In this document: positions 1-64,000 of the stretch, one piece after another
Layout: every line of letters starts with the position of its first letter
Position numbering within the stretch: position 1 is the first letter of the stretch
Assembly (NCBI RefSeq): GCF_024223415.1
Contig: NZ_CP100500.1
DNA length: 64,000 nucleotides
Strand: one strand, 5' to 3'
Source of the DNA: Escherichia coli
Lineage (GTDB): Bacteria; Pseudomonadota; Gammaproteobacteria; Enterobacterales; Enterobacteriaceae
The notes under the pieces: model-generated
Databases searched by the model: none
The model's input: only the letters and a program-made list of their open reading frames with translations
Told to the model about the DNA's origin: nothing
Made by a program: the position numbers and the translations under genes

Positions 1-301
1 TGCATGGCGCAGTACGCCGGAAGAACTGGCTGCACGGATTGCGCGTGGTGACAGCAAGCTGGAAAAATATGAAGACCAGGCAGGCTTCAGCAAAGTTGCG
101 ACCCTGCAAGATATTAAAGATAACGACTACGTGCTGACGCCGGGCCGCTATGTGGGTGCAGCCGAGCAGGAAGAGGACGGCGTGGCATTTGAGACAAAAA
201 TGCGGGAGTTGTCGAAGACGTTGTTTGAGCAGATGAAGCAGGCGGAAGAACTGGATTGTGCGATTCGCCAGAATCTGGAGGCGCTGGGTTATGGGGAGTA
301 A
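1..301 (+). CDS. hsdM: Type I restriction-modification methyltransferase subunit HsdM, C-terminal 99 codons only (5' end lies upstream of window)
   Basis: Open frame from window edge to TAA at 299-301; translation ...IKDNDYVLTPGRYVGAAEQEEDGVAFE... resembles HsdM C-terminal region; immediately followed by an overlapping hsdS start. Confidence 0.75.
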   Translation, partial: AWRSTPEELAARIARGDSKLEKYEDQAGFSKVATLQDIKDNDYVLTPGRYVGAAEQEEDGVAFETKMRELSKTLFEQMKQAEELDCAIRQNLEALGYGE

Positions 302-1604
302 TGCTATTACAACAATAATTGGTGAACACTTGCTGATTAGAAATGGCAAATCTTCGCCATCAAGAGCCATAACAGGAGAATATCCTGTTTATGGTTCAAA
401 TGGAATAATAGGTTATTCAGATGAATATAACGCTAATGAAAATACAATAATTATCGGGCGTGTTGGGTCATATTGTGGTTCAGTTTATATTTCCGATAAA
501 AAATGTTGGGTCACTGATAATGCAATAATTGGAACCGCAAAGAATGAAAATGAAAGTCATTTTTGGTTCTATCTTTTAAAAAAAATAGATTTGAACAATT
601 ATAGTACTGGTTCAGGCCAACCTCTCATTAACCAAACAATAATTAATACAATATCCGTTACCATTCCTAAGCTCAGTGAGAAAAGAGTAGCCATTGGACA
701 TTTTTTACGCCACTTTGATCAAAAGATAAATTTATCTCTTAATATCAATCAATCCTTGGAACAAATGTCCCAAACCTTGTTCAAATCCTGGTTTGTGGAT
801 TTCGATCCGGTGATTGATAACGCGCTGGACGCGGGAAACCCAATCCCGGAAGCGATGCAATCTCGCGCAGAACTGCGTCAAAAAGTACGTAATAGTGCAG
901 ATTTTAAACCGCTTCTAGCGGAAATCCGCTCGCTTTTCCCAAGTGAATTTGAAGAAACCGAACCAGGATGGTTACCTAAGGGCTGGAAACATGGTAATTT
1001 AAATGATGTCACGAAGATCTTAAGTGGGTTTGCTTTTAAGAGTAAAGACTTTGGTGATGAAGGTAAAAGTGTCATAAAAATAAAGAACATTAATATCGAT
1101 AAAACAATTGATATAGATCATACTCAAAAAATTTCTGATATCGTAGCCAAAGACGTAAAGCGTTTTCAATTATTTGATGCCGATATTTTGATGGCTATGA
1201 CTGGTGCCACGGTCGGTAAATTTGGAATATTAGCATCAAAAAATCATGAAGAATATTATCTTAACCAACGAGTTGCGAAGTTTGAAACAGATAAAAAAGC
1301 TTACCTTTATTGTATATTGAATCAAGAAAGTACCGAAAGATTTATAATCAATACAGCTCAGGGCAGTGCACAACCAAATATCAGTGCTAAAGATATTTTA
1401 AGTATTCCACTCACACTACCATCAAACGAAATAATAACTATATTCAATACATTTGTTGATCCTTTATTCTACAGAATGATAGCGAATACAAAAGTTAGTT
1501 TAAGTCTAACAGAACTCCGCGACACCTTGCTCCCAAAACTCATCTCCGGCGAGCTCTCCCTGGAAGATCTTCCGGATCTCAGCACCAATACAGAAGCCGC
1601 ATAA
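291..1604 (+). CDS. hsdS: Type I R-M specificity subunit HsdS (two AT-rich target-recognition domains flanking a conserved central region)
   Basis: ORF track 258..1604; ATG at 291 overlaps the hsdM stop (preferred start, 258 is an alternative). Central conserved segment LFKSWFVDFDPV and C-terminal LPKLISGEL repeat typical of HsdS; TRD-like AT-rich blocks on both sides. Confidence 0.8.
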   Translation: MGSNAITTIIGEHLLIRNGKSSPSRAITGEYPVYGSNGIIGYSDEYNANENTIIIGRVGSYCGSVYISDKKCWVTDNAIIGTAKNENESHFWFYLLKKIDLNNYSTGSGQPLINQTIINTISVTIPKLSEKRVAIGHFLRHFDQKINLSLNINQSLEQMSQTLFKSWFVDFDPVIDNALDAGNPIPEAMQSRAELRQKVRNSADFKPLLAEIRSLFPSEFEETEPGWLPKGWKHGNLNDVTKILSGFAFKSKDFGDEGKSVIKIKNINIDKTIDIDHTQKISDIVAKDVKRFQLFDADILMAMTGATVGKFGILASKNHEEYYLNQRVAKFETDKKAYLYCILNQESTERFIINTAQGSAQPNISAKDILSIPLTLPSNEIITIFNTFVDPLFYRMIANTKVSLSLTELRDTLLPKLISGELSLEDLPDLSTNTEAA

Positions 1605-1612
1605 CGCATTTT

Positions 1613-1637
1613 GCCCCTGTAAAATCAGGGGCTTTCT
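1613..1637 (+). terminator. Stem-loop GCCCCTG-TAAAAT-CAGGGGC followed by TTTCT, immediately after hsdS stop
   Basis: Perfect 7-bp inverted repeat with 6-nt loop and short T-run seen directly in sequence; would separate hsdMS from hsdR transcription. Confidence 0.4.
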
Positions 1638-1698
1638 GGTAAGGTTTTCTACTGATACGGGAATGCTTACCAGAAATTAGCCAGGGTTGGAGCGCGAT

Positions 1699-4600
1699 AT
1701 GAGTCTCTCTTTCAGTGAAGCAAAATTAGAACAAGCGATCATTGAACTGCTGCAGGATCAGGGATATCAACACCTGATCGGCGATAATGTCCCACGTTCA
1801 AGTCTCGATCAGGTCATCATCGAAGACGATCTCCGTCATTATTTAGCGGCACGCTACCAGCCTGATGGCATTACTGAAGAAGAGATTCAACGGCTGATCA
1901 AACAGTTCACCACGCTTCCGGCCTCCGACCTTTATGAAAGCAACAAAACATTTTGTCGCTGGCTGGCAAATGGTTTTCTGTTCAAACGCGACGATCGGCA
2001 ACAAAAAGATCTCTATATTGAATTGCTCGACACCCGGCATCTACCCGCCGCACTGCGCCAGATATTTGACACCGACGATGTCCCGTTGCAACAGGCGGCG
2101 GAACTCCCGCCTTCCTATATTAATCCGCCGCTTAACCGGATTAAGATTGTTAACCAGCTTAAAATCTCCGGTAAAGATAATCAGACTCGTATTCCTGACG
2201 GCATTCTCTATATCAACGGTCTGCCACTGGTCGTCTTTGAATTTAAAAGTGCGGTGCGCGAGCAAGAAGCCAGTATTGGCGATGCCTGGAAGCAGCTCTG
2301 TAAACGCTATCGCCGGGATATTCCGCAACTGTTTATCTACAACGCGCTCTGCGTTATCAGCGATGGCGTAAATAACCGGATGGGCAACCTGTTTGCGCCC
2401 TATGAATACTTTTACTCATGGCGCAAAGTCACCGGTAATGAAAACCGTGAACAGGACGGAATTCCATCATTGCACTCAATGATTCAGGGGCTGTTTCATC
2501 CGGTACGTCTGCTGGACGTGATTAAAAACTTTATCTGCTTCCCGGATAAAGCCAAGCACGAAGTAAAAATTTGCTGCCGATATCCGCAGTACTATGCCGC
2601 CCGCAAACTCTATTACAGCATCAAGCAAGCGCGTAAACCTTTCGGTAGCGGTAAAGGCGGCACCTACTTTGGCGCAACGGGCTGTGGCAAAAGTTACACC
2701 ATGCAATTTTTAACGCGTCTTTTGATGAAGAGCGTGGAGTTTGCCAGCCCGACCATTGTTTTGATCACCGACCGCACCGATCTGGACGATCAGCTTTCTG
2801 CGCAAATGTGCAACGCCAAAAATTACATTGGCGACGACACCATCGTTCCTGTTACCAGCCGTGAAGATTTGCGTAATCAACTGGCGGGACGCAATAGTGG
2901 CGGTGTATTCCTGACAACGATCCATAAATTCACCGAAGACACCGAACTCCTTTCTGAACGCAGCAATATCATTTGCATCTCGGACGAAGCACATCGCAGC
3001 CAGGTTAACCTCGACCAGAAAGTCATCGTCGATAAAGAAAGCGGAAAAGTGCGCAAAACTTATGGCTTTGCGAAATACCTGCACGATTCACTGCCAAACG
3101 CCACCTATGTTGGCTTTACCGGCACACCGATTGACGCGACGCTCGATGTCTTCGGTGAGGTGATCGACAGTTACACCATGACCGAATCCGTTCAGGATGA
3201 AATCACTGTACGCATCGTGTACGAAGGCCGTGCGGCTAAAGTGATCCTGGACTCCAGTAAACTGGAAGAAGTTGAAAAGTATTACGAAGAGTGCGCAAAC
3301 GCAGGCACCAATGAGTGGCAAATCGACGAAAGCAAAAAAGCCACCGCAACCATGAATGCGGTACTGGGTGATGAAGATCGGTTAAAAGCCCTCGCGGAAG
3401 ATTTTGCCAAACATTATGAAAAACGCGTAGACGAAGGTTCCACCGTAAAAGGCAAAGCCATGTTTGTTTGTGCCAGCCGTGAAATTGCCTGGGATTTCTA
3501 CCGTCAGCTTAAAGCTATTCGCCCTGCCTGGTTTGAAGTGAAGCAAGCACCCGATGGCGTCGTCCTGACGGAACAGGAGCAGAAAGAGTTACCGCCTTCA
3601 GAAATGGTGAAGATGGTCATGACGCGCGGTAAAGATGACGACGAGGCGCTTTATGATTTACTGGGCACAAAAGAATATCGTAAAGAGCTGGATAAACAGT
3701 TTAAAAACGCTAAATCGAATTTCAAAATTGCCATTGTTGTTGATATGTGGCTGACCGGTTTCGACGTCCCGGAACTGGATACCATCTATATTGATAAACC
3801 CTTACAAAAACATAATCTTATCCAGACCATTTCTCGCGTTAACCGTAAACTGGAAGGCAAAAGTAAAGGGTTAGTGGTGGACTACATCGGCATTAAAAGT
3901 CAGATGAACCAGGCACTGGCAATGTATTCCCGCATTGATGCCACCAACTTTGAAGATATTCAGCAATCGGTAATAGAAGTTAAAAACCATCTCGATTTGT
4001 TGGGGCAAGTCTTTTACGAATTTGACAGTCGGGATTATTTTAGTGGTGAGCCACAAGCGCAATTATCCTGCCTCAACCGCGCGGCGGAATTTGTTCTGCG
4101 TACCCAGAAAGTTGAACGTCGTTTTATGGGACTGGTTAAACGCATGAAAGCCGCCTACGACGTCTGCTGCGGCAGCGAAGCATTATCACAGACAGAACGT
4201 GACTATATTCACTATTATCTTGCTGTTCGTTCAATTGTTTTCAAACTGACGAAAGGTGACGCACCGGATGTCACCCAGATGAATGCACGCGTTCGTGAAA
4301 TGATTGCAGAAGCGTTAAAAGCTGATGGCGTAGAAGAGATTTATTTTCTTGGCGATAAAAAAGCGGAATCCATCGATATTTTTGACGAAGATTATCTGGC
4401 ACGAATTAACAAGATCAAACTTCCGGCAACGAAGATCCAGTTATTACAAAAATTACTGGAAAAAGCGATCAGCGACTTCAAGAAAGTGAACCAGTTGCAA
4501 GGGATTAACTTCACCCGCCGCTTCCAGGCAATTATAGATCGTTATAATGAGCGGCGAGAAGATGATGTACTCAACGGTGAAGAATTCGATACATTCAGTC

Positions 4601-4962
4601 AGGAAATGACCGATATTATCTATGATATTAAAACCGAAATGGGCACCTGGGCCGATTTAGGCATTGATATTGAAGAAAAAGCGTTTTTCGACATTCTTGC
4701 TCATATGCGCGATAAATATCAGTTCACCTATGACGATGAAAAAATGCTGTCACTGGCAAAAGAGATGAAAAGCGTGGTTGACAACACATCGAAATATCCT
4801 GACTGGAGTAAACGTGATGATATTAAAGCGAAACTGAAAGTTGAACTTATTCTGCTTCTACACAAGCATAAGTTCCCGCCAGTAGCGAATGATGATGTTT
4901 ATATGGGTGTGCTGGCACAGGCAGAGAATTTTAAAGAACACCATATGAGTGCTTTAAATTAA
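1699..4962 (+). CDS. hsdR: Type I restriction enzyme R subunit HsdR (PD-(D/E)xK nuclease plus SF2 helicase motor)
   Basis: ORF track 1687..4962 (TTG); ATG at 1699 with GGAG 7 nt upstream preferred. Motifs: nuclease LPLVVFEFK, helicase motif I GATGCGKS, motif II ISDEAHRSQ, motif III FTGTPID. About 1087 aa. Confidence 0.85.
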   Translation: MSLSFSEAKLEQAIIELLQDQGYQHLIGDNVPRSSLDQVIIEDDLRHYLAARYQPDGITEEEIQRLIKQFTTLPASDLYESNKTFCRWLANGFLFKRDDRQQKDLYIELLDTRHLPAALRQIFDTDDVPLQQAAELPPSYINPPLNRIKIVNQLKISGKDNQTRIPDGILYINGLPLVVFEFKSAVREQEASIGDAWKQLCKRYRRDIPQLFIYNALCVISDGVNNRMGNLFAPYEYFYSWRKVTGNENREQDGIPSLHSMIQGLFHPVRLLDVIKNFICFPDKAKHEVKICCRYPQYYAARKLYYSIKQARKPFGSGKGGTYFGATGCGKSYTMQFLTRLLMKSVEFASPTIVLITDRTDLDDQLSAQMCNAKNYIGDDTIVPVTSREDLRNQLAGRNSGGVFLTTIHKFTEDTELLSERSNIICISDEAHRSQVNLDQKVIVDKESGKVRKTYGFAKYLHDSLPNATYVGFTGTPIDATLDVFGEVIDSYTMTESVQDEITVRIVYEGRAAKVILDSSKLEEVEKYYEECANAGTNEWQIDESKKATATMNAVLGDEDRLKALAEDFAKHYEKRVDEGSTVKGKAMFVCASREIAWDFYRQLKAIRPAWFEVKQAPDGVVLTEQEQKELPPSEMVKMVMTRGKDDDEALYDLLGTKEYRKELDKQFKNAKSNFKIAIVVDMWLTGFDVPELDTIYIDKPLQKHNLIQTISRVNRKLEGKSKGLVVDYIGIKSQMNQALAMYSRIDATNFEDIQQSVIEVKNHLDLLGQVFYEFDSRDYFSGEPQAQLSCLNRAAEFVLRTQKVERRFMGLVKRMKAAYDVCCGSEALSQTERDYIHYYLAVRSIVFKLTKGDAPDVTQMNARVREMIAEALKADGVEEIYFLGDKKAESIDIFDEDYLARINKIKLPATKIQLLQKLLEKAISDFKKVNQLQGINFTRRFQAIIDRYNERREDDVLNGEEFDTFSQEMTDIIYDIKTEMGTWADLGIDIEEKAFFDILAHMRDKYQFTYDDEKMLSLAKEMKSVVDNTSKYPDWSKRDDIKAKLKVELILLLHKHKFPPVANDDVYMGVLAQAENFKEHHMSALN

Positions 4963-4969
4963 TTATGAA

Positions 4970-4995
4970 GGCCGGATACACTTTGTTATCCGGCC
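4970..4995 (+). terminator. Perfect palindrome GGCCGGATA-CACTTTGT-TATCCGGCC downstream of hsdR (terminator or REP-like hairpin)
   Basis: 9-bp inverted repeat with 8-nt loop seen in sequence 8 nt after hsdR stop; no strong T-run, so function uncertain. Confidence 0.35.
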
Positions 4996-5083
4996 ATTCT
5001 GAATTAACGTTAATTTCTCTTCCAGATCTTTCCAGTAACGCTTTTATTATTTTCTATTTTTAGCTGGACTATCCCTGTATTTA

Positions 5084-5099
5084 CTGATGATATATCCAG
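5084..5099 (+). promoter_or_regulatory. Putative LexA (SOS) box CTGATGATATATCCAG upstream of symE
   Basis: Matches CTG-N10-CAG architecture with AT-rich centre; symE is a known SOS-induced gene in K-12. Confidence 0.4.
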
Positions 5100-5103
5100 G
5101 TAT

Positions 5104-5181
5104 TTAGCGCGGTGCGGATGTGCGCCAACACACCCGCACCGCTCATCACAATCACTATTTTCAAGGAATAGCAGTTATGAC
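5104..5181 (-). ncRNA. symR: SymR antisense sRNA (antitoxin of type I TA pair symER); coordinates approximate
   Basis: By position only: region antisense to symE 5' UTR and start codon, includes inverted repeat GCGGTGCGG...CCGCACCGC (5108-5142). Ends not determinable from sequence. Confidence 0.35.
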
Positions 5182-5515
5182 TGACACGCATTCTATTGCA
5201 CAACCGTTCGAAGCAGAAGTCTCCCCGGCAAATAACCGCCAATTAACCGTGAGTTATGCGAGTCGCTACCCGGATTACAGCCGTATTCCCGCCATCACTC
5301 TGAAAGGTCAGTGGCTGGAAGCCGCCGGTTTTGCTACCGGCACGGCGGTAGATGTCAAAGTGATGGACGGCTGTATTGTCCTCACCGCCCAACCACCCGC
5401 CGCCGAAGAGAGCGAACTGATGCAGTCGCTACGCCAGGTGTGCAAACTGTCGGCACGTAAACAAAAGCAGGTGCAGGAGTTTATTGGGGTGATTAGTAGC
5501 AAAACGCCACGCTAA
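5177..5515 (+). CDS. symE: SymE, SOS-induced toxin-like protein (type I toxin-antitoxin)
   Basis: ORF track 5120..5515; internal ATG at 5177 preceded by AGGAA gives the 112-aa product [15 protein letters not shown]... matching my recollection of K-12 SymE. Confidence 0.85.
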
Positions 5516-5523
5516 GTTTCTCT

Positions 5524-5546
5524 CCCCTTCCCCATACGTGAAGGGG
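5524..5546. terminator. Hairpin CCCCTTC-(9 nt)-GAAGGGG between convergent symE and yjiS
   Basis: 7-bp inverted repeat seen in sequence between two convergent stop codons; no clear U-run on either strand. Confidence 0.3.
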
Positions 5547-5557
5547 AATTGCCCCCA

Positions 5558-5722
5558 TCACTCCACATCCTCCTTGCGTAACCCAATATCCCTCAACCGT
5601 TCATCACTCATTTGCTGTAACACTCGTCGGGTCTGCATTTGTCGCCGCCAACGCCTCACCGCCTGCCAGAGTTGCACAAGTCTGATAAACGGCGTTTTGG
5701 CTTTGTTTTCGTGAAATTCCAT
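5558..5722 (-). CDS. yjiS: Small DUF1127-family protein YjiS (54 aa)
   Basis: Hand-translated minus-strand ORF MEFHENKAKTPFIRLVQLWQAVRRWRRQMQTRRVLQQMSDERLRDIGLRKEDVE; below the ORF-track length cutoff; matches recalled K-12 YjiS. Confidence 0.75.
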   Translation of the reverse strand: MEFHENKAKTPFIRLVQLWQAVRRWRRQMQTRRVLQQMSDERLRDIGLRKEDVE

Positions 5723-5898
5723 CTGCTGCCTCCTCATCTTTCAGAGGCTTCATCATCCGCCTTCTGGCAGTTCACAATACAGATGCAAATATTAGTTTTA
5801 TTTAACATACAGACAGGTTAAAACAGCATCTGCATCCGGTTTTTTAGCCTCATCTGTACCGGTTTTTCTCTCTGTATGGTCTAAATAAGGAATACAGC

Positions 5899-7311
5899 AT
5901 GACGCGTTATCAACATCTGGCAACTCTGCTTGCCGAGCGGATTGAGCAAGGGCTGTATCGTCACGGGGAGAAATTGCCGTCGGTGCGCAGCTTAAGTCAG
6001 GAGCACGGCGTCAGCATCAGCACCGTGCAGCAGGCGTATCAGACGCTGGAGACGATGAAGCTCATCACTCCGCAGCCGCGTTCGGGGTATTTTGTCGCAC
6101 AACGTAAAGCCCAGCCGCCAGTGCCGCCGATGACGCGTCCGGTGCAGCGCCCGGTGGAAATTACCCAGTGGGATCAGGTACTGGATATGCTGGAGGCGCA
6201 TAGCGACAGTTCCATTGTTCCGTTAAGCAAAAGCACGCCGGATGTCGAAACGCCCAGCCTGAAACCACTCTGGCGGGAGCTAAGCCGGGTGGTACAGCAT
6301 AATCTGCAAACCGTTCTCGGTTATGACTTGCTAGCCGGTCAGCGGGTATTGCGCGAGCAGGTTGCCCGCCTGATGCTCGACAGCGGCTCGGTGGTCACCG
6401 CCGATGACATCATTATCACCAGCGGCTGCCATAACTCGATGTCGCTGGCGTTAATGGCGGTGTGTAAACCGGGCGATATTGTCGCGGTCGAATCCCCCTG
6501 TTATTACGGTTCGATGCAGATGCTGCGCGGCATGGGTGTGAAAGTGATTGAAATCCCAACCGATCCAGAAACTGGCATCAGCGTTGAAGCGCTGGAACTG
6601 GCGCTGGAACAGTGGCCGATTAAAGGCATCATTCTGGTGCCAAACTGTAATAATCCGCTGGGATTTATTATGCCGGACGCGCGCAAACGGGCCGTTCTCT
6701 CTCTCGCTCAGCGTCATGATATTGTGATTTTTGAAGATGATGTCTACGGCGAACTGGCAACGGAGTATCCGCGCCCGCGGACCATTCATTCCTGGGATAT
6801 CGACGGGCGAGTGCTGTTGTGCAGCTCGTTCAGTAAAAGTATTGCTCCAGGCCTGCGGGTGGGTTGGGTCGCACCGGGGCGCTATCACGATAAACTGCTG
6901 CATATGAAATACGCCATCAGCAGCTTTAATGTACCGTCCACGCAAATGGCGGCGGCAACGTTTGTGCTGGAAGGTCACTATCATCGCCATATCCGGCGGA
7001 TGCGGCAGATCTATCAGCGCAATTTGGCGCTTTATACCTGCTGGATACGGGAATATTTTCCCTGCGAAATCTGTATTACGCGCCCGAAAGGCGGATTTTT
7101 ACTGTGGATCGAATTGCCTGAACAGGTCGATATGGTCTGCGTCGCGCGGCAGCTATACCGCATGAAAATCCAGGTGGCGGCAGGCTCGATTTTCTCGGCT
7201 TCCGGCAAATACCGTAATTGTCTACGTATCAACTGCGCTTTGCCGCTCAACGAAACCTATCGCGAAGCACTGAAGCAAATTGGCGAGGCCGTGTATCGGG
7301 CAATGGAATAA
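5899..7311 (+). CDS. yjiR: MocR-type transcriptional regulator (GntR HTH fused to aminotransferase-like domain)
   Basis: 470-aa ORF; N-terminal GntR-type HTH (LPSVRSLSQEHGVSISTVQQAY) and class I aminotransferase-like C-terminal domain. Confidence 0.9.
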   Translation: MTRYQHLATLLAERIEQGLYRHGEKLPSVRSLSQEHGVSISTVQQAYQTLETMKLITPQPRSGYFVAQRKAQPPVPPMTRPVQRPVEITQWDQVLDMLEAHSDSSIVPLSKSTPDVETPSLKPLWRELSRVVQHNLQTVLGYDLLAGQRVLREQVARLMLDSGSVVTADDIIITSGCHNSMSLALMAVCKPGDIVAVESPCYYGSMQMLRGMGVKVIEIPTDPETGISVEALELALEQWPIKGIILVPNCNNPLGFIMPDARKRAVLSLAQRHDIVIFEDDVYGELATEYPRPRTIHSWDIDGRVLLCSSFSKSIAPGLRVGWVAPGRYHDKLLHMKYAISSFNVPSTQMAAATFVLEGHYHRHIRRMRQIYQRNLALYTCWIREYFPCEICITRPKGGFLLWIELPEQVDMVCVARQLYRMKIQVAAGSIFSASGKYRNCLRINCALPLNETYREALKQIGEAVYRAME

Positions 7312-7427
7312 ATTCGAATTAGTGGCGAAGCACCTGATTTATTCTCACGAATCGCCTGTGACTCGTTTTATCTTTGCAGGATCATAGCCACGTTCCGGCA
7401 TGGCTTAGTAAAGTGCGCTTCGTTCAT

Positions 7428-7526
7428 GCCGGATGCGGCGTGAACGCCTTATCCGGCTTACAAATCGCGCAAATTCAATAGATTGCAGAGGTAATGTAGG
7501 TCTGATAAGCGTAGCACATCAGGCAG
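7428..7526. repeat. BIME: two REP elements (GCCGGATGCGGCGTGAACGCCTTATCCGGC... and TGTAGGTCTGATAAGCGTAGCACATCAGGCA)
   Basis: Canonical enterobacterial REP consensus recognisable by eye between convergent yjiR and rpnD. Confidence 0.6.
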
Positions 7527-7551
7527 CTTTGCGTTTGTCATCAGTCTCTGA

Positions 7552-8496
7552 TTAGTACTCGATCCATGGATCGCGCTTGCTTTCAGGCAAGGGTTGCTCT
7601 AATGCCTGCATTTGCTCTGCCGAAAGTCCAGTATATCGTTGTATCCATTCAGGATCCGCACCGTTCTGCAAAAGCAATCTAAGGAGGCGTTGTTCCCCTT
7701 CTTCTTTCCCCTTTTCCATCCCTAACAGCCATCCATCATTATGAATTCGCTCTGCAATCGTCATTATTCGCTCCCTGTGTTGTGGCATTCGACTGGTTAG
7801 TTCGCTGATAAACTCTTTAAAACTCGCTTCATCGCCAGCCAGTAAAATGTAATTTAACAGCGCGGTTATCTGGCTGTCATTAGCGCACCCTGTAACCAGT
7901 AATACTGCCAGTTGATCAATAAGCCCCATTAGATCGCGCTGGCGAATATGCTTTTGGATCAACTCCAACAGGGCGACTCTGCGGTGCTGCACAATCTCGT
8001 CGTCTGGCACGACAGTGATATCCACCAGCGGGAACGCGGCATTATAAAGTTTCCGTGCGGTAGTCGGGTCGGCAAATTCGTCCAGCCAGCACAGGGACCA
8101 GGGGTAAGGACTACGGCTACCGTGATAAAACAGCATCGGGATGACCAGCGGTAGCTGCCGGCGTTTATCATGCTCGATATGGCGCTGCATCACCGCCATG
8201 GAATAGCGCATCAGGCGAAAGGCCATATGAATATCCTCACGGCTCTGATGTTCAATCACCACATAAATATAGCCATCGCCTTCGCGGGTCTTTACCGACC
8301 ACAGAATATCGGAATGTAGCGCCCGCAATTTTTCATCGACAAAGCTGGCGGATTCCAGTTTTAAGCTGTCGAGATCGCACAGTTCCCGTAAATCTTTAGG
8401 TAAGTGGATCTCCATAAAATCCCGCGCGGTGTCAGGGTGCATGAGAAAGGATTTAAATAATGCGTCATGCGGCGTGCTGGTCGTGAAGTTTGTCAT
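7552..8496 (-). CDS. rpnD: Rpn-family recombination-promoting nuclease (YhgA-like), intact 314 aa
   Basis: 314-aa ORF with YhgA-like N-terminal nuclease region ([23 protein letters not shown]); position corresponds to K-12 yjiP/yjiQ. Confidence 0.8.
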
Positions 8497-8962
8497 GGCG
8501 ATCCGTCACCTGTAGATAAGATGGCCCGACTGTAGCGACTAACAAAACCATTCTCACCCGGCAATTTCTCGTTCCCCGAGGTGCTTTCCAGGCTATTTTT
8601 ATTCTTCTGCAAACGATACATTTTTCCGGAAACAGGCTCGCGTTTTACATGTCCTGTACCCGGCAGATATTCCCCTTTCCACCGCGCTCTTTTGATTAAC
8701 CGCAAATTTTAATTACACTTAAGGTGTATATTTTCTATGCAACCCATCAATTAAAGAGGTGTAATGTGCTGATGACTATTTGTAATCGTTATACATTCTG
8801 ACCTGGAGTCAGAAGGTATTTCTCTGTCTGTGTGTTCACAGGCAGTGTGGTTGATTACATGAAATTCAGTACATTTGTCCTTCTCGCCTACCTTTCGTCA
8901 TTACCGACGGTATTGAATTTCGTTTTCCCCGTTGGGGTTCTCCGGACAAGGAGTTGTTTGTT

Positions 8963-19056: not shown

Positions 19057-22000
19057 ATGGCTTCGACAAATGCGCATCAAATAAAAAATAATGATCAAAA
19101 CTCTTTATGTGGTCTGGGTGACAAAATACGCCGCCTGACCGCCGGAGTTTGTTTATTTACACAATTTTTTTTCCCCGTCATGGCGACGGCACAAAATGTG
19201 GTACACGCTAAACCTCAGACGACAGTTTCATCAGCCCCCCCTCTACTAGAAAATAATACGGTGCCTTACACGCTTGGTGCGCTGGAATCAGCGCAAAGCG
19301 TTGCTGATCGATTCGGTATTTCACTGGAGGAGCTTCGTCGTCTTAATCAGTTCCGTACTTTTGCTCGCGGCTTTGATAACGTGCGCCAGGGTGAGGAACT
19401 GGATGTTCCGGCAACAACCTCGCAGAAAAGCCATGAGCAACAAAATGCCATACCGCCTGCGAATGGCGAAAACACGCTGGAGAATCAAATAGCCAGCACC
19501 TCGCAGCGAGTTGGCACTCTGCTTTCACAAGATATGAATAGTGAGCAGGCCAGCGGAATGGCGCGTGGTTGGGCGTCTTCAGAAGCCTCTGGCGCGATGA
19601 CTGATTGGTTAAATAACTTTGGCACGGCGAAAATCTCTCTGGGTGTGGATGAAGATTTTAGCCTGAAAAATTCGCAATTCGACTTCCTGCATCCGTGGTA
19701 TGACACACCCGATTATCTGCTCTTCAGCCAGCATACCCTTCACCGAACAGACGATCGTACCCAGATCAACACCGGTTTGGGCTGGCGTCATTTCACCTCC
19801 AGCTGGATGTCAGGCATCAACCTGTTTTTTGACCACGACCTGAGCCGCTATCACTCCCGCGCGGGGCTTGGCGCAGAATACTGGCGTGATTATCTGAAGT
19901 TGAGCAGCAACGCTTATATTGGCCTGACCGGCTGGCGTAGCGCACCAGAATTGGATTATGACTTCGAAACCCGCCCGGCCAACGGTTGGGATTTACGCGC
20001 GGAAGGCTGGTTACCTGCCTGGCCACAACTGGGGGGAAAACTGGTCTATGAACAATACTATGGCGATGAAGTGGCGCTGTTTGACAAGAACGATCGCCAA
20101 AGTAATCCCCATGCTATTACCGCGGGCCTCAACTATACCCCCTTCCCGCTTCTGACTCTCAGTGCGGAACAGCGTCAGGGGAAGCAAGGTGAAAATGACA
20201 CACGTTTTGCCGTTGATCTGACCTGGCAACCCAGCAGTTCAATCCAGAAACAGCTTAACCCGGACGAAGTGGCCGGACGGCGCAGTCTGGCCGGTAGCCG
20301 TTATGACCTGATTGATCGCAACAACAACATCGTTCTGGAATACCGCAAGAAAGAGCTGATTCGCCTGAGTCTGCTGGATCCGGTGAAAGGGAAGTCTGGA
20401 GAAATAAAACCGCTGGTTTCCTCGCTACAGACCAAATATGCCCTTAAAGGCTATAACATCGAAGCCGCTGCGCTGGAAGCTGCCGGAGGTAAAGTCAGCA
20501 CTTCTGGAAAAGATATCACGGTCACGCTGCCAGGTTACCGCTTCACTAACACCCCAGAAACCGATAATACATGGTCGATAGACGTTACCGCCGAGGATGT
20601 AAAAGGTAACATGTCTCGGCATGAACAAAGCATGGTAGTTATTCAGGCTCCGACATTAAGCCAGAAAGATTCTCTATTATCCGTTAATCCGCTAACCGTG
20701 GCTGCAGATAAAAAATCGACGACCACATTGACCGTTACTGCGCACGATTCCGACGGAACTCCGGTGCCGGGGCTGGCGCTGCAAACCCGCAGTGAAGGCG
20801 TTCAGGATATCACCCTGTCTGACTGGACAGATAACGGTGATGGTAGTTACACACAGATACTGACCGCCGGAACGACATCAGGTTCAGTAACACTGATGCC
20901 GCAAATTAACGGTGAGAGTGCGGTAAAAGAATCCATCGTCGTTAATATCGTCCCTGTTGTCTCATCCCGCGATCATTCTTCAATAACAATTGATAACGTA
21001 TCGTATTATGCCGGAGACGACATCAAGGTTAGGGTGGAACTGAAAGACGAAAGTAATCAACCGGTTGCATATCAAAAAGAGGAATTGGTAAAAGCCGTTA
21101 CTGTCGAAAACAGCAAACCTGGCACCACGATTATCTGGCACGAAGAGCAGCCGGGGGTTTATACCGCGAATTATCCGGCCCATAAGCAAGGGACTGCACT
21201 AAGGGCACAACTTAGCCTTCACAACTGGAATGCTCCACTGCAATCGCATATTTATAACATTGAGGCAAACCAGAATAAGGCTCGCGTCGCCACATTATCA
21301 GCGACAAATAATGACGTTTACGCCGATAAAAAGACATTTAATACCCTCACTATCAACGTCACTGATGAGAGTGATAATCCCCTGATAAATCATCAGGTCA
21401 CCTTTAAGAATGAAAAAGGAAGCGCGGAATTTGTCGAACCGCCGCAGCAAAATACGGATGGATACGGTGTTGCCACAATCAACATGGTAAGTCAGGTTGC
21501 GGAAGAAAATACGATTAGCGCCACGCTGCCAAATGGTTTCTCACAACGGATAATTGCGAAATTCGTTAGCGATTCGAGTACGCCAAAATTCAAACAACTG
21601 GTTGCCGATCCAGATACCATTATTGCTGGCAACAGCCAGGGCAGTACTCTGACCGCCATCGTCACAGACTTTCATAACAACCCGTTAAAAGATATGAAAG
21701 TGAATTTTGTGGCACCTGGTGGCTCGCAACTGGACAACACGACCGCCACAACAGACCAGTCCGGTATTGTGCGGGTGCACCTGACCAGTTCAAAAGCTGG
21801 TAGCTATTCCGTCGATGCCTCGCTTGAGGTGGATAAAAATATTCACCAGTCGGTCACGATCACCGTGGTCCCAAACAGGGAACAATCGGTAATGACCTTG
21901 AATGCCGGGTCGGGCAGTGCGATCGCTAACAATACAAATATCGTTACCCTGACTGCCAGTGTGAAAGATGTTTATGGACACCCGTTGCCGGATGAGGATG

Positions 22001-24297
22001 TGAAATTTACCTTGCCAGCCTCCATGACCGGGAACTTCACGCTAAGTAGTGAAACCGCCCGCACCGATGCAAACGGTGATGCCGTGGTCACATTGCGAGG
22101 CACAAAAGCGGGTGAGTTTACAGTTACGGCGACGCTGACCAGAAATAATACCGTTGCTTATCAGCAAGTCACTTTTATTGGGGATACAAACAGTGCGCAG
22201 CTCCAGCCGCTGACTGCCTCATTAAATTCCATTGTTGCGGGTAACAGTACGGGGAGTACCCTGACGGCAACGATCCTGGACGCTTACCAAAATCCGCTTA
22301 AAGACCAGTTGGTCACTTTCCAGAGTAACGATGTCACTCTAAGCGAAACAGAAGTCACCACCAATACGCTGGGTCAGGCGACGGTAACAATGACCAGCAA
22401 TATTGCCGGACAACATAACGTCGTGGTGAGCCGGAAAGCGCAAGCTTCCGATAATAAAACGTTTAGTTTATCAGTGCTGCCGGATGAAAGTTCGGCGAAG
22501 GTAATAAGTATAACCGGAGCCGAAAAAACGATAACGGTTGGCGAAAACATCACGCTACGGATACTCGTCCAGGACGCGTTTAACAATGTAATAGCGGGTC
22601 AACGCGTCAGATTAAGTGCGCAGCCAACAGCTAACATTACGATAGGCGATACGGCTTACACCGATAATAACGGTTATGCGTACGTTAACCTTATTAGCAC
22701 CCAGCCTGGGGTTTATCAGGTGACGGCAACGCTGGACAATAACAGTAGTAGTAAGGTTGACGTGAATGTGGCAAATGGCAAACTCGAGTTAACATCATCG
22801 AAGCCAGAAACCACGGTCCATAACAGTGAAGGTATTACGCTGACCGCAACGGCGAGAAATGCGCAGGGTGAATTGATGCCAGGGCAAATTATCACCTTTA
22901 GCGTAACGCCTGAAGGTGCAACGCTAAGCAATACAGGGGAAGTCCTTACTGACCAGTCAGGTCAGGCCAAAGTGACGCTGACCAGTGACAAAGTGAATGT
23001 CTATACCGTTACGGCCATAATGGGCAAAGATGTTCCCGTTCAGAGCCAGGTAACGGTTGCGGTTAAGGCAGATGCTAAAACGGCACATGTTGTGAGCGTC
23101 GTGGCTTCTCCTGACACCATCACCGCCGACGGCATCGATAGCAGCACCATCACTTCACGAGTAGAAGATGATTACGGATTCCCGGTTGAAGGTGTCGATG
23201 TTAGTCATGGCTTAGACACCAAAGGCAGCCCGGTAGTTAATATTCCAACTACGCGTACCGATCAGTCCGGGCAAGTCACGGCGACAATAACCAGTACATT
23301 GGCAGAAACCTTAACAGTCAATGTGCAAGTTCCTGGTACAGCCAACCAATCCGCAACCATTACATTGGTTGCCGGCACGGCCGATGAAAGTAAGTCAATT
23401 TTGAAATCCGATGTTGACACTCTGAAGGCTGACTACCAGCAGAGCGCAAAACTTACGCTAACATTGCAAGACAAGTACGGTAACCCGATAGTGACGTCTG
23501 ATCATCTGGAATTTGTCCAGTCAGGCCCCTTCGTGAACTTTCTCAAGTTGAGCGATATTGATTACAGCCAAAGAAATTATGGCGAGTACACCGTGACTGT
23601 CACTGGCGGAAAAGAGGGAACAGCGACACTCATTCCCATGCTGAACGGGGTTCATCAGGCAAACTTAAGCATATCGCTGAATCTCATCCAATCGATAAAA
23701 GAAATGTCCGGTCATGTCACTGCAAACAACCATACCTTCTCCACGGCTAAATTCCCGAGCGAAGGCTTTGCAGGGGCGTATTACACACTCAACAATGATA
23801 ACTTTGAAGCGGGTAAAACCGTTGATGATTATATGTTTTCAAGTTCACAGAGTTGGGTGTCTGTCGATGCTTCAGGTAAGGTTTCTTTCGCAAATATCGG
23901 CGATCAAACGTCAGTCACAATAAGCGCTGTTCCCCGACAAGGAGGTACAACCTACCAGACCTTAATTAAGCTGAAAGGCTGGTGGGTGAATAATGGAAAT
24001 CATACCAATATCTGGCTAGCTGCCAATGCGCTCTGTCATGCTAAAAATGATGGATATAATCTTCCTGGCATCACACATTTGACGTCTGGTGAAAACAAAC
24101 GCACGCAGGGATCACTGTATGGTGAATGGGGGAACGTTGGAGCGTTTTCCAGTAATTCGCAATTTACACCGGGAGCTTACTGGACAAGTGAACCTGATGA
24201 TTACAGTCGGCACTACTATGTGCAGATGCTAACCGGTATGACCGGAAGCGACGCTGATTCCAGCCCCCAACTGACCGCCTGCCGTAAATCACTTTAA
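19057..24297 (+). CDS. Intimin/invasin-family inverse autotransporter adhesin (1746 aa): LysM, beta-barrel, about 12 Big_1 Ig-like repeats, C-type lectin-like tip
   Basis: N-terminal LysM-like segment (FGISLEELRRLNQFRT), intimin-type beta-barrel region, repeated roughly 100-aa units with TLTAT/VTAT and GxAxV motifs, Cys-containing C-terminal domain; GGAAGG RBS. Confidence 0.85.
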   Translation: MASTNAHQIKNNDQNSLCGLGDKIRRLTAGVCLFTQFFFPVMATAQNVVHAKPQTTVSSAPPLLENNTVPYTLGALESAQSVADRFGISLEELRRLNQFRTFARGFDNVRQGEELDVPATTSQKSHEQQNAIPPANGENTLENQIASTSQRVGTLLSQDMNSEQASGMARGWASSEASGAMTDWLNNFGTAKISLGVDEDFSLKNSQFDFLHPWYDTPDYLLFSQHTLHRTDDRTQINTGLGWRHFTSSWMSGINLFFDHDLSRYHSRAGLGAEYWRDYLKLSSNAYIGLTGWRSAPELDYDFETRPANGWDLRAEGWLPAWPQLGGKLVYEQYYGDEVALFDKNDRQSNPHAITAGLNYTPFPLLTLSAEQRQGKQGENDTRFAVDLTWQPSSSIQKQLNPDEVAGRRSLAGSRYDLIDRNNNIVLEYRKKELIRLSLLDPVKGKSGEIKPLVSSLQTKYALKGYNIEAAALEAAGGKVSTSGKDITVTLPGYRFTNTPETDNTWSIDVTAEDVKGNMSRHEQSMVVIQAPTLSQKDSLLSVNPLTVAADKKSTTTLTVTAHDSDGTPVPGLALQTRSEGVQDITLSDWTDNGDGSYTQILTAGTTSGSVTLMPQINGESAVKESIVVNIVPVVSSRDHSSITIDNVSYYAGDDIKVRVELKDESNQPVAYQKEELVKAVTVENSKPGTTIIWHEEQPGVYTANYPAHKQGTALRAQLSLHNWNAPLQSHIYNIEANQNKARVATLSATNNDVYADKKTFNTLTINVTDESDNPLINHQVTFKNEKGSAEFVEPPQQNTDGYGVATINMVSQVAEENTISATLPNGFSQRIIAKFVSDSSTPKFKQLVADPDTIIAGNSQGSTLTAIVTDFHNNPLKDMKVNFVAPGGSQLDNTTATTDQSGIVRVHLTSSKAGSYSVDASLEVDKNIHQSVTITVVPNREQSVMTLNAGSGSAIANNTNIVTLTASVKDVYGHPLPDEDVKFTLPASMTGNFTLSSETARTDANGDAVVTLRGTKAGEFTVTATLTRNNTVAYQQVTFIGDTNSAQLQPLTASLNSIVAGNSTGSTLTATILDAYQNPLKDQLVTFQSNDVTLSETEVTTNTLGQATVTMTSNIAGQHNVVVSRKAQASDNKTFSLSVLPDESSAKVISITGAEKTITVGENITLRILVQDAFNNVIAGQRVRLSAQPTANITIGDTAYTDNNGYAYVNLISTQPGVYQVTATLDNNSSSKVDVNVANGKLELTSSKPETTVHNSEGITLTATARNAQGELMPGQIITFSVTPEGATLSNTGEVLTDQSGQAKVTLTSDKVNVYTVTAIMGKDVPVQSQVTVAVKADAKTAHVVSVVASPDTITADGIDSSTITSRVEDDYGFPVEGVDVSHGLDTKGSPVVNIPTTRTDQSGQVTATITSTLAETLTVNVQVPGTANQSATITLVAGTADESKSILKSDVDTLKADYQQSAKLTLTLQDKYGNPIVTSDHLEFVQSGPFVNFLKLSDIDYSQRNYGEYTVTVTGGKEGTATLIPMLNGVHQANLSISLNLIQSIKEMSGHVTANNHTFSTAKFPSEGFAGAYYTLNNDNFEAGKTVDDYMFSSSQSWVSVDASGKVSFANIGDQTSVTISAVPRQGGTTYQTLIKLKGWWVNNGNHTNIWLAANALCHAKNDGYNLPGITHLTSGENKRTQGSLYGEWGNVGAFSSNSQFTPGAYWTSEPDDYSRHYYVQMLTGMTGSDADSSPQLTACRKSL

Positions 24298-24420
24298 TTT
24301 CAGCAGTTGTTATTAAAGGATACCCTTTTACGAGGGTATCCTTTCAGACTGATAACAAACGCTACATTGCCGGATGTGCTGCGCTTATCAGGCCTATATA
24401 GCCCCTGCAATATATTGAAT

Positions 24421-25005
24421 TTATTGTTTTTGTACCCCAGTCGGCATAAACGACCACTCAAGAAACTCAACAGCAACCGTTGATGTCAGCCAGACCCCGT
24501 TTTCCGCTTGCCAGAAAGGGATGCCTCGTTTCGCCATCTCCTGTGCTTTGACGGTTAAGATAACCGGCGATCCGTGTCTTGCTCCCACTTTGCGTGCCGT
24601 TGCTTCATCAGCAGAGAGATGCACGTAATGACGATCCCCTGCAATCAGCCCCTGTTTTTTTATCTCGTCAAGGAAACGGCTTGCCGTACCGTGGTAGAGA
24701 AACTGTGGCGGTGTTTTTTCGGCAAAGGAAATAGCGACCTGCGAAGTCGAATGCCCCTGAACCGCGCGGATGCACCTACCATCACTGGAATAACTAAAAC
24801 GCTTTTTATCGCTGGTGGCGACCACGGTATCCAGCAATGCACGGGTTAATCGCTTGCCCGCTTTTTGGGCACAAAGTATGAGCTTATCGATATCCGCCCA
24901 TCCTTCACGGTCCAGTACGATACCTATCGCCTCCGGTTTGTGTCGGAGGACAAAACTTAAAAACTTGCTCGTATCCGCCAGCTCTTTTTCGTTGTGCTTT
25001 GCCAT
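24421..25005 (-). CDS. kptA: RNA 2'-phosphotransferase KptA (Tpt1 family)
   Basis: ORF track 24421..25107; start moved to [25 protein letters not shown] at 25005 by comparison with Tpt1/KptA N-terminus; longer upstream frame probably not translated. Confidence 0.85.
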
Positions 25006-25242
25006 CTCGTTTTCGTCCCTGGATTTTCTGTTTTTATTTACCAATGTCATTGTCACTGGGTTTATGAATTTTCTGCAACTTAATCCTGCGCAGAACCTTT
25101 TCCACACAGCGTAATGTTTCCCCTATGCAAAAAACGCATAGCCAGAAACATACTTGCATTTTCCCCATACCCACATGGCTGATAAGGTTTTTCAGTTCCA
25201 GGAATTTTCCTGGCTCAAGCAACACACAAACACAAAAAAACA

Positions 25243-25938
25243 ATGGGGATTGTTATGACACAACAAGGGGATGCTGTAGCCGGGGAGCTGGCGACAGAAA
25301 AAGTGGGCATTAAAGGGTATCTGGCTTTTTTTCTCACCATAATCTTTTTTTCCGGTGTTTTTTCCGGAACAGACAGCTGGTGGCGCGTTTTTGATTTTTC
25401 CGTTCTGAACGGATCGTTTGGGCAACTGCCTGGTGCGAATGGAGCCACCACCTCATTTCGCGGGGCGGGTGGCGCGGGGGCTAAAGATGGCTTTCTCTTT
25501 GCGCTGGAGCTGGCACCGTCAGTCATTCTCTCTCTGGGGATTATTTCAATTACCGATGGTCTTGGTGGATTACGCGCCGCGCAGCAGTTAATGACACCTG
25601 TGCTAAAACCGTTGTTGGGCATTCCAGGGATCTGCTCGCTGGCGCTGATCGCTAACCTGCAAAACACGGATGCCGCCGCCGGTATGACCAAAGAGCTGGC
25701 GCAGGAAGGTGAAATTACCGAACGCGATAAAGTGATTTTCGCCGCATATCAAACCAGCGGTAGCGCCATCATCACCAACTACTTCTCTTCCGGCGTCGCG
25801 GTGTTCGCCTTTCTGGGCACGTCCGTAATCGTACCTTTAGCCGTCATCCTGGTGTTTAAATTTGTCGGAGCCAACATTTTGCGCGTCTGGCTTAATTTCG
25901 AAGAACGTCGCAACCCAACGCAAGGAGCGCAAGCATGA
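25243..25938 (+). CDS. yjiH: Inner membrane protein YjiH (nucleoside-transporter-like/SpmA-type)
   Basis: 231-aa hydrophobic ORF; 4-nt overlap with downstream yjiG; start could be 25255. Confidence 0.8.
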   Translation: MGIVMTQQGDAVAGELATEKVGIKGYLAFFLTIIFFSGVFSGTDSWWRVFDFSVLNGSFGQLPGANGATTSFRGAGGAGAKDGFLFALELAPSVILSLGIISITDGLGGLRAAQQLMTPVLKPLLGIPGICSLALIANLQNTDAAAGMTKELAQEGEITERDKVIFAAYQTSGSAIITNYFSSGVAVFAFLGTSVIVPLAVILVFKFVGANILRVWLNFEERRNPTQGAQA

Positions 25939-26396
25939 CAACTCAGGTCCGCAAAAACGTCATGGATATGTTTATCGATGGCGCGCGCCGTGGCTTTACT
26001 ATCGCCACGACCAACCTGCTGCCAAACGTGGTGATGGCGTTTGTCATCATTCAGGCGCTGAAAATAACCGGCCTGCTCGACTGGGTGGGGCATATCTGTG
26101 AACCCGTAATGGCGCTGTGGGGATTACCCGGTGAAGCGGCAACCGTCCTTTTAGACGCATTAATGAGTATGGGCGGCGCAGTCGGTGTCGCCGCCAGTCT
26201 GGCAACCGCTGGCGCATTAACCGGCCACGATGTCACCGTTTTACTGCCCGCAATGTATTTAATGGGCAACCCGGTGCAAAATGTCGGTCGCTGCCTGGGG
26301 ACAGCCGAAGTGAATGCCAAATATTACCCGCATATCATTACGGTCTGCGTGATTAACGCATTGCTGTCGATCTGGGTTATGCAGCTTATTGTTTAA
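25935..26396 (+). CDS. yjiG: Inner membrane protein YjiG (SpmB-like)
   Basis: 153-aa hydrophobic ORF, ATGA overlap with yjiH. Confidence 0.85.
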   Translation: MTTQVRKNVMDMFIDGARRGFTIATTNLLPNVVMAFVIIQALKITGLLDWVGHICEPVMALWGLPGEAATVLLDALMSMGGAVGVAASLATAGALTGHDVTVLLPAMYLMGNPVQNVGRCLGTAEVNAKYYPHIITVCVINALLSIWVMQLIV

Positions 26397-26408
26397 CAAG
26401 GAGTTACC

Positions 26409-27581
26409 ATGATTGATTATACCGCAGCCGGTTTTACCCTGCTGCAGGGAGCGCATTTGTATGCGCCGGAAGATCGGGGAATTTGCGATGTCCTCGTCGC
26501 TAACGGAAAAATTATCGCCGTTGCCAGCAATATCCCTTCTGACATTGTACCGAACTGCACGGTTGTCGATCTCAGTGGGCAGATCCTCTGCCCAGGTTTT
26601 ATTGATCAACACGTCCATTTGATTGGCGGTGGCGGCGAAGCAGGTCCCACGACGCGCACGCCGGAAGTGGCGCTAAGTCGCCTGACGGAAGCGGGCGTCA
26701 CGTCAGTGGTTGGTCTGCTGGGCACCGACTCTATCTCTCGCCACCCGGAATCCCTGCTCGCCAAGACCCGTGCGCTCAATGAAGAAGGCATCAGCGCCTG
26801 GATGCTGACCGGCGCTTATCATGTCCCTTCCCGCACTATTACGGGTTCCGTGGAAAAAGACGTGGCGATTATCGATCGTGTGATTGGCGTGAAATGCGCC
26901 ATCTCTGATCACCGTTCTGCCGCACCGGACGTTTATCACCTGGCTAATATGGCGGCAGAATCCCGCGTTGGCGGTTTGCTCGGCAGTAAACCTGGCGTCA
27001 CCGTGTTCCACATGGGCGACAGTAAAAAGGCGTTACAGCCTATCTATGACCTGCTGGAAAACTGCGATGTGCCGATCAGCAAGCTGCTGCCGACCCACGT
27101 TAACCGCAACGTACCGTTGTTTGAGCAGGCGCTGGAGTTCGCGCGCAAAGGCGGCACCATCGATATCACCAGCAGCATTGACGAACCGGTCGCCCCTGCC
27201 GAAGGTATTGCCCGCGCCGTTCAGGCGGGTATTCCGCTGGCACGCGTCACCCTCAGCTCCGACGGCAACGGTAGCCAGCCGTTCTTCGATGATGAAGGGA
27301 ATTTAACCCATATCGGCGTTGCAGGTTTTGAAACGTTGCTGGAAACCGTGCAGGTGCTGGTTAAAGACTATGATTTCAGTATCAGCGATGCCCTGCGCCC
27401 GCTCACCAGTAGCGTAGCCGGTTTCCTTAACCTGAGCGGGAAAGGCGAAATTCTGCCAGGCAATGACGCAGACTTACTGGTCATGACGCCAGAATTGCGC
27501 ATTGAGCAGGTATACGCTCGCGGCAAACTGATGGTCAAAGACGGCAAAGCCTGCGTGAAAGGAACGTTTGAAACGGCATAA
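26409..27581 (+). CDS. iadA: Isoaspartyl dipeptidase IadA (amidohydrolase superfamily)
   Basis: 390 aa; metal-binding HVHLIGGGGE motif; synteny with yjiG/hypT. Confidence 0.9.
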   Translation: MIDYTAAGFTLLQGAHLYAPEDRGICDVLVANGKIIAVASNIPSDIVPNCTVVDLSGQILCPGFIDQHVHLIGGGGEAGPTTRTPEVALSRLTEAGVTSVVGLLGTDSISRHPESLLAKTRALNEEGISAWMLTGAYHVPSRTITGSVEKDVAIIDRVIGVKCAISDHRSAAPDVYHLANMAAESRVGGLLGSKPGVTVFHMGDSKKALQPIYDLLENCDVPISKLLPTHVNRNVPLFEQALEFARKGGTIDITSSIDEPVAPAEGIARAVQAGIPLARVTLSSDGNGSQPFFDDEGNLTHIGVAGFETLLETVQVLVKDYDFSISDALRPLTSSVAGFLNLSGKGEILPGNDADLLVMTPELRIEQVYARGKLMVKDGKACVKGTFETA

Positions 27582-27645
27582 ACGGTTGTCAGCCGCCCGA
27601 ATGGACGTAGAATGCCCGCAAGGGCGGCTGACAGAGTAAAACGTA

Positions 27646-28557
27646 ATGGATGACTGTGGTGCGGTTTTGCATAATATTGAAACCAAATGGCTTTATGATT
27701 TTCTGACTCTGGAAAAATGCCGCAATTTTTCCCAGGCGGCAGTCAGTCGCAACGTCTCGCAACCGGCATTCAGCCGCCGCATCCGTGCACTGGAACAGGC
27801 GATTGGCGTTGAATTGTTTAACCGCCAGGTGACGCCGCTGCAACTCTCAGAACAAGGGAAAATCTTCCATTCGCAGATCCGCCATCTGTTGCAACAGTTA
27901 GAAAGTAACCTTGCAGAGCTGCGTGGCGGCAGCGATTACGCGCAACGTAAAATCAAGATAGCCGCTGCACACTCTCTTTCCCTCGGTCTGTTACCGTCCA
28001 TTATCAGCCAGATGCCGCCGCTCTTTACCTGGGCGATTGAAGCTATTGATGTCGATGAAGCAGTCGATAAACTGCGCGAAGGGCAAAGTGACTGTATTTT
28101 TTCCTTTCACGACGAAGATTTGCTGGAAGCGCCGTTTGACCACATTCGCTTATTTGAATCTCAATTGTTCCCCGTTTGCGCCAGTGACGAACACGGAGAA
28201 GCACTTTTTAACCTCGCGCAGCCACACTTTCCGTTACTGAATTACAGCCGCAACTCCTACATGGGGCGATTGATTAATCGCACCCTGACGCGCCACAGTG
28301 AGTTAAGTTTCAGCACCTTTTTTGTCTCTTCGATGAGCGAGCTTTTAAAGCAGGTTGCCCTCGACGGCTGTGGGATTGCCTGGCTGCCGGAATACGCCAT
28401 CCAACAAGAAATTCGCAGCGGGCAGCTCGTTGTACTGAATCGGGACGAACTGGTGATCCCGATTCAGGCCTATGCATACCGAATGAATACCCGCATGAAT
28501 CCTGTTGCCGAACGCTTCTGGCGTGAACTGCGCGAGCTGGAGATTGTGCTTAGCTGA
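27646..28557 (+). CDS. hypT: LysR-type transcriptional regulator HypT (YjiE), hypochlorite-responsive
   Basis: 303 aa; N-terminal LysR HTH ([29 protein letters not shown]). Confidence 0.9.
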
Positions 28558-28942
28558 CATTCTCCAGCGTCGCACTGCGCCAACCGCCATTATCCCAGAC
28601 CAGATCAAACGTTAGCGGTTCATCGTCGTGGTACAGCATTATCTCAAGGCTGATCGCCAGAGTGTGGCAGTACGCTTCTTTCAAATTAACCTGCAACGCC
28701 GCAATCCGTGGCTCATGAAATAACAGTGCAGAACGCAGCTGACGGCAATACCAGCTCTGGAGATGTTTGTCGCTCGGGTTATGCACTTGCCACTCGGGCA
28801 TGCCTGAAACAAGTAATGACGGTAATGCCGAATGAGGAGAATTAAAAAGAGTGAGGAGATCGCTGCATACCGATTTACGCAGCAATGACGTTTTATTGCC
28901 TGAAATTTCAGGTAAAACAGCCTGAAGTGATTGGCGCATCAT
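28550..28942 (-). CDS. iraD: Anti-adaptor protein IraD (RssB inhibitor)
   Basis: ORF track 28550..28951; start at [15 protein letters not shown] (28942) by recollection of K-12 IraD, about 130 aa. Confidence 0.8.
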
Positions 28943-29613
28943 TTTGCGCACTCCTGACGTTTAGCAACATATGCGGCTTGCCCTGAACACCGGGCACCAC
29001 TGTATTGATGCTCATTTTCCATAGCCATTCCCTTTTGTTCATTACATCCATGTCAGTCTGAGACAGGCCTGAATCCTGTCAGCAAAGTATAAAACCTTAC
29101 TTGCCTATGAATATCTACTGACTTTTCAGGAAAAAAGTCATGATTTGATAAAAATCATCAAACTCAAAAAAAAACCGCTAGTATATTCTGAATATTCCGA
29201 ATAGTTACGTAGATGAAAATACTTGTCACCGCTGCTACTTAATTCCGGTGGGAAATTATTTATTTCCGCATAATCAGCCATGTATTATTTGAAACAATTA
29301 GTTTGTAAATAATATAAATTGATAACATATCAAATACATCAAAAATAACATTCACAGGCATTATTAATATAGACCTCAATATAGCAACATCAAATTCCAA
29401 TTAGTAATAAGATATGCTTTTAAATTGCATGAAAATAATTTCAAATGAGCGTTTTTTGATACTTTAGAGTGTTTCCTACCCTTTAATATCACCGTGTAGA
29501 GTTGATATCACTACAACAGAAACATGCATGTCATTTTTTTACTTCTTTTTTACTACAGAAAAATTTATCTATTTTTCTAAACATCAGTGAAATACTCATA
29601 AAAGGTAACTATT

Positions 29614-30444
29614 ATGTCTATGCCATTAAGCAATGCCCTTCAGAGTCAAATTATTACAGATAATCACTTCCTTCATCACCCAAAAGTCGACAATGAGTTA
29701 ACACGTAAATATGAACGAGCACGCCTGGATACGGAAAATATCTATCTTCTGCCTCTTGCTCGTGGCAATAACCATAATTACGATGGAAAAAGCGTTGTCG
29801 AAATTAGAAAACTTGATATTAGTAAAGAGTCCTGGCCATTTAATTATGTGACAGAAGCATGCAGAGAATCCGATGGTATTACAACAACAGGACGTATGCT
29901 CTATCGAAACTTGAAAATCACCTCAGCTTTAGACGAAATATATGGTGGCATATGTAAAAAGGCGCATGCTGCTACAGAATTAGCAGAAGGTTTACGGCTA
30001 AACTTATTTATGAAGAGCCCTTTCGATCCTGTTGAGGACTATACAGTTCATGAAATAACATTAGGCCCTGGTTGCAATGTTCCTGGTTATGCCGGAACCA
30101 CGATAGGATATATTTCAACCCTTCCAGCTTCTCAGGCAAAAAGATGGACCAATGAGCAGCCAAGAATTGATATCTATATTGATCAGATAATAACTGTCTC
30201 AGGGGTAGCAAATTCTTCCGGATTCGCCCTTGCCGCATTACTTAATGCTAATATTGAGATGGGAAATGACCCAATCATTGGTATAGAAGCCTATCCTGGT
30301 ACCGCGGAGAACCATGCAAAAATGGGATATAACGTTATCCCCGGTGATGAAGATGCGCCACTCAAACGCATGACTCTGCAACCGTCATCTCTTCCAGAAC
30401 TGTTTGAATTAAAAAATGGTGAATGGAATTATATTGGTAAATAG
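29614..30444 (+). CDS. yjiC: Uncharacterised protein YjiC
   Basis: 276-aa ORF downstream of a roughly 600-bp strongly AT-rich leader; synteny. Confidence 0.8.
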   Translation: MSMPLSNALQSQIITDNHFLHHPKVDNELTRKYERARLDTENIYLLPLARGNNHNYDGKSVVEIRKLDISKESWPFNYVTEACRESDGITTTGRMLYRNLKITSALDEIYGGICKKAHAATELAEGLRLNLFMKSPFDPVEDYTVHEITLGPGCNVPGYAGTTIGYISTLPASQAKRWTNEQPRIDIYIDQIITVSGVANSSGFALAALLNANIEMGNDPIIGIEAYPGTAENHAKMGYNVIPGDEDAPLKRMTLQPSSLPELFELKNGEWNYIGK

Positions 30445-30584
30445 CCACTGAGAAGAATGAGTACTAATATTCAGGTTATACAGATATTTAAACAATACCC
30501 TGCAATTTACAAAGTAATACTCATTGCGACTTCTTAATTTAAGAAAGCGCAAGGAACGTTTACCCTTGCGCTTATTATAATAAG

Positions 30585-31358
30585 TCAGGCGTCGACTTTA
30601 TCCAGCGGCCATGAATCAAACAGATAGCCGTCAAAATAAATATCGTCAACGTTCGAGAATTCCAGCAGACGTTGCTTAACGTTTTCCAGATGCTGCCACA
30701 TTGCCAGCTTCGCCGCTCGGGCATCTTTTTTGATTAACGCGGCGAGGATCTGTTTGTGATCGCCCAACCACTCTTTGCGATACAGGCTGTCATCCAGATG
30801 GCTGTGCAACTGGATCCACATTGGATTGTTTTCCCGCCACTGCCAGGACTGACGGAATAACTCCACCAGCATGCTGTTATGCGTTGCTTCGGCAATGGCG
30901 AGATGGAACTGCATATCACCGCTTTCGCTGCTACCCGGCGCGCTGGAAGCCAGTTCACGCTCTTCCAGTTGCAATGCCTGACGCATTTTGACGATATCTT
31001 CGCGGGTAGCCTGCAGGGCGGCAAACTCGGCGATGTTACTTTCCAGTAACTGACGCGCCTGTAACAGCTCAAAAGGACCCGCATCATTGCAGACGTTGGC
31101 ATCCGGACTGTCTGTGTTGTGGCTGCCTGAGCTATCAAGAACATAGATACCGGCACCCCGGCGCACTTCCACCAGCCCTTTGATCTCCAGCATGATCAGC
31201 GCTTCACGTACCACCGTCCGCGTGACATCAAGCATTTCTGCAATTTCACGCTCCGGCGGTAGCCGTTCACCAGGATTGTACGGCGTCTTTATGATCAGAT
31301 CGCGGATCATCGCCCCGACTTCCTGGTAAGGTCTTTGCGCAGAGGTGGCAGATTTCAT
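30585..31358 (-). CDS. uxuR: Hexuronate regulon repressor UxuR (GntR/FadR family)
   Basis: 257 aa; GntR HTH (EREIAEMLDVTRTVVREALIMLEIKGLVEVRRGAGIYV). Confidence 0.95.
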   Translation of the reverse strand: MKSATSAQRPYQEVGAMIRDLIIKTPYNPGERLPPEREIAEMLDVTRTVVREALIMLEIKGLVEVRRGAGIYVLDSSGSHNTDSPDANVCNDAGPFELLQARQLLESNIAEFAALQATREDIVKMRQALQLEERELASSAPGSSESGDMQFHLAIAEATHNSMLVELFRQSWQWRENNPMWIQLHSHLDDSLYRKEWLGDHKQILAALIKKDARAAKLAMWQHLENVKQRLLEFSNVDDIYFDGYLFDSWPLDKVDA

Positions 31359-31395
31359 GGTGTTGTGTCCGTTAGGTGCGGTTAATCAAATTTTT

Positions 31396-31430
31396 GCCGG
31401 ATGCGGCGTGAACGCCTTATCCGGCCTACA
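31396..31430. repeat. REP element (GCCGGATGCGGCGTGAACGCCTTATCCGGCCTACA)
   Basis: Canonical REP consensus seen in sequence between uxuR and uxuB. Confidence 0.6.
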
Positions 31431-31572
31431 ACGGGCAATTTTACGGCCCCCGTTAATCTCAAACTATACCATTAGCACTGGAAGTTGGCACGTACAGGTG
31501 GGCAAAAAAACGAAAACTGGTCAACCAAATATCAGTTTGATTGACCAGTAAGTCTGTAGGGTAATCAGTTAG

Positions 31573-33033
31573 TTACAGCGCAGCCACACACTCGCGCGCA
31601 CCGCGTTCGCACAGCTGCTGATATGCCGCCGTCACCGCGCCAACAAAGTCGGCATTCTGCGGCAGATCATCGGCAAAAATACCGCTCAGGCCCAGCAGCG
31701 CTTTCACGCGGTCTGCGCCCTGATACTGCGCGTTAATCTTCTGGAACTCGGCCAGCATCGGGTCGACCACGTCAATGGCATTACCCTGCTCATCCACGCC
31801 CTGGGTGTAACGCATCCAGCCAGCCACGCCCAGCGCCAGGTGACGCCAGCTGCCGCCGTTTTGCAGGTGCAGACGCACCGGGTCCAGTAGACGCTGTGGT
31901 AACTTCTGGCTGCCGTCCATCGCAATCTGCCAGGTACGGTGACGCAGAGACGGGTTGCTGAAACGCTCGATCAGCAGCGTCGCATAGGCGTTCAGGTCCG
32001 TACCTTCCGGCATCGACAGCGTTGGCGCTTGTTCCTGCATCATCAGGGCAAAGGCCGCTTTGCGATAATCCGGGTTAGTCATGGTGTCGGCAATGGTTTC
32101 ATAGCCGCCGAGGTAACCGAGGTACGCCAGGAAAGAGTGGCTGCCGTTCAGCATACGCAGTTTCATCATTTCGAACGGCACAACGTCTGCAACGAACTGT
32201 GCGCCCACTTTATCCCAGTCCGGACGACCATTAACGAAGTTATCTTCAATCACCCACTGACGGAACGGTTCGCAGGCAATGGCGCACGGGTCGTAAACAC
32301 CCAGCTGGTCAGCAATTTCCTGTAAGGTTTCTGGCGTCGCCGCCGGAACGATGCGGTCAACCATGGTGCACGGGAAGGTGACGTTCTCTTCAATCCATGC
32401 CGCCAGCTGCGGGTCACGCGCCTGAGCCAGCCCCAGTACCGCGACCTTCGCCACATGACCGTTTTCACGCACGTTATCGCAGGACATGACAGTAAATGCT
32501 TTCAGCCCTTTTTCACGACGCAGACGCAAGGCTTCGACGATGTAACCAATCGCGGACTTCGGCGCAGTCGGGTTTTCCAGATCGTGCTTGATCAGCGGGT
32601 TATTGAGATCCAGTTGACCGCTTGCCGCATCAGCGCAGTAGCCTTTTTCCGTGACCGTCAGGGAGACAATCGCCGTCTGCGGACGCGCCATCGCGTTGAG
32701 AATACCTTCGCAACCGTCGATTTCCGGATGCAGCGCTTCTTTCATCGAACCGATAATTTTCAGCTCGGTGCTTTCTGCGCCTTTTTCCGCCACGGTGTAC
32801 AGCAGTTGCTGTTTTTTCAGGTTTTCGATCAGCACGCGGTCGTTGCCTGGCATCAGGTTAACTTCGCAGATGCCCCAGTCGCTGTCGGTGCTTTCCAGCA
32901 GATGATGGGTATACAGCGCCTGGTGCGCGCGGTGAAACGCCCCGCAACCGAGATGCACAATGCGTGATTCCAGACGAGAATGATCCCATGACGGGCGGGC
33001 AACCGGCAGATTGCTGTCAACAATAGTAGTCAT
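31573..33033 (-). CDS. uxuB: D-mannonate oxidoreductase UxuB
   Basis: 486 aa; N-terminal Rossmann motif HLGCGAFHRAHQ; synteny uxuA-uxuB-uxuR. Confidence 0.95.
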   Translation of the reverse strand: MTTIVDSNLPVARPSWDHSRLESRIVHLGCGAFHRAHQALYTHHLLESTDSDWGICEVNLMPGNDRVLIENLKKQQLLYTVAEKGAESTELKIIGSMKEALHPEIDGCEGILNAMARPQTAIVSLTVTEKGYCADAASGQLDLNNPLIKHDLENPTAPKSAIGYIVEALRLRREKGLKAFTVMSCDNVRENGHVAKVAVLGLAQARDPQLAAWIEENVTFPCTMVDRIVPAATPETLQEIADQLGVYDPCAIACEPFRQWVIEDNFVNGRPDWDKVGAQFVADVVPFEMMKLRMLNGSHSFLAYLGYLGGYETIADTMTNPDYRKAAFALMMQEQAPTLSMPEGTDLNAYATLLIERFSNPSLRHRTWQIAMDGSQKLPQRLLDPVRLHLQNGGSWRHLALGVAGWMRYTQGVDEQGNAIDVVDPMLAEFQKINAQYQGADRVKALLGLSGIFADDLPQNADFVGAVTAAYQQLCERGARECVAAL

Positions 33034-33113
33034 CGTAAACTCCAGAATCCGTCTTCAAAGAGTGACGGCAAGGAAGAAGGAACCGGCACGGCGCGCAGCC
33101 ATGCCGGTGGATA

Positions 33114-34298
33114 TTAACGGCTAAAGAAAGCGCGCTGGATCGCCAGTTCGACACCGCGAACTTCGGCCAGGCCTTTCAGACGACCAATTGCGGAGTAACC
33201 TGGGTTAGTTTTCTTCTTCAGGTCGTCCAGCATCTGATGACCGTGGTCCGGGCGCATCGGGATCAGGTCTTCTTTGCCTTCCGCTTTACGACGGTGTTCT
33301 TCTTCAACAATCGCTTTCACCACTTCGTACATATCAACGTCACCGTTCAGGTGCGCCGCTTCGTGGAAGGTTTTCGGGTTATCTTCACGCATGGTGGAAC
33401 GCAGATGGGTGAAGTAAATGCGCGGACCGAACTGCTTGATCATATCAACCAGATCGTTGTCAGCACGCACGCCGTAGGAACCGGTGCACATGGTGAAACC
33501 GTTCGCCATGCTATTTACGGTATCAACCATCCACTGCATATCTTCAATGGTAGAAACAATGCGCGGCAGGCCGAGGATTGGGCGCGGCGGATCGTCCGGG
33601 TGAACAGCCATACGCACGCCAACTTCTTCGGCAACCGGAATAATCGCCTTCAGGAAGACCGCAAAGTTTTCGCGCAGTTTGGCTTTGTCGATATCTTTGT
33701 ACAGCTCCAGGTGCTTACGGAACTGGTCGAGGGTGTACCCTTCTTCCGCGCCCGGCAGACCGGCAATGATGTTACGGGTCAGACGCGCTTTGTCTTCGTC
33801 GCTCATAGTGGCGAAGCGTTCAGCTGCCTGAGCAACTTCTTCTTCGGTGTAATCCGCTTCCGCGCCTGGACGTTTCAGGATATGCATTTCGAATGCAGCG
33901 AATTCGATCTGGTCGAAGCGCAGAGCTTTGGAGCCGTCTGGCAGCACGTATTCGAGGTCAGTACGGGTCCAGTCGAGCACCGGCATGAAGTTGTAGCACA
34001 CGGTGCGAATGCCGCACTGCGCCAGGTTGCGCAGAGTCTGCTGATAGTTAGCGATCCACTGCTCATAGTTGCCGGTATGGGTTTTGATATCTTCATGAAT
34101 TGGCACGCTTTCTACGACAGACCACACCAGGCCTGCGTCTTCAACGATCGCCTTGCGTTTGAGGATCTCTTCTACGGACCATACTTCGCCGTTCGGGATA
34201 TGGTGCAGCGCGGTAACCACGCCAGTTGCGCCCGCCTGACGGACATCAGCTAAAGAAACCGGATCGTTTGGGCCGTACCAGCGCCAGGTCTGTTCCAT
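33114..34298 (-). CDS. uxuA: D-mannonate dehydratase UxuA
   Basis: ORF track 33114..34334; start at [16 protein letters not shown] (34298) gives 394 aa. Confidence 0.95.
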
Positions 34299-34637
34299 GA
34301 TTTTTCCTCTTTCACATAGTGGGTTCCACAGCAAAGAGACGCGGAACCCTGGAGTTGTTTAGGTATCCGGATGAACAACCAGACCGCAGCCGTGGCGTTG
34401 CATCGGATGAGATGGCGTATAAGTTCTACCTTTTGGTAAGACATGTCAACCCGAATTCTAAAATTGGTTAACCACATCACAAGAATTTCACTCTCCTGGT
34501 TGTTGCTGCAAATTGCAGCAAAGGGTAATCGATGGTTATTGATCAGAGGATGTGACATTCATCGCAACAATGGTTGACCAATTTACATAACATGTCGCCC
34601 AAAATAACAACGGTTCAACCAGGTAAGGTAAAACGTT

Positions 34638-35981
34638 ATGCATGTGCTTAACATTCTCTGGGTGGTATTCGGCATTGGTCTGATGCTGGTACTGAATTTG
34701 AAGTTCAAAATCAATTCAATGGTGGCTTTGTTGGTGGCGGCGCTGTCCGTCGGGATGCTGGCGGGCATGGATTTGATGTCGCTGCTGCACACCATGAAAG
34801 CGGGCTTCGGCAACACGCTGGGGGAACTGGCTATCATCGTGGTGTTCGGTGCGGTCATCGGTAAATTGATGGTCGACTCCGGCGCGGCTCACCAGATAGC
34901 GCATACGTTGCTGGCGCGTCTCGGTCTGCGCTATGTACAGCTGTCAGTGATTATCATCGGCCTGATTTTTGGTCTGGCGATGTTCTATGAAGTGGCCTTT
35001 ATCATGTTAGCGCCGCTGGTTATTGTTATTGCCGCCGAAGCTAAAATTCCGTTCCTGAAACTGGCGATCCCGGCAGTAGCAGCTGCCACTACCGCACATT
35101 CACTGTTCCCACCGCAGCCGGGTCCGGTGGCGCTGGTGAATGCTTATGGCGCAGATATGGGGATGGTTTATATCTATGGCGTACTGGTGACGATCCCAAG
35201 TGTAATCTGCGCAGGTCTGATCCTGCCGAAGTTCCTCGGCAATCTTGAGCGCCCAACGCCATCATTCCTGAAAGCAGATCAACCGGTAGATATGAACAAT
35301 CTGCCCTCTTTCGGCGTTTCGATTCTGGTGCCGCTGATCCCGGCGATCATTATGATCTCTACCACCATCGCCAATATCTGGCTGGTAAAAGATACCCCTG
35401 CCTGGGAAGTGGTTAACTTTATCGGTTCCTCGCCGATTGCAATGTTTATTGCGATGGTGGTTGCATTCGTACTCTTTGGCACCGCACGTGGTCATGACAT
35501 GCAATGGGTGATGAACGCTTTTGAAAGTGCGGTGAAAAGCATTGCAATGGTGATTCTGATCATCGGTGCGGGTGGCGTGCTGAAGCAAACTATCATCGAC
35601 ACCGGCATTGGCGACACCATCGGCATGTTGATGTCCCACGGCAATATCTCGCCCTACATTATGGCATGGCTGATCACTGTGCTAATTCGTCTGGCGACGG
35701 GTCAGGGTGTCGTTTCGGCGATGACCGCCGCCGGGATTATCAGTGCTGCAATCCTTGATCCAGCAACTGGTCAGCTGATTGGCGTGAATTCGGCGCTGCT
35801 GGTGCTGGCGACGGCTGCGGGTTCCAACACCCTCACCCACATTAATGATGCCTCATTCTGGCTGTTCAAAGGTTACTTTGACCTGTCAGTAAAAGACACG
35901 TTGAAAACCTGGGGACTGCTGGAGCTGGTCAACTCCGTGGTTGGGCTGATTATTGTGTTGATTATTAGCATGGTAGCGTAA
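34638..35981 (+). CDS. gntP: Gluconate/fructuronate transporter GntP
   Basis: 447-aa polytopic membrane protein of the GntP family; synteny. Confidence 0.95.
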
Positions 35982-36046
35982 AAGAACACCAGAGCCTGCC
36001 AATGGCAGGCTCAGTTCGGATTGTCGGCAAAGTGCGCTTTGTTTAT

Positions 36047-36084
36047 GCCAGATGCGACGCTGACGCGTCTTATCTGGCCTACAA
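36047..36084. repeat. REP element (TGCCAGATGCGACGCTGACGCGTCTTATCTGGCCTACA)
   Basis: REP-type palindrome between gntP and fimH seen in sequence. Confidence 0.55.
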
Positions 36085-36155
36085 AGGGCTAACGTGCAGG
36101 TTTTTAGCTTCAGGTAATATTTGCGTACCTGCATTAGCAATGCCCTGTGATTTCT

Positions 36156-37058
36156 TTATTGATAAACAAAAGTCACGCCAATAATCGATTGCACATTCCC
36201 TGCAGTCACCTGCCCTCCGGTACGTGCGTAATTTGCCGTTAATCCCAGACTTACCGCCGAAGTTCCTACTGCTCCTAACGATACCGTGTTATTCGCTGGA
36301 ATAATCGTACCGTTGCGCGTCAACTGTACGCCGACGCCCTGCGCTGGTGAAAACGACGCGGTATTGGTGAAAATCGAGTTGCCCGCATCTGCGGTTGTGC
36401 CGGAGAGGTAATACCCCAGGTTTTGGCTTTTCGCACAATAAACGGTAAGAGGAATTGGCACTGAACCAGGGTAGTCCGGCAGAGTAACAGTGACATCACG
36501 AGCAGAAACATCGCAGCCGCCAGTAGGCACCACCACATCATTATTGGCGTAAATATTCCACACAAACTGGAAATCATCGCTGTTATAGTTGTTGGTCTGT
36601 CGCAAAATAAGCACGGCAATTAATGAGCCAGCTTTAATCGCCACCCCGCCCGCACTGCTCACAGGCGTCAAATAAAGCGCCACCGGCCACGGCTTATCCG
36701 TTCTCGAATTATAAACAACCCGCGGCGTTTCGCTGGTGGTCGGAAATGGATAGCTACTGCCACTATATTTTACGGTCCCGGAAAAATTAGATAACACGCC
36801 GCCATAAGCCGAGCCTCGTTGCAGTGTGACATAGTCTGTAATGGTTTCCGGATAATCGTTATGGCAAAAGATTTGCGTCGAAAGATCTACGACCAGGTTT
36901 TGCCCCACATTCACGGCAGGCGCAAGGTTTACATAAACATTAGCGCTGCCACCGCCAATAGGGATAGCGGTACCATTGGCGGTTTTACAGGCGAATGACC
37001 AGGCATTTACCGACCAGCCCATCAGCAGTACAGCAAACAGGGTAATAACTCGTTTCAT
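36156..37058 (-). CDS. fimH: Type 1 fimbrial tip adhesin FimH (mannose-specific)
   Basis: 300 aa; N-terminal MKRVITLFAVLLMGWSVNAWSFACKTANGTAIPIGGGSANVYVNLAP matches FimH. Confidence 0.97.
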   Translation of the reverse strand: MKRVITLFAVLLMGWSVNAWSFACKTANGTAIPIGGGSANVYVNLAPAVNVGQNLVVDLSTQIFCHNDYPETITDYVTLQRGSAYGGVLSNFSGTVKYSGSSYPFPTTSETPRVVYNSRTDKPWPVALYLTPVSSAGGVAIKAGSLIAVLILRQTNNYNSDDFQFVWNIYANNDVVVPTGGCDVSARDVTVTLPDYPGSVPIPLTVYCAKSQNLGYYLSGTTADAGNSIFTNTASFSPAQGVGVQLTRNGTIIPANNTVSLGAVGTSAVSLGLTANYARTGGQVTAGNVQSIIGVTFVYQ

Positions 37059-37077
37059 TACAATTATCTCTTCGGGT

Positions 37078-37581
37078 TCAGCTGTAGGTATAGGTGATGC
37101 TAATCACTGCCTGAATGGTTCCCTGAGTGGCTCCGCCATTTACCGTCAATGCTCTGACCTGTAACGGGAAGTGCGCTGATTGTGAGGAATCATCCACCTG
37201 AACTGTTTTGGTTGCGCCAGTATTCAATGTGTTGCCACTGTCATCCTGTAGCTCTAACTGGATGTTTTGCGCGGTCCCCTGGTTTTTATAATATCCGGTA
37301 CTGTCGGCTGCCCCGCTGAAGCTGGCAGTGACCCTCGACGTTCCCACCGGACAATTAGTCAACTCAAGCGCAACATCATGCCAGGCCGATGCCGCCCCGG
37401 CAGACATCAGACTGAAAGAATAAAGATCGCCGAGATCAACCATGGCATTGGTGGTGGAAACTGTGCACGGTTTGGCGACGACCTTACCGTTCACCGTGAT
37501 GGTGACATCGGCTGCCTGTATCGTCGCACTTGCGAGCGCCAATATTGCCGCCAATAAATACCCACGTTTGCGCCATTTCAT
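37078..37581 (-). CDS. fimG: Type 1 fimbrial minor subunit FimG
   Basis: ORF track to 37587; start MKWRKRGYLLAAILALASA; 167 aa. Confidence 0.95.
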   Translation of the reverse strand: MKWRKRGYLLAAILALASATIQAADVTITVNGKVVAKPCTVSTTNAMVDLGDLYSFSLMSAGAASAWHDVALELTNCPVGTSRVTASFSGAADSTGYYKNQGTAQNIQLELQDDSGNTLNTGATKTVQVDDSSQSAHFPLQVRALTVNGGATQGTIQAVISITYTYS

Positions 37582-37593
37582 GAGCATCTCCAG

Positions 37594-38124
37594 TTACTGA
37601 TATTCAAGAGTGAAGGTAGCCGTGGCATTGATATGCCCCGCAGTGACAGGCACCTGTGTCGCCATTAGCCGGGCGTAAAAATTCAACGTATTTGGTTTAC
37701 CCGGCGTCAGGGTCGTCCACGAAATCGCGGACGATGGAGCATTAAGGGGTATCTGATTTTGCTGCTCATTCAGAAGCTGTATTCCCAGTCCCGAAGCCGC
37801 TGACACCGTATTTTCAAGTGCAAGCAGGTTGGCATTGTGGCTATCTGCAACGCCGGTAAACCCAACCTTTACGGCAGAAACGGCGTTACCACAGGGTGAC
37901 AGCAAAATACGAAATGGAACGACAGGAGTCGTTGCGCCAATGTTGTTAAATTGCTTCGCCGCGTTTTCCATCAAATCAACAGTAAAATTGGTTGATTCAG
38001 CGGCCACACTACAGCCGTTATCTCTGACATAGCCGCGGATAGTAATCGTGCTATCCGCAGCCAAAGCGTGACTCACCGCCAGCCACAAAAAAGCGCACAG
38101 AAGATAAAAAGGTTTGTTTCTCAT
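37594..38124 (-). CDS. fimF: Type 1 fimbrial minor subunit FimF
   Basis: ORF track to 38127; start [22 protein letters not shown]; 176 aa. Confidence 0.95.
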
Positions 38125-38133
38125 CACGCCCCC

Positions 38134-40770
38134 TTAACGACATTCAGCTGATAGCTGGGTTAATAACTGCTGCTGACTCTCTGGTGGCAGTTGATAATTG
38201 GCGACACAGTGAGCATTTTCCTCTTCTCCCCATTTCACCTGAACTTTTCCCGCTAGAGGCATTCCGCTGAGGTAAACCTGACCATTATCCGCAACAATGC
38301 CGCTACTCTGGCTACTCTCTGATGTCACCATCGCCCCAAACGGCAGCGGCTTATTATTGTGGGTTAGCGTCATGAGCAGTTTTATCCCAACGCGCGCTTT
38401 AAACTCTGCTCGCACGATCGCCCCACGAGTGGGAACAACGTTAGCGACCGCGTTATCTAAATCGACGTTATCAGCCAGGGTATTGGTATCCAGCGCCACT
38501 CTGTTTTCCCGATATTCGGTGGCATAAGGCAGCACGGCATAACCGCGCCAGTCGGTACGCACCCCCGTCTGGTTTTCGACTTTTGCATCTTTTGCGCCAG
38601 GCGCTTTAACAAGCACCACCGTATCGTTTAACGGCTGCCCCAGCGTTACGCCATTGGCATGAGCCAGTACCCCACCGCTGACTCCGTAATAGAGCTGCTT
38701 AATATCATCGCTATGGCTGTAACCGATATTGGCATTGCCGTAACCACCGCGATAATTCAGCGTGGCGTAGCCTGTACTTCCGCTATTACCATCGCCTCCC
38801 CCGGCATAGCCGGTTTGCACGCTATAACTGAGGTTGTTGTCTTCCAGCAACGTACCGTATACACCAGCCAGATTGGTCATCCGACCGTTGAGATCGTGTG
38901 ACATGCTGTAGCTGGCACTGGCATGTCGCCACTGAGATCTACTGTCAGAACGCAGCCAGTGGCTGAAAGGAATATTGACGTTAAGCGCTAACATCTGATC
39001 CCGTCCTTTTTGCCAGGCGTTTTTCGTCAGGCTATAGCTGAGCGTCCAGTTGATATCTTCGAACGCAGTATTTAAACCAGCCTGGAATTGCTCATCGACA
39101 TTACTCGTTCCCCAATAAGTTTGATGGCTACCACTCAAATACAGTGTTGATGTGCGCCCGAGTTGCTGAGTAACGGTGAGCTGTAATTTCCCGCGTTTGT
39201 TATAAGCGAGGTTGTAATAGTCGGTGAATTTCGGCTTAACCTGAATAACTCCATCCTGTGTTTCGATGTTGTAGCCATTCATTCGACTGTATGTTGTATC
39301 AGCGAAATTAAAATATCCGCTGGTCGAATAACGGTAACCCACTAACTGAATATTCGTGCCTGACTCATTGAGCGATTTGTTATAGAGAAAACGCACCGAT
39401 TGTCCGTCATGCTGACTGTCATCGGGAAGTGTGGAATTAGCCTGCGTCATATCCACAGACAGAGCGCCCAGTGCCCCCATGTTTTTCCCGATACCGAAAT
39501 TAAAAGCACGATAACGATCTGCCAGTTGCGTTCCACCATATATTGTCCAGCCAGCCGGAAGGCCGTGGAGTAATGTACTTTGGAAAAAGCGGGGTTTTTC
39601 CTGTTGCGCATTTCCACTACGGTATTCTCCTGCCGTAATGGAATAACGAGTATGCCCTTCACGTTGCAAAAGCGGGACTGACGAATAGGGTACGGTAAAA
39701 ATCTGCGTGCTGCCGTCAGCCTCTTTAATCGTTACCTGCAAGTCACCACTATTACCTGCGGCATAGATATCGTTGATGGTAAAAGGCCCCGGCGGCACCG
39801 TACTATTATAAATGTCATACCCATTTTGTTTAATAGTGACCTGTGCAGTACCACGAGCAATACCGTGGATCACCGGGGCAAATCCTCTTTGGCTATCGGG
39901 TAACATATTGTCATCTGAGGCCAATTGTGCGCCGCGAAAGTTAATACCATCGAAAATATCGCCCTGAGTATAACCATCACCCAGCGTCAGCCGGGAACGT
40001 AACGGTATTATGTCTCGCTCAAGCCAGGTATTGATATGCTGCCATTTATTTTTGCTACCTGATGATCTGTCGCTACTGTTATAACTCCAGGTGGTATTGT
40101 CGCGTAAACGCCACGCACCAATATTTAACCCACTCTGTAGGTTTAAATATGCATAATGGCTGTTACCCCCAATCCGATTCTGTACACTATTTCCGCTGAA
40201 ATTATAATTGAGCAATCCGGCATTAATACCGGGATCCCATAACTCAGGAGGAATATAACCACGCGCGCGATTACTCATAAATGCCTGAGGGATCGTCAGG
40301 TTGAGTCGCTGCTGACCAACATCCAGATGCGCAGTAGCGTCATGGATCATTGAGGTTAATGGCACGCAGGCATCATCCGCCAGCAGATTCATACCGGAGA
40401 CAGAAGCCGTATTCAGCCCCATACTGGCAAGTTGCGCGCGTGTCAGGCAGGGAACAATCCCTTGTTCGCTGTCGCCCGTATTAAATGTGACATCACGCGT
40501 TGCCATATAACCATTATTCAAATAGATATCGACACGATACGTCCCTGGCGGTAATTCTTGCCCATTTTCAAAACGCGATAAATCGGCCACAGCCTGGGGA
40601 TCATCCGCTAAAAAGCGCGGATTAAAATAGAGTTCGGCAGATGACAAAGGTGCCTGTGCGGCAAAAGCACAGGCGACAACGAGCCGGACAAAAAAACCAG
40701 CCAAACGATGCTTACGAATATGCAAGCATTGTGTGTTTCGCTGGTAAAGTCTTAAATTCAGATATGACAT
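38134..40770 (-). CDS. fimD: Type 1 fimbrial outer membrane usher FimD
   Basis: 878 aa; usher-family sequence, synteny fimC-fimD-fimF. Confidence 0.97.
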   Translation of the reverse strand: MSYLNLRLYQRNTQCLHIRKHRLAGFFVRLVVACAFAAQAPLSSAELYFNPRFLADDPQAVADLSRFENGQELPPGTYRVDIYLNNGYMATRDVTFNTGDSEQGIVPCLTRAQLASMGLNTASVSGMNLLADDACVPLTSMIHDATAHLDVGQQRLNLTIPQAFMSNRARGYIPPELWDPGINAGLLNYNFSGNSVQNRIGGNSHYAYLNLQSGLNIGAWRLRDNTTWSYNSSDRSSGSKNKWQHINTWLERDIIPLRSRLTLGDGYTQGDIFDGINFRGAQLASDDNMLPDSQRGFAPVIHGIARGTAQVTIKQNGYDIYNSTVPPGPFTINDIYAAGNSGDLQVTIKEADGSTQIFTVPYSSVPLLQREGHTRYSITAGEYRSGNAQQEKPRFFQSTLLHGLPAGWTIYGGTQLADRYRAFNFGIGKNMGALGALSVDMTQANSTLPDDSQHDGQSVRFLYNKSLNESGTNIQLVGYRYSTSGYFNFADTTYSRMNGYNIETQDGVIQVKPKFTDYYNLAYNKRGKLQLTVTQQLGRTSTLYLSGSHQTYWGTSNVDEQFQAGLNTAFEDINWTLSYSLTKNAWQKGRDQMLALNVNIPFSHWLRSDSRSQWRHASASYSMSHDLNGRMTNLAGVYGTLLEDNNLSYSVQTGYAGGGDGNSGSTGYATLNYRGGYGNANIGYSHSDDIKQLYYGVSGGVLAHANGVTLGQPLNDTVVLVKAPGAKDAKVENQTGVRTDWRGYAVLPYATEYRENRVALDTNTLADNVDLDNAVANVVPTRGAIVRAEFKARVGIKLLMTLTHNNKPLPFGAMVTSESSQSSGIVADNGQVYLSGMPLAGKVQVKWGEEENAHCVANYQLPPESQQQLLTQLSAECR

Positions 40771-40836
40771 TATTCCTCCGGTTTAAAATCACCCGGCAGT
40801 CAATTCTTTTTATTCAGGCGAAAAATTCCCCCTGCG

Positions 40837-41562
40837 TTATTCCATTACGCCCGTCATTTTGGGGGTAAGTGCGCCATAATCATTTATTGTTCGGTAAGTA
40901 ATATTGCTTCCTGCATCAGAAGGCAATTTAACCGTGCTTTCGCCCATTGGAGGCACCAATGCATTTTCAAGAACCCGGGTTCCGGCATTCAACTCTGTTA
41001 CCGTCAGGTAATAGGGTGTCGGGTTAATCAGCGTCAGAGAATTCGCGCTACGACGAAATCTTAATTTTTCTGCGGCCTGATCGGGTGGCAACGCTAATTT
41101 AGCCGGACGATAGTACAGTTTAATGCGGCTGATAATTGCGAGCTGTAGCGTATTCTCAGTCAATTTTGATTTATCCATTGACGGAATCGCTTTAACGTTC
41201 ATCCAGAATAAACTTTCCCGGTCCTGTGGCAATTGGTTATTTGTTGCATCAAGAATACGCAAGGTATTCTCTTTTTTTCCCTTCATCGCAAACAGAGGAG
41301 GCGTCACGATAAAACGACCATCCTTTACACCATCGGCATTTTCCACCCATGATTGAATTAAATAGGTACTATTTTCATCATTATTTGTCACGGCAAGTTG
41401 CACTTGTTTTTGCCCTGCCGGATAAATTACGCGAGTCGCACCTAAGGCCACTCCCGCTTCAGCGCGTCCGGCAACCATCATTGCCATGAACATCAGGATA
41501 CCTGCCAGCAAGCAGAATATTATTTCCTGCGATTTCCTTACATTGACGTTTTTATTACTCAC
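40837..41562 (-). CDS. fimC: Type 1 fimbrial periplasmic chaperone FimC
   Basis: 241 aa; PapD-like chaperone, signal peptide. Confidence 0.97.
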   Translation of the reverse strand: MSNKNVNVRKSQEIIFCLLAGILMFMAMMVAGRAEAGVALGATRVIYPAGQKQVQLAVTNNDENSTYLIQSWVENADGVKDGRFIVTPPLFAMKGKKENTLRILDATNNQLPQDRESLFWMNVKAIPSMDKSKLTENTLQLAIISRIKLYYRPAKLALPPDQAAEKLRFRRSANSLTLINPTPYYLTVTELNAGTRVLENALVPPMGESTVKLPSDAGSNITYRTINDYGALTPKMTGVME

Positions 41563-41598
41563 TGTCCTGTTCCTGTTATCACATTATCTGCTGAACAA

Positions 41599-42138
41599 TT
41601 ACTGATAGGTTAAAGAGAACCAGGCCTGGGCATTGGCGATGCCGCCAGTAACCCGACGCCCGGTAGCACGATATTTGGCGATGAAATGTAGCGAAGTAGA
41701 GCCTGAGTAAAGCCGTTTCCAGTTTGCTGGAGGACGATTAATCGGTACGAGGTTTCCTTCATCATCAAACAACGCTACGCCAATATTGGTGGCTATCCCT
41801 GGCCCCTCTCCCACGGAAAGCACATCCGGATTTTTACCATCCGCGACACCGTGAAACGCCACACCCACACGTTCACTCACCACCGTGCTACATTCCCGTA
41901 AATGAATAACAAAAGGCACCGGTGCGCTATCTTCCCCTACCGCATGAAACCGGTTACTGCTGATTTGCCCCATATTGACCGTCATTTGTTTATCACCGGC
42001 TTCAATCCGGCAAGTTTCCGCAATAATGACGCCCTGAAATTGCATATTTCCGCCGGGCAGCGTGGTATTCCATTTATTTCCGGCCAGAGCAAACATTGGC
42101 AGCAACGACGCTAATAGAAATAATCTCTTCCTTTTCAT
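41599..42138 (-). CDS. fimI: Type 1 fimbrial subunit-like protein FimI
   Basis: ORF track to 42270; start placed at [19 protein letters not shown] (42138) for a 179-aa pilin-like product; longer upstream extension is the alternative. Confidence 0.85.
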
Positions 42139-42202
42139 CGTTATTTTTATCGCACAAGGGTGGGCATCCCTGCCCGTAATGACGTCCCTGAACCTGGGTA
42201 GG

Positions 42203-42751
42203 TTATTGATACTGAACCTTGAAGGTCGCATCCGCATTAGCTGCGCCAGGGGTTGCGGCACCGGTTGCAAAATAACGCGCCTGGAACGGAATGGTGTTGG
42301 TTCCGTTATTCAGGGTTGTTTGTGCACTAAATGTCGCACCGTCCAGCGCCAGCGCAGCGCCCGTTCTGTCCAGGATCTGCACACCAACTTTTGTTGCGCT
42401 ACCCGCAGCTGAACTCTGCAAAGCTAATACGTTAGGATGAGTGCCATCAATTGCGGTACCAAGGAAGGCAATAGCTGCTTTGTCTGCAACAGTAGTGTCA
42501 CAATCGTTCAGTTGAATGTTAAAACCGACAGCAGAACTGGTTGCTCCTTCTTGTGCCAGCGATGCGGTACGAACCTGTCCTAACTGAACGGTTTGATCAA
42601 CAGAGCCTGCATCAACTGCGCAAGCGGCATTAACAATTTCCCCTTTAAAGTGAACGGTCCCACCATTTACCGTCGTAGTATCGGCCAGAGCCGCTGCGGA
42701 ACTGAGGGACAGAGCCGACAGAACAACGATTGCCAGAGTTTTAATTTTCAT
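42203..42751 (-). CDS. fimA: Type 1 fimbrial major subunit FimA
   Basis: ORF track to 42808; start [23 protein letters not shown] at 42751, 182 aa; shows allelic differences from the K-12 FimA I recall (expected antigenic variation). Confidence 0.95.
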
Positions 42752-42870
42752 GCTGCTTTCCTTTAAAAAAACTATTTCTAAATCGACATGGGCAGTCGTT
42801 CTGTACACTTTGTTTTGTCAACGAGTTTGACTGCCAACACTGCACAGTTTTCCCCCAAAAGATGAAACAT

Positions 42871-43184
42871 TTGGGGCCATTTTGACTCATAGAGGAAAGC
42901 ATCGCGCACAAACTTTTTCAGTTTATTTGTTGGCTTAATATTCTATTGTTATCTTTATTTATAGATTTTTATATTGAATGAGGTGGTTTTTGGAGAGAAG
43001 AATGAGGAAGATGCGTCGAGCCACAGAAACGTTAGCTTTACATATAGCGGAGGTGATGTGAAATTAATTTACAAGAGAAATAATTTACATATCAAACAGT
43101 TAGATGATTTTTGTCGTTTTTTAAGATTTTTATGCTTGAGAAAAAATACGTAACTTATTTATGATATGGACAGTTTGGCCCCAA
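42871..43184. promoter_or_regulatory. fimS: fimS invertible phase-variation switch (314 bp) bounded by 9-bp inverted repeats TTGGGGCCA (42871-42879) and TGGCCCCAA (43176-43184); orientation appears OFF
   Basis: Both 9-bp IRs found exactly 314 bp apart between fimA and fimE. The only good sigma70-like promoter inside (TTGAGA-N18-TATGAT, 43136-43165) is on the plus strand, pointing toward fimE and away from minus-strand fimA. Confidence 0.8.
43136..43165 (+). promoter_or_regulatory. fimA promoter (-35 TTGAGA, -10 TATGAT) as positioned in the phase-OFF orientation
   Basis: Hexamers read directly from sequence; lies 10 bp inside the fimE-proximal inverted repeat and is oriented antisense to fimA. 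Confidence 0.55.
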
Positions 43185-43231
43185 TTGTCTTGTATTTATT
43201 TGTTTTTTAACTTTATTATCAATAAGTTAAA

Positions 43232-43828
43232 TCAAACCTCTTCTCTTTTTAATTTTTCGTTTATGAGATTATTTCTTTCCCATAATCCGGCAAAACGAGC
43301 AGCATTACTGGCGGTATAACGTACAGTATGGCGAATATTTCGATGCCCGAGATAATCCTGAATTAAACGAGTATCTGCACCACGCTCCGCCAGTTCATAA
43401 CCGCAAGCATGCCTTAACATATGAGGATGAGTCTGCGTTACGGTTCCAGCTTCAATACCGGCATCACGAATAATGCGATAGGCCTGCTGGCGAGAAAGCC
43501 GACTCCCGCGGCGAGAAATAAATATGGCGTCGGTCCGGTCAGCGCCTTTCCAGTTAGCACGTTCCTGGGTCCAGCGTTCCACGGCTTCACGCTCATCAAA
43601 ACGCAACGGGTGAACGGTAGAAAACCCGTTCTTCAGTCGGCGAATATTTATTCGACCTTCATTAAGGTCAAGATCCTGATAATGCAGATCAAGCAGTTCA
43701 CTAATACGCATCCCATGCCGATATGCCAACAGAATAAGACAATAATCTCTGGCTCCCGTTGCCCCGTAACAAACCGCCTGCATCATGGCCTGAACTTCTT
43801 TACCGGTAAGATAACGACGTTTACTCAC
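43232..43828 (-). CDS. fimE: Tyrosine recombinase FimE (ON-to-OFF switching)
   Basis: 198 aa; integrase-family C-terminal motifs (HPHMLRHACGYELAERG, LGHRNIRHTVRYT). Confidence 0.97.
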   Translation of the reverse strand: MSKRRYLTGKEVQAMMQAVCYGATGARDYCLILLAYRHGMRISELLDLHYQDLDLNEGRINIRRLKNGFSTVHPLRFDEREAVERWTQERANWKGADRTDAIFISRRGSRLSRQQAYRIIRDAGIEAGTVTQTHPHMLRHACGYELAERGADTRLIQDYLGHRNIRHTVRYTASNAARFAGLWERNNLINEKLKREEV

Positions 43829-44305
43829 AATAGTAGTACTCCTAACTGAGATATATTTGAATGAATACCTATAGGAAACCTCAATAGGTCAAAATTAGCC
43901 CAATAGATAAAAAGATAACCACACACGACGTGATGTGGCTATCAGTCAATTACATTAAATATCATACAAAAATAAAATATCACTGATGTGATAACATCTA
44001 TTTTCATTGATTTGATTCAATATAACAATAGATTGCAGTGGATTAACTTCCAGTTGCTTAAAAAATAAAGAAAAAAGTGCGAAAACAGGAGAATTTAAGT
44101 GATGTGTAAATTTATGAATGATTTTGTTTATTTATTTTGAAGAACACAAACCATTGTATTTTGTATGGATATGGTTAACTTAATGTTTATTATGATAATT
44201 AAGAATTATACTTACAATAACATCAATTAATAAATGGTTAATCATTTTTGATATATCGTAAGAATAATGTAGTTTTTAACACCATCCCTGGTATCTCAAC
44301 TATCT

Positions 44306-44908
44306 CTATAAAACAGCGTGACGCTGTCGTCCTCTGGCTCTATCCCAGATGCCGTAAAAACGCCCTGCATTGCTGGCGGTATACCAGACAGTATGACGAA
44401 TATTGCGATGCCCAAGATAATCCTGGATAAGTCGCGTATCTATTCCCATATTCGCCAAAGCAAAACCACACGAATGGCGTAACATGTGCGGATGAATCTC
44501 CAGTGACAACCCGGCATTACCACCGGAAGTCGAGATAATATGGTAAAACTGTTGCCGAGAAAGCGGATTCCCCTTACGCGATAAAAATACCCACTCGCTC
44601 TCAGCATGCGGGTACGAAGTACGGATACTCAACCAGTTTTTTAAAGCCTGAACTTCTTTGTTCAATAGCGGGTGCGTTGTTGAAAAGCCTTTTTTTAATC
44701 GATGGATATATATACACTTTGCCTTAAGATCAATATCCGAAATCCTCAATCGACAAATTTCACTCGCCCGGAAACCATGAATAAAACAAAGCAAAGTCAG
44801 ACAATAATTACGTGCTGCATGAGGCCCGGTATTTGCTGCTTTAAGGAGTGATTCGATTTCACTATGGGTCAGGAAGTTCCTTTTTTTGTTATCAGCCTTA
44901 TTCTTCAT
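44306..44908 (-). CDS. fimB: Tyrosine recombinase FimB (bidirectional switching)
   Basis: ORF track to 44938; start MKNKADNKKRNFLTHSEIESLLKAAN at 44908, 200 aa; paralog of fimE. Confidence 0.95.
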   Translation of the reverse strand: MKNKADNKKRNFLTHSEIESLLKAANTGPHAARNYCLTLLCFIHGFRASEICRLRISDIDLKAKCIYIHRLKKGFSTTHPLLNKEVQALKNWLSIRTSYPHAESEWVFLSRKGNPLSRQQFYHIISTSGGNAGLSLEIHPHMLRHSCGFALANMGIDTRLIQDYLGHRNIRHTVWYTASNAGRFYGIWDRARGRQRHAVL

Positions 44909-45923
44909 CGTTTTTCCCTTATAATTACAGACGCGCACTAGCTGTGCTGGGTTAGCAATAATCCAACATTTTTATCCTGATTATGTTTATAAAAGCGAAC
45001 GTTTGCTTAATAACTAACGTAAGTGGACCAGTTCTTCTGAGTGAACTTAAATGGGGTAGCAACAGTTAATTATAATAACGTTGCCATACAAACGCTATGC
45101 TCTTGCATGCTATGTACCTTTATATATTTATCAATCGGATACGAATCTAATAATAACCCTCATCATTAATGCAACTAATCTTATCTATATATCATGTGAT
45201 ATGTTCTGTAACAAGTAAAATCAACATAAAAAATTCAGCAAAATTTAATATTCGTTCAACTAGCCGTCTCACATATGACATTATTAGTCAACTCCATTTG
45301 CCACAAAATGGCTATTTCATGGAGCGCAGTAATTTCTTAGTGGCTATTATCATGCTAATTCTTAGGTCCCTAGCGATTATTCCTGGCTGGTTCGTCAGCT
45401 TACGCCATGAGATTGTTACATTCCTTTTTATCCTGGAGATATGGGGGAACGCAGGAGATGATTTTTTCATCTACATTCGTTGGTAAATATGGCTTTGGTC
45501 ACTACGACTTAAACCTTCCTCAATCACAGCCATTCGCCGGGCGATACGGCAAACAAACTAAGTGAAACATCATCCTGAAAACACCAACATCAACAAGCCT
45601 CTCCAGATCGACTTCAGAAGTGACCAGTTACAAGCCACAAACCAGGAAACATATTTCATGATGAGAATTATGCTCAGCCTGATGGCGGGTAAACACTGAT
45701 TTTCACCAAGCTCACTGAGTTAGCTTGCAAAGCTTCCCTTGTTTAGACTCTAAATAAATTTTTTATAAAACAAATAGTTAAAAGAAGATCTTTAGTTTTT
45801 GAAGACCACTGCAAGTGTTCGTCTGGCTTCACATGGCATCTTCCTCTTAGAAAAAGATCGACATATTTTGTGACACGAATTGCAAATCTGGTTTTGTTGT
45901 ATGGATTGCGTGATTTTTGATCT

Positions 45924-45946
45924 GGTATAACAGGTATAAAGGTGCA
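45924..45946. promoter_or_regulatory. Putative NanR operator (GGTATA-ACA-GGTATA-AA-GGTGCA repeats) in the nanC-fimB divergent regulatory region
   Basis: Two perfect and one degenerate GGTATA hexamers seen in sequence about 420 bp upstream of nanC; assignment to NanR is from recalled knowledge of the sialic-acid regulon. Confidence 0.4.
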
Positions 45947-46361
45947 CCAAGATAGTCAATGAGACAGGGCATCTCGCAATCTATGGCAAACATCACTTCA
46001 GTTCTTTCTCATCGGGTGATGAAAACGCACTTCAGTCTGAAAGGAATATGAAAATGAGATCAATAGACACTCTATTTTATGACTCTGGGTAAAATGAATT
46101 GAGTAAGTGATATAGCTTACGAACATTCAAATCAATTAAACATCAGAAGAGATTTTATACTCAGGTATTTAATCTGGCTCTCTGTTTATTTAAATAATGT
46201 GGAAAGAGAATTTTCACAGGAGACCTTATACAAAAAATATAAAATAAGCTACCCGTTGCCAAAGACACTATAAGCCTGGCAAAAAATATTACACAACATA
46301 AATGCTAATTGTTTATGCGGGCTTTGTATTGCTTTCTGTATCCTACAAATGAGTGAAATTT

Positions 46362-47078
46362 ATGAAAAAGGCTAAAATACTTTCTGGCGTATTATTACTG
46401 TGCTTTTCGTCACCATTAATTTCTCAGGCTGCGACACTGGACGTACGTGGTGGATATCGTAGTGGAAGCCACGCCTATGAGACTCGACTCAAAGTCAGTG
46501 AGGGATGGCAAAATGGATGGTGGGCAAGTATGGAAAGTAATACCTGGAATACCATTCATGATAATAAAAAGGAAAATGCCGCACTCAATGATGTTCAGGT
46601 TGAAGTTAATTACGCGATTAAACTTGATGATCAATGGACGGTGCGCCCGGGAATGTTAACGCATTTTAGCAGCAACGGCACACGCTACGGACCCTACGTA
46701 AAACTGTCCTGGGACGCGACAAAAGATCTTAATTTTGGCATTCGCTATCGTTACGACTGGAAAGCTTACCGACAACAAGACTTATCCGGTGATATGTCTC
46801 GTGATAACGTTCATCGTTGGGATGGATATGTCACTTACCATATTAATAGTGATTTCACCTTCGCATGGCAAACGACGCTATACAGCAAACAGAACGATTA
46901 TCGCTATGCAAACCATAAGAAATGGGCGACGGAAAATGCATTTGTTCTACAATACCATATGACGCCCGATATTACGCCATACATAGAATATGACTACCTG
47001 GACCGTCAGGGTGTTTACAACGGCAGAGATAATTTATCGGAAAACAGTTATCGCATTGGTGTGTCATTTAAACTGTAG
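46362..47078 (+). CDS. nanC: N-acetylneuraminic acid outer-membrane channel NanC (KdgM family)
   Basis: ORF track 46353..47078; start MKKAKILSGVLLLCFSSPLISQA (46362) with signal peptide; 238 aa. Confidence 0.9.
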   Translation: MKKAKILSGVLLLCFSSPLISQAATLDVRGGYRSGSHAYETRLKVSEGWQNGWWASMESNTWNTIHDNKKENAALNDVQVEVNYAIKLDDQWTVRPGMLTHFSSNGTRYGPYVKLSWDATKDLNFGIRYRYDWKAYRQQDLSGDMSRDNVHRWDGYVTYHINSDFTFAWQTTLYSKQNDYRYANHKKWATENAFVLQYHMTPDITPYIEYDYLDRQGVYNGRDNLSENSYRIGVSFKL

Positions 47079-47097
47079 TAGACAGGAGACAGTCACA

Positions 47098-48204
47098 ATG
47101 AATAAAACAATAACGGCGCTTGCTATCATGATGGCTTCATTTGCCGCAAACGCGTCTGTATTACCGGAAACTCCTGTGCCATTTAAAAGTGGTACCGGAG
47201 CAATTGATAACGACACTGTCTACATTGGTTTAGGTAGCGCAGGTACGGCATGGTACAAGCTGGATACACAGGCCAAAGATAAAAAATGGACAGCGTTAGC
47301 TGCATTCCCTGGCGGACCAAGAGATCAAGCAACCTCTGCATTTATTGATGGCAATCTGTATGTGTTTGGCGGCATTGGCAAAAACAGCGAGGGCTTGACT
47401 CAGGTATTTAATGACGTACACAAATACAACCCCAAAACCAATAGCTGGGTTAAATTGATGTCGCACGCGCCGATGGGCATGGCGGGCCATGTGACTTTTG
47501 TACACAACGGCAAGGCTTATGTTACTGGCGGTGTTAACCAGAATATCTTCAATGGCTATTTTGAAGATCTCAACGAGGCTGGAAAAGATTCAACCGCTAT
47601 AGATAAAATCAACGCTCACTATTTTGACAAAAAAGCAGAAGATTATTTCTTCAATAAGTTTCTGTTGTCTTTTGATCCCTCAACACAGCAATGGAGTTAC
47701 GCTGGCGAATCTCCCTGGTACGGAACGGCTGGTGCGGCGGTTGTGAATAAAGGTGATAAAACCTGGCTTATTAATGGCGAAGCCAAACCAGGATTGCGAA
47801 CGGATGCCGTATTTGAACTTGATTTCACCGGCAATAATTTAAAATGGAATAAGCTTGCTCCCGTCTCATCACCAGATGGCGTCGCTGGCGGTTTTGCGGG
47901 GATAAGCAATGATTCTCTTATATTTGCCGGAGGGGCCGGATTCAAAGGTTCACGAGAAAATTACCAGAACGGTAAGAACTATGCGCATGAAGGCCTGAAA
48001 AAATCATATAGCACTGATATTCATCTTTGGCATAACGGGAAATGGGATAAATCGGGTGAATTATCGCAAGGTCGGGCCTACGGAGTATCATTGCCCTGGA
48101 ATAATAGTCTATTGATTATTGGCGGTGAAACTGCAGGCGGCAAAGCGGTGACGGATTCAGTTTTGATCTCTGTGAAGGATAATAAAGTCACAGTACAAAA
48201 CTAA
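47098..48204 (+). CDS. nanM: N-acetylneuraminate mutarotase NanM (Kelch beta-propeller)
   Basis: ORF track 46990..48204 overlaps nanC; ATG at 47098 (MNKTITALAIMMASFAANA, signal peptide) gives 368 aa. Confidence 0.9.
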   Translation: MNKTITALAIMMASFAANASVLPETPVPFKSGTGAIDNDTVYIGLGSAGTAWYKLDTQAKDKKWTALAAFPGGPRDQATSAFIDGNLYVFGGIGKNSEGLTQVFNDVHKYNPKTNSWVKLMSHAPMGMAGHVTFVHNGKAYVTGGVNQNIFNGYFEDLNEAGKDSTAIDKINAHYFDKKAEDYFFNKFLLSFDPSTQQWSYAGESPWYGTAGAAVVNKGDKTWLINGEAKPGLRTDAVFELDFTGNNLKWNKLAPVSSPDGVAGGFAGISNDSLIFAGGAGFKGSRENYQNGKNYAHEGLKKSYSTDIHLWHNGKWDKSGELSQGRAYGVSLPWNNSLLIIGGETAGGKAVTDSVLISVKDNKVTVQN

Positions 48205-48268
48205 CGCTTCAGGGCCCCAGTAAAGGGGCCCTGCTATCAATTTGTCATTTCAATTACGCGAAATTTAT

Positions 48269-49249
48269 ATGAACGCAATAATATCGCCTGATTATTACTA
48301 TGTTCTTACCGTTGCTGGTCAGTCTAATGCCATGGCGTATGGCGAAGGACTGCCATTACCGGACAGGGAAGATGCGCCTCATCCCAGAATTAAACAATTA
48401 GCGAGATTTGCGCATACGCATCCCGGAGGCCCGTCATGTCACTTTAACGACATTATTCCACTGACTCACTGCCCACACGATGTTCAGGATATGCAGGGTT
48501 ATCACCATCCTCTGGCAACGAATCATCAAACACAGTACGGCACCGTTGGCCAGGCACTGCATATTGCACGGAAATTACTGCCCTTTATTCCTGATAACGC
48601 AGGGGTTCTCATCGTTCCGTGTTGCCGTGGCGGATCGGCTTTTACCGCGGGCAGCGAAGGGACATATTCAGAACGGCACGGAGCCAGCCATGATGCTTGT
48701 CGTTGGGGAACGGATACTCCGCTATACCAGGATTTAGTCAGCAGAACGCGAGCCGCATTGGCAAAAAATCCGCAGAACAAATTCCTCGGCGTATGCTGGA
48801 TGCAAGGCGAATTTGACTTAATGACCAGTGACTACGCGTCACACCCTCAACACTTTAATCATATGGTTGAAGCCTTTCGTAGGGATCTAAAACAATACCA
48901 TTCTCAGCTTAATAATATTACTGATGCGCCCTGGTTTTGCGGCGATACCACCTGGTACTGGAAAGAAAATTTCCCTCATGCGTATGAAGCTATTTATGGC
49001 AATTACCAAAATAATGTTTTAGCCAATATTATTTTCGTCGACTTCCAGCAACAAGGTGAAAGAGGACTGACGAACGCGCCTGATGAAGACCCGGACGATT
49101 TAAGCACGGGATATTACGGTTCAGCGTACCGGTCACCGGAGAACTGGACGACGGCACTGAGAAGCAGCCATTTCAGCGCGGCAGCCCGTCGGGGGATTAT
49201 TTCTGACAGGTTTGTAGAAGCAATTTTGCAGTTTTGGCGCGAAAAGTGA
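48269..49249 (+). CDS. nanS: 9-O-acetyl-N-acetylneuraminate esterase NanS
   Basis: ORF track 48242..49249; start MNAIISPDYYYVLTVAGQSNA at 48269; about 326 aa. Confidence 0.85.
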   Translation: MNAIISPDYYYVLTVAGQSNAMAYGEGLPLPDREDAPHPRIKQLARFAHTHPGGPSCHFNDIIPLTHCPHDVQDMQGYHHPLATNHQTQYGTVGQALHIARKLLPFIPDNAGVLIVPCCRGGSAFTAGSEGTYSERHGASHDACRWGTDTPLYQDLVSRTRAALAKNPQNKFLGVCWMQGEFDLMTSDYASHPQHFNHMVEAFRRDLKQYHSQLNNITDAPWFCGDTTWYWKENFPHAYEAIYGNYQNNVLANIIFVDFQQQGERGLTNAPDEDPDDLSTGYYGSAYRSPENWTTALRSSHFSAAARRGIISDRFVEAILQFWREK

Positions 49250-49379
49250 GCGTTCATTAATTTGATTTATTCGCATCCATCAACGCTTTTAACTCCTCCG
49301 GCGTGCGGCACTATAACGACTTCCACAACAAGGAGCCATTTTCTTATACCACTTTCAGTGACCATCCGCTTATGCCACC

Positions 49380-49790
49380 ACCCTCTACGCAACTGTTTGC
49401 AGAGCACCTTCCCACCGAGTGGATACAGCACTTCCTGACGCTTTCTGCTCATGCGACCGTTCGTCGTCTTAACCTGAGCGTGGATGGCGAAGCGGGGATG
49501 AACCTGCTGGCGCCCGCAGCGCTGTCACCCAGGCGCGTCAGCGCGTGGGGGCCGCCCCGGTGGAATGGCTCTTCCGCCAGACCGCACAGACATGGGGCGC
49601 GGAACGTTACCTGAAGGATGACTGGCACGGCCTGCAACTTTTTGCCATTGATGGCGCACAGTTCAGGACACCTGATGAACCCGAGCTGCGTGAATATTAT
49701 GGCTCTGCCAACACATCCACTGAGCGGCAGAGCGCCTACCCCGTCATGCGTCTGGTGGCGTTAATGAATCTGGGAATCACATTCTACTGA
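49380..49790 (+). pseudogene. Remnant of an IS4-family transposase gene (N-terminal region, frameshifted and truncated)
   Basis: Two consecutive frames (49303..49614, 49545..49790) give ...TVRRLNL... and ...WHGLQLFAIDGAQFRTPDEPE...YPVMRLVALMNL, resembling the IS4 transposase N-terminal LTLLAIDGVFWRTPDTPE...YPQVKMVCQMEL region from memory; no intact ORF or terminal IRs seen. Confidence 0.45.
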
Positions 49791-50742
49791 ATGCCATGAC
49801 CGCGCCTACCAGCGGAGCGATACGGCGTGAGGCAACAAAAGCGGCGTCAGAGATCAGCTTTAAGTTCGCGTTCCAGTTTATCGTGACAGAAATGATAGTG
49901 CTGGGAAACACGGCGTCACCGGGGACTATCCCGAAACGACTGGAGCATCTGCGGGGGCTCTGGAAGTGGTGTTCATAACAAAACGCCCCCGACCATCAAG
50001 GGCGAGGGCGGTTAAGATATCAAAAACCCGTTATCCTGTGAAACACAGTGCCGCCCCGATTAAGTGAACGGCATTGTGTTTCTGAGGGACCTTAATTTTC
50101 CCTGATTCTCTGACGTTCCTTACCATTGATATTTCCTTCATTCCTCACCAGAGAAATAAAAAATCACTATACTCATCAAAATATGAGATTACCTTTATTC
50201 AGGTGATCACCTTACTATTTTTTACGGAAAATAAATTATGAATAACAAGAAATCACTGACAAACCACCTGTAAAATGTCAATCATTTTAGTTCAATTGCC
50301 TTTGTCATGATTATCTTTTTATCGTCCTGACGATACTATTAACAATTGCAATTTTTATACCCCTCCTGAACAAATAGAAAAGAACTAATATATTCGTTTA
50401 TAATTCTGGTAATCCTGGCATCATACGTTTAAAACTTAAGATATTTATTTTATCATCATCATGGTTCCAGAGACTATTGGTCAGCTGGAAATGCCAGCCT
50501 TTTCGTGCCAGCTATATTTGTCCAGTGTGTCACCCCATCCAAAAATCATCCACATCCTGACGTTACGTTAGATATAGAGAAAACAGGTTGTACTGTGCAA
50601 TATGCAAACCGCATAAGCGAATATAATTTCTAAGTTGATATTGTCTGGCTGTTGGGAGCTAAGCAATATAAATATCGCCAGTTGCCAGAACGGTTATATA
50701 GACCAGGAGCGTTTCGGCTCCTGGCCTGTTTTGGACATATTA

Positions 50743-52857
50743 TCAGTCAGCCACTAATAGCGGACTAGGGACACCAGATGATGAAACAAACAGCCCTTTT
50801 ACGGCACGGGTTGCAGCCACATGCAGTAACGCGCGCTCATTAAATAATGCATCACGCTGTTCAACGGGATCATCGGATGCTAATGCTTTTATTTCCGGCA
50901 CAACGCCTTCGTTAATCCCCACCAGGAACACATACTGGAACTCAAGCCCTTTAATACGGTGCATCGTTGCAACCCGCACGCCAGGGCGTGCATCGCTGTC
51001 ACCGCTATCATTGCCTAAATTAAATGTCTCAATTCCGGCGTCATTCAGTGCTGATGCGTAGCGGTCACAAGCATGTTTAGTACGCGCAGTAATGCAGATA
51101 TCCTGAGAACGAACCTGATTCGCCAGCAATGCCTGAATTTGCTTGACGAGCGTTGCAGCCTCTTCTTTGAAATCTGCCGCATGCGTAATCATGGGCTTTT
51201 CCCCGTGCAGTAATGACAAATAATCATTACTGGTATCCGCTTCGCCATCGAGGTTATCAACCTTCACACCAGTTAACAGCCCAACAGCAAATTGACGCGT
51301 CTCTTCTGTGGTCCGATAGTTAATCTTCAATTTTTTACTGCGACGACCACGGACGTTAATACCACACTGACCAAGAACGACCTTATTGCGATAAATACGC
51401 TGATGCCCATCCCCGACAATAAACAGATCGTTGGGCGACTCGGGAACCAGGCTGCGAATAAGAGTAAATGCCGGGGCACCGATATCTTGAGCTTCATCGA
51501 CCACAATACTGCTATAAGGTAGTTGGACCTGCTTTTCTTTAAACAGAACAATAGCCTCATGCATGGCATCGCCCATTTCGCGCAGTTTGGCACGCGCCAT
51601 TTGTGCTCTGAATTCTTCAAAGACTGGCCAGATTTTCGCCCGTTGAATACGGGATAACGCTGTACCACGTCCAACCCGGCTGACTTTGAGGTATTCCTCC
51701 CGGGTGTAAACCGCATTTGGCTGGACAACGCGTTGCCACTCTTCAGCATAGAAATTATCAGGTAGCCCCAGTTCGGCAGGTGCCTGCTGCAAGGCATAGT
51801 TCCAGCATTTGCGTCGCCCTTCATCGCTGTCGTATACCACGCGGAAATCATAACCGTGGCGTTTTAGTTGGTCGCTCATCCAGGCATCAATGTTAACGAC
51901 GTCAATACGCGCCATCTCTTCTCGCGTACACAACCGCTGGAGATTAGCGCGAATATCTGCCGCCAGGTTACGCGTAAAGGTCGTGAAAAGTACCTTCTTA
52001 CCGGGTTTATCTGCCAGACGCTGAGATAACCACCGCGCACGGTGCATCGCAACAACCGTTTTCCCTGTACCTGCACCGCCCAGTACTCGTACCGGACCAT
52101 TAGCGGGCGACTCCACCAGTTTTCGCTGGCTCGGATGCAGAAATACACGCCATTTTTCTAAAGGCGCATTAAGCATCTGCAACAGCTCCTGTTCATTTTC
52201 AACGACATGGAAGCGACGTTTACTTCGTTCAATCGCCTCCATAAAGTCGTTGGTATCAACAGGCTCATCACGATGATCGTTAAACTCTTCCAGCACTTCC
52301 TGGTAATCCAGCCCTTCTGCCAGCCAGTGCAGAGGTTCCCAGGCTTCTGCTGGCATTATGCTTTCAAGTTGGTTAAGCCCGGCTTCATCGGTAAGCGCCA
52401 TCACCTGATCAATAAAGACAGGCGGCACGCCCAGGGCCAGAATCTGTTCCGCGCTGTAAGCCGCGAAGAGTTTCGGTTTATCAACCACCGCTTCCGGTGC
52501 CGGTTTGATATAGCTAATATCAATAACCTGAATCGCGCCGGTAACTGGGTGAATCGAACAATCATGCCGCCGCGCCCAGTCGTATGCTTCGTCGTGTTTA
52601 TCCACCCACATCAGCATATACAGGGCACCCTGTTCAGGTTTCAGAACAATGCCGCGATAAGTTTGATCGATTCGCACCGAATGGACATTTTTACTGCGCG
52701 CATCGTGGATCTTTTCATAGTTAAGTCCATTACTGGTCGGGTCCTGACGGAATTTGGAGATGAATTCCTGCACCTTTTTTTGCTGTGCTTTTGGGATCCG
52801 CGCGAATGCGCCCAGAAAACCATCAGAAAGTGCCACCTTGGGCGTTTGCACCGTCAT
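50743..52857 (-). CDS. UvrD/Rep-like SF1 helicase (704 aa) with about 250-aa N-terminal domain of unknown function; third gene of candidate defence operon
   Basis: Walker A LGGAGTGKT (aa 259-267), Walker B/motif II VVDEAQD, C-terminal motif MHRIKGLEFQYVFLV typical of UvrD/PcrA family; ATG overlaps upstream gene stop (ATGA at 52854-52857). Confidence 0.85.
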   Translation of the reverse strand: MTVQTPKVALSDGFLGAFARIPKAQQKKVQEFISKFRQDPTSNGLNYEKIHDARSKNVHSVRIDQTYRGIVLKPEQGALYMLMWVDKHDEAYDWARRHDCSIHPVTGAIQVIDISYIKPAPEAVVDKPKLFAAYSAEQILALGVPPVFIDQVMALTDEAGLNQLESIMPAEAWEPLHWLAEGLDYQEVLEEFNDHRDEPVDTNDFMEAIERSKRRFHVVENEQELLQMLNAPLEKWRVFLHPSQRKLVESPANGPVRVLGGAGTGKTVVAMHRARWLSQRLADKPGKKVLFTTFTRNLAADIRANLQRLCTREEMARIDVVNIDAWMSDQLKRHGYDFRVVYDSDEGRRKCWNYALQQAPAELGLPDNFYAEEWQRVVQPNAVYTREEYLKVSRVGRGTALSRIQRAKIWPVFEEFRAQMARAKLREMGDAMHEAIVLFKEKQVQLPYSSIVVDEAQDIGAPAFTLIRSLVPESPNDLFIVGDGHQRIYRNKVVLGQCGINVRGRRSKKLKINYRTTEETRQFAVGLLTGVKVDNLDGEADTSNDYLSLLHGEKPMITHAADFKEEAATLVKQIQALLANQVRSQDICITARTKHACDRYASALNDAGIETFNLGNDSGDSDARPGVRVATMHRIKGLEFQYVFLVGINEGVVPEIKALASDDPVEQRDALFNERALLHVAATRAVKGLFVSSSGVPSPLLVAD

Positions 52858-55800
52858 TTGTCACCTCCGGACAGATGTTGCAATGTATTTTCGTCAATTG
52901 GCCCGAATGCAACGTGCCAACCTCTGGTTGTGAATAATGGAATAAATTCTTGATTATCAATAATCAATGCCCATTTTTGTGATGGCCAGGCGAGATCGGC
53001 TTCCGCAATAATTTCACCTTCATCATTTTGCAATTCGTAGCCGAGAGTCGGCGCAGAGAGAGAATGAGACTGAAGCAACGCGATCTCTTCAGCGCTTAAT
53101 AAGCCAAACTCAATAATCTCAGCCCAACTCTCATCAGTCTCTGGTACTGCCTCTGGCGTTGCCGAAACTTTAGTGTCAACGCTTTCCTGCGGTAAATGCA
53201 CGGCTTTACGGCTGGTAAAGGTCATATCCGGCAGGAACTGTAACAGGTTTACCAGTCGCCAGAAGCCATTGAGTCCCGCTTCATAACCGTCATCCTGCGT
53301 ATAGCGATCGTCAAAACAGATATGCAAACGCAGCCAGCTGCGCATTTGTGCGACGCTGGTCGTCGGTTTAATGGCTTGTTGTGGCAACACCGAAGCCAGC
53401 TCAATAAATTGCTGCGATGAGTTACAGCTATCGAGTAAACCACCAAAGACAAACGGTTCGTCTGGCAAAAGCTCTGCTAGCCGCCAGGCTGGCGCGTTTT
53501 CCTGCATTTCATAGGCATACTTTTGTTTCGTTCCCGCGTCCTGTGACTTCTTCACATCCAACCACACCCAGGCATGTGCAGCAGCCATTCTCTGCCATAA
53601 CTGCGTTCTTCCGCCCGGATCGGCGAGATAATCCAGCAGCAGTGCAAAACTGTTGCGTTCCCGGAACGACGCTTCAAGGGCCGCAAAGTTGGTATCGTGA
53701 AACAGGTTATAAAACTTAGGCTGTTTCATATCCGGGTTATGCCCAAGTCCCAGGACATCCTGAACATGTTTAAGCCCAGGCTCTTTGAGATCGGCCCACG
53801 TGACTGTCCACACCCAGAAATTACCGCTATCCCGAATCGCCTGGCGTTTTTGCACATCCTCTGCGACGCTATTTTTGTGGAACGCAAAGCCATCAAGGAA
53901 AATAGCCACCGGTTTAATGACATCAGACTGCATAAGCGGATATAGCACGTAATCCGGGCGACAAGGGATCCCCACCGCCTCTTTAGCGCCTAAATCCACC
54001 TGAGCTTTAAGATGCCAGCTCATCATCGGTTCGCTGCGGGTGTTAATAATCCACCCAGCGCCCTGATGCGCGTAACTGCGACTGACAATCAGGTTTTTAT
54101 TTTCTTGCAGGCAGCTAATAAACCGTTTTTCCAGCTCACTGCCCATCATGGCTTCGAGGGAAATGTTTTTGATGGAATCAATTACCCGTATCGAATCTCT
54201 TGCCTGCAAAATTTTCGCCAGCAAGAGACGCGCCTGATCGCGGGAGACATACTTCATGCGCCCACGGTCACGGTAAGCGTAAACGCAACGATAACAACCA
54301 TCTTTATGCGTATCATTGTTGCAACTGCATTCCACTATTGCCTGATAGGCCAGTTCAAGTAATTTCAGCAAATTGTCGGGAGTGCGCATCAGCTCTTTAA
54401 GAGAACCAGTTCCCCCCGGGACGGTATCGTAAATCACCAGATACTGCCTCCAGGATTCGCCTTCATTTTCCGGCTCGCGGTACACAACGCCTTTCAGGTG
54501 ATCGACATTCCCCTTGAAGTAATGTTTAAGGCCGAGCTGGATCGCCGCCCCAAGAGAAGCCTCCACGACACGGTCATTACTGTAACTGCTTACCGGGAGC
54601 AGAATACGCAACGCTTCTGACTCCAGCTGGCGATAGAGATAGAGATAATCTTCGAACTTCGCCTTTTCCGGTTCCGTGCGATATTTGCAGCTCAAATCAT
54701 GACGTGGTTCATGATCGCGAGGACGCTGCACCATGCCGCACCCGAGGCAAACTTTAAACCCGGTTCGCTTCTTCGCTTCTCCGGCAATCATCAACTCATT
54801 GGCATCATCCGCCATTTTGCCGAAGTTGATATCCCGCAGGGTGACTTTGCTTAAAAATTCAAAACCAAACGGAACTTCGCCTTCCTCAATCGCGTATGCC
54901 GCCGATACATCTTCTTTTTCGAAACTAACCAATAGCTGACGCTGGAAGAAAGCAGGTTCACGGCTGTCGCTATCGTCGCTGATCTGGCTATCACGTGCGC
55001 TGGCGCGGGCATAAACCTGGCGAAGTTTCAGCAGCGTGGTTTTTTGTCCGGCATCGGCCCACCCCGGTGTGCCACATTTCGGGCAATATTTATGCTGGTC
55101 GCCCGTCTGGTCGATATTTTCGCTGTAGTTACAGTGGCTACAGATACGCCAGTTCTCCGGCTCAGAGACCTTCAGGTCTATCTGCTCAATTTCAACTTTA
55201 TGCCCACCGGCATAGAAATTATTCAGCGGAGCCAGCTCAGCCAGCGCCGTTGATGCCGGGCGTTCATATTCGAAAGTGGTGTTTTGATATTCACGCGCTT
55301 CCCCGCCTTCTTTACGCCGCCAGAGCACAGAACGTAACGTAATACCGGCTTCCGGGAAGGCGTAGTTAGGCAGCAGACCTTCATCCGTGAGGAAATTCAG
55401 CGTTTGCTTATTGTTGATTTGATTGACCAGCGCCATCAGCGCCTGCCGTTCTGAAGTCAGTTCGCGCATATCGCTGTCAAAGTTTTGATCGCGCGGCGCG
55501 TTCTCCAGTTTATCGATGCTGCGCTTGAGTTTATCGATGCGTGAGCGCAAAGATTTGCGATCTTCCACCAGCAGTTTTAACGCTTCTTCGATACGCTGCA
55601 CCAGCGAACGTTGCCCTGGCGCGCCCTGAAGATAAGACAACAGCTGTTGGCGAGTTTCTGCGGCAAGATCGGGGAAGATCGCCGTAAATTGTGCAGCAAT
55701 CTCCGCATGATGCTGTTCGATATATCGCAGTAAGTTATACGGAAAACCCGATTTACGCCCGAACTCCAGCTCATCCAGCATCTGTTTGACGTTTTTACAG

Positions 55801-58800
55801 ATAGCGGATTCTGGTACACCGGTTTTCACCCAGTTATCCATACAAAAAGCTGCCAGCTGGCGTTCGAGAATAGCCGTTGCATTGAGGAAGACGCCAGGAG
55901 CCTGCACCTGGCCCTGCATCATCTCCAGCGGTTCTTCAAAGAAAAACTGATCGTGCGGGTTCCCTTCTGCCACGGTAATGTTTAACGCGTTACCATCTTT
56001 ACGACCGGCGCGACCAATACGCTGCAAGTAGTTGGCCTGAGCAGGTGGGACAGAACAGAGTAAAACGGTGGAAAGATCGCCAACGTCAATACCCATCTCC
56101 AGCGTCGGTGTTGCCGACAACAGGTTGATATTCCACGGTTGGTTGCCGCGGTAGAACGATTTTTCGGTGGCTTCGCGATCTTCACGGCTAAGCAGCCCCG
56201 TGTGTTCTGCGCCCTGTACGCGCGCGATGTCCATGTTCTCCCAACGCCAGGTCGCCGTATTGTCGACTTCCTGGTAACGACCTTCACAACGTAAAGAGAG
56301 ACAAGGCGCATTACGCCACTGCCAGCCTTGATCGGCCGGAGCCCGGACAACCTCACGGCAACATGAACAATTAAGCTGAACGACGTCACGGCTCACCACC
56401 AGCGCCGAAGGCACCAGTCCCCAGGCTTCACGCCCTTTGGTGTCAAAATCTTTTACTACTCCGGCTATTTTCAACGCCGTAAACAGGCGTCGTAACACTG
56501 TTTCCGCAACGCTACTGATAAACAGATTATTGCCGTTACTCAGCGTGCGATTGATCCAATGCTGATACCAACTGGGGTTAGACTTCGCGCCAATCAGGCG
56601 ATGGAAACCATTAATTTTTTCAAACGACGCATAAGCCGGTTTACGCGTTTTCGGACCGATAGAAGGCATATAGCGCGAGGTACGCTCTTTTTGCGTCATC
56701 ATAAAGGTCGTGCCATCACGGCGATAACTTTCGAACGCCGGATGCATAACGGCCCCGGCCTGGCGTTGATACCAGATAACCCCCAGCGCCAGGTGCGCGA
56801 CCTGCTCGACGCTCACACCGGACATCTCATCACCCAGCTCTTCACAAAGCTGTTGATGCAGGGCGGTAATTGCCGGATTAAAGCGTTCTTTATCCACTCC
56901 GGCAACGGCATAACCGGTGGCTTCCAGCGTACGTCCGATACGCGCGCGCAGGGTGAATTCGCTGTACACCTCCCAGTCGAGGCGCAGGGAAACCAGCTCC
57001 GGCAGATCGGAGTTCTCCGCCAGTTTGCCTTCATTTTTCAGCATCTGATAATCATTCAGCCACTGCATATTTGGTGCGATGAAGTTCGCTGCAAAATGAG
57101 CATCGTCCGGTGAACGTTCACGCGTTTGTTGGCAAACACGCGCCGCGAACGCATCCAGCGGTAATGTCTCTTTTTCGCCAAGAACACTGGCGATTTGCCC
57201 ACGAATCATCAGCGGCCAGGTACGGGCAGTAAAGAAGCTGGCACGATGCGCGGCGTCTTGTACCGAGTCAGAAAACGTAATCAGCTTTTTATGTTCGTTG
57301 AACTGGCTGCCATAAAGCTGGTGAATCATCACCGCCGACAAACTGGCAGCCCGTGACCCCAGGATCGAAATCCCCTGTTTGCTGTTGCAGTACGGGCATT
57401 CATTAGCAAACTCCAGCTCGTCCTTACGCTCTTTGAGCATATCCGGGATCAGTACCTGCAACAGTTCCGTATGACCGCAATGTCCACACTGGACGCTGGA
57501 CTGTCGGTTCAGTTTCAGACAGGTAGGACACAGTTTCTGGTGTGCGCCACTGACCGCTTTTTCGTTGTTATCCGGGAAAGCAAGGACGATGGAGCGTCCT
57601 TTTTCAAAGAACTGGCGATAAATGCCGTCGAGGTCTGTTTCCAGCTGAACGCTTTGCCCATGACGCAGGCTGGCCCAGCCAGTTGCGTGGCAGTCACGGC
57701 AGTGGATAACCGGCAAATAGTGTTCGCGATCTTCCACCGCCACATCATCGGCAAACACCAGTCGGGGCGTTTTCGCCACGCTGGCGACCAGACGACGCAT
57801 CTCACGAAGCCACAACTGGGAGCGCAGTTGCACAAACGGCAGCACCGGACGCGCTTTCTTCGCCTGGAGACGTTTTTGCCGATCGTGTTCCGTTTCCGGT
57901 ACTTCGAGACGTGCCTGTGCGATCAGCGCCAGAATGCTTTGCAGCACGCGTCGGGCATGGTCGGCGCTTTCTGCCAGCATGACCTGGAGATTTTCCAGAC
58001 ACTCTCGTTCAGAGAGGATCCCGCCTTGCAGATCATGGAGTAAGACATGCATCACGCTGTGGCGGCGTAACAGTGACCCCAGCGCAATACGCTTTTCACG
58101 CCCGTCGTCGCTCTCCAGATCGTCCGGGAGTTGCAAGTCGCTGTCGGGGAACCACAAAGGGATTTGCCCGTTAAGATACGCTACCGGGGTAGCGTAACTC
58201 TGCGGGTCCAGGGCCGAAGCGACCTCCGGCCCCGGATACTGACTGTACGCAATGGCGTAATCCTGCAAGTACTCCGCTGCCGTGTAGCGATCTTCGCGAA
58301 TAACGGCGTCATCGGTAAACGGCTGGTCAAAGATTGTTTTTGCGTAATCGAGCAGTTGCCCCAGCTCGTCGCCGACGGTAGCTGATGTCCCGACGCAGGC
58401 GAATCGTTGGTTATCTACACCTATGTGATGCTTCAGACGTCGCACCAGACAGGCCAGATCCGACCCTTGCGCGCCATCAAACGTATGCAATTCATCCACG
58501 ACCAGGTAACGCAATGAACCGGGCTGGTTGTAACGCCAGAGCGGCTGATCGCCAGGGCGCATCAGCAGGTAGTCGAGCATTTTGTAGTTGGTCAACAGGA
58601 TGTCCGGCGGGCTTTCGCGCAGCGTGTGCTTGCAGGTAATGACCTTTTCTGCCGACATTTTTTTGCTGGGTTCGATTTCGCTGTCGCCGACAAACAGGCC
58701 GACGGTCACCTTGCCATGCAGTTGTGTATCGCTGGCGATGGTTTTGGCGAAACGGCTGGCCTGATCGGTTGCCAGGGCGTTCATCGGGTAGATGATAATC

Positions 58801-59195
58801 GCTTTAACCCCGGCTTGTGACGCGCCCGCGCAGTGGTTGAGCAGCGGGAACATAAAGCATTCTGTTTTACCGGAGCCGGTACCGGTAGCAACCAGCGTCG
58901 GCTGTGGCGCGTCGCTTCCCAGACGCTGAAATGCCCGGGCCTGATGCGCGTGCGGCGGGAACGGCAGCGTCAGATTAGGGAAGAAATTCAGCGGTAAGTC
59001 ACTTTTACGAAACGGCAACTGGGCGGAAAGGTATGGTCCTTTCAGCAGCGTTTCGGGCTGGGCCAGAAATTGCTCCAGCATTGAGACATTATCGTTATTC
59101 TCACCGTTAAACAGCGGACTGTTTAGCGGGAACGCCGCCCGTAAAAAGGCGGCAACGCTGTCGGCGACCTGCCGACTGACAACGGATGGCAGCAT
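52854..59195 (-). CDS. Giant multidomain SF2 (DExH, Lhr-like) helicase, 2113 aa, with zinc-ribbon/Cys clusters (DUF1998-like) and C-terminal Vsr/DUF559-like endonuclease motif; second gene of candidate defence operon
   Basis: Motif I ATGTGSGKT (58863-58883), Ia YPMNALATDQ, II VVDELH (58485-58496), V LEMGIDVGD and VI QRIGRAGR about 800 aa later; Cys clusters CSHCN...CPKCG and CSC...DGCYRC; FLDGFAFH...RQAIRDSG near aa 1740-1800 (about 53796-53978); start codon overlaps stop of upstream gene. Confidence 0.85.
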   Translation of the reverse strand: MLPSVVSRQVADSVAAFLRAAFPLNSPLFNGENNDNVSMLEQFLAQPETLLKGPYLSAQLPFRKSDLPLNFFPNLTLPFPPHAHQARAFQRLGSDAPQPTLVATGTGSGKTECFMFPLLNHCAGASQAGVKAIIIYPMNALATDQASRFAKTIASDTQLHGKVTVGLFVGDSEIEPSKKMSAEKVITCKHTLRESPPDILLTNYKMLDYLLMRPGDQPLWRYNQPGSLRYLVVDELHTFDGAQGSDLACLVRRLKHHIGVDNQRFACVGTSATVGDELGQLLDYAKTIFDQPFTDDAVIREDRYTAAEYLQDYAIAYSQYPGPEVASALDPQSYATPVAYLNGQIPLWFPDSDLQLPDDLESDDGREKRIALGSLLRRHSVMHVLLHDLQGGILSERECLENLQVMLAESADHARRVLQSILALIAQARLEVPETEHDRQKRLQAKKARPVLPFVQLRSQLWLREMRRLVASVAKTPRLVFADDVAVEDREHYLPVIHCRDCHATGWASLRHGQSVQLETDLDGIYRQFFEKGRSIVLAFPDNNEKAVSGAHQKLCPTCLKLNRQSSVQCGHCGHTELLQVLIPDMLKERKDELEFANECPYCNSKQGISILGSRAASLSAVMIHQLYGSQFNEHKKLITFSDSVQDAAHRASFFTARTWPLMIRGQIASVLGEKETLPLDAFAARVCQQTRERSPDDAHFAANFIAPNMQWLNDYQMLKNEGKLAENSDLPELVSLRLDWEVYSEFTLRARIGRTLEATGYAVAGVDKERFNPAITALHQQLCEELGDEMSGVSVEQVAHLALGVIWYQRQAGAVMHPAFESYRRDGTTFMMTQKERTSRYMPSIGPKTRKPAYASFEKINGFHRLIGAKSNPSWYQHWINRTLSNGNNLFISSVAETVLRRLFTALKIAGVVKDFDTKGREAWGLVPSALVVSRDVVQLNCSCCREVVRAPADQGWQWRNAPCLSLRCEGRYQEVDNTATWRWENMDIARVQGAEHTGLLSREDREATEKSFYRGNQPWNINLLSATPTLEMGIDVGDLSTVLLCSVPPAQANYLQRIGRAGRKDGNALNITVAEGNPHDQFFFEEPLEMMQGQVQAPGVFLNATAILERQLAAFCMDNWVKTGVPESAICKNVKQMLDELEFGRKSGFPYNLLRYIEQHHAEIAAQFTAIFPDLAAETRQQLLSYLQGAPGQRSLVQRIEEALKLLVEDRKSLRSRIDKLKRSIDKLENAPRDQNFDSDMRELTSERQALMALVNQINNKQTLNFLTDEGLLPNYAFPEAGITLRSVLWRRKEGGEAREYQNTTFEYERPASTALAELAPLNNFYAGGHKVEIEQIDLKVSEPENWRICSHCNYSENIDQTGDQHKYCPKCGTPGWADAGQKTTLLKLRQVYARASARDSQISDDSDSREPAFFQRQLLVSFEKEDVSAAYAIEEGEVPFGFEFLSKVTLRDINFGKMADDANELMIAGEAKKRTGFKVCLGCGMVQRPRDHEPRHDLSCKYRTEPEKAKFEDYLYLYRQLESEALRILLPVSSYSNDRVVEASLGAAIQLGLKHYFKGNVDHLKGVVYREPENEGESWRQYLVIYDTVPGGTGSLKELMRTPDNLLKLLELAYQAIVECSCNNDTHKDGCYRCVYAYRDRGRMKYVSRDQARLLLAKILQARDSIRVIDSIKNISLEAMMGSELEKRFISCLQENKNLIVSRSYAHQGAGWIINTRSEPMMSWHLKAQVDLGAKEAVGIPCRPDYVLYPLMQSDVIKPVAIFLDGFAFHKNSVAEDVQKRQAIRDSGNFWVWTVTWADLKEPGLKHVQDVLGLGHNPDMKQPKFYNLFHDTNFAALEASFRERNSFALLLDYLADPGGRTQLWQRMAAAHAWVWLDVKKSQDAGTKQKYAYEMQENAPAWRLAELLPDEPFVFGGLLDSCNSSQQFIELASVLPQQAIKPTTSVAQMRSWLRLHICFDDRYTQDDGYEAGLNGFWRLVNLLQFLPDMTFTSRKAVHLPQESVDTKVSATPEAVPETDESWAEIIEFGLLSAEEIALLQSHSLSAPTLGYELQNDEGEIIAEADLAWPSQKWALIIDNQEFIPLFTTRGWHVAFGPIDENTLQHLSGGDK

Positions 59196-62100
59196 CAGGC
59201 GTTCTCCTTATCTTGTGCAAAGAACGCCCAGGCCACTTTGTAGTCGTCTTCGCGATCTGGCTTGATAAACGGAGCCTGCCAGGTGACGGTGCGGCGCTCG
59301 CCTTCGTCGCTGCGGGTATAGTCATCAAAGGTGACGCTGACGGTACCGGTTTTCAGATGTTTGACATCATCCCAGCCGATGGCTTGATCGGTGCAGTCAC
59401 CGCCGGTCCACTCCGGGCTGTCGACGTTAAAGACAAAGCTGTTTTTCAGATCAGCTTTACGGGCGGTACGCGGCAGACCGACGCCCACCAGCCCTTTGCT
59501 TGGGGTAAAGATGATGCGGCCGTTTTGGTCGTACCAGGTGTCCGCTTCGTACTGGCGCATCACCGGGAACTGTACACGGTAAATGGTAAGCAGCTCTTCG
59601 AGAGTTAACCCCAGCGCCTGTGCCACCAGCACGTCGATTTCCACCAGCGCCTGACGACGACTGTAGTCGGAGCGTAAGGCGCAGTTACGCTGCCACTCTG
59701 GGGTCAGATTGGTGAAGAAATCTTGTGGCAGCAGCGGGAGATCGCGGCTCCAACGCTGGGTGTTGAAGTCTGGGGTGTAGCAGGATTGCCAGAGATCGGC
59801 GTAATCTTTCGTTAACACATTCAAAGCTAATGCTCTTGAGTTTGCACTCATTAGCTCAACATAAGGGAAGCCACGCAATGTTGATTCATAAACATCCGCC
59901 CGTCCTGTTGTTTTCAAATAAAAATCAGCCACTATTGAATGGCAAAATGCAGAGAAACTTAGCAGGTTTATTGGCTCTCTAAATGTTGTTGAGAGTACAG
60001 GGTGTATATGAGCAACGTGCTTTGGAACTATGCTGGATATCATCGAGCGTTCTGATGATGCCCCAAACATTCTCCGATTAACAAAACGATAATAATCCGT
60101 CACCTTCCTCGGCTCGTCTTCATCCTGCTCTTTCCACGAAACCCGTGGGGTGCGCTTTGCATACTCCTGTGCATCACATGCCGGAATGTAGTTAGTTCGC
60201 GGCAGGTAATCGTCGGGCAGGGTTAATAAATCAAGGCAATCATAATGGCTATTTGCCTCACAGAGAGCTCTTGGTGTCTTATTGAAAGGATTACCCACGA
60301 AGAAATGGGGACCAGACAATACCCATTGAGAAGCATCTTTTGGATACATTGTTTTACGCTCGATAGTGCCATCAATTTGCTGATTTGTTTCATGCCACAT
60401 TTCCAGAGAAAAATACTGGCCTTGCAAATCGCCTAATCGCTTCGGCTGATTGGCAAATTTTTCCAATACCGCGACAAGTTGCTCTGCGTGCAAAGCGGGA
60501 AGACGAGCCTGTAATGCTGGCGTGTCGGGTTCATCATACAAACGAGCAAATAAAGCTAGCTGCTCTTTCGTGACACGAATAAGCCTGGATTTATGACCTT
60601 TAGTATTCCATCGGCTATAGTAAACATCTTTTATATAACCTTCTTCCTTAATGCCACCAACCAATCCATCACCTGAATGCTCAAAACTCTCATCAAGAGT
60701 TGAAGGAATAAAAAGATTATTAATATTAATAAACTCCACGTCGTTCGATTTGGTCATAGAGTAAACATGTGTCCCAAATTTCATTCGACCGTGATCATTT
60801 GTTCCAACAAATAGAGAAAACTCATTTTGATATTGGCAATGTAGACGTAACCTTGGATAGATCTCTTCTCTGAAGAGCCCTCCCTTAGGATCGTCATATA
60901 CCCCCTCTGGGTGAACAAATCCTGCCACGCCTTTCTCTGCCCCCAGACGCCAGGCCTGAGGCAGGAAGCATTTATACAAGTTGGTCTGCACCCCGCGCAG
61001 TACCGGGTAGTTTTGCTGCGCATTGAGGAAGTTTTGCATCCCTTCACAGCCTTCATACTCGCTGCGCCAGGCCGCTTCCAGCGCCGGGATCTGGTTAAAG
61101 GTATCAATACGCAACGTTGCCAGCTTCGATGCACTCAGCTTACGCAGCACAAATTCCGGCTCGTAATCACCCAGCACGCCCGCTTCCTGCCATTCCACTT
61201 TCAGCCACGGCGGGTTTCCGAGCATCAGGTCAAAACCGCCGCGCTCGGCAAACAGGTCGCAGAACTCCAGATCCCAGTGGAAGAAACGGTGCTGCTTTCT
61301 CAGGGCATCGACAATCGCCAGACGCGGCAAATGGCGGAACAGCACATCGGTTTTCAGACGACCAGCAACGGAAAACAGCGAAGACTCTTCTCGCAGCAGG
61401 CCTTCTTCGGCAAACAGATCGCCAGTAGTGCGCTCCGCAACTTCAGTGACTTTTTCCGTAATCACAATCCCGTCGAGCAGGGTTTCAATCTCAAACAACC
61501 AGGTACCGCGATCCGGTAACTCATCGGCTTTGTCGATCGGCCAGAACCACAGCGCGCACCAGTAGTCCATCACCCAACGCAGCTTCTGGTAGGCGCTGTT
61601 ATCTTCAAGACGACCGCTAAAGGTTTCATCTTTACTGCTCAGCGAAGAACGCGTCTGCTCGCTGTTTTCTGCCGGCCACACCGGGTAGCTGTCGGCGGTT
61701 TTCAGACGTTCTGCTTTAAGTTGCTGGCGATAGGTGTTCCACAGTGCTTCCACCTTTTCGCTGATACGCTGCACATCAGCAATCTCATGCCCGGCAAAGC
61801 TTTTAATAAACTCTTTGCGCCAGCTGTCCAGCGCTTTGAAGTCATCCGGATAACGCTGCTTAACAGTTTTATCGCTGTAGTTAGCCATACCGCCGTCGGG
61901 CAGCAGGAAGTGGAAAATCTGCGTCTCTTCACGCGGCGTGTTCATCGCCAGTTCGACCGGCTCGCTGTTAAGCCAGCTAGGATCTTTGGCTTTTTTGTAG
62001 GTCAGTTCGCTCTTGTTGAACACCTGACGGCGCGCGCCCACCAGCGAGTTACCGCAGTGCAGCTGGTAACCAAACCACGGTACAAAGGCATCGCCACTGA

Positions 62101-64000: not shown

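Follow-up and report, generated by a model that had tools for sequence, protein, structure and literature searches.

The locus described here raises the question of which system a 2113-residue helicase-like protein of Escherichia coli belongs to, and how it would act. An earlier note, made from the sequence alone, had read the protein as a helicase with a split RecA2 domain, several cysteine clusters and a C-terminal nuclease-like module, and had likened this architecture to DruE of Druantia and DrmAB of DISARM. The window analysed is a stretch of 64,000 nucleotides (contig NZ_CP100500.1 of assembly GCF_024223415.1). According to its open reading frame listing, the gene is a single frame, ATG to TGA, of 2113 codons on the minus strand, and it must be real since such an open length is far above chance in DNA of ~50% GC. 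All of the motifs listed in that note were found in the translation at the places claimed for them. The features of the locus are collected in Table 1.

Table 1. Features of the armBCD locus and domains of ArmC (window coordinates).
Feature	Residues	Coordinates	Strand	Basis or remark
armD, UvrD/GajB-like helicase with weak RelE-like N-terminus		50743..52857	-	Pfam, PADLOC, PHROG
armC CDS, YprA-family helicase-nuclease of ARMADA type II	2113 aa + stop	52854..59195	-	
RecA1 lobe, motifs I (K110), Ia, II (D234 in DELH), III (TSAT 270-273)	about 80-290	58326..58958	-	
All-helical insertion after RecA1	about 300-445	57861..58298	-	helices 306-444 in model
Beta-rich zinc-binding module	about 450-611	57363..57848	-	model strands 451-611; C499/C502/C600/C603, C556/C559/C570/C573
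RecA2, probable first segment	about 612-672	57180..57362	-	model and invariant residues; assignment inferred
Second insertion, inside RecA2: helical domain and beta zinc module C943/C946/C965/C970	about 675-985	56241..57173	-	model
RecA2, second segment, motifs V and VI	about 990-1100	55896..56228	-	Pfam Helicase_C
Helical/coiled-coil linker	about 1105-1270	55386..55883	-	weak coiled-coil-type Pfam matches about aa 1192-1266
OB-CON-DUF1998 "canopy"	about 1271-1640	54276..55385	-	Pfam MZB; Cys columns at least 90% conserved
Vsr/DUF559-like PD-(D/E)xK nuclease domain	about 1680-1805	53781..54158	-	candidate catalytic E1689, D1748, D1768, H1773, D1780, R1784
Conserved middle domain: helical bundle and small alpha/beta unit	about 1810-2015	53151..53768	-	Q1986 invariant
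Terminal domain, AEADLAWP motif, degenerate Vsr-like without DG..H	about 2020-2113	52857..53138	-	PADLOC, BLASTP, hhalign
armB, PglX/DrmMI-like N6-adenine methyltransferase		59195..64000	-	first ~42 codons past window end

Identity and genome context of armC

The product has the same length as ECs_5263 of E. coli O157:H7 Sakai and differs from it at nine of 2113 residues (99.6% identity), none of the nine substitutions falling at conserved motifs. K110 and D234, the positions mutated in published work, are both present. Orthology to the experimentally tested ArmC is based on this comparison with the Sakai protein, the accession given in the preprint being WP_000937974.1. At the DNA level armC is 100% identical to that of E. 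coli NCTC10444, and it was found in 525 of 5426 complete E. coli genomes (about 10%) as well as on some plasmids. We consider it practically certain that the gene encodes E. coli ArmC, a component of ARMADA type II, an anti-phage system made up of four genes (armA-armB-armC-armD). As the system was described and tested in two 2025 preprints, this finding is already known; our reading adds no new system, and it independently reproduces the domain architecture published for the ArmC family by Bell et al. (10.1101/2025.09.15.676423). The earlier proposal of a DruE/DrmAB-like architecture was correct as to the closest defence profiles, the best PADLOC matches being those of DruE (E 4.6e-104), but the system itself is ARMADA type II and neither Druantia nor DISARM.

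Both ends of armC overlap its neighbours, as expected for an operon: the armB stop overlaps the armC start (TGATG) and the armC stop overlaps the armD start (ATGA). The gene order is that of ARMADA type II, namely a BrxHII/Snf2-like helicase, a PglX-like methyltransferase, a YprA-like helicase and a GajB-like helicase with a RelE-like N-terminus. The armB translation (1643 aa in the genome record) carries an NPPW motif, and matches the PADLOC profiles of type IIG RE-MTase (E 4.3e-289) and DrmMI (E 3.8e-57). ArmD combines the Pfam UvrD-helicase and UvrD_C domains with a match to PADLOC GajB (E 2.5e-36) and a weak RelE-like PHROG match at residues 8-92 (E 0.0034). The armA gene of this strain, located outside the window, has a 1-nt deletion and is frameshifted in the assembly, so that either ARMADA II may be inactive in this strain or the deletion is an assembly error. 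In the genome annotation the arm genes are found downstream of Druantia III (DruH-DruE) and Zorya II, with DruH paired to a different, 2104-aa helicase upstream of armC. armC is located inside a mobile island (SpLE6 in Sakai), flanked by Zorya, Druantia and the remnant of an IS element.

Helicase core and zinc-binding insertions

ArmC belongs to the YprA/MrfA (DUF1998) family of SF2 helicases, and both zinc-binding and helical insertions break up its RecA lobes. The core that had been proposed from motifs was recovered by Pfam as DEAD at residues 84-278 (E 2.6e-22) and Helicase_C at 993-1066 (E 1.2e-10). Motifs I-VI of the DEAD/DEAH type, a feature of YprA/MrfA-like DUF1998 helicases, are in place, including GTGSGKT (105-111, motif I), YPMNALA (136-142, Ia), DELH (234-237, II), LEMGIDVGD (1032-1040, V) and QRIGRAGR (1058-1065, VI), and RecA1 has invariant residues. 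Since the Helicase_C match covers only positions 40-109 of the Pfam model, the first third of this domain must be elsewhere in ArmC. In the AlphaFold model of residues 1-1130 (pLDDT 89.4), whose top Foldseek match is MrfA (6znp, E 1.4e-8), residues 612-672 adopt a helix-strand-helix arrangement and contain the invariant G613, F641, D643, V645, Q646 and R665; we infer that they form the first segment of RecA2. Together, the model and the conserved residues support the earlier suggestion of a split RecA2, interrupted by a predicted insertion of ~320 residues. In the nomenclature of Bell et al. (10.1101/2025.09.15.676423) the helical insertion behind RecA1 is BrxA-like, the helical domain inserted in RecA2 is MarR-like, and the linker region contains an HTH with a coiled-coil finger.

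The cysteine-rich regions proved to be conserved rather than of low complexity. The clusters are HCRDCH (498-503), CPTCL (556-560) with CGHCGH (570-575), CSCC (943-946) with CLSLRC (965-970), CSHCN (1352-1356) with CPKCG (1371-1375), and CSCN (1623-1626) with DGCYRC (1632-1637). Among 41 homologues (35-52% identity) C499, C502, C600 and C603 are invariant, and conservation is 90% or more in the columns of C556/559/570/573, C943, C965, the 1352-1374 ribbon and the 1623-1637 cluster. Within the canopy we distinguish zinc ribbons (C1352/C1355/C1371/C1374 and C1483/C1486/C1503) and the DUF1998 cluster proper (C1623/C1625/C1634/C1637). The DUF1998-like domain anticipated from the last cluster was detected by Pfam as MZB (DUF1998, PF09369) at residues 1549-1638 (E 7.3e-13); such a four-cysteine zinc domain toward the C-terminus is a trait of YprA/MrfA-like proteins.

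C-terminal nuclease-like region

The helicase is fused to OB-CON-DUF1998 and, further downstream, to a Vsr/DUF559-like PD-(D/E)xK domain with an intact and invariant acidic/His set. The earlier note had pointed to a Vsr/DUF559-like nuclease on the basis of FLDGFAFH (1766-1773) and RQAIRDSG (1784-1791). The candidate catalytic residues of this domain are E1689, D1748, D1768, H1773, D1780 and R1784, and none of them varies among 43 homologues at 23-37% identity. The assignment held at the level of fold and motif register but failed at the level of profile detection: Pfam identified no Vsr/DUF559 domain in the C-terminal 474 residues (E <= 10) nor in the 43 homologues, with the single exception of an MTES_1575 match (E 0.088). 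Likewise, nothing relevant emerged from PDB sequences by hmmsearch, whether the profile covered the entire C-terminal region or just the Vsr-like core. The C-terminal model had no Foldseek match in PDB below E 0.2, PHROGs did not match this region, and neither the Vsr-like nor the middle domain, when searched individually, had a significant match in PADLOC or NCBIfam.

The nuclease assignment is based on fold similarity and motif conservation, not on sequence-profile matches. The C-terminal model resembles PD-(D/E)xK folds, not PLD, and in an hhalign comparison with Vsr the residues D1748 and H1773 fall on Vsr D51 and H69, with a probability of only 6.8%; the Vsr alignment used was shallow (the homologue search gave only sequences at least 80% identical). 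D1768 stands at the site of Vsr His64, with Asp there as in DUF559 proteins. The predicted fold and the equivalent catalytic Asp and His suggest that this domain belongs to the Vsr-like PD-(D/E)xK branch, and it is predicted to be active. Bell et al. (10.1101/2025.09.15.676423) likewise predicted that ArmC carries an active Vsr nuclease at its C-terminus, and interpreted the middle domain as an inactivated EEP domain.

A terminal domain common to ArmC and ZorE

Judging from sequence comparisons, the last ~90 residues of ArmC, with the motifs AEADLAWP (2064-2071) and ALIID (2076-2080), share homology with the ZorE C-terminus, and this holds across both families. The domain matches positions 282-357 of the PADLOC ZorE2 profile (E 5.3e-11), and the same model is matched by the terminal domain in 10 of 10 diverse ArmC homologues; in BLASTP it is 40% identical to ZorE of the same island (E 8e-8). 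W2070 is invariant among homologues, and hhalign relates the domain to Vsr with a probability of 55%. No PADLOC defence protein model besides ArmC (ARMADA II) and ZorE (the Zorya II effector) has this domain, and a database search with its alignment yielded only short ArmC-like or ZorE-like fragments and no new architectures. The homology is apparently unreported. That it reflects a common docking or regulatory module, e.g. a handle that recruits its bearer to the same DNA intermediate or to the ZorAB tail, is a doubtful conjecture; if true, it would give the conserved Zorya II - Druantia III - ARMADA II array a physical basis. The common domain is a concrete lead on cross-talk within the island.

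Published function and proposed mechanism

The experiments reported for ARMADA in preprint form were carried out with O157:H7 strains NCTC 12900 and EDL933, and with ATCC 8739. Deletion of any arm gene abolished defence, as did each of the ArmC substitutions K110A (Walker A) and D234N (Walker B); the armC deletion was complemented in EHEC, and ArmD was needed for full defence. The defence is direct and non-abortive. ARMADA alone, on a plasmid, protects BL21-AI in the absence of Druantia and Zorya, and ARMADA II synergises with Druantia III. The deletions altered phage sensitivity, not growth. As no toxicity was reported upon loss of armB, the system cannot yet be taken for a simple restriction-modification system.

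We propose that ArmC would load where phage DNA is single-stranded and translocate in an ATP-driven manner, as MrfA, DrmAB and DruE do, and that the Vsr-like domain would then nick or cleave the DNA fed by the motor. Substrate recognition, autoinhibition or partner docking might be the task of the zinc modules and of the pair of degenerate domains at the C-terminus, while methylation by ArmB, together with ArmA and ArmD, may provide self/non-self discrimination and remodelling. A helicase-coupled Vsr nuclease effector is the mechanism that we favour, with some reserve. Taken as a whole, the reading of this protein as ArmC, the central protein of ARMADA II, acting in the way outlined, is the best explanation, at a probability of about 0.7.

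A different division of labour, which we consider unlikely but worth weighing, would make ArmC mainly a sensor or translocase whose Vsr-like domain binds DNA or regulates without cutting, the damage being inflicted by ArmD, ArmA or the co-resident DruE or ZorE. Two of the three C-terminal domains do look catalytically dead, ArmD has its weak RelE-like N-terminus and is required for full defence, and the synergy with Druantia III would fit. However, the acidic and His residues in the first of the Vsr-like domains do not vary even at an identity as low as 23%, as expected of an active site; the plasmid-borne system protects a host devoid of Druantia and Zorya; and non-abortive defence argues against an RNase-toxin effector.

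It is highly improbable that armC is a second DruE functioning as part of the neighbouring Druantia III, as might be suspected from its best PADLOC profiles, from the co-oriented DruH-DruE pair 8 kb upstream, and from the synergy of the two systems. ArmC and the resident DruE share only 34% identity in RecA1 and 23% over aa 997-1662, the BLASTP alignment stops at aa 1662 leaving unrelated C-termini (PLD in DruE, Vsr-like in ArmC) unaligned, translational coupling ties armC to armB and armD, plasmid-borne armABCD is protective by itself, and its deletion phenotype is distinct from that of druHE. Druantia membership is largely refuted by the published single-system constructs. Still less probable is that armC encodes an MrfA/YprA-type helicase for housekeeping DNA repair, without a role in defence: the nearest solved structure is indeed the mitomycin-repair helicase MrfA, and Vsr is itself a repair nuclease, but the limited distribution of armC, its position inside a mobile island and the effect of the published deletions on phage sensitivity and not on growth speak against it, and the phage assays refute it. 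Overall, operon partners, C-terminal domains and published genetics lead us to reject Druantia, DISARM and housekeeping repair as identities. In E. coli O157:H7 and strains related to it, ARMADA II counts among the systems that contribute most to phage resistance; this, together with its synergy with Druantia III, makes it relevant to phage therapy.

Comparison with known systems

The closest counterpart, Sakai ECs_5263, shares with the ArmC described here the operon order, the island and the series of domains (RecA lobes with insertions, DUF1998, Vsr-like tail); the present assembly differs from the Sakai-type locus by the 1-nt deletion in the upstream armA. DruE of Druantia III (2104 aa in the resident copy) resembles ArmC in size, in its YprA-family core, in similar RecA-lobe insertions and OB-CON-DUF1998, and in the fusion of a helicase to a C-terminal nuclease. 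Unlike DruE, which ends in the two tandem PLD-like domains of type III, ArmC ends in Vsr-like domains. Its partners also differ: DruH for DruE, versus a methyltransferase, an Snf2-like and a UvrD-like helicase for ArmC, with the methyltransferase and the UvrD-like helicase as the coupled flanking genes in place of DruH, DruA-D or DruM/F/G.

With class 1 DISARM the correspondence is ArmA to DrmD, ArmB to DrmMI, and ArmC to DrmA plus DrmB; the helicase family, the DUF1998 domain and the adenine methyltransferase partner are alike. In ArmC, however, helicase and DUF1998 reside in one polypeptide encoded by one ORF instead of separate genes, the fused Vsr-like domain replaces the PLD protein DrmC (the operon lacks a PLD gene), and ARMADA II has an extra UvrD-like ArmD. 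PADLOC DrmA profiles match ArmC only at aa 981-1088. The Bacillus subtilis YprA protein MrfA, the best structural match to the N-terminal model, has the same SF2 core and four-cysteine DUF1998. On the other hand, it has only about 750 residues, is devoid of the inserted zinc and helical domains and of the fused nuclease, and acts with a separate exonuclease, MrfB, in repair and not in defence. Finally, the series RPD[FY]V ... [LF]xDG..xH ... D..KR ... W is one that ArmC has in common with the Vsr/DUF559/I-Bth0305I branch, although it is missed by the Pfam Vsr and DUF559 HMMs and its nuclease-like domain is fused to a helicase rather than free-standing.

Identity of the 2113-residue helicase

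The minus strand carries at 52854..59195 a single open reading frame of 2113 codons, in the translation of which all motifs quoted in an earlier note, based on sequence reading, occupy the positions assigned to them there (see table). The stop codon of the upstream gene (armB) overlaps the armC start (TGATG), and the armC stop overlaps the start of the downstream armD (ATGA); armB, armC and armD are thus translationally coupled genes of one operon. The identification has been reported before: two preprints name this block as ARMADA type II, an anti-phage system of four genes, armA to armD (Bell et al., bioRxiv 10.1101/2025.09.15.676423; Li et al., bioRxiv 10.1101/2025.09.22.677730). The former describes ArmA as a BrxHII/Snf2-like helicase, ArmB as a PglX-like methyltransferase, ArmC as a YprA-like helicase and ArmD as a GajB-like helicase with a RelE-like N-terminus. 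Compared with Sakai ECs_5263, the ArmC encoded in the window has 9 substitutions in 2113 positions, all outside conserved motifs, and its K110 and D234 are the positions mutated in the published ArmC, which identifies it as the same protein. The only points beyond the literature are a terminal domain common to ArmC and ZorE (the Zorya II nickase of the same island) and the candidate nuclease residues.

The ARMADA II cluster of E. coli NCTC 12900 gives non-abortive defence against 13 of 80 phages, for which every gene is required and which ArmC K110A and D234N abolish (Bell et al., 10.1101/2025.09.15.676423); deletion and complementation of armC in EDL933, and a synergy with Druantia III, were also reported (Li et al., 10.1101/2025.09.22.677730). 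Family membership, the operon, the ATPase-motif requirement and non-abortive protection are therefore established for ArmC. In the strain analyzed here armA, located outside the window, is 1 nt shorter in a CCC run than in a strain that is nearly identical elsewhere. As all four genes are required for defence, the system could be inactive in this strain; an assembly error from long reads would explain the deletion just as well.

Features of the armC region (window positions unless marked; L002, the stretch that holds zorE)
Feature	ArmC residues	Nucleotides	Remark
armB		59195-64000	annotated 1643 aa; first ~42 codons missing, runs past window end
armD		50743-52857
Helicase motif I	105-111
Helicase motif Ia	136-142
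Helicase motif II	234-237
Helicase motif V	1032-1040
Helicase motif VI	1058-1065
Cys clusters	498-503, 556-575, 943-970, 1352-1375, 1623-1637
FLDGFAFH	1766-1773
RQAIRDSG	1784-1791
AEADLAWP	2064-2071
Terminal domain	2020-2113	52857-53138	~90 residues
zorE		L002 20899-22002
Truncated nanS, frameshifted transposase		48491-50100
nanM fragment		L002 22226-22474
hsdM (partial), hsdS, hsdR, symE		1-5529	symE after the hsd operon
SymR		5106-5182	Rfam RF01809
Pentapeptide-repeat gene		14143-16491	782 aa

Genomic context and distribution

The armC DNA matches E. coli NCTC10444 at 100% identity. Of 5426 complete E. coli genomes, 525 contain a copy with ≥95% identity, in 15 cases on a plasmid, and the protein cluster at 90% identity comprises 3981 proteins of Escherichia, Klebsiella, Salmonella, Citrobacter and Enterobacter, the sole name given to them being "DEAD/DEAH box helicase". 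In the genome annotation, zorA2, zorB2 and zorE, divergent from the genes after them, are followed by a STY4851/ECs_5259-family gene (DruH) with a 2104-aa helicase (DruE), a DEAD/DEAH helicase, a 1643-aa methyltransferase, armC (2113-aa helicase), a 704-aa UvrD-like helicase, and then an IS remnant, truncated nanS, nanM, nanC and the fim genes. The equivalent block in O157:H7 Sakai (ECs_5256-5264) lies within the "phage-like element SpLE6" adjoining leuX. The truncated nanS (sialate O-acetylesterase) and the frameshifted transposase form the island boundary on the armD side, and a stray nanM (N-acetylneuraminate epimerase) fragment lies past zorE; these remnants suggest that the island was inserted into the nan locus.

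Several other features were observed. The N-terminus of ArmD (aa 8-92) has no Pfam match and a weak one to a RelE-like toxin (phrog_1213, E 0.0034), consistent with the published label. A GTG start listed for armB at 63967 is a window-edge artefact. The window begins with a type I restriction-modification operon, followed by the toxin gene symE, whose antisense RNA SymR scores 91.7 bits. The pentapeptide-repeat gene lies in the part of the window with the lowest GC content (34% vs ~50%), suggesting horizontally acquired DNA.

Helicase core and DUF1998 domain

The Pfam analysis of ArmC detected DEAD (84-278), Helicase_C (993-1066, covering just model positions 40-109 of 110) and, in agreement with the DUF1998-like domain read from the sequence, MZB/DUF1998 (1549-1638). 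Among PADLOC models the DruE profiles were at the top (E 4.6e-104), with matches to DrmA, DpdJ, BrxH and Cas3 confined to the RecA lobes. An AlphaFold2 model of aa 1-1130 (41 homologues; mean pLDDT 89.4, pTM 0.89) had the DUF1998 helicase MrfA as its closest PDB match, followed by RIG-I-like helicases. The modelled secondary structure, together with invariant residues in the first segment (G613, F641, D643, V645, Q646, R665), suggests that RecA2 starts at about aa 612-672 and, after a break of ~320 residues, resumes at about aa 990, the exact boundaries being approximations from the same two sources. C499, C502, C600 and C603 are invariant, and most other Cys sets are at least 90% conserved. 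By virtue of the partial Helicase_C match, the model and these conserved residues, the split RecA2 with Cys4 clusters proposed in the earlier note is borne out. In the published AlphaFold3 models, RecA1 is followed by a BrxA-like domain, and RecA2 contains a zinc beta-barrel together with a MarR-like domain; next come an HTH with coiled coil and OB-CON-DUF1998, and the C-terminus consists of a Vsr nuclease predicted to be active and, after it, EEP and Vsr domains described as inactivated (Bell et al., 10.1101/2025.09.15.676423).

Predicted Vsr-like nuclease domain

With aa 1640-2113 as query, phmmer returned 948 relatives library-wide, most of them ~2100 aa long and aligned across the full 470 residues at 26-40% identity. 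Neither Vsr nor DUF559 was found by Pfam in ArmC or any of 43 homologues aligned from this set, and neither PDB sequence searches with the C-terminal region nor Foldseek on its confident AlphaFold2 model (aa 1640-2113, pLDDT 87.6) gave a significant match. The hhalign comparison with a Vsr alignment, statistically weak at 6.8% probability, sets RPDYV...IFLDGFAFH on RPDFV...IFTHGCFWH of Vsr, with D1748 on D51 and H1773 on H69. Invariant across the 43-homologue alignment are S1686, L1688, E1689, F1692, D1748, D1768, H1773, D1780, R1784, Q1986 and W2070. Standard profile searches being negative, the predicted Vsr-like assignment thus draws its support from the fold, the motif register and the conserved residues; the Vsr/DUF559-like tail of the earlier note holds in these respects, though not as a DUF559 profile match. 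Overall, the observation made in that note is confirmed and its interpretation supported, the system name and the DUF559 detection excepted.

ArmC would translocate along single-stranded phage DNA in the manner of MrfA, DrmAB and DruE, its Vsr-like domain would cut the translocated DNA, and ArmB, ArmA and ArmD may supply discrimination and remodelling. The main alternative is a Vsr-like domain without catalytic activity, the effector being some other component; the invariance of the acidic and His residues in the domain makes this less likely.

Terminal domain shared with ZorE

The second stretch pointed out from sequence, AEADLAWP...ALIID, proved to belong to a real conserved domain of ~90 residues at the very C-terminus. 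Of the 5027 PADLOC models, this domain matched the C-terminal end of ZorE2 alone (positions 282-357 of 375, E 5.3e-11), and it is 40% identical to the ZorE of the same island across 57 residues. Termini of diverse metagenomic ArmC-like proteins matched the identical ZorE region and no other model in 10 of 10 cases. Judging from these alignments, ArmC and ZorE are homologous over their C-terminal ~90 residues, a relationship mentioned neither by Bell et al. (10.1101/2025.09.15.676423) nor in the Zorya and ARMADA papers examined. The hhalign probability against the C-terminal half of Vsr was 55%, and the DG..H motif is absent from the domain. A Vsr-related terminal domain devoid of DG..H fits the description "inactivated Vsr" given by Bell et al. 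(10.1101/2025.09.15.676423).

Follow-up and report, generated by a model that had tools for sequence, protein, structure and literature searches.

The gene beside nanS is armD, which closes the four-gene operon of an ARMADA type II system (armA-armB-armC-armD), and its product joins a RelE-like domain to a UvrD/GajB-like SF1 helicase. The DNA analysed, referred to here as the window, is a 64,000-nucleotide stretch of an Escherichia coli genome (contig NZ_CP100500.1). Taken as a whole, the armD identity together with the ARMADA mechanism proposed below is the best explanation of the locus, with a probability of roughly 0.9. The gene is not new, as the system was described and tested in 2025, when phage defence by ARMADA type II was shown in two preprints (PMC12458937; bioRxiv 10.1101/2025.09.22.677730). 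The published naming and experiments are consistent with the locus in the window.

The open reading frame (ORF) listing of the window holds armD as an uninterrupted frame of 704 codons, the intact gene that a sequence-only reading of this DNA had described. The protein is identical at 702 of 704 residues to ArmD of O157:H7 86-24 (WP_000218177.1), the sole differences being P121 and A123 in the linker. The published ArmD comes from another strain background, O157:H7 NCTC 12900, and is tied to the window ArmD by identical length and residue numbering; K266 and D454 of the window protein match the numbering of the published mutants (PMC12458937). Given the 702 of 704 identical residues, the published ArmD is unlikely to be some other protein. 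Megablast located armD in 533 of 5426 E. coli genomes, with 525 copies full-length. Two further ORFs inside armD, one antisense (52207..52953, +) and one out of frame (51327..51851, -), are mechanical and without support.

Table 1. Features of the armD locus, in window coordinates.
Feature	Position	Strand	Description or basis
Island boundary, nanS stop to armD	49253..50742	.	no K-12 counterpart
Hairpin, perfect 8-bp, G+C-rich	50703..50724	.	19 nt after armD stop; probable end of operon
armD	50743..52857	-	704-aa ArmD, RelE-like domain + UvrD/GajB-like SF1 helicase
SF1A helicase core, codons 236-704	50746..52152	-	domains 1A/1B/2A/2B
Low-complexity linker, then conserved helical module, codons ~114-235	52153..52518	-	secondary structure of full-length model
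RelE/YoeB-like fold, codons 1-113	52519..52857	-	predicted structure and fold searches
ATGA overlap, armC stop / armD start	52854..52857	-	sequence read; 4 nt
armC	52854..59195	-	2113-aa YprA-family DExH helicase, DUF1998 and nuclease-like C-terminal domains
armB 3' part, gene runs off window	59195..64000	-	PglX/DrmMI-like adenine methyltransferase

The position of armD directly after the YprA-like armC follows the armA-armB-armC-armD order. Bell et al. use WP_000937974.1 as their representative of ARMADA type II, and the window ArmC differs from it at 9 of 2113 residues; in PADLOC this ArmC is matched by DruE3 (E=4.6e-104) and DrmA (E=3.6e-14). The overlap of the armC stop with the armD start, and a GGAGG 8 nt upstream of the latter, suggest translational coupling of the two genes. 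The armB ORF runs from 59195 to 63967 and beyond, and the protein measures 1643-1644 aa in reference genomes. RefSeq names it a “class I SAM-dependent DNA methyltransferase”, and its PADLOC matches are a type IIG RE-MTase (E=1.7e-286) and DrmMI (E=6e-57). The operon partners of armD are typed as DruE/YprA-like, DrmMI-like and DrmD-like. The sequence-only reading was right to place the gene in a multi-gene defence operon, but counted three genes where there are four; armA lies past the end of the window and is found in near-identical loci of other genomes. In the nearest complete genome, that of the calf isolate NCTC10444, armA is frameshifted; ARMADA may be non-functional in the source strain.

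The island also contains zorA2/zorB2/zorE, STY4851/ECs_5259 (DruH) and DruE. ArmC, ArmB and the Druantia III and Zorya II neighbours are all as in the published ARMADA type II locus. Between nanS and armD lies a frameshifted transposase remnant (approximately 49303-50067), seen as ORF fragments with one PHROG match and annotated in RefSeq as a “transposase domain-containing protein, frameshifted”. An Rfam scan of 49000-53200 returned no RNA family. The SNF2 helicase (DrmD/BrxHII-like), the methyltransferase (DrmMI/PglX-like) and the DUF1998-bearing YprA-family helicase of ARMADA are shared with DISARM class 1 and Druantia type III. DISARM and Druantia are without a RelE-UvrD fourth gene, and DISARM has the PLD nuclease DrmC in its place.

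The published experiments report that ARMADA protects against many phages through a direct, non-abortive route, without growth arrest, abortive infection or loss of viability, and that all four arm genes are needed in a heterologous host (PMC12458937). With the system expressed in BL21-AI, deletion of armD abolishes defence, as does the ArmD K266A substitution, and D454N weakens it (PMC12458937). The K266A result speaks against an ATPase-dead ArmD retaining defence. In native EDL933, deletion of armD is milder than deletion of any of the other three genes (10.1101/2025.09.22.677730), so ArmD may be partly dispensable. The phage challenge of a deletion that had been proposed for this gene is thus already in print, with defence abolished in BL21-AI and weakened in EDL933.

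ArmD is a three-part protein: a RelE/YoeB fold (aa 1-113), a helical module extending to approximately residue 235, and an SF1A ATPase-helicase core (236-704). The core matches Pfam UvrD-helicase at 241-490 (E=4.8e-23) and UvrD_C at 509-693, and both Walker motifs are intact. Walker A (GTGKT, 263-267) includes K266, and Walker B (VDEAQD, 453-458, with DEAQD at 454-458) includes D454; the further helicase motifs are GDxHQ (482), YRTT (514) and HRIKGLE (633). The full-length model (pLDDT 93.3, pTM 0.90) has UvrD, PcrA and Rep as its nearest structures, and the best PADLOC match of ArmD is GajB (E=2.5e-36). In the region of the helical module G143, P145, P169, L176, G182, W236 and H241 are conserved, with the invariant W236 and H241 (WRVFLHP) marking its end and the lead-in to the helicase. 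A profile of residues 128-243 gave no significant match in Pfam or the PDB. Its best match, a likeness to the MCM4 winged helix (E=0.09/0.0077), was non-significant and is not relied on. A direct Pfam scan of E. coli ArmD likewise found nothing in the first ~240 aa. Three statements of the sequence-only reading find their place here: the SF1/UvrD-like motor is borne out by the Walker and Pfam evidence, the N-terminal region, given there as 250 aa, does lack a Pfam match over its first ~240 aa in that scan, and its impression of a RelE/ParE-like fold, drawn from a peptide at aa 56-98, agrees with structure prediction and two fold searches.

The AF2 model of the N-terminal domain (pLDDT 92.3) shows the compact β-α-α-β-β-β(-α) arrangement of the RelE/ParE superfamily. 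Its elements are β1 (7-10), α1 (12-20), α2 (23-38), β2 (58-62), β3 (67-72), β4 (79-87) and α3 (88-97), followed by an extra C-terminal β-hairpin (98-113). The top Foldseek matches are aRelE, YoeB, RelE and YafQ, with a TM (target) of 0.73-0.81; Cami1 (8phj, 8phb) and ParE structures are also among the fold matches. In the PDB, the top match of the family profile was YoeB (E=0.004). When 39 homologues were scanned singly, the ParE_like, HigB and YoeB families surfaced, and 25 of the 39 matched Pfam ParE_like at E<=0.1. E. coli ArmD itself reached a best E of 0.14 against the Pfam RelE/ParE families, which is not significant; membership of the superfamily therefore rests on the homologues and the fold. 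Bell et al. 2025 (PMC12458937) independently describe a RelE-like N-terminus of ArmD, joined to the helicase as it is here.

Conservation within the domain centres on E48, R62, R68, H88, D89 and W94. In hhalign and HMM alignments E48 falls opposite YoeB E46, R62 opposite R59, and R68 opposite R65 (RelE R61). The alignment with YoeB ends short of its C-terminal His, and the correspondence of H88 with YoeB H83 is therefore inferred, by manual register and not by superposition. H88 stands opposite RelE R81 only in an ungapped extension, the RelE alignment itself ending at V85/V78, and a family-profile hmmsearch against E. coli YafQ gave no usable alignment. Among 204 homologues, only ~40% identical overall, E48 is kept in 199, R62 in 202, R68 in 203 and H88 in 202. 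By alignment, a putative YoeB-type site of E48, R68 and H88 appears to be retained in at least 97% of the 204. This residue conservation is the new element of the present analysis and is absent from the ARMADA preprints (PMC12458937, 10.1101/2025.09.22.677730); the published ARMADA work reports no mutants in the RelE-like domain.

YoeB, RelE and YafQ are free toxins of ~90 aa, whereas the ArmD domain has a 590-aa helicase fused to it. The catalytic-type positions of YoeB (E46/R65/H83) are retained as E48/R68/H88, with H88 placed by register, and YoeB Y84 is replaced by the conserved D89. ArmD further differs from type II toxins in its extra hairpin (98-113), in belonging to a system without growth arrest and in having no antitoxin gene. 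No small co-oriented ORF was found beside codons 1-113, the neighbours checked being the 2113-aa armC upstream and the hairpin and IS remnant downstream, and the domain does not form a type II toxin-antitoxin pair. Cami1, the CARF-RelE protein of type III CRISPR, is, like ArmD, an immune-system protein in which a RelE fold is joined to a large regulatory module. It is switched by cyclic tetra-adenylate, cuts ribosome-bound mRNA and arrests growth; in ArmD a helicase replaces CARF, and ARMADA is non-abortive.

In the wider family, 1969 representative clusters carry the N-terminal region, most full-length members being ~700 aa. The search for related loci used the full-length alignment, the N-terminal alignment being without a sufficiently conserved block. 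Across phyla, 67 of 74 diverse genomes place the ArmD-like gene immediately after one for an ArmC-like protein. Candidate partners other than ArmC include the Tiamat TmtA (Vibrio albus), DrmA/DrmB (Vibrio ezurae) and a DruE-like helicase (a Holophagaceae genome). Where ArmC is missing, in rare loci, the upstream partner can share just a short C-terminal segment with it. Two distant homologues were traced on short contigs only, and one of these, a metagenome contig, carries a type I hsdS neighbour.

The mechanism proposed for ARMADA is as follows. In the manner of DISARM and BREX, ArmB would methylate the DNA of the host, and ArmA together with ArmC, a helicase plus Vsr-type nuclease, would attack unmodified phage DNA. 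ArmD, powered by ATP, would serve as an accessory motor that is recruited to ArmC or by it, and would probably load on ssDNA or on DNA ends made during this attack or during phage replication. Its N-terminal domain would probably have a working YoeB-type site (E48, R68, H88), binding and probably cutting RNA at the target, for example nascent phage transcripts or R-loop RNA. An active RNase is a real possibility for the RelE-like domain, at somewhat less than even odds. If it is not an RNase, the domain would act as an adaptor that binds nucleic acid or a partner. A classical mRNA interferase that depends on the ribosome and is set free in the cell is hard to reconcile with the non-abortive behaviour of ARMADA.

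A more specific and tentative proposal, which we consider rather unlikely as it stands, is that the ArmD N-terminus is an antitoxin-free YoeB-type endoribonuclease gated by the fused helicase, the RelE-UvrD unit possibly being a portable accessory. Gating of this kind would remove the need for an antitoxin. A short C-terminal segment common to ArmC, TmtA and ZorE, which in ArmC spans aa 2046-2096, may be what the unit docks through.

The strongest competing account keeps ArmD as the ARMADA helicase and makes the RelE-like domain a non-nuclease, structural or regulatory adaptor that docks ArmC or nucleic acid, or auto-inhibits the motor, with the conserved polar residues serving in binding; it has about an even chance of being correct. 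A defence that spares viability and the lack of an encoded antitoxin both sit well with it. So does the pTM of the full-length model, which predicts the domain to be packed in a fixed position against the rest of the protein and not hanging free. To our knowledge, the ParE-type members of the RelE/ParE fold are not RNases. The short C-terminal segment that an upstream partner can share with ArmC, in the rare loci where ArmC is missing, hints at docking. Against the adaptor stands the fact that the near-invariant residues are those aligned to the catalytic positions of YoeB and RelE.

It is very unlikely that armD is instead a UvrD/Rep paralogue with a housekeeping or repair role, or the GajB of Gabija, present in the island by chance. 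Its closest structures and PADLOC family invite such a view, yet the scores of ArmD lie about tenfold or more under the NCBIfam equivalog cut-offs (bits/cut-off: pcrA 99.7/911, uvrD 82/1144, rep 92/951, HelD 46/419). The gene is also confined to roughly a tenth of E. coli genomes and tightly linked to ArmC across phyla, and its published deletion and K266A phenotypes are specific to defence. GajB, like ArmD, is a UvrD-like SF1 ATPase that serves a nuclease-based defence as its accessory subunit, but it has no RelE-like N-terminus and its partner is GajA, an OLD/TOPRIM nuclease, where ArmD has a YprA-family helicase-nuclease. The RefSeq annotation of the locus contains no GajA, the adjacent genes being those of ArmC/ArmB and the transposase remnant, and ArmD does not class as Gabija.

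The idea, put forward in the sequence-only reading, that K-12 yjhR has its intact, ancestor-like form in armD, and that K-12 once had the whole system, can be given almost no credence. There are genuine resemblances: both genes are annotated as helicase-family and agree in orientation and in their side relative to nanS, and armD does indeed adjoin nanS on the flank that carries yjhR in K-12. The two proteins are nonetheless unrelated (ArmD against YjhR, BLASTP E=1.2). The PADLOC profile for MkoC of Mokosh type II, 1136 positions long, matches YjhR over positions 812-1135 (E=3.8e-139), which identifies yjhR as the C-terminal third of an MkoC gene; yjhR also serves as a Mokosh example in 10.1101/2022.12.12.520048. 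No Mko model occurs among the best 25 of the 36 PADLOC matches of ArmD, which is not assigned to MkoC. Both are helicase-family defence genes in the variable region beside nanS, but YjhR/MkoC has an MkoA-type RNA-helicase (Upf1-like) domain and a PLD nuclease domain, with no detectable homology to ArmD.

The positions of the two genes are not equivalent either. Synteny with K-12 ends at the nanS stop codon (position 49252), past which there is no DNA similarity to K-12, and tblastn of ArmA-D against a 21-kb K-12 region found no ARMADA remnant (best E=0.96). In NCTC10444 the whole ARMADA-Druantia-Zorya array sits between nanS and a restriction-enzyme gene; all that K-12 keeps of the latter is 247 bp lying between nanS and yjhR, and the position of yjhR corresponds to the far side of the ~30-kb array. 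As yjhR belongs to a different family and system at a non-equivalent position, ancestral presence and decay of ARMADA in K-12 do not follow. yjhR was found in 1730 genomes, and the K-12 record carrying it is absent among the 30 of 533 armD megablast matches that were listed. A tempting mis-assignment is thereby corrected: K-12 yjhR is a Mokosh relic and not a decayed armD.

ARMADA II has been reported as the dominant phage-resistance determinant of EHEC O157:H7, which makes it relevant to phage therapy aimed at Shiga-toxin strains. Among its components, ArmD is the least understood. The present analysis adds no new system, but makes the question of the RelE-like site directly testable. It raises the question of whether a toxin-type RNase is at work inside a non-abortive, restriction-like defence. 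If so, a DNA-directed, methylation-based and non-abortive defence would gain a local RNA-cutting arm.

On its sequence, the gene on the minus strand beside nanS is armD of the anti-phage system ARMADA type II. Its product differs from ArmD of O157:H7 strain 86-24 only by P121A and A123T, and the 2113-residue ArmC encoded upstream shows nine differences from WP_000937974.1, the ARMADA type II representative of Bell et al. (PMC12458937). The gene has already been described and tested in 2025 preprints. ARMADA was defined from a tree of YprA helicases, and type II has a strict order of a BrxHII-like helicase, a PglX-like methyltransferase and a YprA-like helicase (PMC12458937). The armABCD operon cloned from O157:H7 strain NCTC 12900 protected against 13 of 80 phages, all of armA, armB, armC and armD were needed in the cloned-operon tests, and defence was direct, without growth arrest (PMC12458937). 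Defence was lost with the ArmD substitution K266A and was weaker with D454N (PMC12458937). Both residues carry the same numbers in the window protein. In EDL933, armABCD corresponds to z5899-z5902 in O-island 172 and is the strongest of three systems; in this native setting, deletion of armD has a milder effect than deletion of armA, armB or armC (10.1101/2025.09.22.677730).

The ORF listing of the window, the Pfam UvrD domains and the Walker motifs together establish that the intact SF1 helicase gene proposed by the sequence-only reading is real and uninterrupted. The start codon of armD shares four bases with the stop codon of armC (ATGA), and a GGAGG lies 8 nt upstream. Since the T-run of the hairpin downstream of armD is found only on the plus-strand side, this structure may end transcription from either direction. 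The full-length AlphaFold model (73 sequences; pLDDT 93.3, pTM 0.90) has UvrD, PcrA and Rep as its top structural matches. A housekeeping UvrD, Rep, PcrA or HelD is rejected, because ArmD falls far short of the cut-offs of the curated uvrD, rep, pcrA and helD models. A direct Pfam scan of the window protein gave no match in residues 1-240, and the helical, conserved region at about residues 130-235 matched nothing significant in Pfam or PDB.

Coordinates of armD, its domains and the neighbouring and comparison loci
Feature	Location	Particulars
nanS	window 48269-49249 (+)	intact ORF; 98% identity to K-12 NanS across all 326 residues
End of blastn alignment to the K-12 region	window 49252	three bases past the nanS stop codon
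nanS stop to armD	window 49253-50742	no K-12 counterpart; marks the island edge
Transposase remnant, frameshifted	window 49303-49978 (ORF fragments)	RefSeq pseudogene at ~49372-50067
Hairpin	window 50703-50724	perfect, 8 bp, 6 GC; 19 nt 3′ of the armD stop codon
armD	window 50743..52857 (-)	unbroken frame of 704 codons
UvrD/REP N-terminal helicase domain	ArmD aa 241-490	Pfam, E=4.8e-23
Walker A	ArmD aa 263-267	GTGKT; K266
Walker B	ArmD aa 453-458	VDEAQD; D454
UvrD_C, two stretches	ArmD aa 509-615 and 620-693	Pfam
ArmC C-terminal segment	window 52857-53009	ArmC aa ~2046-2096
armA, NCTC10444	L002:29387-32244	beyond window 64000
yjhR (b4308), K-12 MG1655	L001:13016-14032	338-aa translation
Segment between yjhR and nanS, K-12 MG1655	L001:14269-14515	247 bp
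Far end of the array, NCTC10444	L003:32192-33414	nanM fragment and intact restriction-enzyme gene; beyond the window
Vibrio albus	L012:4964-12145	Zorya II, then Tiamat TmtA, directly then ArmD-like gene
Vibrio ezurae	L013:334-12151	DrmA, DrmB, helicase genes, NERD helicase, then ArmD-like gene
Holophagaceae MAG	L015:9980-20588	ArmD-like gene precedes DruE3-like helicase
Metagenome contig	L007:1-3024	ArmD-like gene after type I hsdS

The gene had also been taken for the intact counterpart of K-12 yjhR, part of an ancestral system degraded in K-12. When ArmD is aligned to K-12 YjhR, the two come out as unrelated (BLASTP E=1.2). YjhR matches the PADLOC MkoC profile over positions 812-1135 of 1136 (E=3.8e-139), and the K-12 “yjhR protein” was used as a fused MkoA-MkoB Mokosh in a 2022 preprint (10.1101/2022.12.12.520048). 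From this profile match and earlier usage, yjhR is the tail of a Mokosh type II gene, namely the C-terminal third of MkoC, and the proposed correspondence is wrong. The placement of the locus holds in part: yjhR does lie beyond nanS in matching orientation, but the positions are not equivalent, with a restriction-gene fragment intervening in K-12. Nor is the degraded ancestral system borne out, as synteny stops just past nanS and a tblastn search of the 21-kb K-12 region for remnants of ArmA-D gave nothing below E=0.96. Rather than a single system in decay, the nanS locus is a variable hotspot where alternative defence cargo is found. Among 5426 complete E. coli genomes, armD is present in 533 and yjhR in 1730. 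In strain Ecol_448, yjhR is split further by an IS66 element.

The K-12 fragment has 89.5% identity to a gene annotated as a “phosphorothioated DNA-binding restriction endonuclease”, of which K-12 retains this piece only. In NCTC10444 the gene lies beyond the ARMADA-Druantia-Zorya array as seen from nanS, beside a 245-bp nanM fragment. Given these two features at the far end and the gene fragment between yjhR and nanS in K-12, the array of approximately 30 kb behaves as an insertion between nanS and the restriction gene, and nanM is partially duplicated at the junction. At the nanS site of NCTC10444 and O157 86-24, the only RefSeq entry is a 345-bp pseudogene, an “incomplete” sialate O-acetylesterase. 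NCTC10444 and the window are base-identical across nanS, and the pseudogene is probably an annotation artefact.

Within the operon, ArmC matches the PADLOC DruE models (E=4.6e-104), with DrmA, DpdJ and BrxH weaker. The armB gene reaches past the window end (64000); in NCTC10444 and O157:H7 86-24 it encodes a SAM-dependent DNA methyltransferase of 1643-1644 aa, matching type IIG RE-MTase (E=1.7e-286) and DrmMI (E=6e-57). Upstream of armB in near-identical genomes, ArmA is a 952-aa SNF2 helicase with a DrmD match (E=1.4e-99). Farther along the island are a Druantia III pair (an STY4851/ECs_5259-family protein and a 2104-aa helicase) and then zorA2-zorB2-zorE. The closest genome to the window, NCTC10444, differs by 11 SNPs in 29,258 bases, none inside armD. 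Its armA is annotated as frameshifted; that of O157:H7 86-24 is intact. Because of this frameshift and the reported need for all four genes, ARMADA II may be inactive in the window lineage, whose armA lies outside the window.

Taking one genome per species, a linkage scan yielded 80 loci, each covering approximately residues 1-700, from Gammaproteobacteria, Betaproteobacteria, Cyanobacteria, Firmicutes, Bacteroidetes, Acidobacteria, Verrucomicrobia, Chloroflexi and others. Upstream sequence of 1.5 kb or more was available for 74 loci, and in 67 of them an ArmC-like gene ends at the ArmD-like start. Loci without ArmC are defence contexts as well (see the last rows of the table), and more than one kind of defence system may make use of the RelE-UvrD module. 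ArmC and V. albus TmtA have homologous C-terminal ends (the final ~50 residues of ArmC; 37% identity, E=3e-7), and each of the two also matches the ZorE2 model in its C-terminal portion. As a lead only, this shared end may be a docking or partner domain for ArmD-type helicases; it may also simply be a common remnant of a Vsr-like nuclease.

Against 1.84 billion representative proteins, residues 1-241 of ArmD matched 1969 clusters (E<=0.001); of the members that are full-length, most are ~700 aa with the same layout. The AlphaFold model of residues 1-134 (39 sequences; mean pLDDT 92.3) has the order b-a-a-b-b-b-a, then an extra hairpin. Its top 50 Foldseek matches in PDB (best E=1.5e-5; TM on target 0.73-0.81) include archaeal RelE, YoeB, RelE, YafQ, HP0892/0894, ParE2, HigB2 and Cami1, and also Txp40 (7xbj). 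The N-terminal family profile ranked YoeB first among PDB sequences (E=0.004). E. coli ArmD alone reaches E=0.14 at best against Pfam RelE/ParE families; ParE_like is matched at E<=0.1 by 25 of the 39 family members, and the lowest E-values are 3.3e-6 for ParE_like and 5.1e-6 for HigB-like. Fold, profile and homologue matches therefore bear out the weak, motif-level RelE/ParE resemblance noted earlier.

When ArmD is aligned to E. coli YoeB by hhalign and by HMM, its E48, R62 and R68 correspond to E46, R59 and R65; the YoeB sequence used agrees with the known protein in its length of 84 and in positions E46 and R65. Against RelE, R68 corresponds to R61, and ungapped extension from the last aligned pair (ArmD V85/RelE V78) places H88 at R81, the YoeB H83 position, a mapping that rests on alignment register and not on superposition. 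Among 204 homologues (~40% mean identity), E48 is retained in 199, R62 in 202, R68 in 203 and H88 in 202, along with D89 (194), W94 (204) and Q110 (202). As exactly the catalytic-type positions are conserved, the residue pattern argues for a functional YoeB-like site in ArmD.

The four-gene ARMADA II operon gives non-abortive protection (PMC12458937). The methyltransferase NPPW motif, the Walker motifs of both large helicases and the ArmD Walker A lysine are needed, as found here or in print. In the proposed mechanism, ArmB would mark self DNA, and ArmA and ArmC would attack phage DNA lacking the mark. ArmD would be an ATP-driven accessory helicase and partner of ArmC, its RelE-like domain binding RNA at the site of attack and possibly cutting it there. 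Catalytic RNase activity of this domain is given a probability of roughly 40%. Conservation of the site does not prove such activity, and there is a roughly even chance that the domain is a non-catalytic adaptor.

Follow-up and report, generated by a model that had tools for sequence, protein, structure and literature searches.

The ARMADA type II operon and its giant helicase

The stretch of DNA analysed here (the window, 64,000 nucleotides of Escherichia coli contig NZ_CP100500.1) carries on its minus strand armB, armC and armD of an ARMADA type II operon (Table 1). ARMADA II systems follow a strict gene order of BrxHII-like helicase, PglX-like methyltransferase, YprA-like helicase and RelE-GajB-like helicase (PMC12458937), and this order is found again at the locus, the last three genes lying in the window and armA past its edge, where it is present in the record of E. 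coli O157:H7 Sakai and in that of the near-identical NCTC10444 (a frameshifted pseudogene). NCTC10444 and Sakai share the same layout, with armA, druE, druH and zorABE adjoining. The locus is an armA-armB-armC-armD operon of ARMADA type II, a system found in 525 of 5426 complete E. coli genomes (about 10%), O157:H7 included.

The armB product matches the PADLOC models REase_MTase_IIG (4.3e-289) and DrmMI (3.8e-57) and carries the Eco57I/MmeI methyltransferase motifs of Pfam. Its frame is open at the window edge, the full gene being seen in another record; a suspected in-frame stop near the edge is not present, and the ORF runs off the window. Stop and start codons of armB and armC overlap as TGATG, preceded by AAGGAG, and those of armC and armD as ATGA. 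The armD product matches PADLOC GajB (2.5e-36) and Pfam UvrD-helicase (4.8e-23). Its N-terminal extension has been described as RelE-like, a putative RNase (PMC12458937), and gives a weak match to a RelE-like PHROG (E 0.032).

The product of armC, the giant helicase of the original prediction, has its best PADLOC matches in DruE3 (4.6e-104) and DruE1 (8.2e-97), shows DEAD/DEAH helicase motifs and similarity to DruE, DrmA and DpdJ, and has the architecture characteristic of ArmC, a YprA-like helicase carrying DUF1998 and, C-terminally, one or more Vsr-type nuclease domains. It is equal in length and 99.6% identical to ECs_5263 of Sakai, with 9 substitutions among 2113 residues, and its Walker A lysine (K110) and Walker B aspartate (D234) have the numbering of the published ArmC mutants (PMC12458937). 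The exact sequence is deposited as WP_112037742.1, of which the RefSeq product name says only 'DEAD/DEAH box helicase'. Anti-phage defence has been reported for orthologues, those of E. coli NCTC 12900, ATCC 8739 and EDL933, not for this allele. With orthologues about 99.6% identical, the non-abortive defence needs all four genes as well as the ATPase (Walker A/B) motifs of ArmC (PMC12458937), and in a study of the EHEC island OI-172 deletion of armC sensitised the host to phage while complementation restored resistance (10.1101/2025.09.22.677730).

Table 1. Features of the locus, with positions in the window.
Feature	Positions	Strand	Description
armB	59195..64000	-	PglX/type IIG-like N6-adenine DNA methyltransferase; first 42 codons past the window edge
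armC	52854..59195 (stop codon included)	-	2113-aa YprA/DruE-like SF2 helicase-nuclease of ARMADA type II
MrfA zinc-binding (MZB/DUF1998) domain	54282..54551	-	aa 1549-1638; Pfam PF09369, E 4.7e-13; directly upstream of the nuclease
Vsr-like PD-(D/E)xK endonuclease domain	53784..54257	-	aa 1647-1804, roughly 160 aa
E1689 codon (first helix, SELEKRF)	54129..54131	-	Vsr Glu25; 137/137
Q1732 codon	54000..54002	-	Vsr Gln42; 136/137
Segment of the original prediction	53796..53978	-	aa 1740-1800; from translation, model secondary structure and alignment to Vsr residues 43-70
D1748 codon (RPDY)	53952..53954	-	Vsr Asp51, metal ligand; 137/137; aligned by hhalign
D1768-G1769-F-A-F-H1773	53877..53894	-	Vsr H64-G65-C-F-W-H69; D, G and H each 137/137; aligned by hhalign
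D1780 codon (start of second helix)	53856..53858	-	Vsr Asp97; 137/137; extended hhalign alignment pairs NSVAED with KNVERD
Middle tail domain	53181..53783	-	about aa 1805-2005; mixed alpha/beta; 'inactive EEP?' in the literature
Terminal domain	52857..53126	-	about aa 2024-2113; degenerate Vsr-like fold, the second in ArmC; homologue of the ZorE C-terminal extension
armD	50743..52857	-	GajB/UvrD-like helicase; N-terminal extension of about 240 aa

A Vsr-like domain behind the zinc module

Translated on the minus strand, positions 53978-53796 give AVGIPCRPDYVLYPLMQSDVIKPVAIFLDGFAFHKNSVAEDVQKRQAIRDSGNFWVWTVTW, which contains exactly the peptide in which the original prediction had recognised the core of a Vsr-like endonuclease, and which forms part of an intact ORF. 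Reading the same positions on the plus strand was rejected, as it yields internal stop codons and an unrelated peptide. Two adjustments to the predicted position are needed. The segment does hold the motifs of a Vsr-like core, but it makes up no more than the last two thirds of the domain, with the helix of E1689 and residue Q1732 lying upstream; and the domain does not stand near the C-terminus of the helicase, as had been stated, since 309 residues forming two more domains come after it.

Modelling of aa 1647-1804 by AlphaFold2 (pLDDT 83), a kind of evidence by which the original prediction could have been refuted, returned a PD-(D/E)xK nuclease, with the alpha-beta-beta-beta-alpha-beta core of that superfamily at about aa 1683-1804 and a helical lead-in before it. 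Within the segment the model places strand beta2 (RPDY), strand beta3 and its loop (FLDGFAFH), a helix (EDVQKR) and strand beta4 (VWTVTW). The expected metal-ligand aspartate (D1748) sits at the second core strand and an Asp/His pair (D1768, H1773) on or after the third, all three at strand ends, while E1689 falls within helix 43-54 of the domain model. H1773 takes the place of the lysine of classical PD-(D/E)xK enzymes, and the domain belongs to the branch of the superfamily that uses His instead of Lys.

Residue by residue, the domain has equivalents of the Vsr catalytic Asp51, His69 and Asp97 as well as of Glu25 and Gln42. Of these, His69 is essential in Vsr (PMC4081097), Asp97 is a conserved residue of the catalytic site (PMC2677866), a role has been described for Glu25 (PMC4081097), and Gln42 has been discussed as well (PMC2677866, PMC4081097). 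The helix of E1689 is without confident hhalign alignment, and the residue was equated with Glu25 by its motif (LEKRF, against IEKRL in Vsr) and its position in the fold; the equation of Q1732 with Gln42 likewise relies on its place where the preceding strand ends, no confident hhalign columns covering it.

Profile comparison adds modest rather than strong support over the catalytic motifs. A profile of 43 family sequences was aligned by hhalign to the single E. coli Vsr sequence with an E value of 3e-4 and to an alignment of Vsr homologues with 8.6e-5 (score 33.2, probability 60%), pairing RPDY with RPDF and FLDGFAFH with FTHGCFWH, whereas 21 control alignments (one reversed and 20 column-shuffled versions of the Vsr alignment) scored 7-18 with E values of at least 0.038 (up to 0.97). 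A global-mode alignment was meaningless and was discarded. The published HHpred analysis agrees, assigning the domain to PF03852 with E 5.2e-5 as an 'active Vsr domain' (PMC12458937). The Vsr-like signature itself stands. The Vsr homologues are of low diversity (120 among the matches listed are 80-100% identical) and the resulting Vsr profile is consequently weak (Neff 1.7), which holds the hhalign probability to 60%.

Curated models passed the domain by. Pfam Vsr (PF03852) gave no match at E up to 10 with the C-terminal 800 aa, the domain alone or the 43 homologues, and neither did DUF559 (PF04480) or REase_MTES_1575 (PF18741) with ArmC at the same limit; NCBIfam, PADLOC and PHROGs models likewise returned nothing on the domain. 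Sequence searches of the PDB, with the single sequence and the family profile, found nothing at E up to 10, and Foldseek against the PDB gave only TnsA with a useful probability, with no match at E 0.001 and without recovering Vsr.

A chance match of motifs in an unrelated region of the helicase might be read from this silence of Pfam, from the shortness of the confident hhalign region (28 columns) and from its probability of only 40-60%. The far lower scores of the controls, the independent AlphaFold2 match to PD-(D/E)xK nucleases, the agreement with the published HHpred result and the exact coincidence of the motif residues with the invariant positions all speak against it, and with conservation, fold match and control alignments taken together such a reading is effectively refuted and retains next to no probability.

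Conservation of the catalytic residues was assessed in 137 diverse representatives that are only 30-47% identical to ArmC. These came from an exhaustive search of representatives, used in place of a word-indexed search for homologues of the 478-aa C-terminal region, which had returned only 5 proteins. E1689, D1748, D1768, G1769, H1773 and D1780 are invariant throughout, Q1732, R1784, W1796 and D1802 nearly so, and the spacing of the Asp, Asp-Gly and His motifs is exactly kept; at the position of Vsr Trp68 there is an aromatic residue, Tyr or Phe, in 124 of the 137. Loss of the catalytic residues in homologues had been named as a way for the prediction to fail, and instead there is no variation at the Asp, Asp-Gly, His and Asp positions. 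The catalytic set is, judging from this alignment, under purifying selection, whereas in the terminal Vsr-like domain of ArmC the catalytic motifs are gone. A profile comparison of the two domains matched only trivially overlapping end residues, and kinship between them at the sequence level was rejected; they are related at the level of the fold only.

These data also bear on the view that the nuclease fold is devoid of catalysis and was retained to bind DNA or RNA or to mediate contacts between proteins. The inactivated Vsr domains reported in DruE of Druantia types I and II (PMC12458937) would be precedents, as would eukaryotic RAP domains; the degenerate second copy in ArmC itself and the lack of any curated HMM match point the same way. 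The six residues of the Vsr-type active site, however, are invariant or nearly so across homologues this divergent, with a strictness absent from the degenerate terminal domain, and their motif spacing is fixed, which makes a silent domain highly improbable.

Proposed activity and its alternatives

The segment is most probably the catalytic core of a Vsr-like endonuclease domain in the ArmC helicase of ARMADA type II, and the domain is likely to be catalytically active with DNA as its substrate. In the mechanism proposed here, the SF2 helicase core and its OB-CON-DUF1998 canopy would load on phage DNA and translocate along it at the expense of ATP. The nuclease domain, fused straight after the DUF1998 zinc module, would hold Mg2+ through D1748, the backbone carbonyl of L1767 and D1768, and H1773, together with D1780, E1689 and Q1732, would position the scissile phosphate and the attacking water, so that one strand of the DNA is cut. 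Such helicase-coupled cutting could degrade or disable the invading genome while the cell survives. The domain would thus be expected to nick, making no double-strand breaks, and host DNA would presumably be spared through methylation by ArmB. A single active site can cut just one strand, which counts against an effector role, and a literature search found no paper in which the Vsr-like domain had been mutated or ArmC assayed for nuclease activity. The nuclease of DruE, by analogy, may be counted in favour of such a role for that of ArmC.

The original prediction went on to suppose that the domain, if active, provides a DNA-cleaving effector without a separate nuclease gene. The first part of this remains the preferred reading; the second needs qualifying because ArmD carries the putative RelE-like RNase domain. 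An alternative has to be weighed in which the nuclease is active without being the terminal effector, its nick or end processing serving to load the helicases or to license the system, much as the nick made by Vsr initiates repair, while the damage that stops the phage comes from the ArmD RNase, from host RecBCD or from the co-resident nucleases of DruE and ZorE. It is consistent with Vsr-family enzymes being single-site nickases (PMC4081097), with the RelE-like annotation of ArmD, weak as its PHROG match is, with the synergy of ARMADA II and the Druantia III of the same island, and with the linking of neighbouring systems by RecBCD-dependent processing. Against this, plasmid-borne ARMADA II alone protects BL21-AI, a Walker B mutant of ArmD is partly active (both PMC12458937), and EHEC needs ArmD less strictly than ArmC (10.1101/2025.09.22.677730); moreover, defence proceeds non-abortively and without metabolic shutdown (PMC12458937), which makes an RNase toxin a poor candidate for the main output. 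A licensing nuclease of this kind is accordingly considered unlikely.

A broader reading, held to be rather unlikely, gives ArmC two functionally distinct modules of Vsr fold, the first a nickase and the second a docking or recognition module. Here nicking by aa 1647-1804 would be strand-specific and gated by the helicase and, with ArmB methylation being read out, ARMADA would amount to a new type of translocating, methylation-sensing restriction machine. The terminal aa ~2024-2113 would not be a dead relic but a module for docking or for recognising DNA structure, common to ArmC and the ZorE of the neighbouring Zorya II; it would couple, physically or in function, the effectors of the three co-resident systems, and their synergy would thereby be explained.

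As to novelty, the domain is already known as a prediction from the bioRxiv preprint of Bell et al. 2025 (PMC12458937), which names it an 'active Vsr domain', and little is added beyond that work. What is new is the residue map (E1689, Q1732, D1748, D1768, H1773, D1780), the invariance of these residues and the relationship of the terminal domain to ZorE. The six mapped residues are exact targets for mutagenesis, and an inference made at the level of motifs proved accurate for a domain that Pfam, NCBIfam, PADLOC, PHROGs and the RefSeq product name all miss.

Comparison with known nucleases and defence systems

The closest known system is the published ArmC of ARMADA II (PMC12458937; 10.1101/2025.09.22.677730), which is of the same protein family, gene, operon and island and from which nothing of substance differs; its published domain order (helicase, DUF1998, 'active Vsr', 'inactive EEP?' and a second Vsr-like domain) is that seen here.

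With E. coli Vsr (PF03852; PDB 1CW0) the ArmC domain shares the fold class and the G-x3-H spacing, but several features set the two apart. Where Vsr has His64, ArmC has the invariant D1768, and the linker from the catalytic His to Asp97 comprises 27 residues in Vsr and 6 in ArmC. The zinc ligands of Vsr, Cys66, His71, Cys73 and Cys117, are missing from the ArmC domain, F1770 and N1775 aligning with Cys66 and His71; besides H1773, there is no conserved Cys or His in the domain among the 137 homologues. With His64 replaced by Asp and neither Cys nor His at the zinc-ligand positions, the chemistry of Vsr is not simply transferable to ArmC. The domain also lacks the N-terminal DNA-intercalating arm of Vsr and has an additional beta-hairpin and the helical lead-in. 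Vsr, finally, is a stand-alone repair enzyme that nicks specifically at T/G mismatches beside Dcm sites and whose gene adjoins dcm in K-12, whereas the ArmC domain is built into a 2113-aa helicase that a defence operon encodes together with a methyltransferase of the N6-adenine type.

DUF559 (PF04480; structure 3HRL) and PF18741 are Vsr-like domains that are often fused to the C-termini of helicases, and ArmC itself gave no match to either model at E up to 10; its consensus motifs presumably resemble those of PF18741. The catalytic domain of I-Bth0305I (PDB 3R3P), unlike that of ArmC, belongs to a stand-alone homing endonuclease of a mobile intron, without a helicase and with another biological role.

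DruE of type III Druantia, whose gene lies about 3 kb upstream in the same island, is a paralogous YprA-like giant helicase with DUF1998, and its C-terminus, as is predicted for ArmC, pairs an active nuclease domain with an inactive one. Its C-terminal PLD nuclease cleaves DNA and is needed for defence (PMC13192584; 10.64898/2026.05.13.724313). The two proteins differ in nuclease superfamily, PLD in DruE and PD-(D/E)xK in ArmC, and in their partners, the exonuclease DruH in the case of DruE, a methyltransferase and two more helicases in that of ArmC. Should the Vsr-like domain prove to be the effector, ARMADA would stand alongside Druantia III in the class of helicase-nuclease systems, set apart by the chemistry of its nuclease and by its methyltransferase partner.

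A predicted nuclease domain in the ArmC helicase

Residues 1647-1804 of ArmC, a giant YprA/DruE-like helicase, are best classed as a predicted Vsr-like, His-type PD-(D/E)xK nuclease domain, in preference to the Vsr or DUF559 family of Pfam. The peptide by which it was originally recognised had been quoted with no strand and is found on the minus strand, where window 53796-53978 translates as AVGIPCRPDYVLYPLMQSDVIKPVAIFLDGFAFHKNSVAEDVQKRQAIRDSGNFWVWTVTW and corresponds to residues 1740-1800 of the intact ORF; the plus-strand reading of this interval, an unrelated peptide containing a stop, was rejected. The description of the segment as near the C-terminus is loosely worded, 309 residues following the domain.

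When ArmC residues 1645-1830 were searched exhaustively against 1.84 billion representative proteins, 659 relatives were recovered at E <=0.001. The best 150 are ArmC-like proteins of ~2100 aa or their fragments, and their matches fall consistently at query positions 3-160, corresponding to residues 1647-1804. Among 137 of these, which share just 30-47% identity with ArmC, E1689, D1748, D1768, G1769, H1773, and D1780 are invariant, and S1651, S1686, L1688, F1692, Q1732, P1762, R1784, W1796, and D1802 are >95% conserved. Homologues thus keep the putative catalytic Asp, Asp-Gly, His, and Asp, and this invariant set disfavours a silent binding module, which is quite unlikely. A confident AlphaFold2 model (mean pLDDT 83.3, pTM 0.70) was built from an alignment of 43 sequences, and the modelled fold is an alpha-beta-beta-beta-alpha-beta restriction-endonuclease core of the PD-(D/E)xK type: the E1689 helix, three strands, a strand beginning just past D1748, and a strand ending just ahead of D1768 are followed by the H1773 loop, a helix from near D1780, and a last strand with W1796. 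In the proposed Foldseek comparison, this model recovered TnsA alone (prob 0.97-0.99) and nothing at E <=0.001.

Of the label Vsr/DUF559-like, the likeness to Vsr is supported by hhalign profile comparison and motif. Sequence HMMs from Pfam, NCBIfam, PADLOC, and PHROGs give no match to the domain, PDB sequence searches with it are empty, and weak Pfam REase_MTES_1575 matches occur in 5 of 43 homologues and not in ArmC. In hhalign comparison of the family profile with E. coli Vsr, GIPCRPDYVLYP...VAIFLDGFAFHK pairs with SLPGRPDFVVDE...CVIFTHGCFWHH, with E 3e-4 when Vsr is a single sequence and E 8.6e-5 when it is represented by 120 aligned close homologues (prob 60%), and the extended alignment places NSVAED opposite KNVERD. 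Resemblance to Vsr by chance is very improbable; control Vsr alignments, 20 of them column-shuffled and one reversed, reach scores of 7-18 versus 33 for the real one. With residue roles in Vsr taken from PMC4081097 and PMC2677866, ArmC D1748, D1768, G1769, H1773, and D1780 map to Vsr Asp51, His64, Gly65, His69, and Asp97, respectively, and E1689 and Q1732 map to Glu25 and Gln42 by local motif and fold position, not by confident hhalign columns.

A second, degenerate Vsr-like fold and a possible module shared with ZorE

A second AlphaFold2 model, covering ArmC residues 1800-2113 (pLDDT 86.5), contains two domains, a mixed alpha/beta one at ~1805-2005 and a compact alpha-beta-beta-beta-alpha-beta one at ~2024-2113, with a linker of low confidence between them. 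The latter, terminal domain and the C-terminal extension of ZorE, a protein of the Zorya II system encoded in the same island, are homologous by sequence comparison, the ArmC domain matching PADLOC ZorE2 (E 5.9e-9), NCBIfam ZorE (E 6.9e-5), residues 279-347 of ECs_5256 from E. coli O157:H7 Sakai (BLASTP, 33% identity, E 2e-9), and the ZorE extension itself (hhalign probability 96.7%, E 3.7e-10), which suggests a module shared between co-resident systems. A 2026 preprint describes the ZorE extension as 'nuclease-like', unassignable to a family, and linked to synergy with Druantia III, and does not name ArmC; a link of the extension to the Vsr-like fold and ArmC is absent from that preprint and from the passages covered of the other papers.

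Operon, distribution, and surroundings

The definition of ARMADA type II in Bell et al. 2025 (PMC12458937) identifies the operon as this system and its giant helicase as ArmC, whose Walker A Lys, K110, and Walker B Asp, D234, are the exact residues mutated in that study. The best PADLOC matches of the ORF are DruE3 (4.6e-104) and DruE1 (8.2e-97), with weaker matches to DrmA, DpdJ, and BrxH; the protein is identical in sequence to WP_112037742.1 and to Sakai ECs_5263 at 2104 of 2113 residues. Overlapping stop and start codons, TGATG between armB and armC with an AAGGAG Shine-Dalgarno sequence ahead (window 59191-59197) and ATGA between armC and armD (52854-52857), suggest that the three genes are translationally coupled. 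The N-terminal extension of ArmD (aa 1-239; 52140-52857, minus strand) has a weak RelE-like toxin match (PHROG E 0.032) and no Pfam match, and, as the published HHpred match has E 0.0085 (PMC12458937), its assignment as a RelE-like RNase is thinly supported.

Features of the ARMADA operon and the co-resident zorE
Feature	Position	Strand	Description
armB	59195-64000		PglX/type IIG-like N6-adenine methyltransferase, upstream of armC; the window edge falls within it and the gene continues beyond
armC	52854-59195	minus	2113-aa ORF, DruE-like helicase (PADLOC)
MrfA zinc-binding (DUF1998) domain	ArmC aa 1549-1638		Pfam
ArmC terminal domain	52857-53135	minus	aa ~2021-2113, degenerate Vsr-like
armD	50743-52857		GajB/UvrD-like helicase, downstream of armC
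zorE	L003:15327-16430		co-resident Zorya II, outside the window

armC is found in 525 of 5426 complete E. coli genomes and is plasmid-borne at 15 of 532 matching places. Annotated records give the order armD, armC, armB, armA, druE, druH, zorA/B/E, and the Sakai copy of this gene array is part of the phage-like element SpLE6. At 90% identity, the ArmC cluster comprises 3981 proteins, which come from E. coli, Klebsiella, Salmonella, Citrobacter, and Enterobacter and are all labelled merely 'DEAD/DEAH box helicase' or 'RNA helicase', so the nuclease domains are absent from public annotation. The closest complete genome, NCTC10444, has a reported identity of 100.0% over armC; its armA (L001:31276-34133, just past the right edge of the window) is annotated as a frameshifted pseudogene. 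As defence reportedly needs every one of the four arm genes, this strain may have an inactive ARMADA. Between the nan genes and armD (~48490-50070), the collinear NCTC10444 record has a sialate O-acetylesterase gene annotated as truncated and a transposase annotated as frameshifted, and Sakai carries a partial ISCro3 at the corresponding place, on the edge of SpLE6; this interval is probably the boundary of a mobile defence island.

Proposed action and comparison with DruE and Vsr

Near-identical ARMADA II orthologues defend against many phages non-abortively, requiring all four genes, the Walker motifs of ArmA and ArmC, and the NPPW motif of ArmB (PMC12458937), and armC deletion sensitises EHEC, with complementation restoring resistance in part (10.1101/2025.09.22.677730). 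The Vsr-like nuclease domain of ArmC was correctly recognised and was already known as a prediction; neither of these studies contains nuclease-residue mutants or cleavage assays, and a search of the literature collection used returned no further ARMADA or ArmC papers. For DruE, a paralogue, the helicase has been shown to engage junctions containing ssDNA, and the PLD nuclease at its C-terminus to cut DNA and to be required for defence (PMC13192584, 10.64898/2026.05.13.724313). ArmC would translocate along phage DNA and cut a strand at its Vsr-like site, where Mg2+ would be held by D1748, the L1767 carbonyl, and D1768, and phosphate and water would be positioned by H1773, D1780, E1689, and Q1732, host DNA presumably being spared through methylation by ArmB. 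That the nuclease is active and merely licenses or loads the system is unlikely.

Relative to Vsr, the cutting site proposed for ArmC carries Asp where Vsr has His64, a trait also of DUF559-type domains, and its linker from the His to the following Asp is 6 residues long, against 27 in Vsr. The positions of the Vsr zinc ligands carry neither Cys nor His in ArmC, and the ArmC domain adds a hairpin and a lead-in of helical structure.

Follow-up and report, generated by a model that had tools for sequence, protein, structure and literature searches.

A large methyltransferase gene cut by the edge of a stretch of Escherichia coli DNA is very probably armB of an ARMADA type II operon

The window, a 64,000-nt stretch of Escherichia coli DNA (contig NZ_CP100500.1), ends inside a long minus-strand gene that we refer to as armB, followed downstream by armC and armD (Table 1). 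The armB frame has no stop before the TGA at 59197-59195 and stays open through base 64000; in a near-identical genome the annotated gene starts at an ATG 126 nt past the window edge and encodes 1643 aa. Only 42 N-terminal codons lie outside, and the truncation is due to the window edge only. A sequence-only reading of this stretch had rightly described the frame as open at the edge; its expectation of an even larger protein held for just those 42 residues. Its residue numbers for three motifs (505-508, 547-556 and 912-921) are right when counted from the GTG at 63967, the start of the predicted ORF within the window; counting from the first visible codon adds 11, and the full-length numbering used here adds 53. 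The full gene, which that reading had proposed to obtain, is intact at 1643 codons, ruling out an upstream frameshift or stop that would make armB a pseudogene, and exactly this protein (P0002, not P0001) is encoded intact in many assemblies. Chance does not account for an open frame of this length whose motifs are kept in 84 diverged family members (34-58% identity).

Table 1. Features of armB and its downstream neighbours, with positions in the window
Feature	Position	Strand	Basis or remark
armB CDS, codons 43-1643 + stop	59195..64000	-	Identical to P0002; 0 mismatches to L006 over 14.8 kb
N-terminal alpha/beta domain, aa 105-235, restriction-endonuclease-like fold	63422..63814	-	Candidate acidic/lysine residues E139, D213, K216
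Helical region before methyltransferase core, aa 236-540	62507..63421	-	Contains RISYxQLGINQLGAVYExLLSY segment
Motif X, YYTP, aa 558-561	62444..62455	-	YYTP in 78 of 84 diverged homologues, FYTP in 5, YYSP in 1
Motif I, CEPAMGSAAF, aa 600-609, SAM-binding loop, holds G605	62300..62329	-	Sequence and 84 homologues
Motif II (FGVDLNP, aa 655-661) to motif III (HCGNSLVG, aa 690-697)	62036..62161	-	Strands beta-2 and beta-3 of Rossmann fold
Family-specific insert, ~267 aa, aa 698-964	61235..62035	-	AF2, 84 homologues, CamA collinearity, PADLOC profile gaps
Motif IV, FDLMLGNPPW, aa 965-974, catalytic adenine-binding loop, holds N971	61205..61234	-	Sequence, homologues, CamA alignment, AF2
Hypervariable cassette V1, aa 1081-1200, beta-rich, directly after core	60527..60886	-	Putative target-recognition domain part
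Hypervariable cassette V2, aa 1361-1450	59777..60046	-	Putative second specificity module
Conserved C-terminal domain, aa 1481-1643	59198..59686	-	At least 91% pairwise identity among close homologues; high pLDDT
armC, 2113 aa, YprA/DruE-like DEAD/DEAH helicase, MZB (DUF1998), C-terminal nuclease region	52854..59195	-	99.6% identical to O157 ArmC
armD, 704 aa, UvrD/GajB-like helicase	50743..52857	-	99.7% identical to O157 ArmD

The genes armB, armC and armD are translationally coupled: the armC ATG overlaps the armB TGA by 1 nt, and armC and armD overlap by 4 nt (ATGA). Both downstream genes are intact in the window. ArmC matches MZB at E 8e-13 and DruE models at E 5e-104, against 4e-14 for DrmA, and carries a predicted active Vsr-type nuclease; in ArmD the UvrD domains begin at aa 241, and Pfam finds nothing in the 240 aa before them. 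Directly upstream of armB, every genome read that has exactly this ArmB carries armA, which encodes 952 aa with a SNF2-rel_dom domain, and armA is intact in all five such places. The NCTC10444 record, in which 7 of 20,001 bases differ from the window, has a 1-bp deletion that truncates armA after 214 codons; in L006, an exact match to the window, the neighbouring druE is split.

ArmB carries its motifs in the gamma-class order X, I, II, III, IV, with (N/D)PP(Y/F/W) on the loop that follows beta-4 in a Rossmann fold; GVDLNP of motif II lies at 62144-62161 and HCGNSLVG of motif III at 62036-62059. Each listed motif is unique, the whole protein holding a single [NDS]PP[YFWH], and the motifs are conserved across the 84 homologues. 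The sequence-only reading had picked out motifs X, I and IV and spacings of about 360 residues between I and IV and about 670 after IV, and all of this holds: the measured distances are 355 aa between motifs I and IV, counted end to start, and 669 aa beyond motif IV. Its assignment of NPPW as catalytic motif IV also withstood scrutiny, as NPPW is collinear with motif IV in the CamA alignment, the predicted strand beta-4 directly precedes it in the AF2 model (aa 468-1643, pLDDT 88.2, built from an alignment of 47 sequences), and N971A is reported to abolish defence in the O157 orthologue, with both armB and the NPPW asparagine required (available text of bioRxiv 10.1101/2025.09.15.676423).

Motif I reads G-S-A in place of the classical GxG. 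Pfam matches on the core, to Eco57I and MmeI_Mtase, are split and weak (Eco57I only E 3e-4), and aa 1-600 gave no Pfam match. Sequence searches of solved structures gave no match for full ArmB and chance-level matches only for the motif X-III and motif IV fragments; only the ArmB family profile reached CamA and DrdV. Foldseek placed BrxX/PglX first (E 4e-12), in agreement with the resemblance to BREX PglX proposed earlier.

The core is split by a mostly helical insert, which AF2 places between beta-3 and beta-4; a loop at aa 889-923 has low confidence and is likely disordered, and the insert ends with an FHW(D/E)LEF helix. All 84 diverged homologues have it, at lengths of 228-406 aa, and the CamA alignment leaves about 260 extra ArmB residues before NPPW. 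At this site PADLOC profiles span 6-10 positions in compact type IIG enzymes, 125-163 in DrmMI and about 240 in the ArmB type. The insertion is thus unusually long by the standard of compact enzymes, as had been claimed, with the caveat that PglX and the DrmMI-type profiles carry inserts there too, though shorter ones. The long insert is genuine, but it is a hallmark of the whole family and no peculiarity of this protein. We infer that it may be a docking surface for partner subunits.

Upstream of the core, the conserved RISYxQLGINQLGAVYExLLSY segment occupies aa 468-486 (window 62669-62725). In the N-terminal domain the candidate acidic residues are kept in only 72% and 89% of homologues, and ArmB has no canonical (D/E)xK. 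Downstream of the core, variation among close homologues is limited to aa 1081-1480. V1, compared among proteins whose N-terminal 697 residues are at least 94% identical, occurs as 12 sequence types with a median pairwise identity of 0.50, and its GC content is 0.44 against 0.55-0.58 in the flanks; V2 occurs as 15 sequence types (median identity 0.35, GC 0.40), and 29 V1/V2 combinations were found. This variability and the GC trough point to a target-recognition region within the roughly 560 residues from aa 1081, consistent with the earlier suggestion that the residues after motif IV could serve target recognition.

We suggest that the ORF is, with high probability, armB, which stands second in the anti-phage operon armA-armB-armC-armD of ARMADA type II, and that ArmB is very likely a single-chain PglX-like gamma-class N6-adenine DNA methyltransferase doubling as specificity factor. 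Gene and system are already known: ARMADA type II (armABCD), a four-gene E. coli system, is named and tested in E. coli O157:H7 in two 2025 preprints (bioRxiv 10.1101/2025.09.15.676423; 10.1101/2025.09.22.677730). As described in the available text of the first, type II systems have the strict order BrxHII/DrmD-like Snf2 helicase, PglX-like methyltransferase, YprA-like helicase and GajB-like UvrD helicase (10.1101/2025.09.15.676423); the YprA-family helicase is reported to have a DUF1998/MZB domain and to be closest to Druantia DruE helicases, and ArmD to fuse an N-terminal RelE-like domain to its UvrD helicase. The same order is found here, with armB, armC and armD in the window and armA upstream in genomes with exactly the same ArmB; the sizes (952, 1643, 2113 and 704 aa) and the order agree with those genomes and with O157:H7. 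Identity to the O157 proteins is 99.9% for ArmA, 89.8% for ArmB, 99.6% for ArmC and 99.7% for ArmD, and each of the eight residues that Bell et al. mutated stands at its published position, the G605A site in motif I and the N971A site at the N of NPPW.

Functional work on this system comes from O157, as reported in the text available to us. [quoted passage not shown] Deletion of armB in EDL933 leaves growth unchanged without phage, and ARMADA II is reported to be the main determinant of phage resistance in EHEC O157:H7, working in synergy with the Druantia III beside it (10.1101/2025.09.22.677730). The literature searched gave no methylation data for this or any ArmB, and a methylated motif, even methylation of host DNA, is therefore put forward here as prediction; methylation of the adenine of a specific motif is ArmB's predicted activity. 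Three points go beyond what the available text of the two preprints describes: the N-terminal restriction-endonuclease-like fold of ArmB, the two hypervariable low-GC C-terminal cassettes reassorting among strains (12 and 15 types), and a specificity predicted to differ from that of the O157 allele.

We propose that ArmB is built, in order, of a nuclease-like fold, a helical spacer, the split Rossmann core, a recognition region with its pair of exchangeable cassettes, and last the conserved C-terminal domain. If ArmB works as BREX PglX and DISARM DrmMI do, a short, probably asymmetric, DNA motif would be read by the recognition region; the core would flip out an adenine and methylate it with SAM, and host DNA would thereby be marked as self. 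Sites left unmethylated on incoming DNA would be recognised likewise and would license the three motors (ArmA, ArmC and ArmD) together with the nuclease of ArmC; these would then block phage replication, and the cell would survive.

ArmB being more than a PglX-like methyltransferase, with an active N-terminal nuclease, the insert as a coupling platform, and reassorting V1 and V2, is a speculative extension that we consider unlikely. The N-terminal domain, with its E139, D213 and K216, could be catalytic, making ArmB a type IIL-like nuclease-methyltransferase in a three-helicase machine; the helical insert could link the ArmA and ArmC motors to the sensing of unmethylated sites; and V1 and V2 could each reassort on their own, as in the two-domain specificity subunit of a type I system but here within one polypeptide, re-programming specificity across E. 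coli lineages. That ArmB instead acts alone, as a bifunctional type IIG/IIL enzyme (MmeI/DrdV-like) whose N-terminal PD-(D/E)xK-like domain cuts while the remainder methylates and recognises, the helicases being independent, is improbable. The three candidate residues are present and fairly conserved, and the best PADLOC models on ArmB are labelled REase_MTase_IIG (E 4e-289); but this label is an HMM name with no tested activity behind it, the canonical motif is missing and the acidic residues vary as given above, armB is one of four genes in a fixed operon and is translationally coupled there, and the reported O157 data make all four genes necessary, with ArmC having its own predicted active nuclease.

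That the gene is DrmMI of a class 1 DISARM system is a reading that we consider very improbable. In its favour, DrmMI models match ArmB at E 4e-57, the gene upstream of armB gives E 3e-60 with DrmD, the insert site of ArmB also bears an insert in DrmMI-type profiles, and DefenseFinder reportedly marks the locus as DISARM I-related (10.1101/2025.09.22.677730). However, the DrmMI matches fall in three separate stretches and the insert matches no DrmMI model; separate DrmA, DrmB and DrmC genes are absent, the YprA helicase being one 2113-aa protein that scores as DruE far above DrmA; the fourth gene is UvrD-like; and Bell et al. report these systems as a separate clade (available text of 10.1101/2025.09.15.676423). 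Membership of class 1 DISARM was rejected, as a DrmD-like gene is present but the helicase shares one DruE-like protein with DUF1998, and a separate PLD gene is lacking. BREX PglX was likewise rejected: the annotated or called neighbours include no BREX component, and ArmB reaches just 25-27 bits with the NCBIfam methyltransferase models for BREX-1 and BREX-6, whose cut-offs are 500 and 900. That armB is an orphan or decaying gene, left in a degraded island and without defence function in this strain, is scarcely credible, for despite the truncated armA of NCTC10444 and the split druE of L006, armB itself is intact, as are armC and armD in the window and the 952-aa armA in all five places with the window's exact ArmB.

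With the gene read as armB of ARMADA type II, ArmB is the only component of the system able to give sequence specificity, and the mapped motifs, insert and two cassettes mark the sites at which mutations or swaps could reveal the motif that ArmB recognises. Exchangeable cassettes may account for armB varying more than any other gene of the island; knowledge of armB alleles could be used in choosing or engineering therapeutic phages against strains with different alleles. The sequence-only reading of the gene was correct, but it had not recognised the named, experimentally tested ARMADA type II.

The nearest known system is that of O157:H7 (NCTC 12900; EDL933 z5899-z5902), which has the same operon and island. 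Its ArmB is 1644 aa long against 1643 here, is 97-100% identical outside the cassettes and shares the numbering of G605 and N971, but it is only 45% identical in V1 and 31% in V2; the window allele therefore probably reads another DNA motif. DrmMI of DISARM is likewise a large gamma-class adenine methyltransferase beside Snf2-type and YprA-family helicases, and its loss, like that of ArmB, is non-toxic; that of Serratia sp. SCBI class 1 DISARM methylates ACACAG. It differs in that its profiles have about 125-163 positions at the insert site, against about 240-270 residues in ArmB, whose insert has no detectable similarity; in that DISARM defence survives drmMI deletion whereas ARMADA is reported to need armB; and in its partners, the split DrmA, DrmB and DrmC as opposed to the fused ArmC and ArmD.

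BREX PglX/BrxX (PDB 8C45, 8Q56, 9EWZ) shares with ArmB an N-terminal domain, a helical spacer, a gamma methyltransferase and a C-terminal recognition domain, and in both the methyltransferase is required for defence, and in BREX for modification too. In PglX the distance between motifs I and IV is already extended, at 194 aa (structure paper) compared with 366 aa in ArmB; a search with the motif IV fragment gave no NCBIfam match. ArmB exceeds PglX by about 420 aa, its nuclease-like alpha/beta fold stands where PglX has an N-terminal helical bundle, and BrxA, BrxB, BrxC, PglZ and BrxL are absent near armB. The type IIL/IIG enzymes MmeI, DrdV and BpuSI differ in that compact type IIG profiles have only 6-10 positions at the insert site; ArmB, unlike them, has no canonical (D/E)xK and, as reported, works only with three helicase partners. 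In compact gamma-class CamA, grouped with M.BseCI and M.TaqI, about 37 residues lead from the motif II region to the motif IV block, a stretch that covers about 297 profile positions in ArmB.

On its minus strand, window 59195-64000 translates into 1601 sense codons of armB, which encodes the methyltransferase subunit of ARMADA type II; a single stop closes the frame at its end, and the frame is still open where the window ends. The ORF caller takes the first in-window GTG as start (59195..63967), and the residue numbers of the sequence-only reading are exactly those of this GTG-started frame. E. coli NCTC10444 is nearly identical to the window here (1 mismatch in 5 kb) and is annotated with a 1643-aa "class I SAM-dependent DNA methyltransferase" whose ATG lies 126 nt past the window end, so the window hides just 42 ArmB residues: the earlier description of a truncated gene for a larger protein was right in that the frame is open at the edge, but armB itself is intact. 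The window ArmB differs from that of NCTC10444 in the last residue (last codon Ala versus Ser); over the comparison that takes in window 45017-59200 the two records differ at 7 of 20,001 bases, this codon included, so the window stems from another, closely related genome. A contig of GCA_900482235.1 matches the window with 0 mismatches over 14.8 kb. At least 80% of the armB stretch is present in about 494 of the 5426 complete E. coli genomes, and Salmonella, Klebsiella and Enterobacter have close homologues 1629-1647 aa long. Of the 534 E. coli matches to armB and the beginning of armC, 16 fall on ~100-kb plasmids (about 99-102 kb), so extrachromosomal elements carry the system too.

Features of ArmB, its profile alignment with CamA, and motif III-IV spacing across profile families
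Feature	Position	Detail
Helical segment	ArmB aa 15-102	AF2 model
Alpha/beta domain	ArmB aa about 105-235	AF2 model
Long helices	ArmB aa 259-335	AF2 model; lead into conserved YExLLSY segment
Conserved helix segment	ArmB aa 468-486	YRQLGINQLGAVYEALLSY
Motif X	ArmB aa 558-561	YYTP
Motif I	ArmB aa 600-609	CEPAMGSAAF
Motif II	ArmB aa 656-661	GVDLNP
Motif III	ArmB aa 690-697	HCGNSLVG
Motif IV	ArmB aa 965-974	FDLMLGNPPW
V1	ArmB aa 1081-1200	hypervariable; 12 types; median pairwise identity 0.50
V2	ArmB aa 1361-1450	hypervariable; 15 types; median pairwise identity 0.35
Profile alignment	ArmB profile 525-628	CamA 26-119
Profile alignment	ArmB profile 925-938	CamA 156-169 (CamA NPPY)
Profile alignment	ArmB profile 1000-1052	CamA 184-236
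Compact type IIG profiles		6-10 positions between motifs III and IV
Other type IIG profiles		108-168 positions between motifs III and IV
DrmMI profiles (four models)		125-163 positions between motifs III and IV
ArmB-type profiles (two models)		about 240 positions between motifs III and IV

The sequence-only reading had set motifs I and IV about 360 residues apart, with some 670 residues C-terminal to motif IV; in full-length ArmB these distances are 355 and 669, and the pattern (N/D/S)PP(Y/F/W/H) has a single occurrence in the entire protein. Structure bears out the proposed resemblance to PglX. With an AlphaFold2 (AF2) model of ArmB 468-1643 (pLDDT 88.2, pTM 0.87) as query, the top Foldseek matches were four BrxX/PglX structures (E 4e-12 to 9e-11), with CamA, M.BseCI and M.TaqI ranking next. 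A structural comparison scored M.BseCI 20.2, CamA 20.1, HsdM 19.3, PglX 19.1, LlaBIII 17.4, M.TaqI 17.3 and MmeI 16.7, the longest alignment (521 residues) being with PglX. The ArmB family profile aligns collinearly with CamA, leaving ~260 extra ArmB residues immediately before motif IV. From strand beta-3 (LHC, 689-691) the modelled chain enters a ~270-residue excursion, chiefly of helices and with a low-confidence loop at 889-923, until strand beta-4 (FDLMLG, 965-970) returns the chain directly ahead of NPPW.

This ~270-residue insert is common to the ArmB family and no peculiarity of the window gene. All motifs are retained across 84 representatives (clusters at ≤50% identity; 34-58% identity with ArmB), with gaps of 228-406 residues between motifs III and IV (median 275) and 312-560 between I and IV (median 368). 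The family-wide motifs YHFLLPD and MDYWCALWFWP lie within the insert, which sits on the Rossmann fold, away from the motif order; we conjecture a role in protein interaction, which would fit this conservation and placement. For other families, spacing between motifs III and IV was obtained by scanning the core halves separately against PADLOC profiles; apart from one weak partial match, the insert alone matched ArmB-type models only. Between motifs I and IV, Salmonella PglX (GxG 315-317, NPPY 509-512) has a spacing of 194 residues, versus 366 in ArmB. The insertion is thus unusually long, as first described, relative to compact enzymes, but spacings in the PglX/DrmMI lineage form a graded series, with ArmB at its long end.

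Variation is concentrated in two C-terminal cassettes, V1 and V2. In a set of 118 close homologues (87-100% overall identity), identity is at least 94% over the N-terminal 697 residues, where motifs X and I-III lie, and at least 91% over the conserved C-terminal domain; the stretch between the cassettes is moderately variable. There are 29 V1/V2 combinations, and one V1 type occurs alongside seven different V2 types, a pattern indicating recombinational reassortment. Identity of the window ArmB to the O157 allele is 97-100% outside the variable region, 76% between the cassettes, 45% in V1 and 31% in V2. GC content is 0.40-0.47 in 300-bp bins spanning window 59800-60999, which take in most of the variable region, versus 0.55-0.58 elsewhere in armB and armC, as though a donor of lower GC had supplied the specificity region. 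The drop coincides with both cassettes (window 59687-60886, armB codons 1081-1480).

ArmB residues 1-600 have no Pfam match; the N-terminal AF2 model (pLDDT 89.7) has three parts. The modelled fold is a candidate nuclease-like one, with E139, D213 and K216 as putative active-site residues. All three are present in the window ArmB, and among 47 homologues position 139 is acidic in 72%, 213 acidic in 89% and 216 basic in 98%; they do not form a canonical (D/E)xK. According to Bell et al., the predicted active nuclease is the Vsr-type domain of ArmC.

armB sits in a minus-strand operon. The ATG of armC, encoding a 2113-aa DEAD/DEAH helicase, overlaps the armB stop by one base; ArmC has an MZB/DUF1998 domain and its top profile matches are Druantia DruE models. 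Its extreme C-terminus (aa about 2021-2096, approximately window 52857-53130) matches the HNH-endonuclease part of Zorya II ZorE models (PADLOC E 6e-9, NCBIfam E 3e-4), and an authentic zorABE operon is present in the same island; Bell et al. describe the ArmC nuclease domains as Vsr-type and EEP. armD, joined to armC by an ATGA overlap, encodes a 704-aa UvrD/GajB-like helicase whose first 240 residues (window 52138-52857) have no Pfam match and are labelled RelE-like in the literature. Just past armD, the NCTC10444 annotation of window 48491-50067 has a nanS-like pseudogene (truncated sialate O-acetylesterase) and a transposase-domain gene with a frameshift, adjoining nanC and nanM; this is probably the defence-island boundary beside the fim-nan region. 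Directly upstream of armB, outside the window, armA encodes a 952-aa Snf2/DrmD-like helicase, intact in each of the five genomes examined that have the exact window ArmB. NCTC10444 armA has a 1-bp deletion (CCC to CC, at about 22388 of its record, which would map to about 66387, beyond the window) and its frame stops after 214 codons; this may be a genuine change or a homopolymer error of long-read sequencing. Further upstream lie a canonical Druantia III pair, DruH and DruE, each matching its best PADLOC model end to end (E reported as 0), and then Zorya II. In the locus identical to the window over 14.8 kb, druE (603-6916 of that record) is called as products of 922 and 1160 aa versus one of 2104 aa, so that strain may carry a disrupted Druantia III, the system that acts in synergy with ARMADA II.

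armB is already known as a component of a named, experimentally validated system. Two 2025 preprints describe exactly this armABCD arrangement (Bell et al., 10.1101/2025.09.15.676423; O-island 172, 10.1101/2025.09.22.677730). In the definition of Bell et al., a type II system has ArmA, ArmB, ArmC and ArmD in strict order. They report that the E. coli NCTC 12900 system is anti-phage and non-abortive and requires all four genes, that ArmB N971A (NPPW) abolishes protection, making this catalytic asparagine necessary for defence, and that G605A weakens it. In EDL933, ARMADA II is reported to be the dominant defence and to act synergistically with Druantia III; without armB the strain loses defence yet grows no differently when phage is absent, and armB is the most variable gene of O-island 172 (10.1101/2025.09.22.677730). 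The window-matching locus is 99.9% (ArmA), 99.6% (ArmC), 99.7% (ArmD) and 89.8% (ArmB) identical to an O157:H7 genome, and each of the eight residues that Bell et al. mutated occupies its published position, G605 (motif I) and N971 included. The reported N971A result on the orthologue settles that NPPW is motif IV; the initial observation is correct and its interpretation essentially right. Our additions are incremental: a quantified insert series, a candidate nuclease-like N-terminal fold, and reassorting low-GC cassettes. A literature search turned up no methylome data, and a 2026 review still lists ARMADA among systems of unknown restriction mechanism. By analogy with PglX and with DrmMI, which methylates ACACAG, we suggest that ArmB would methylate an asymmetric host motif, and that the same recognition would direct ArmA, ArmC and ArmD against unmethylated DNA.
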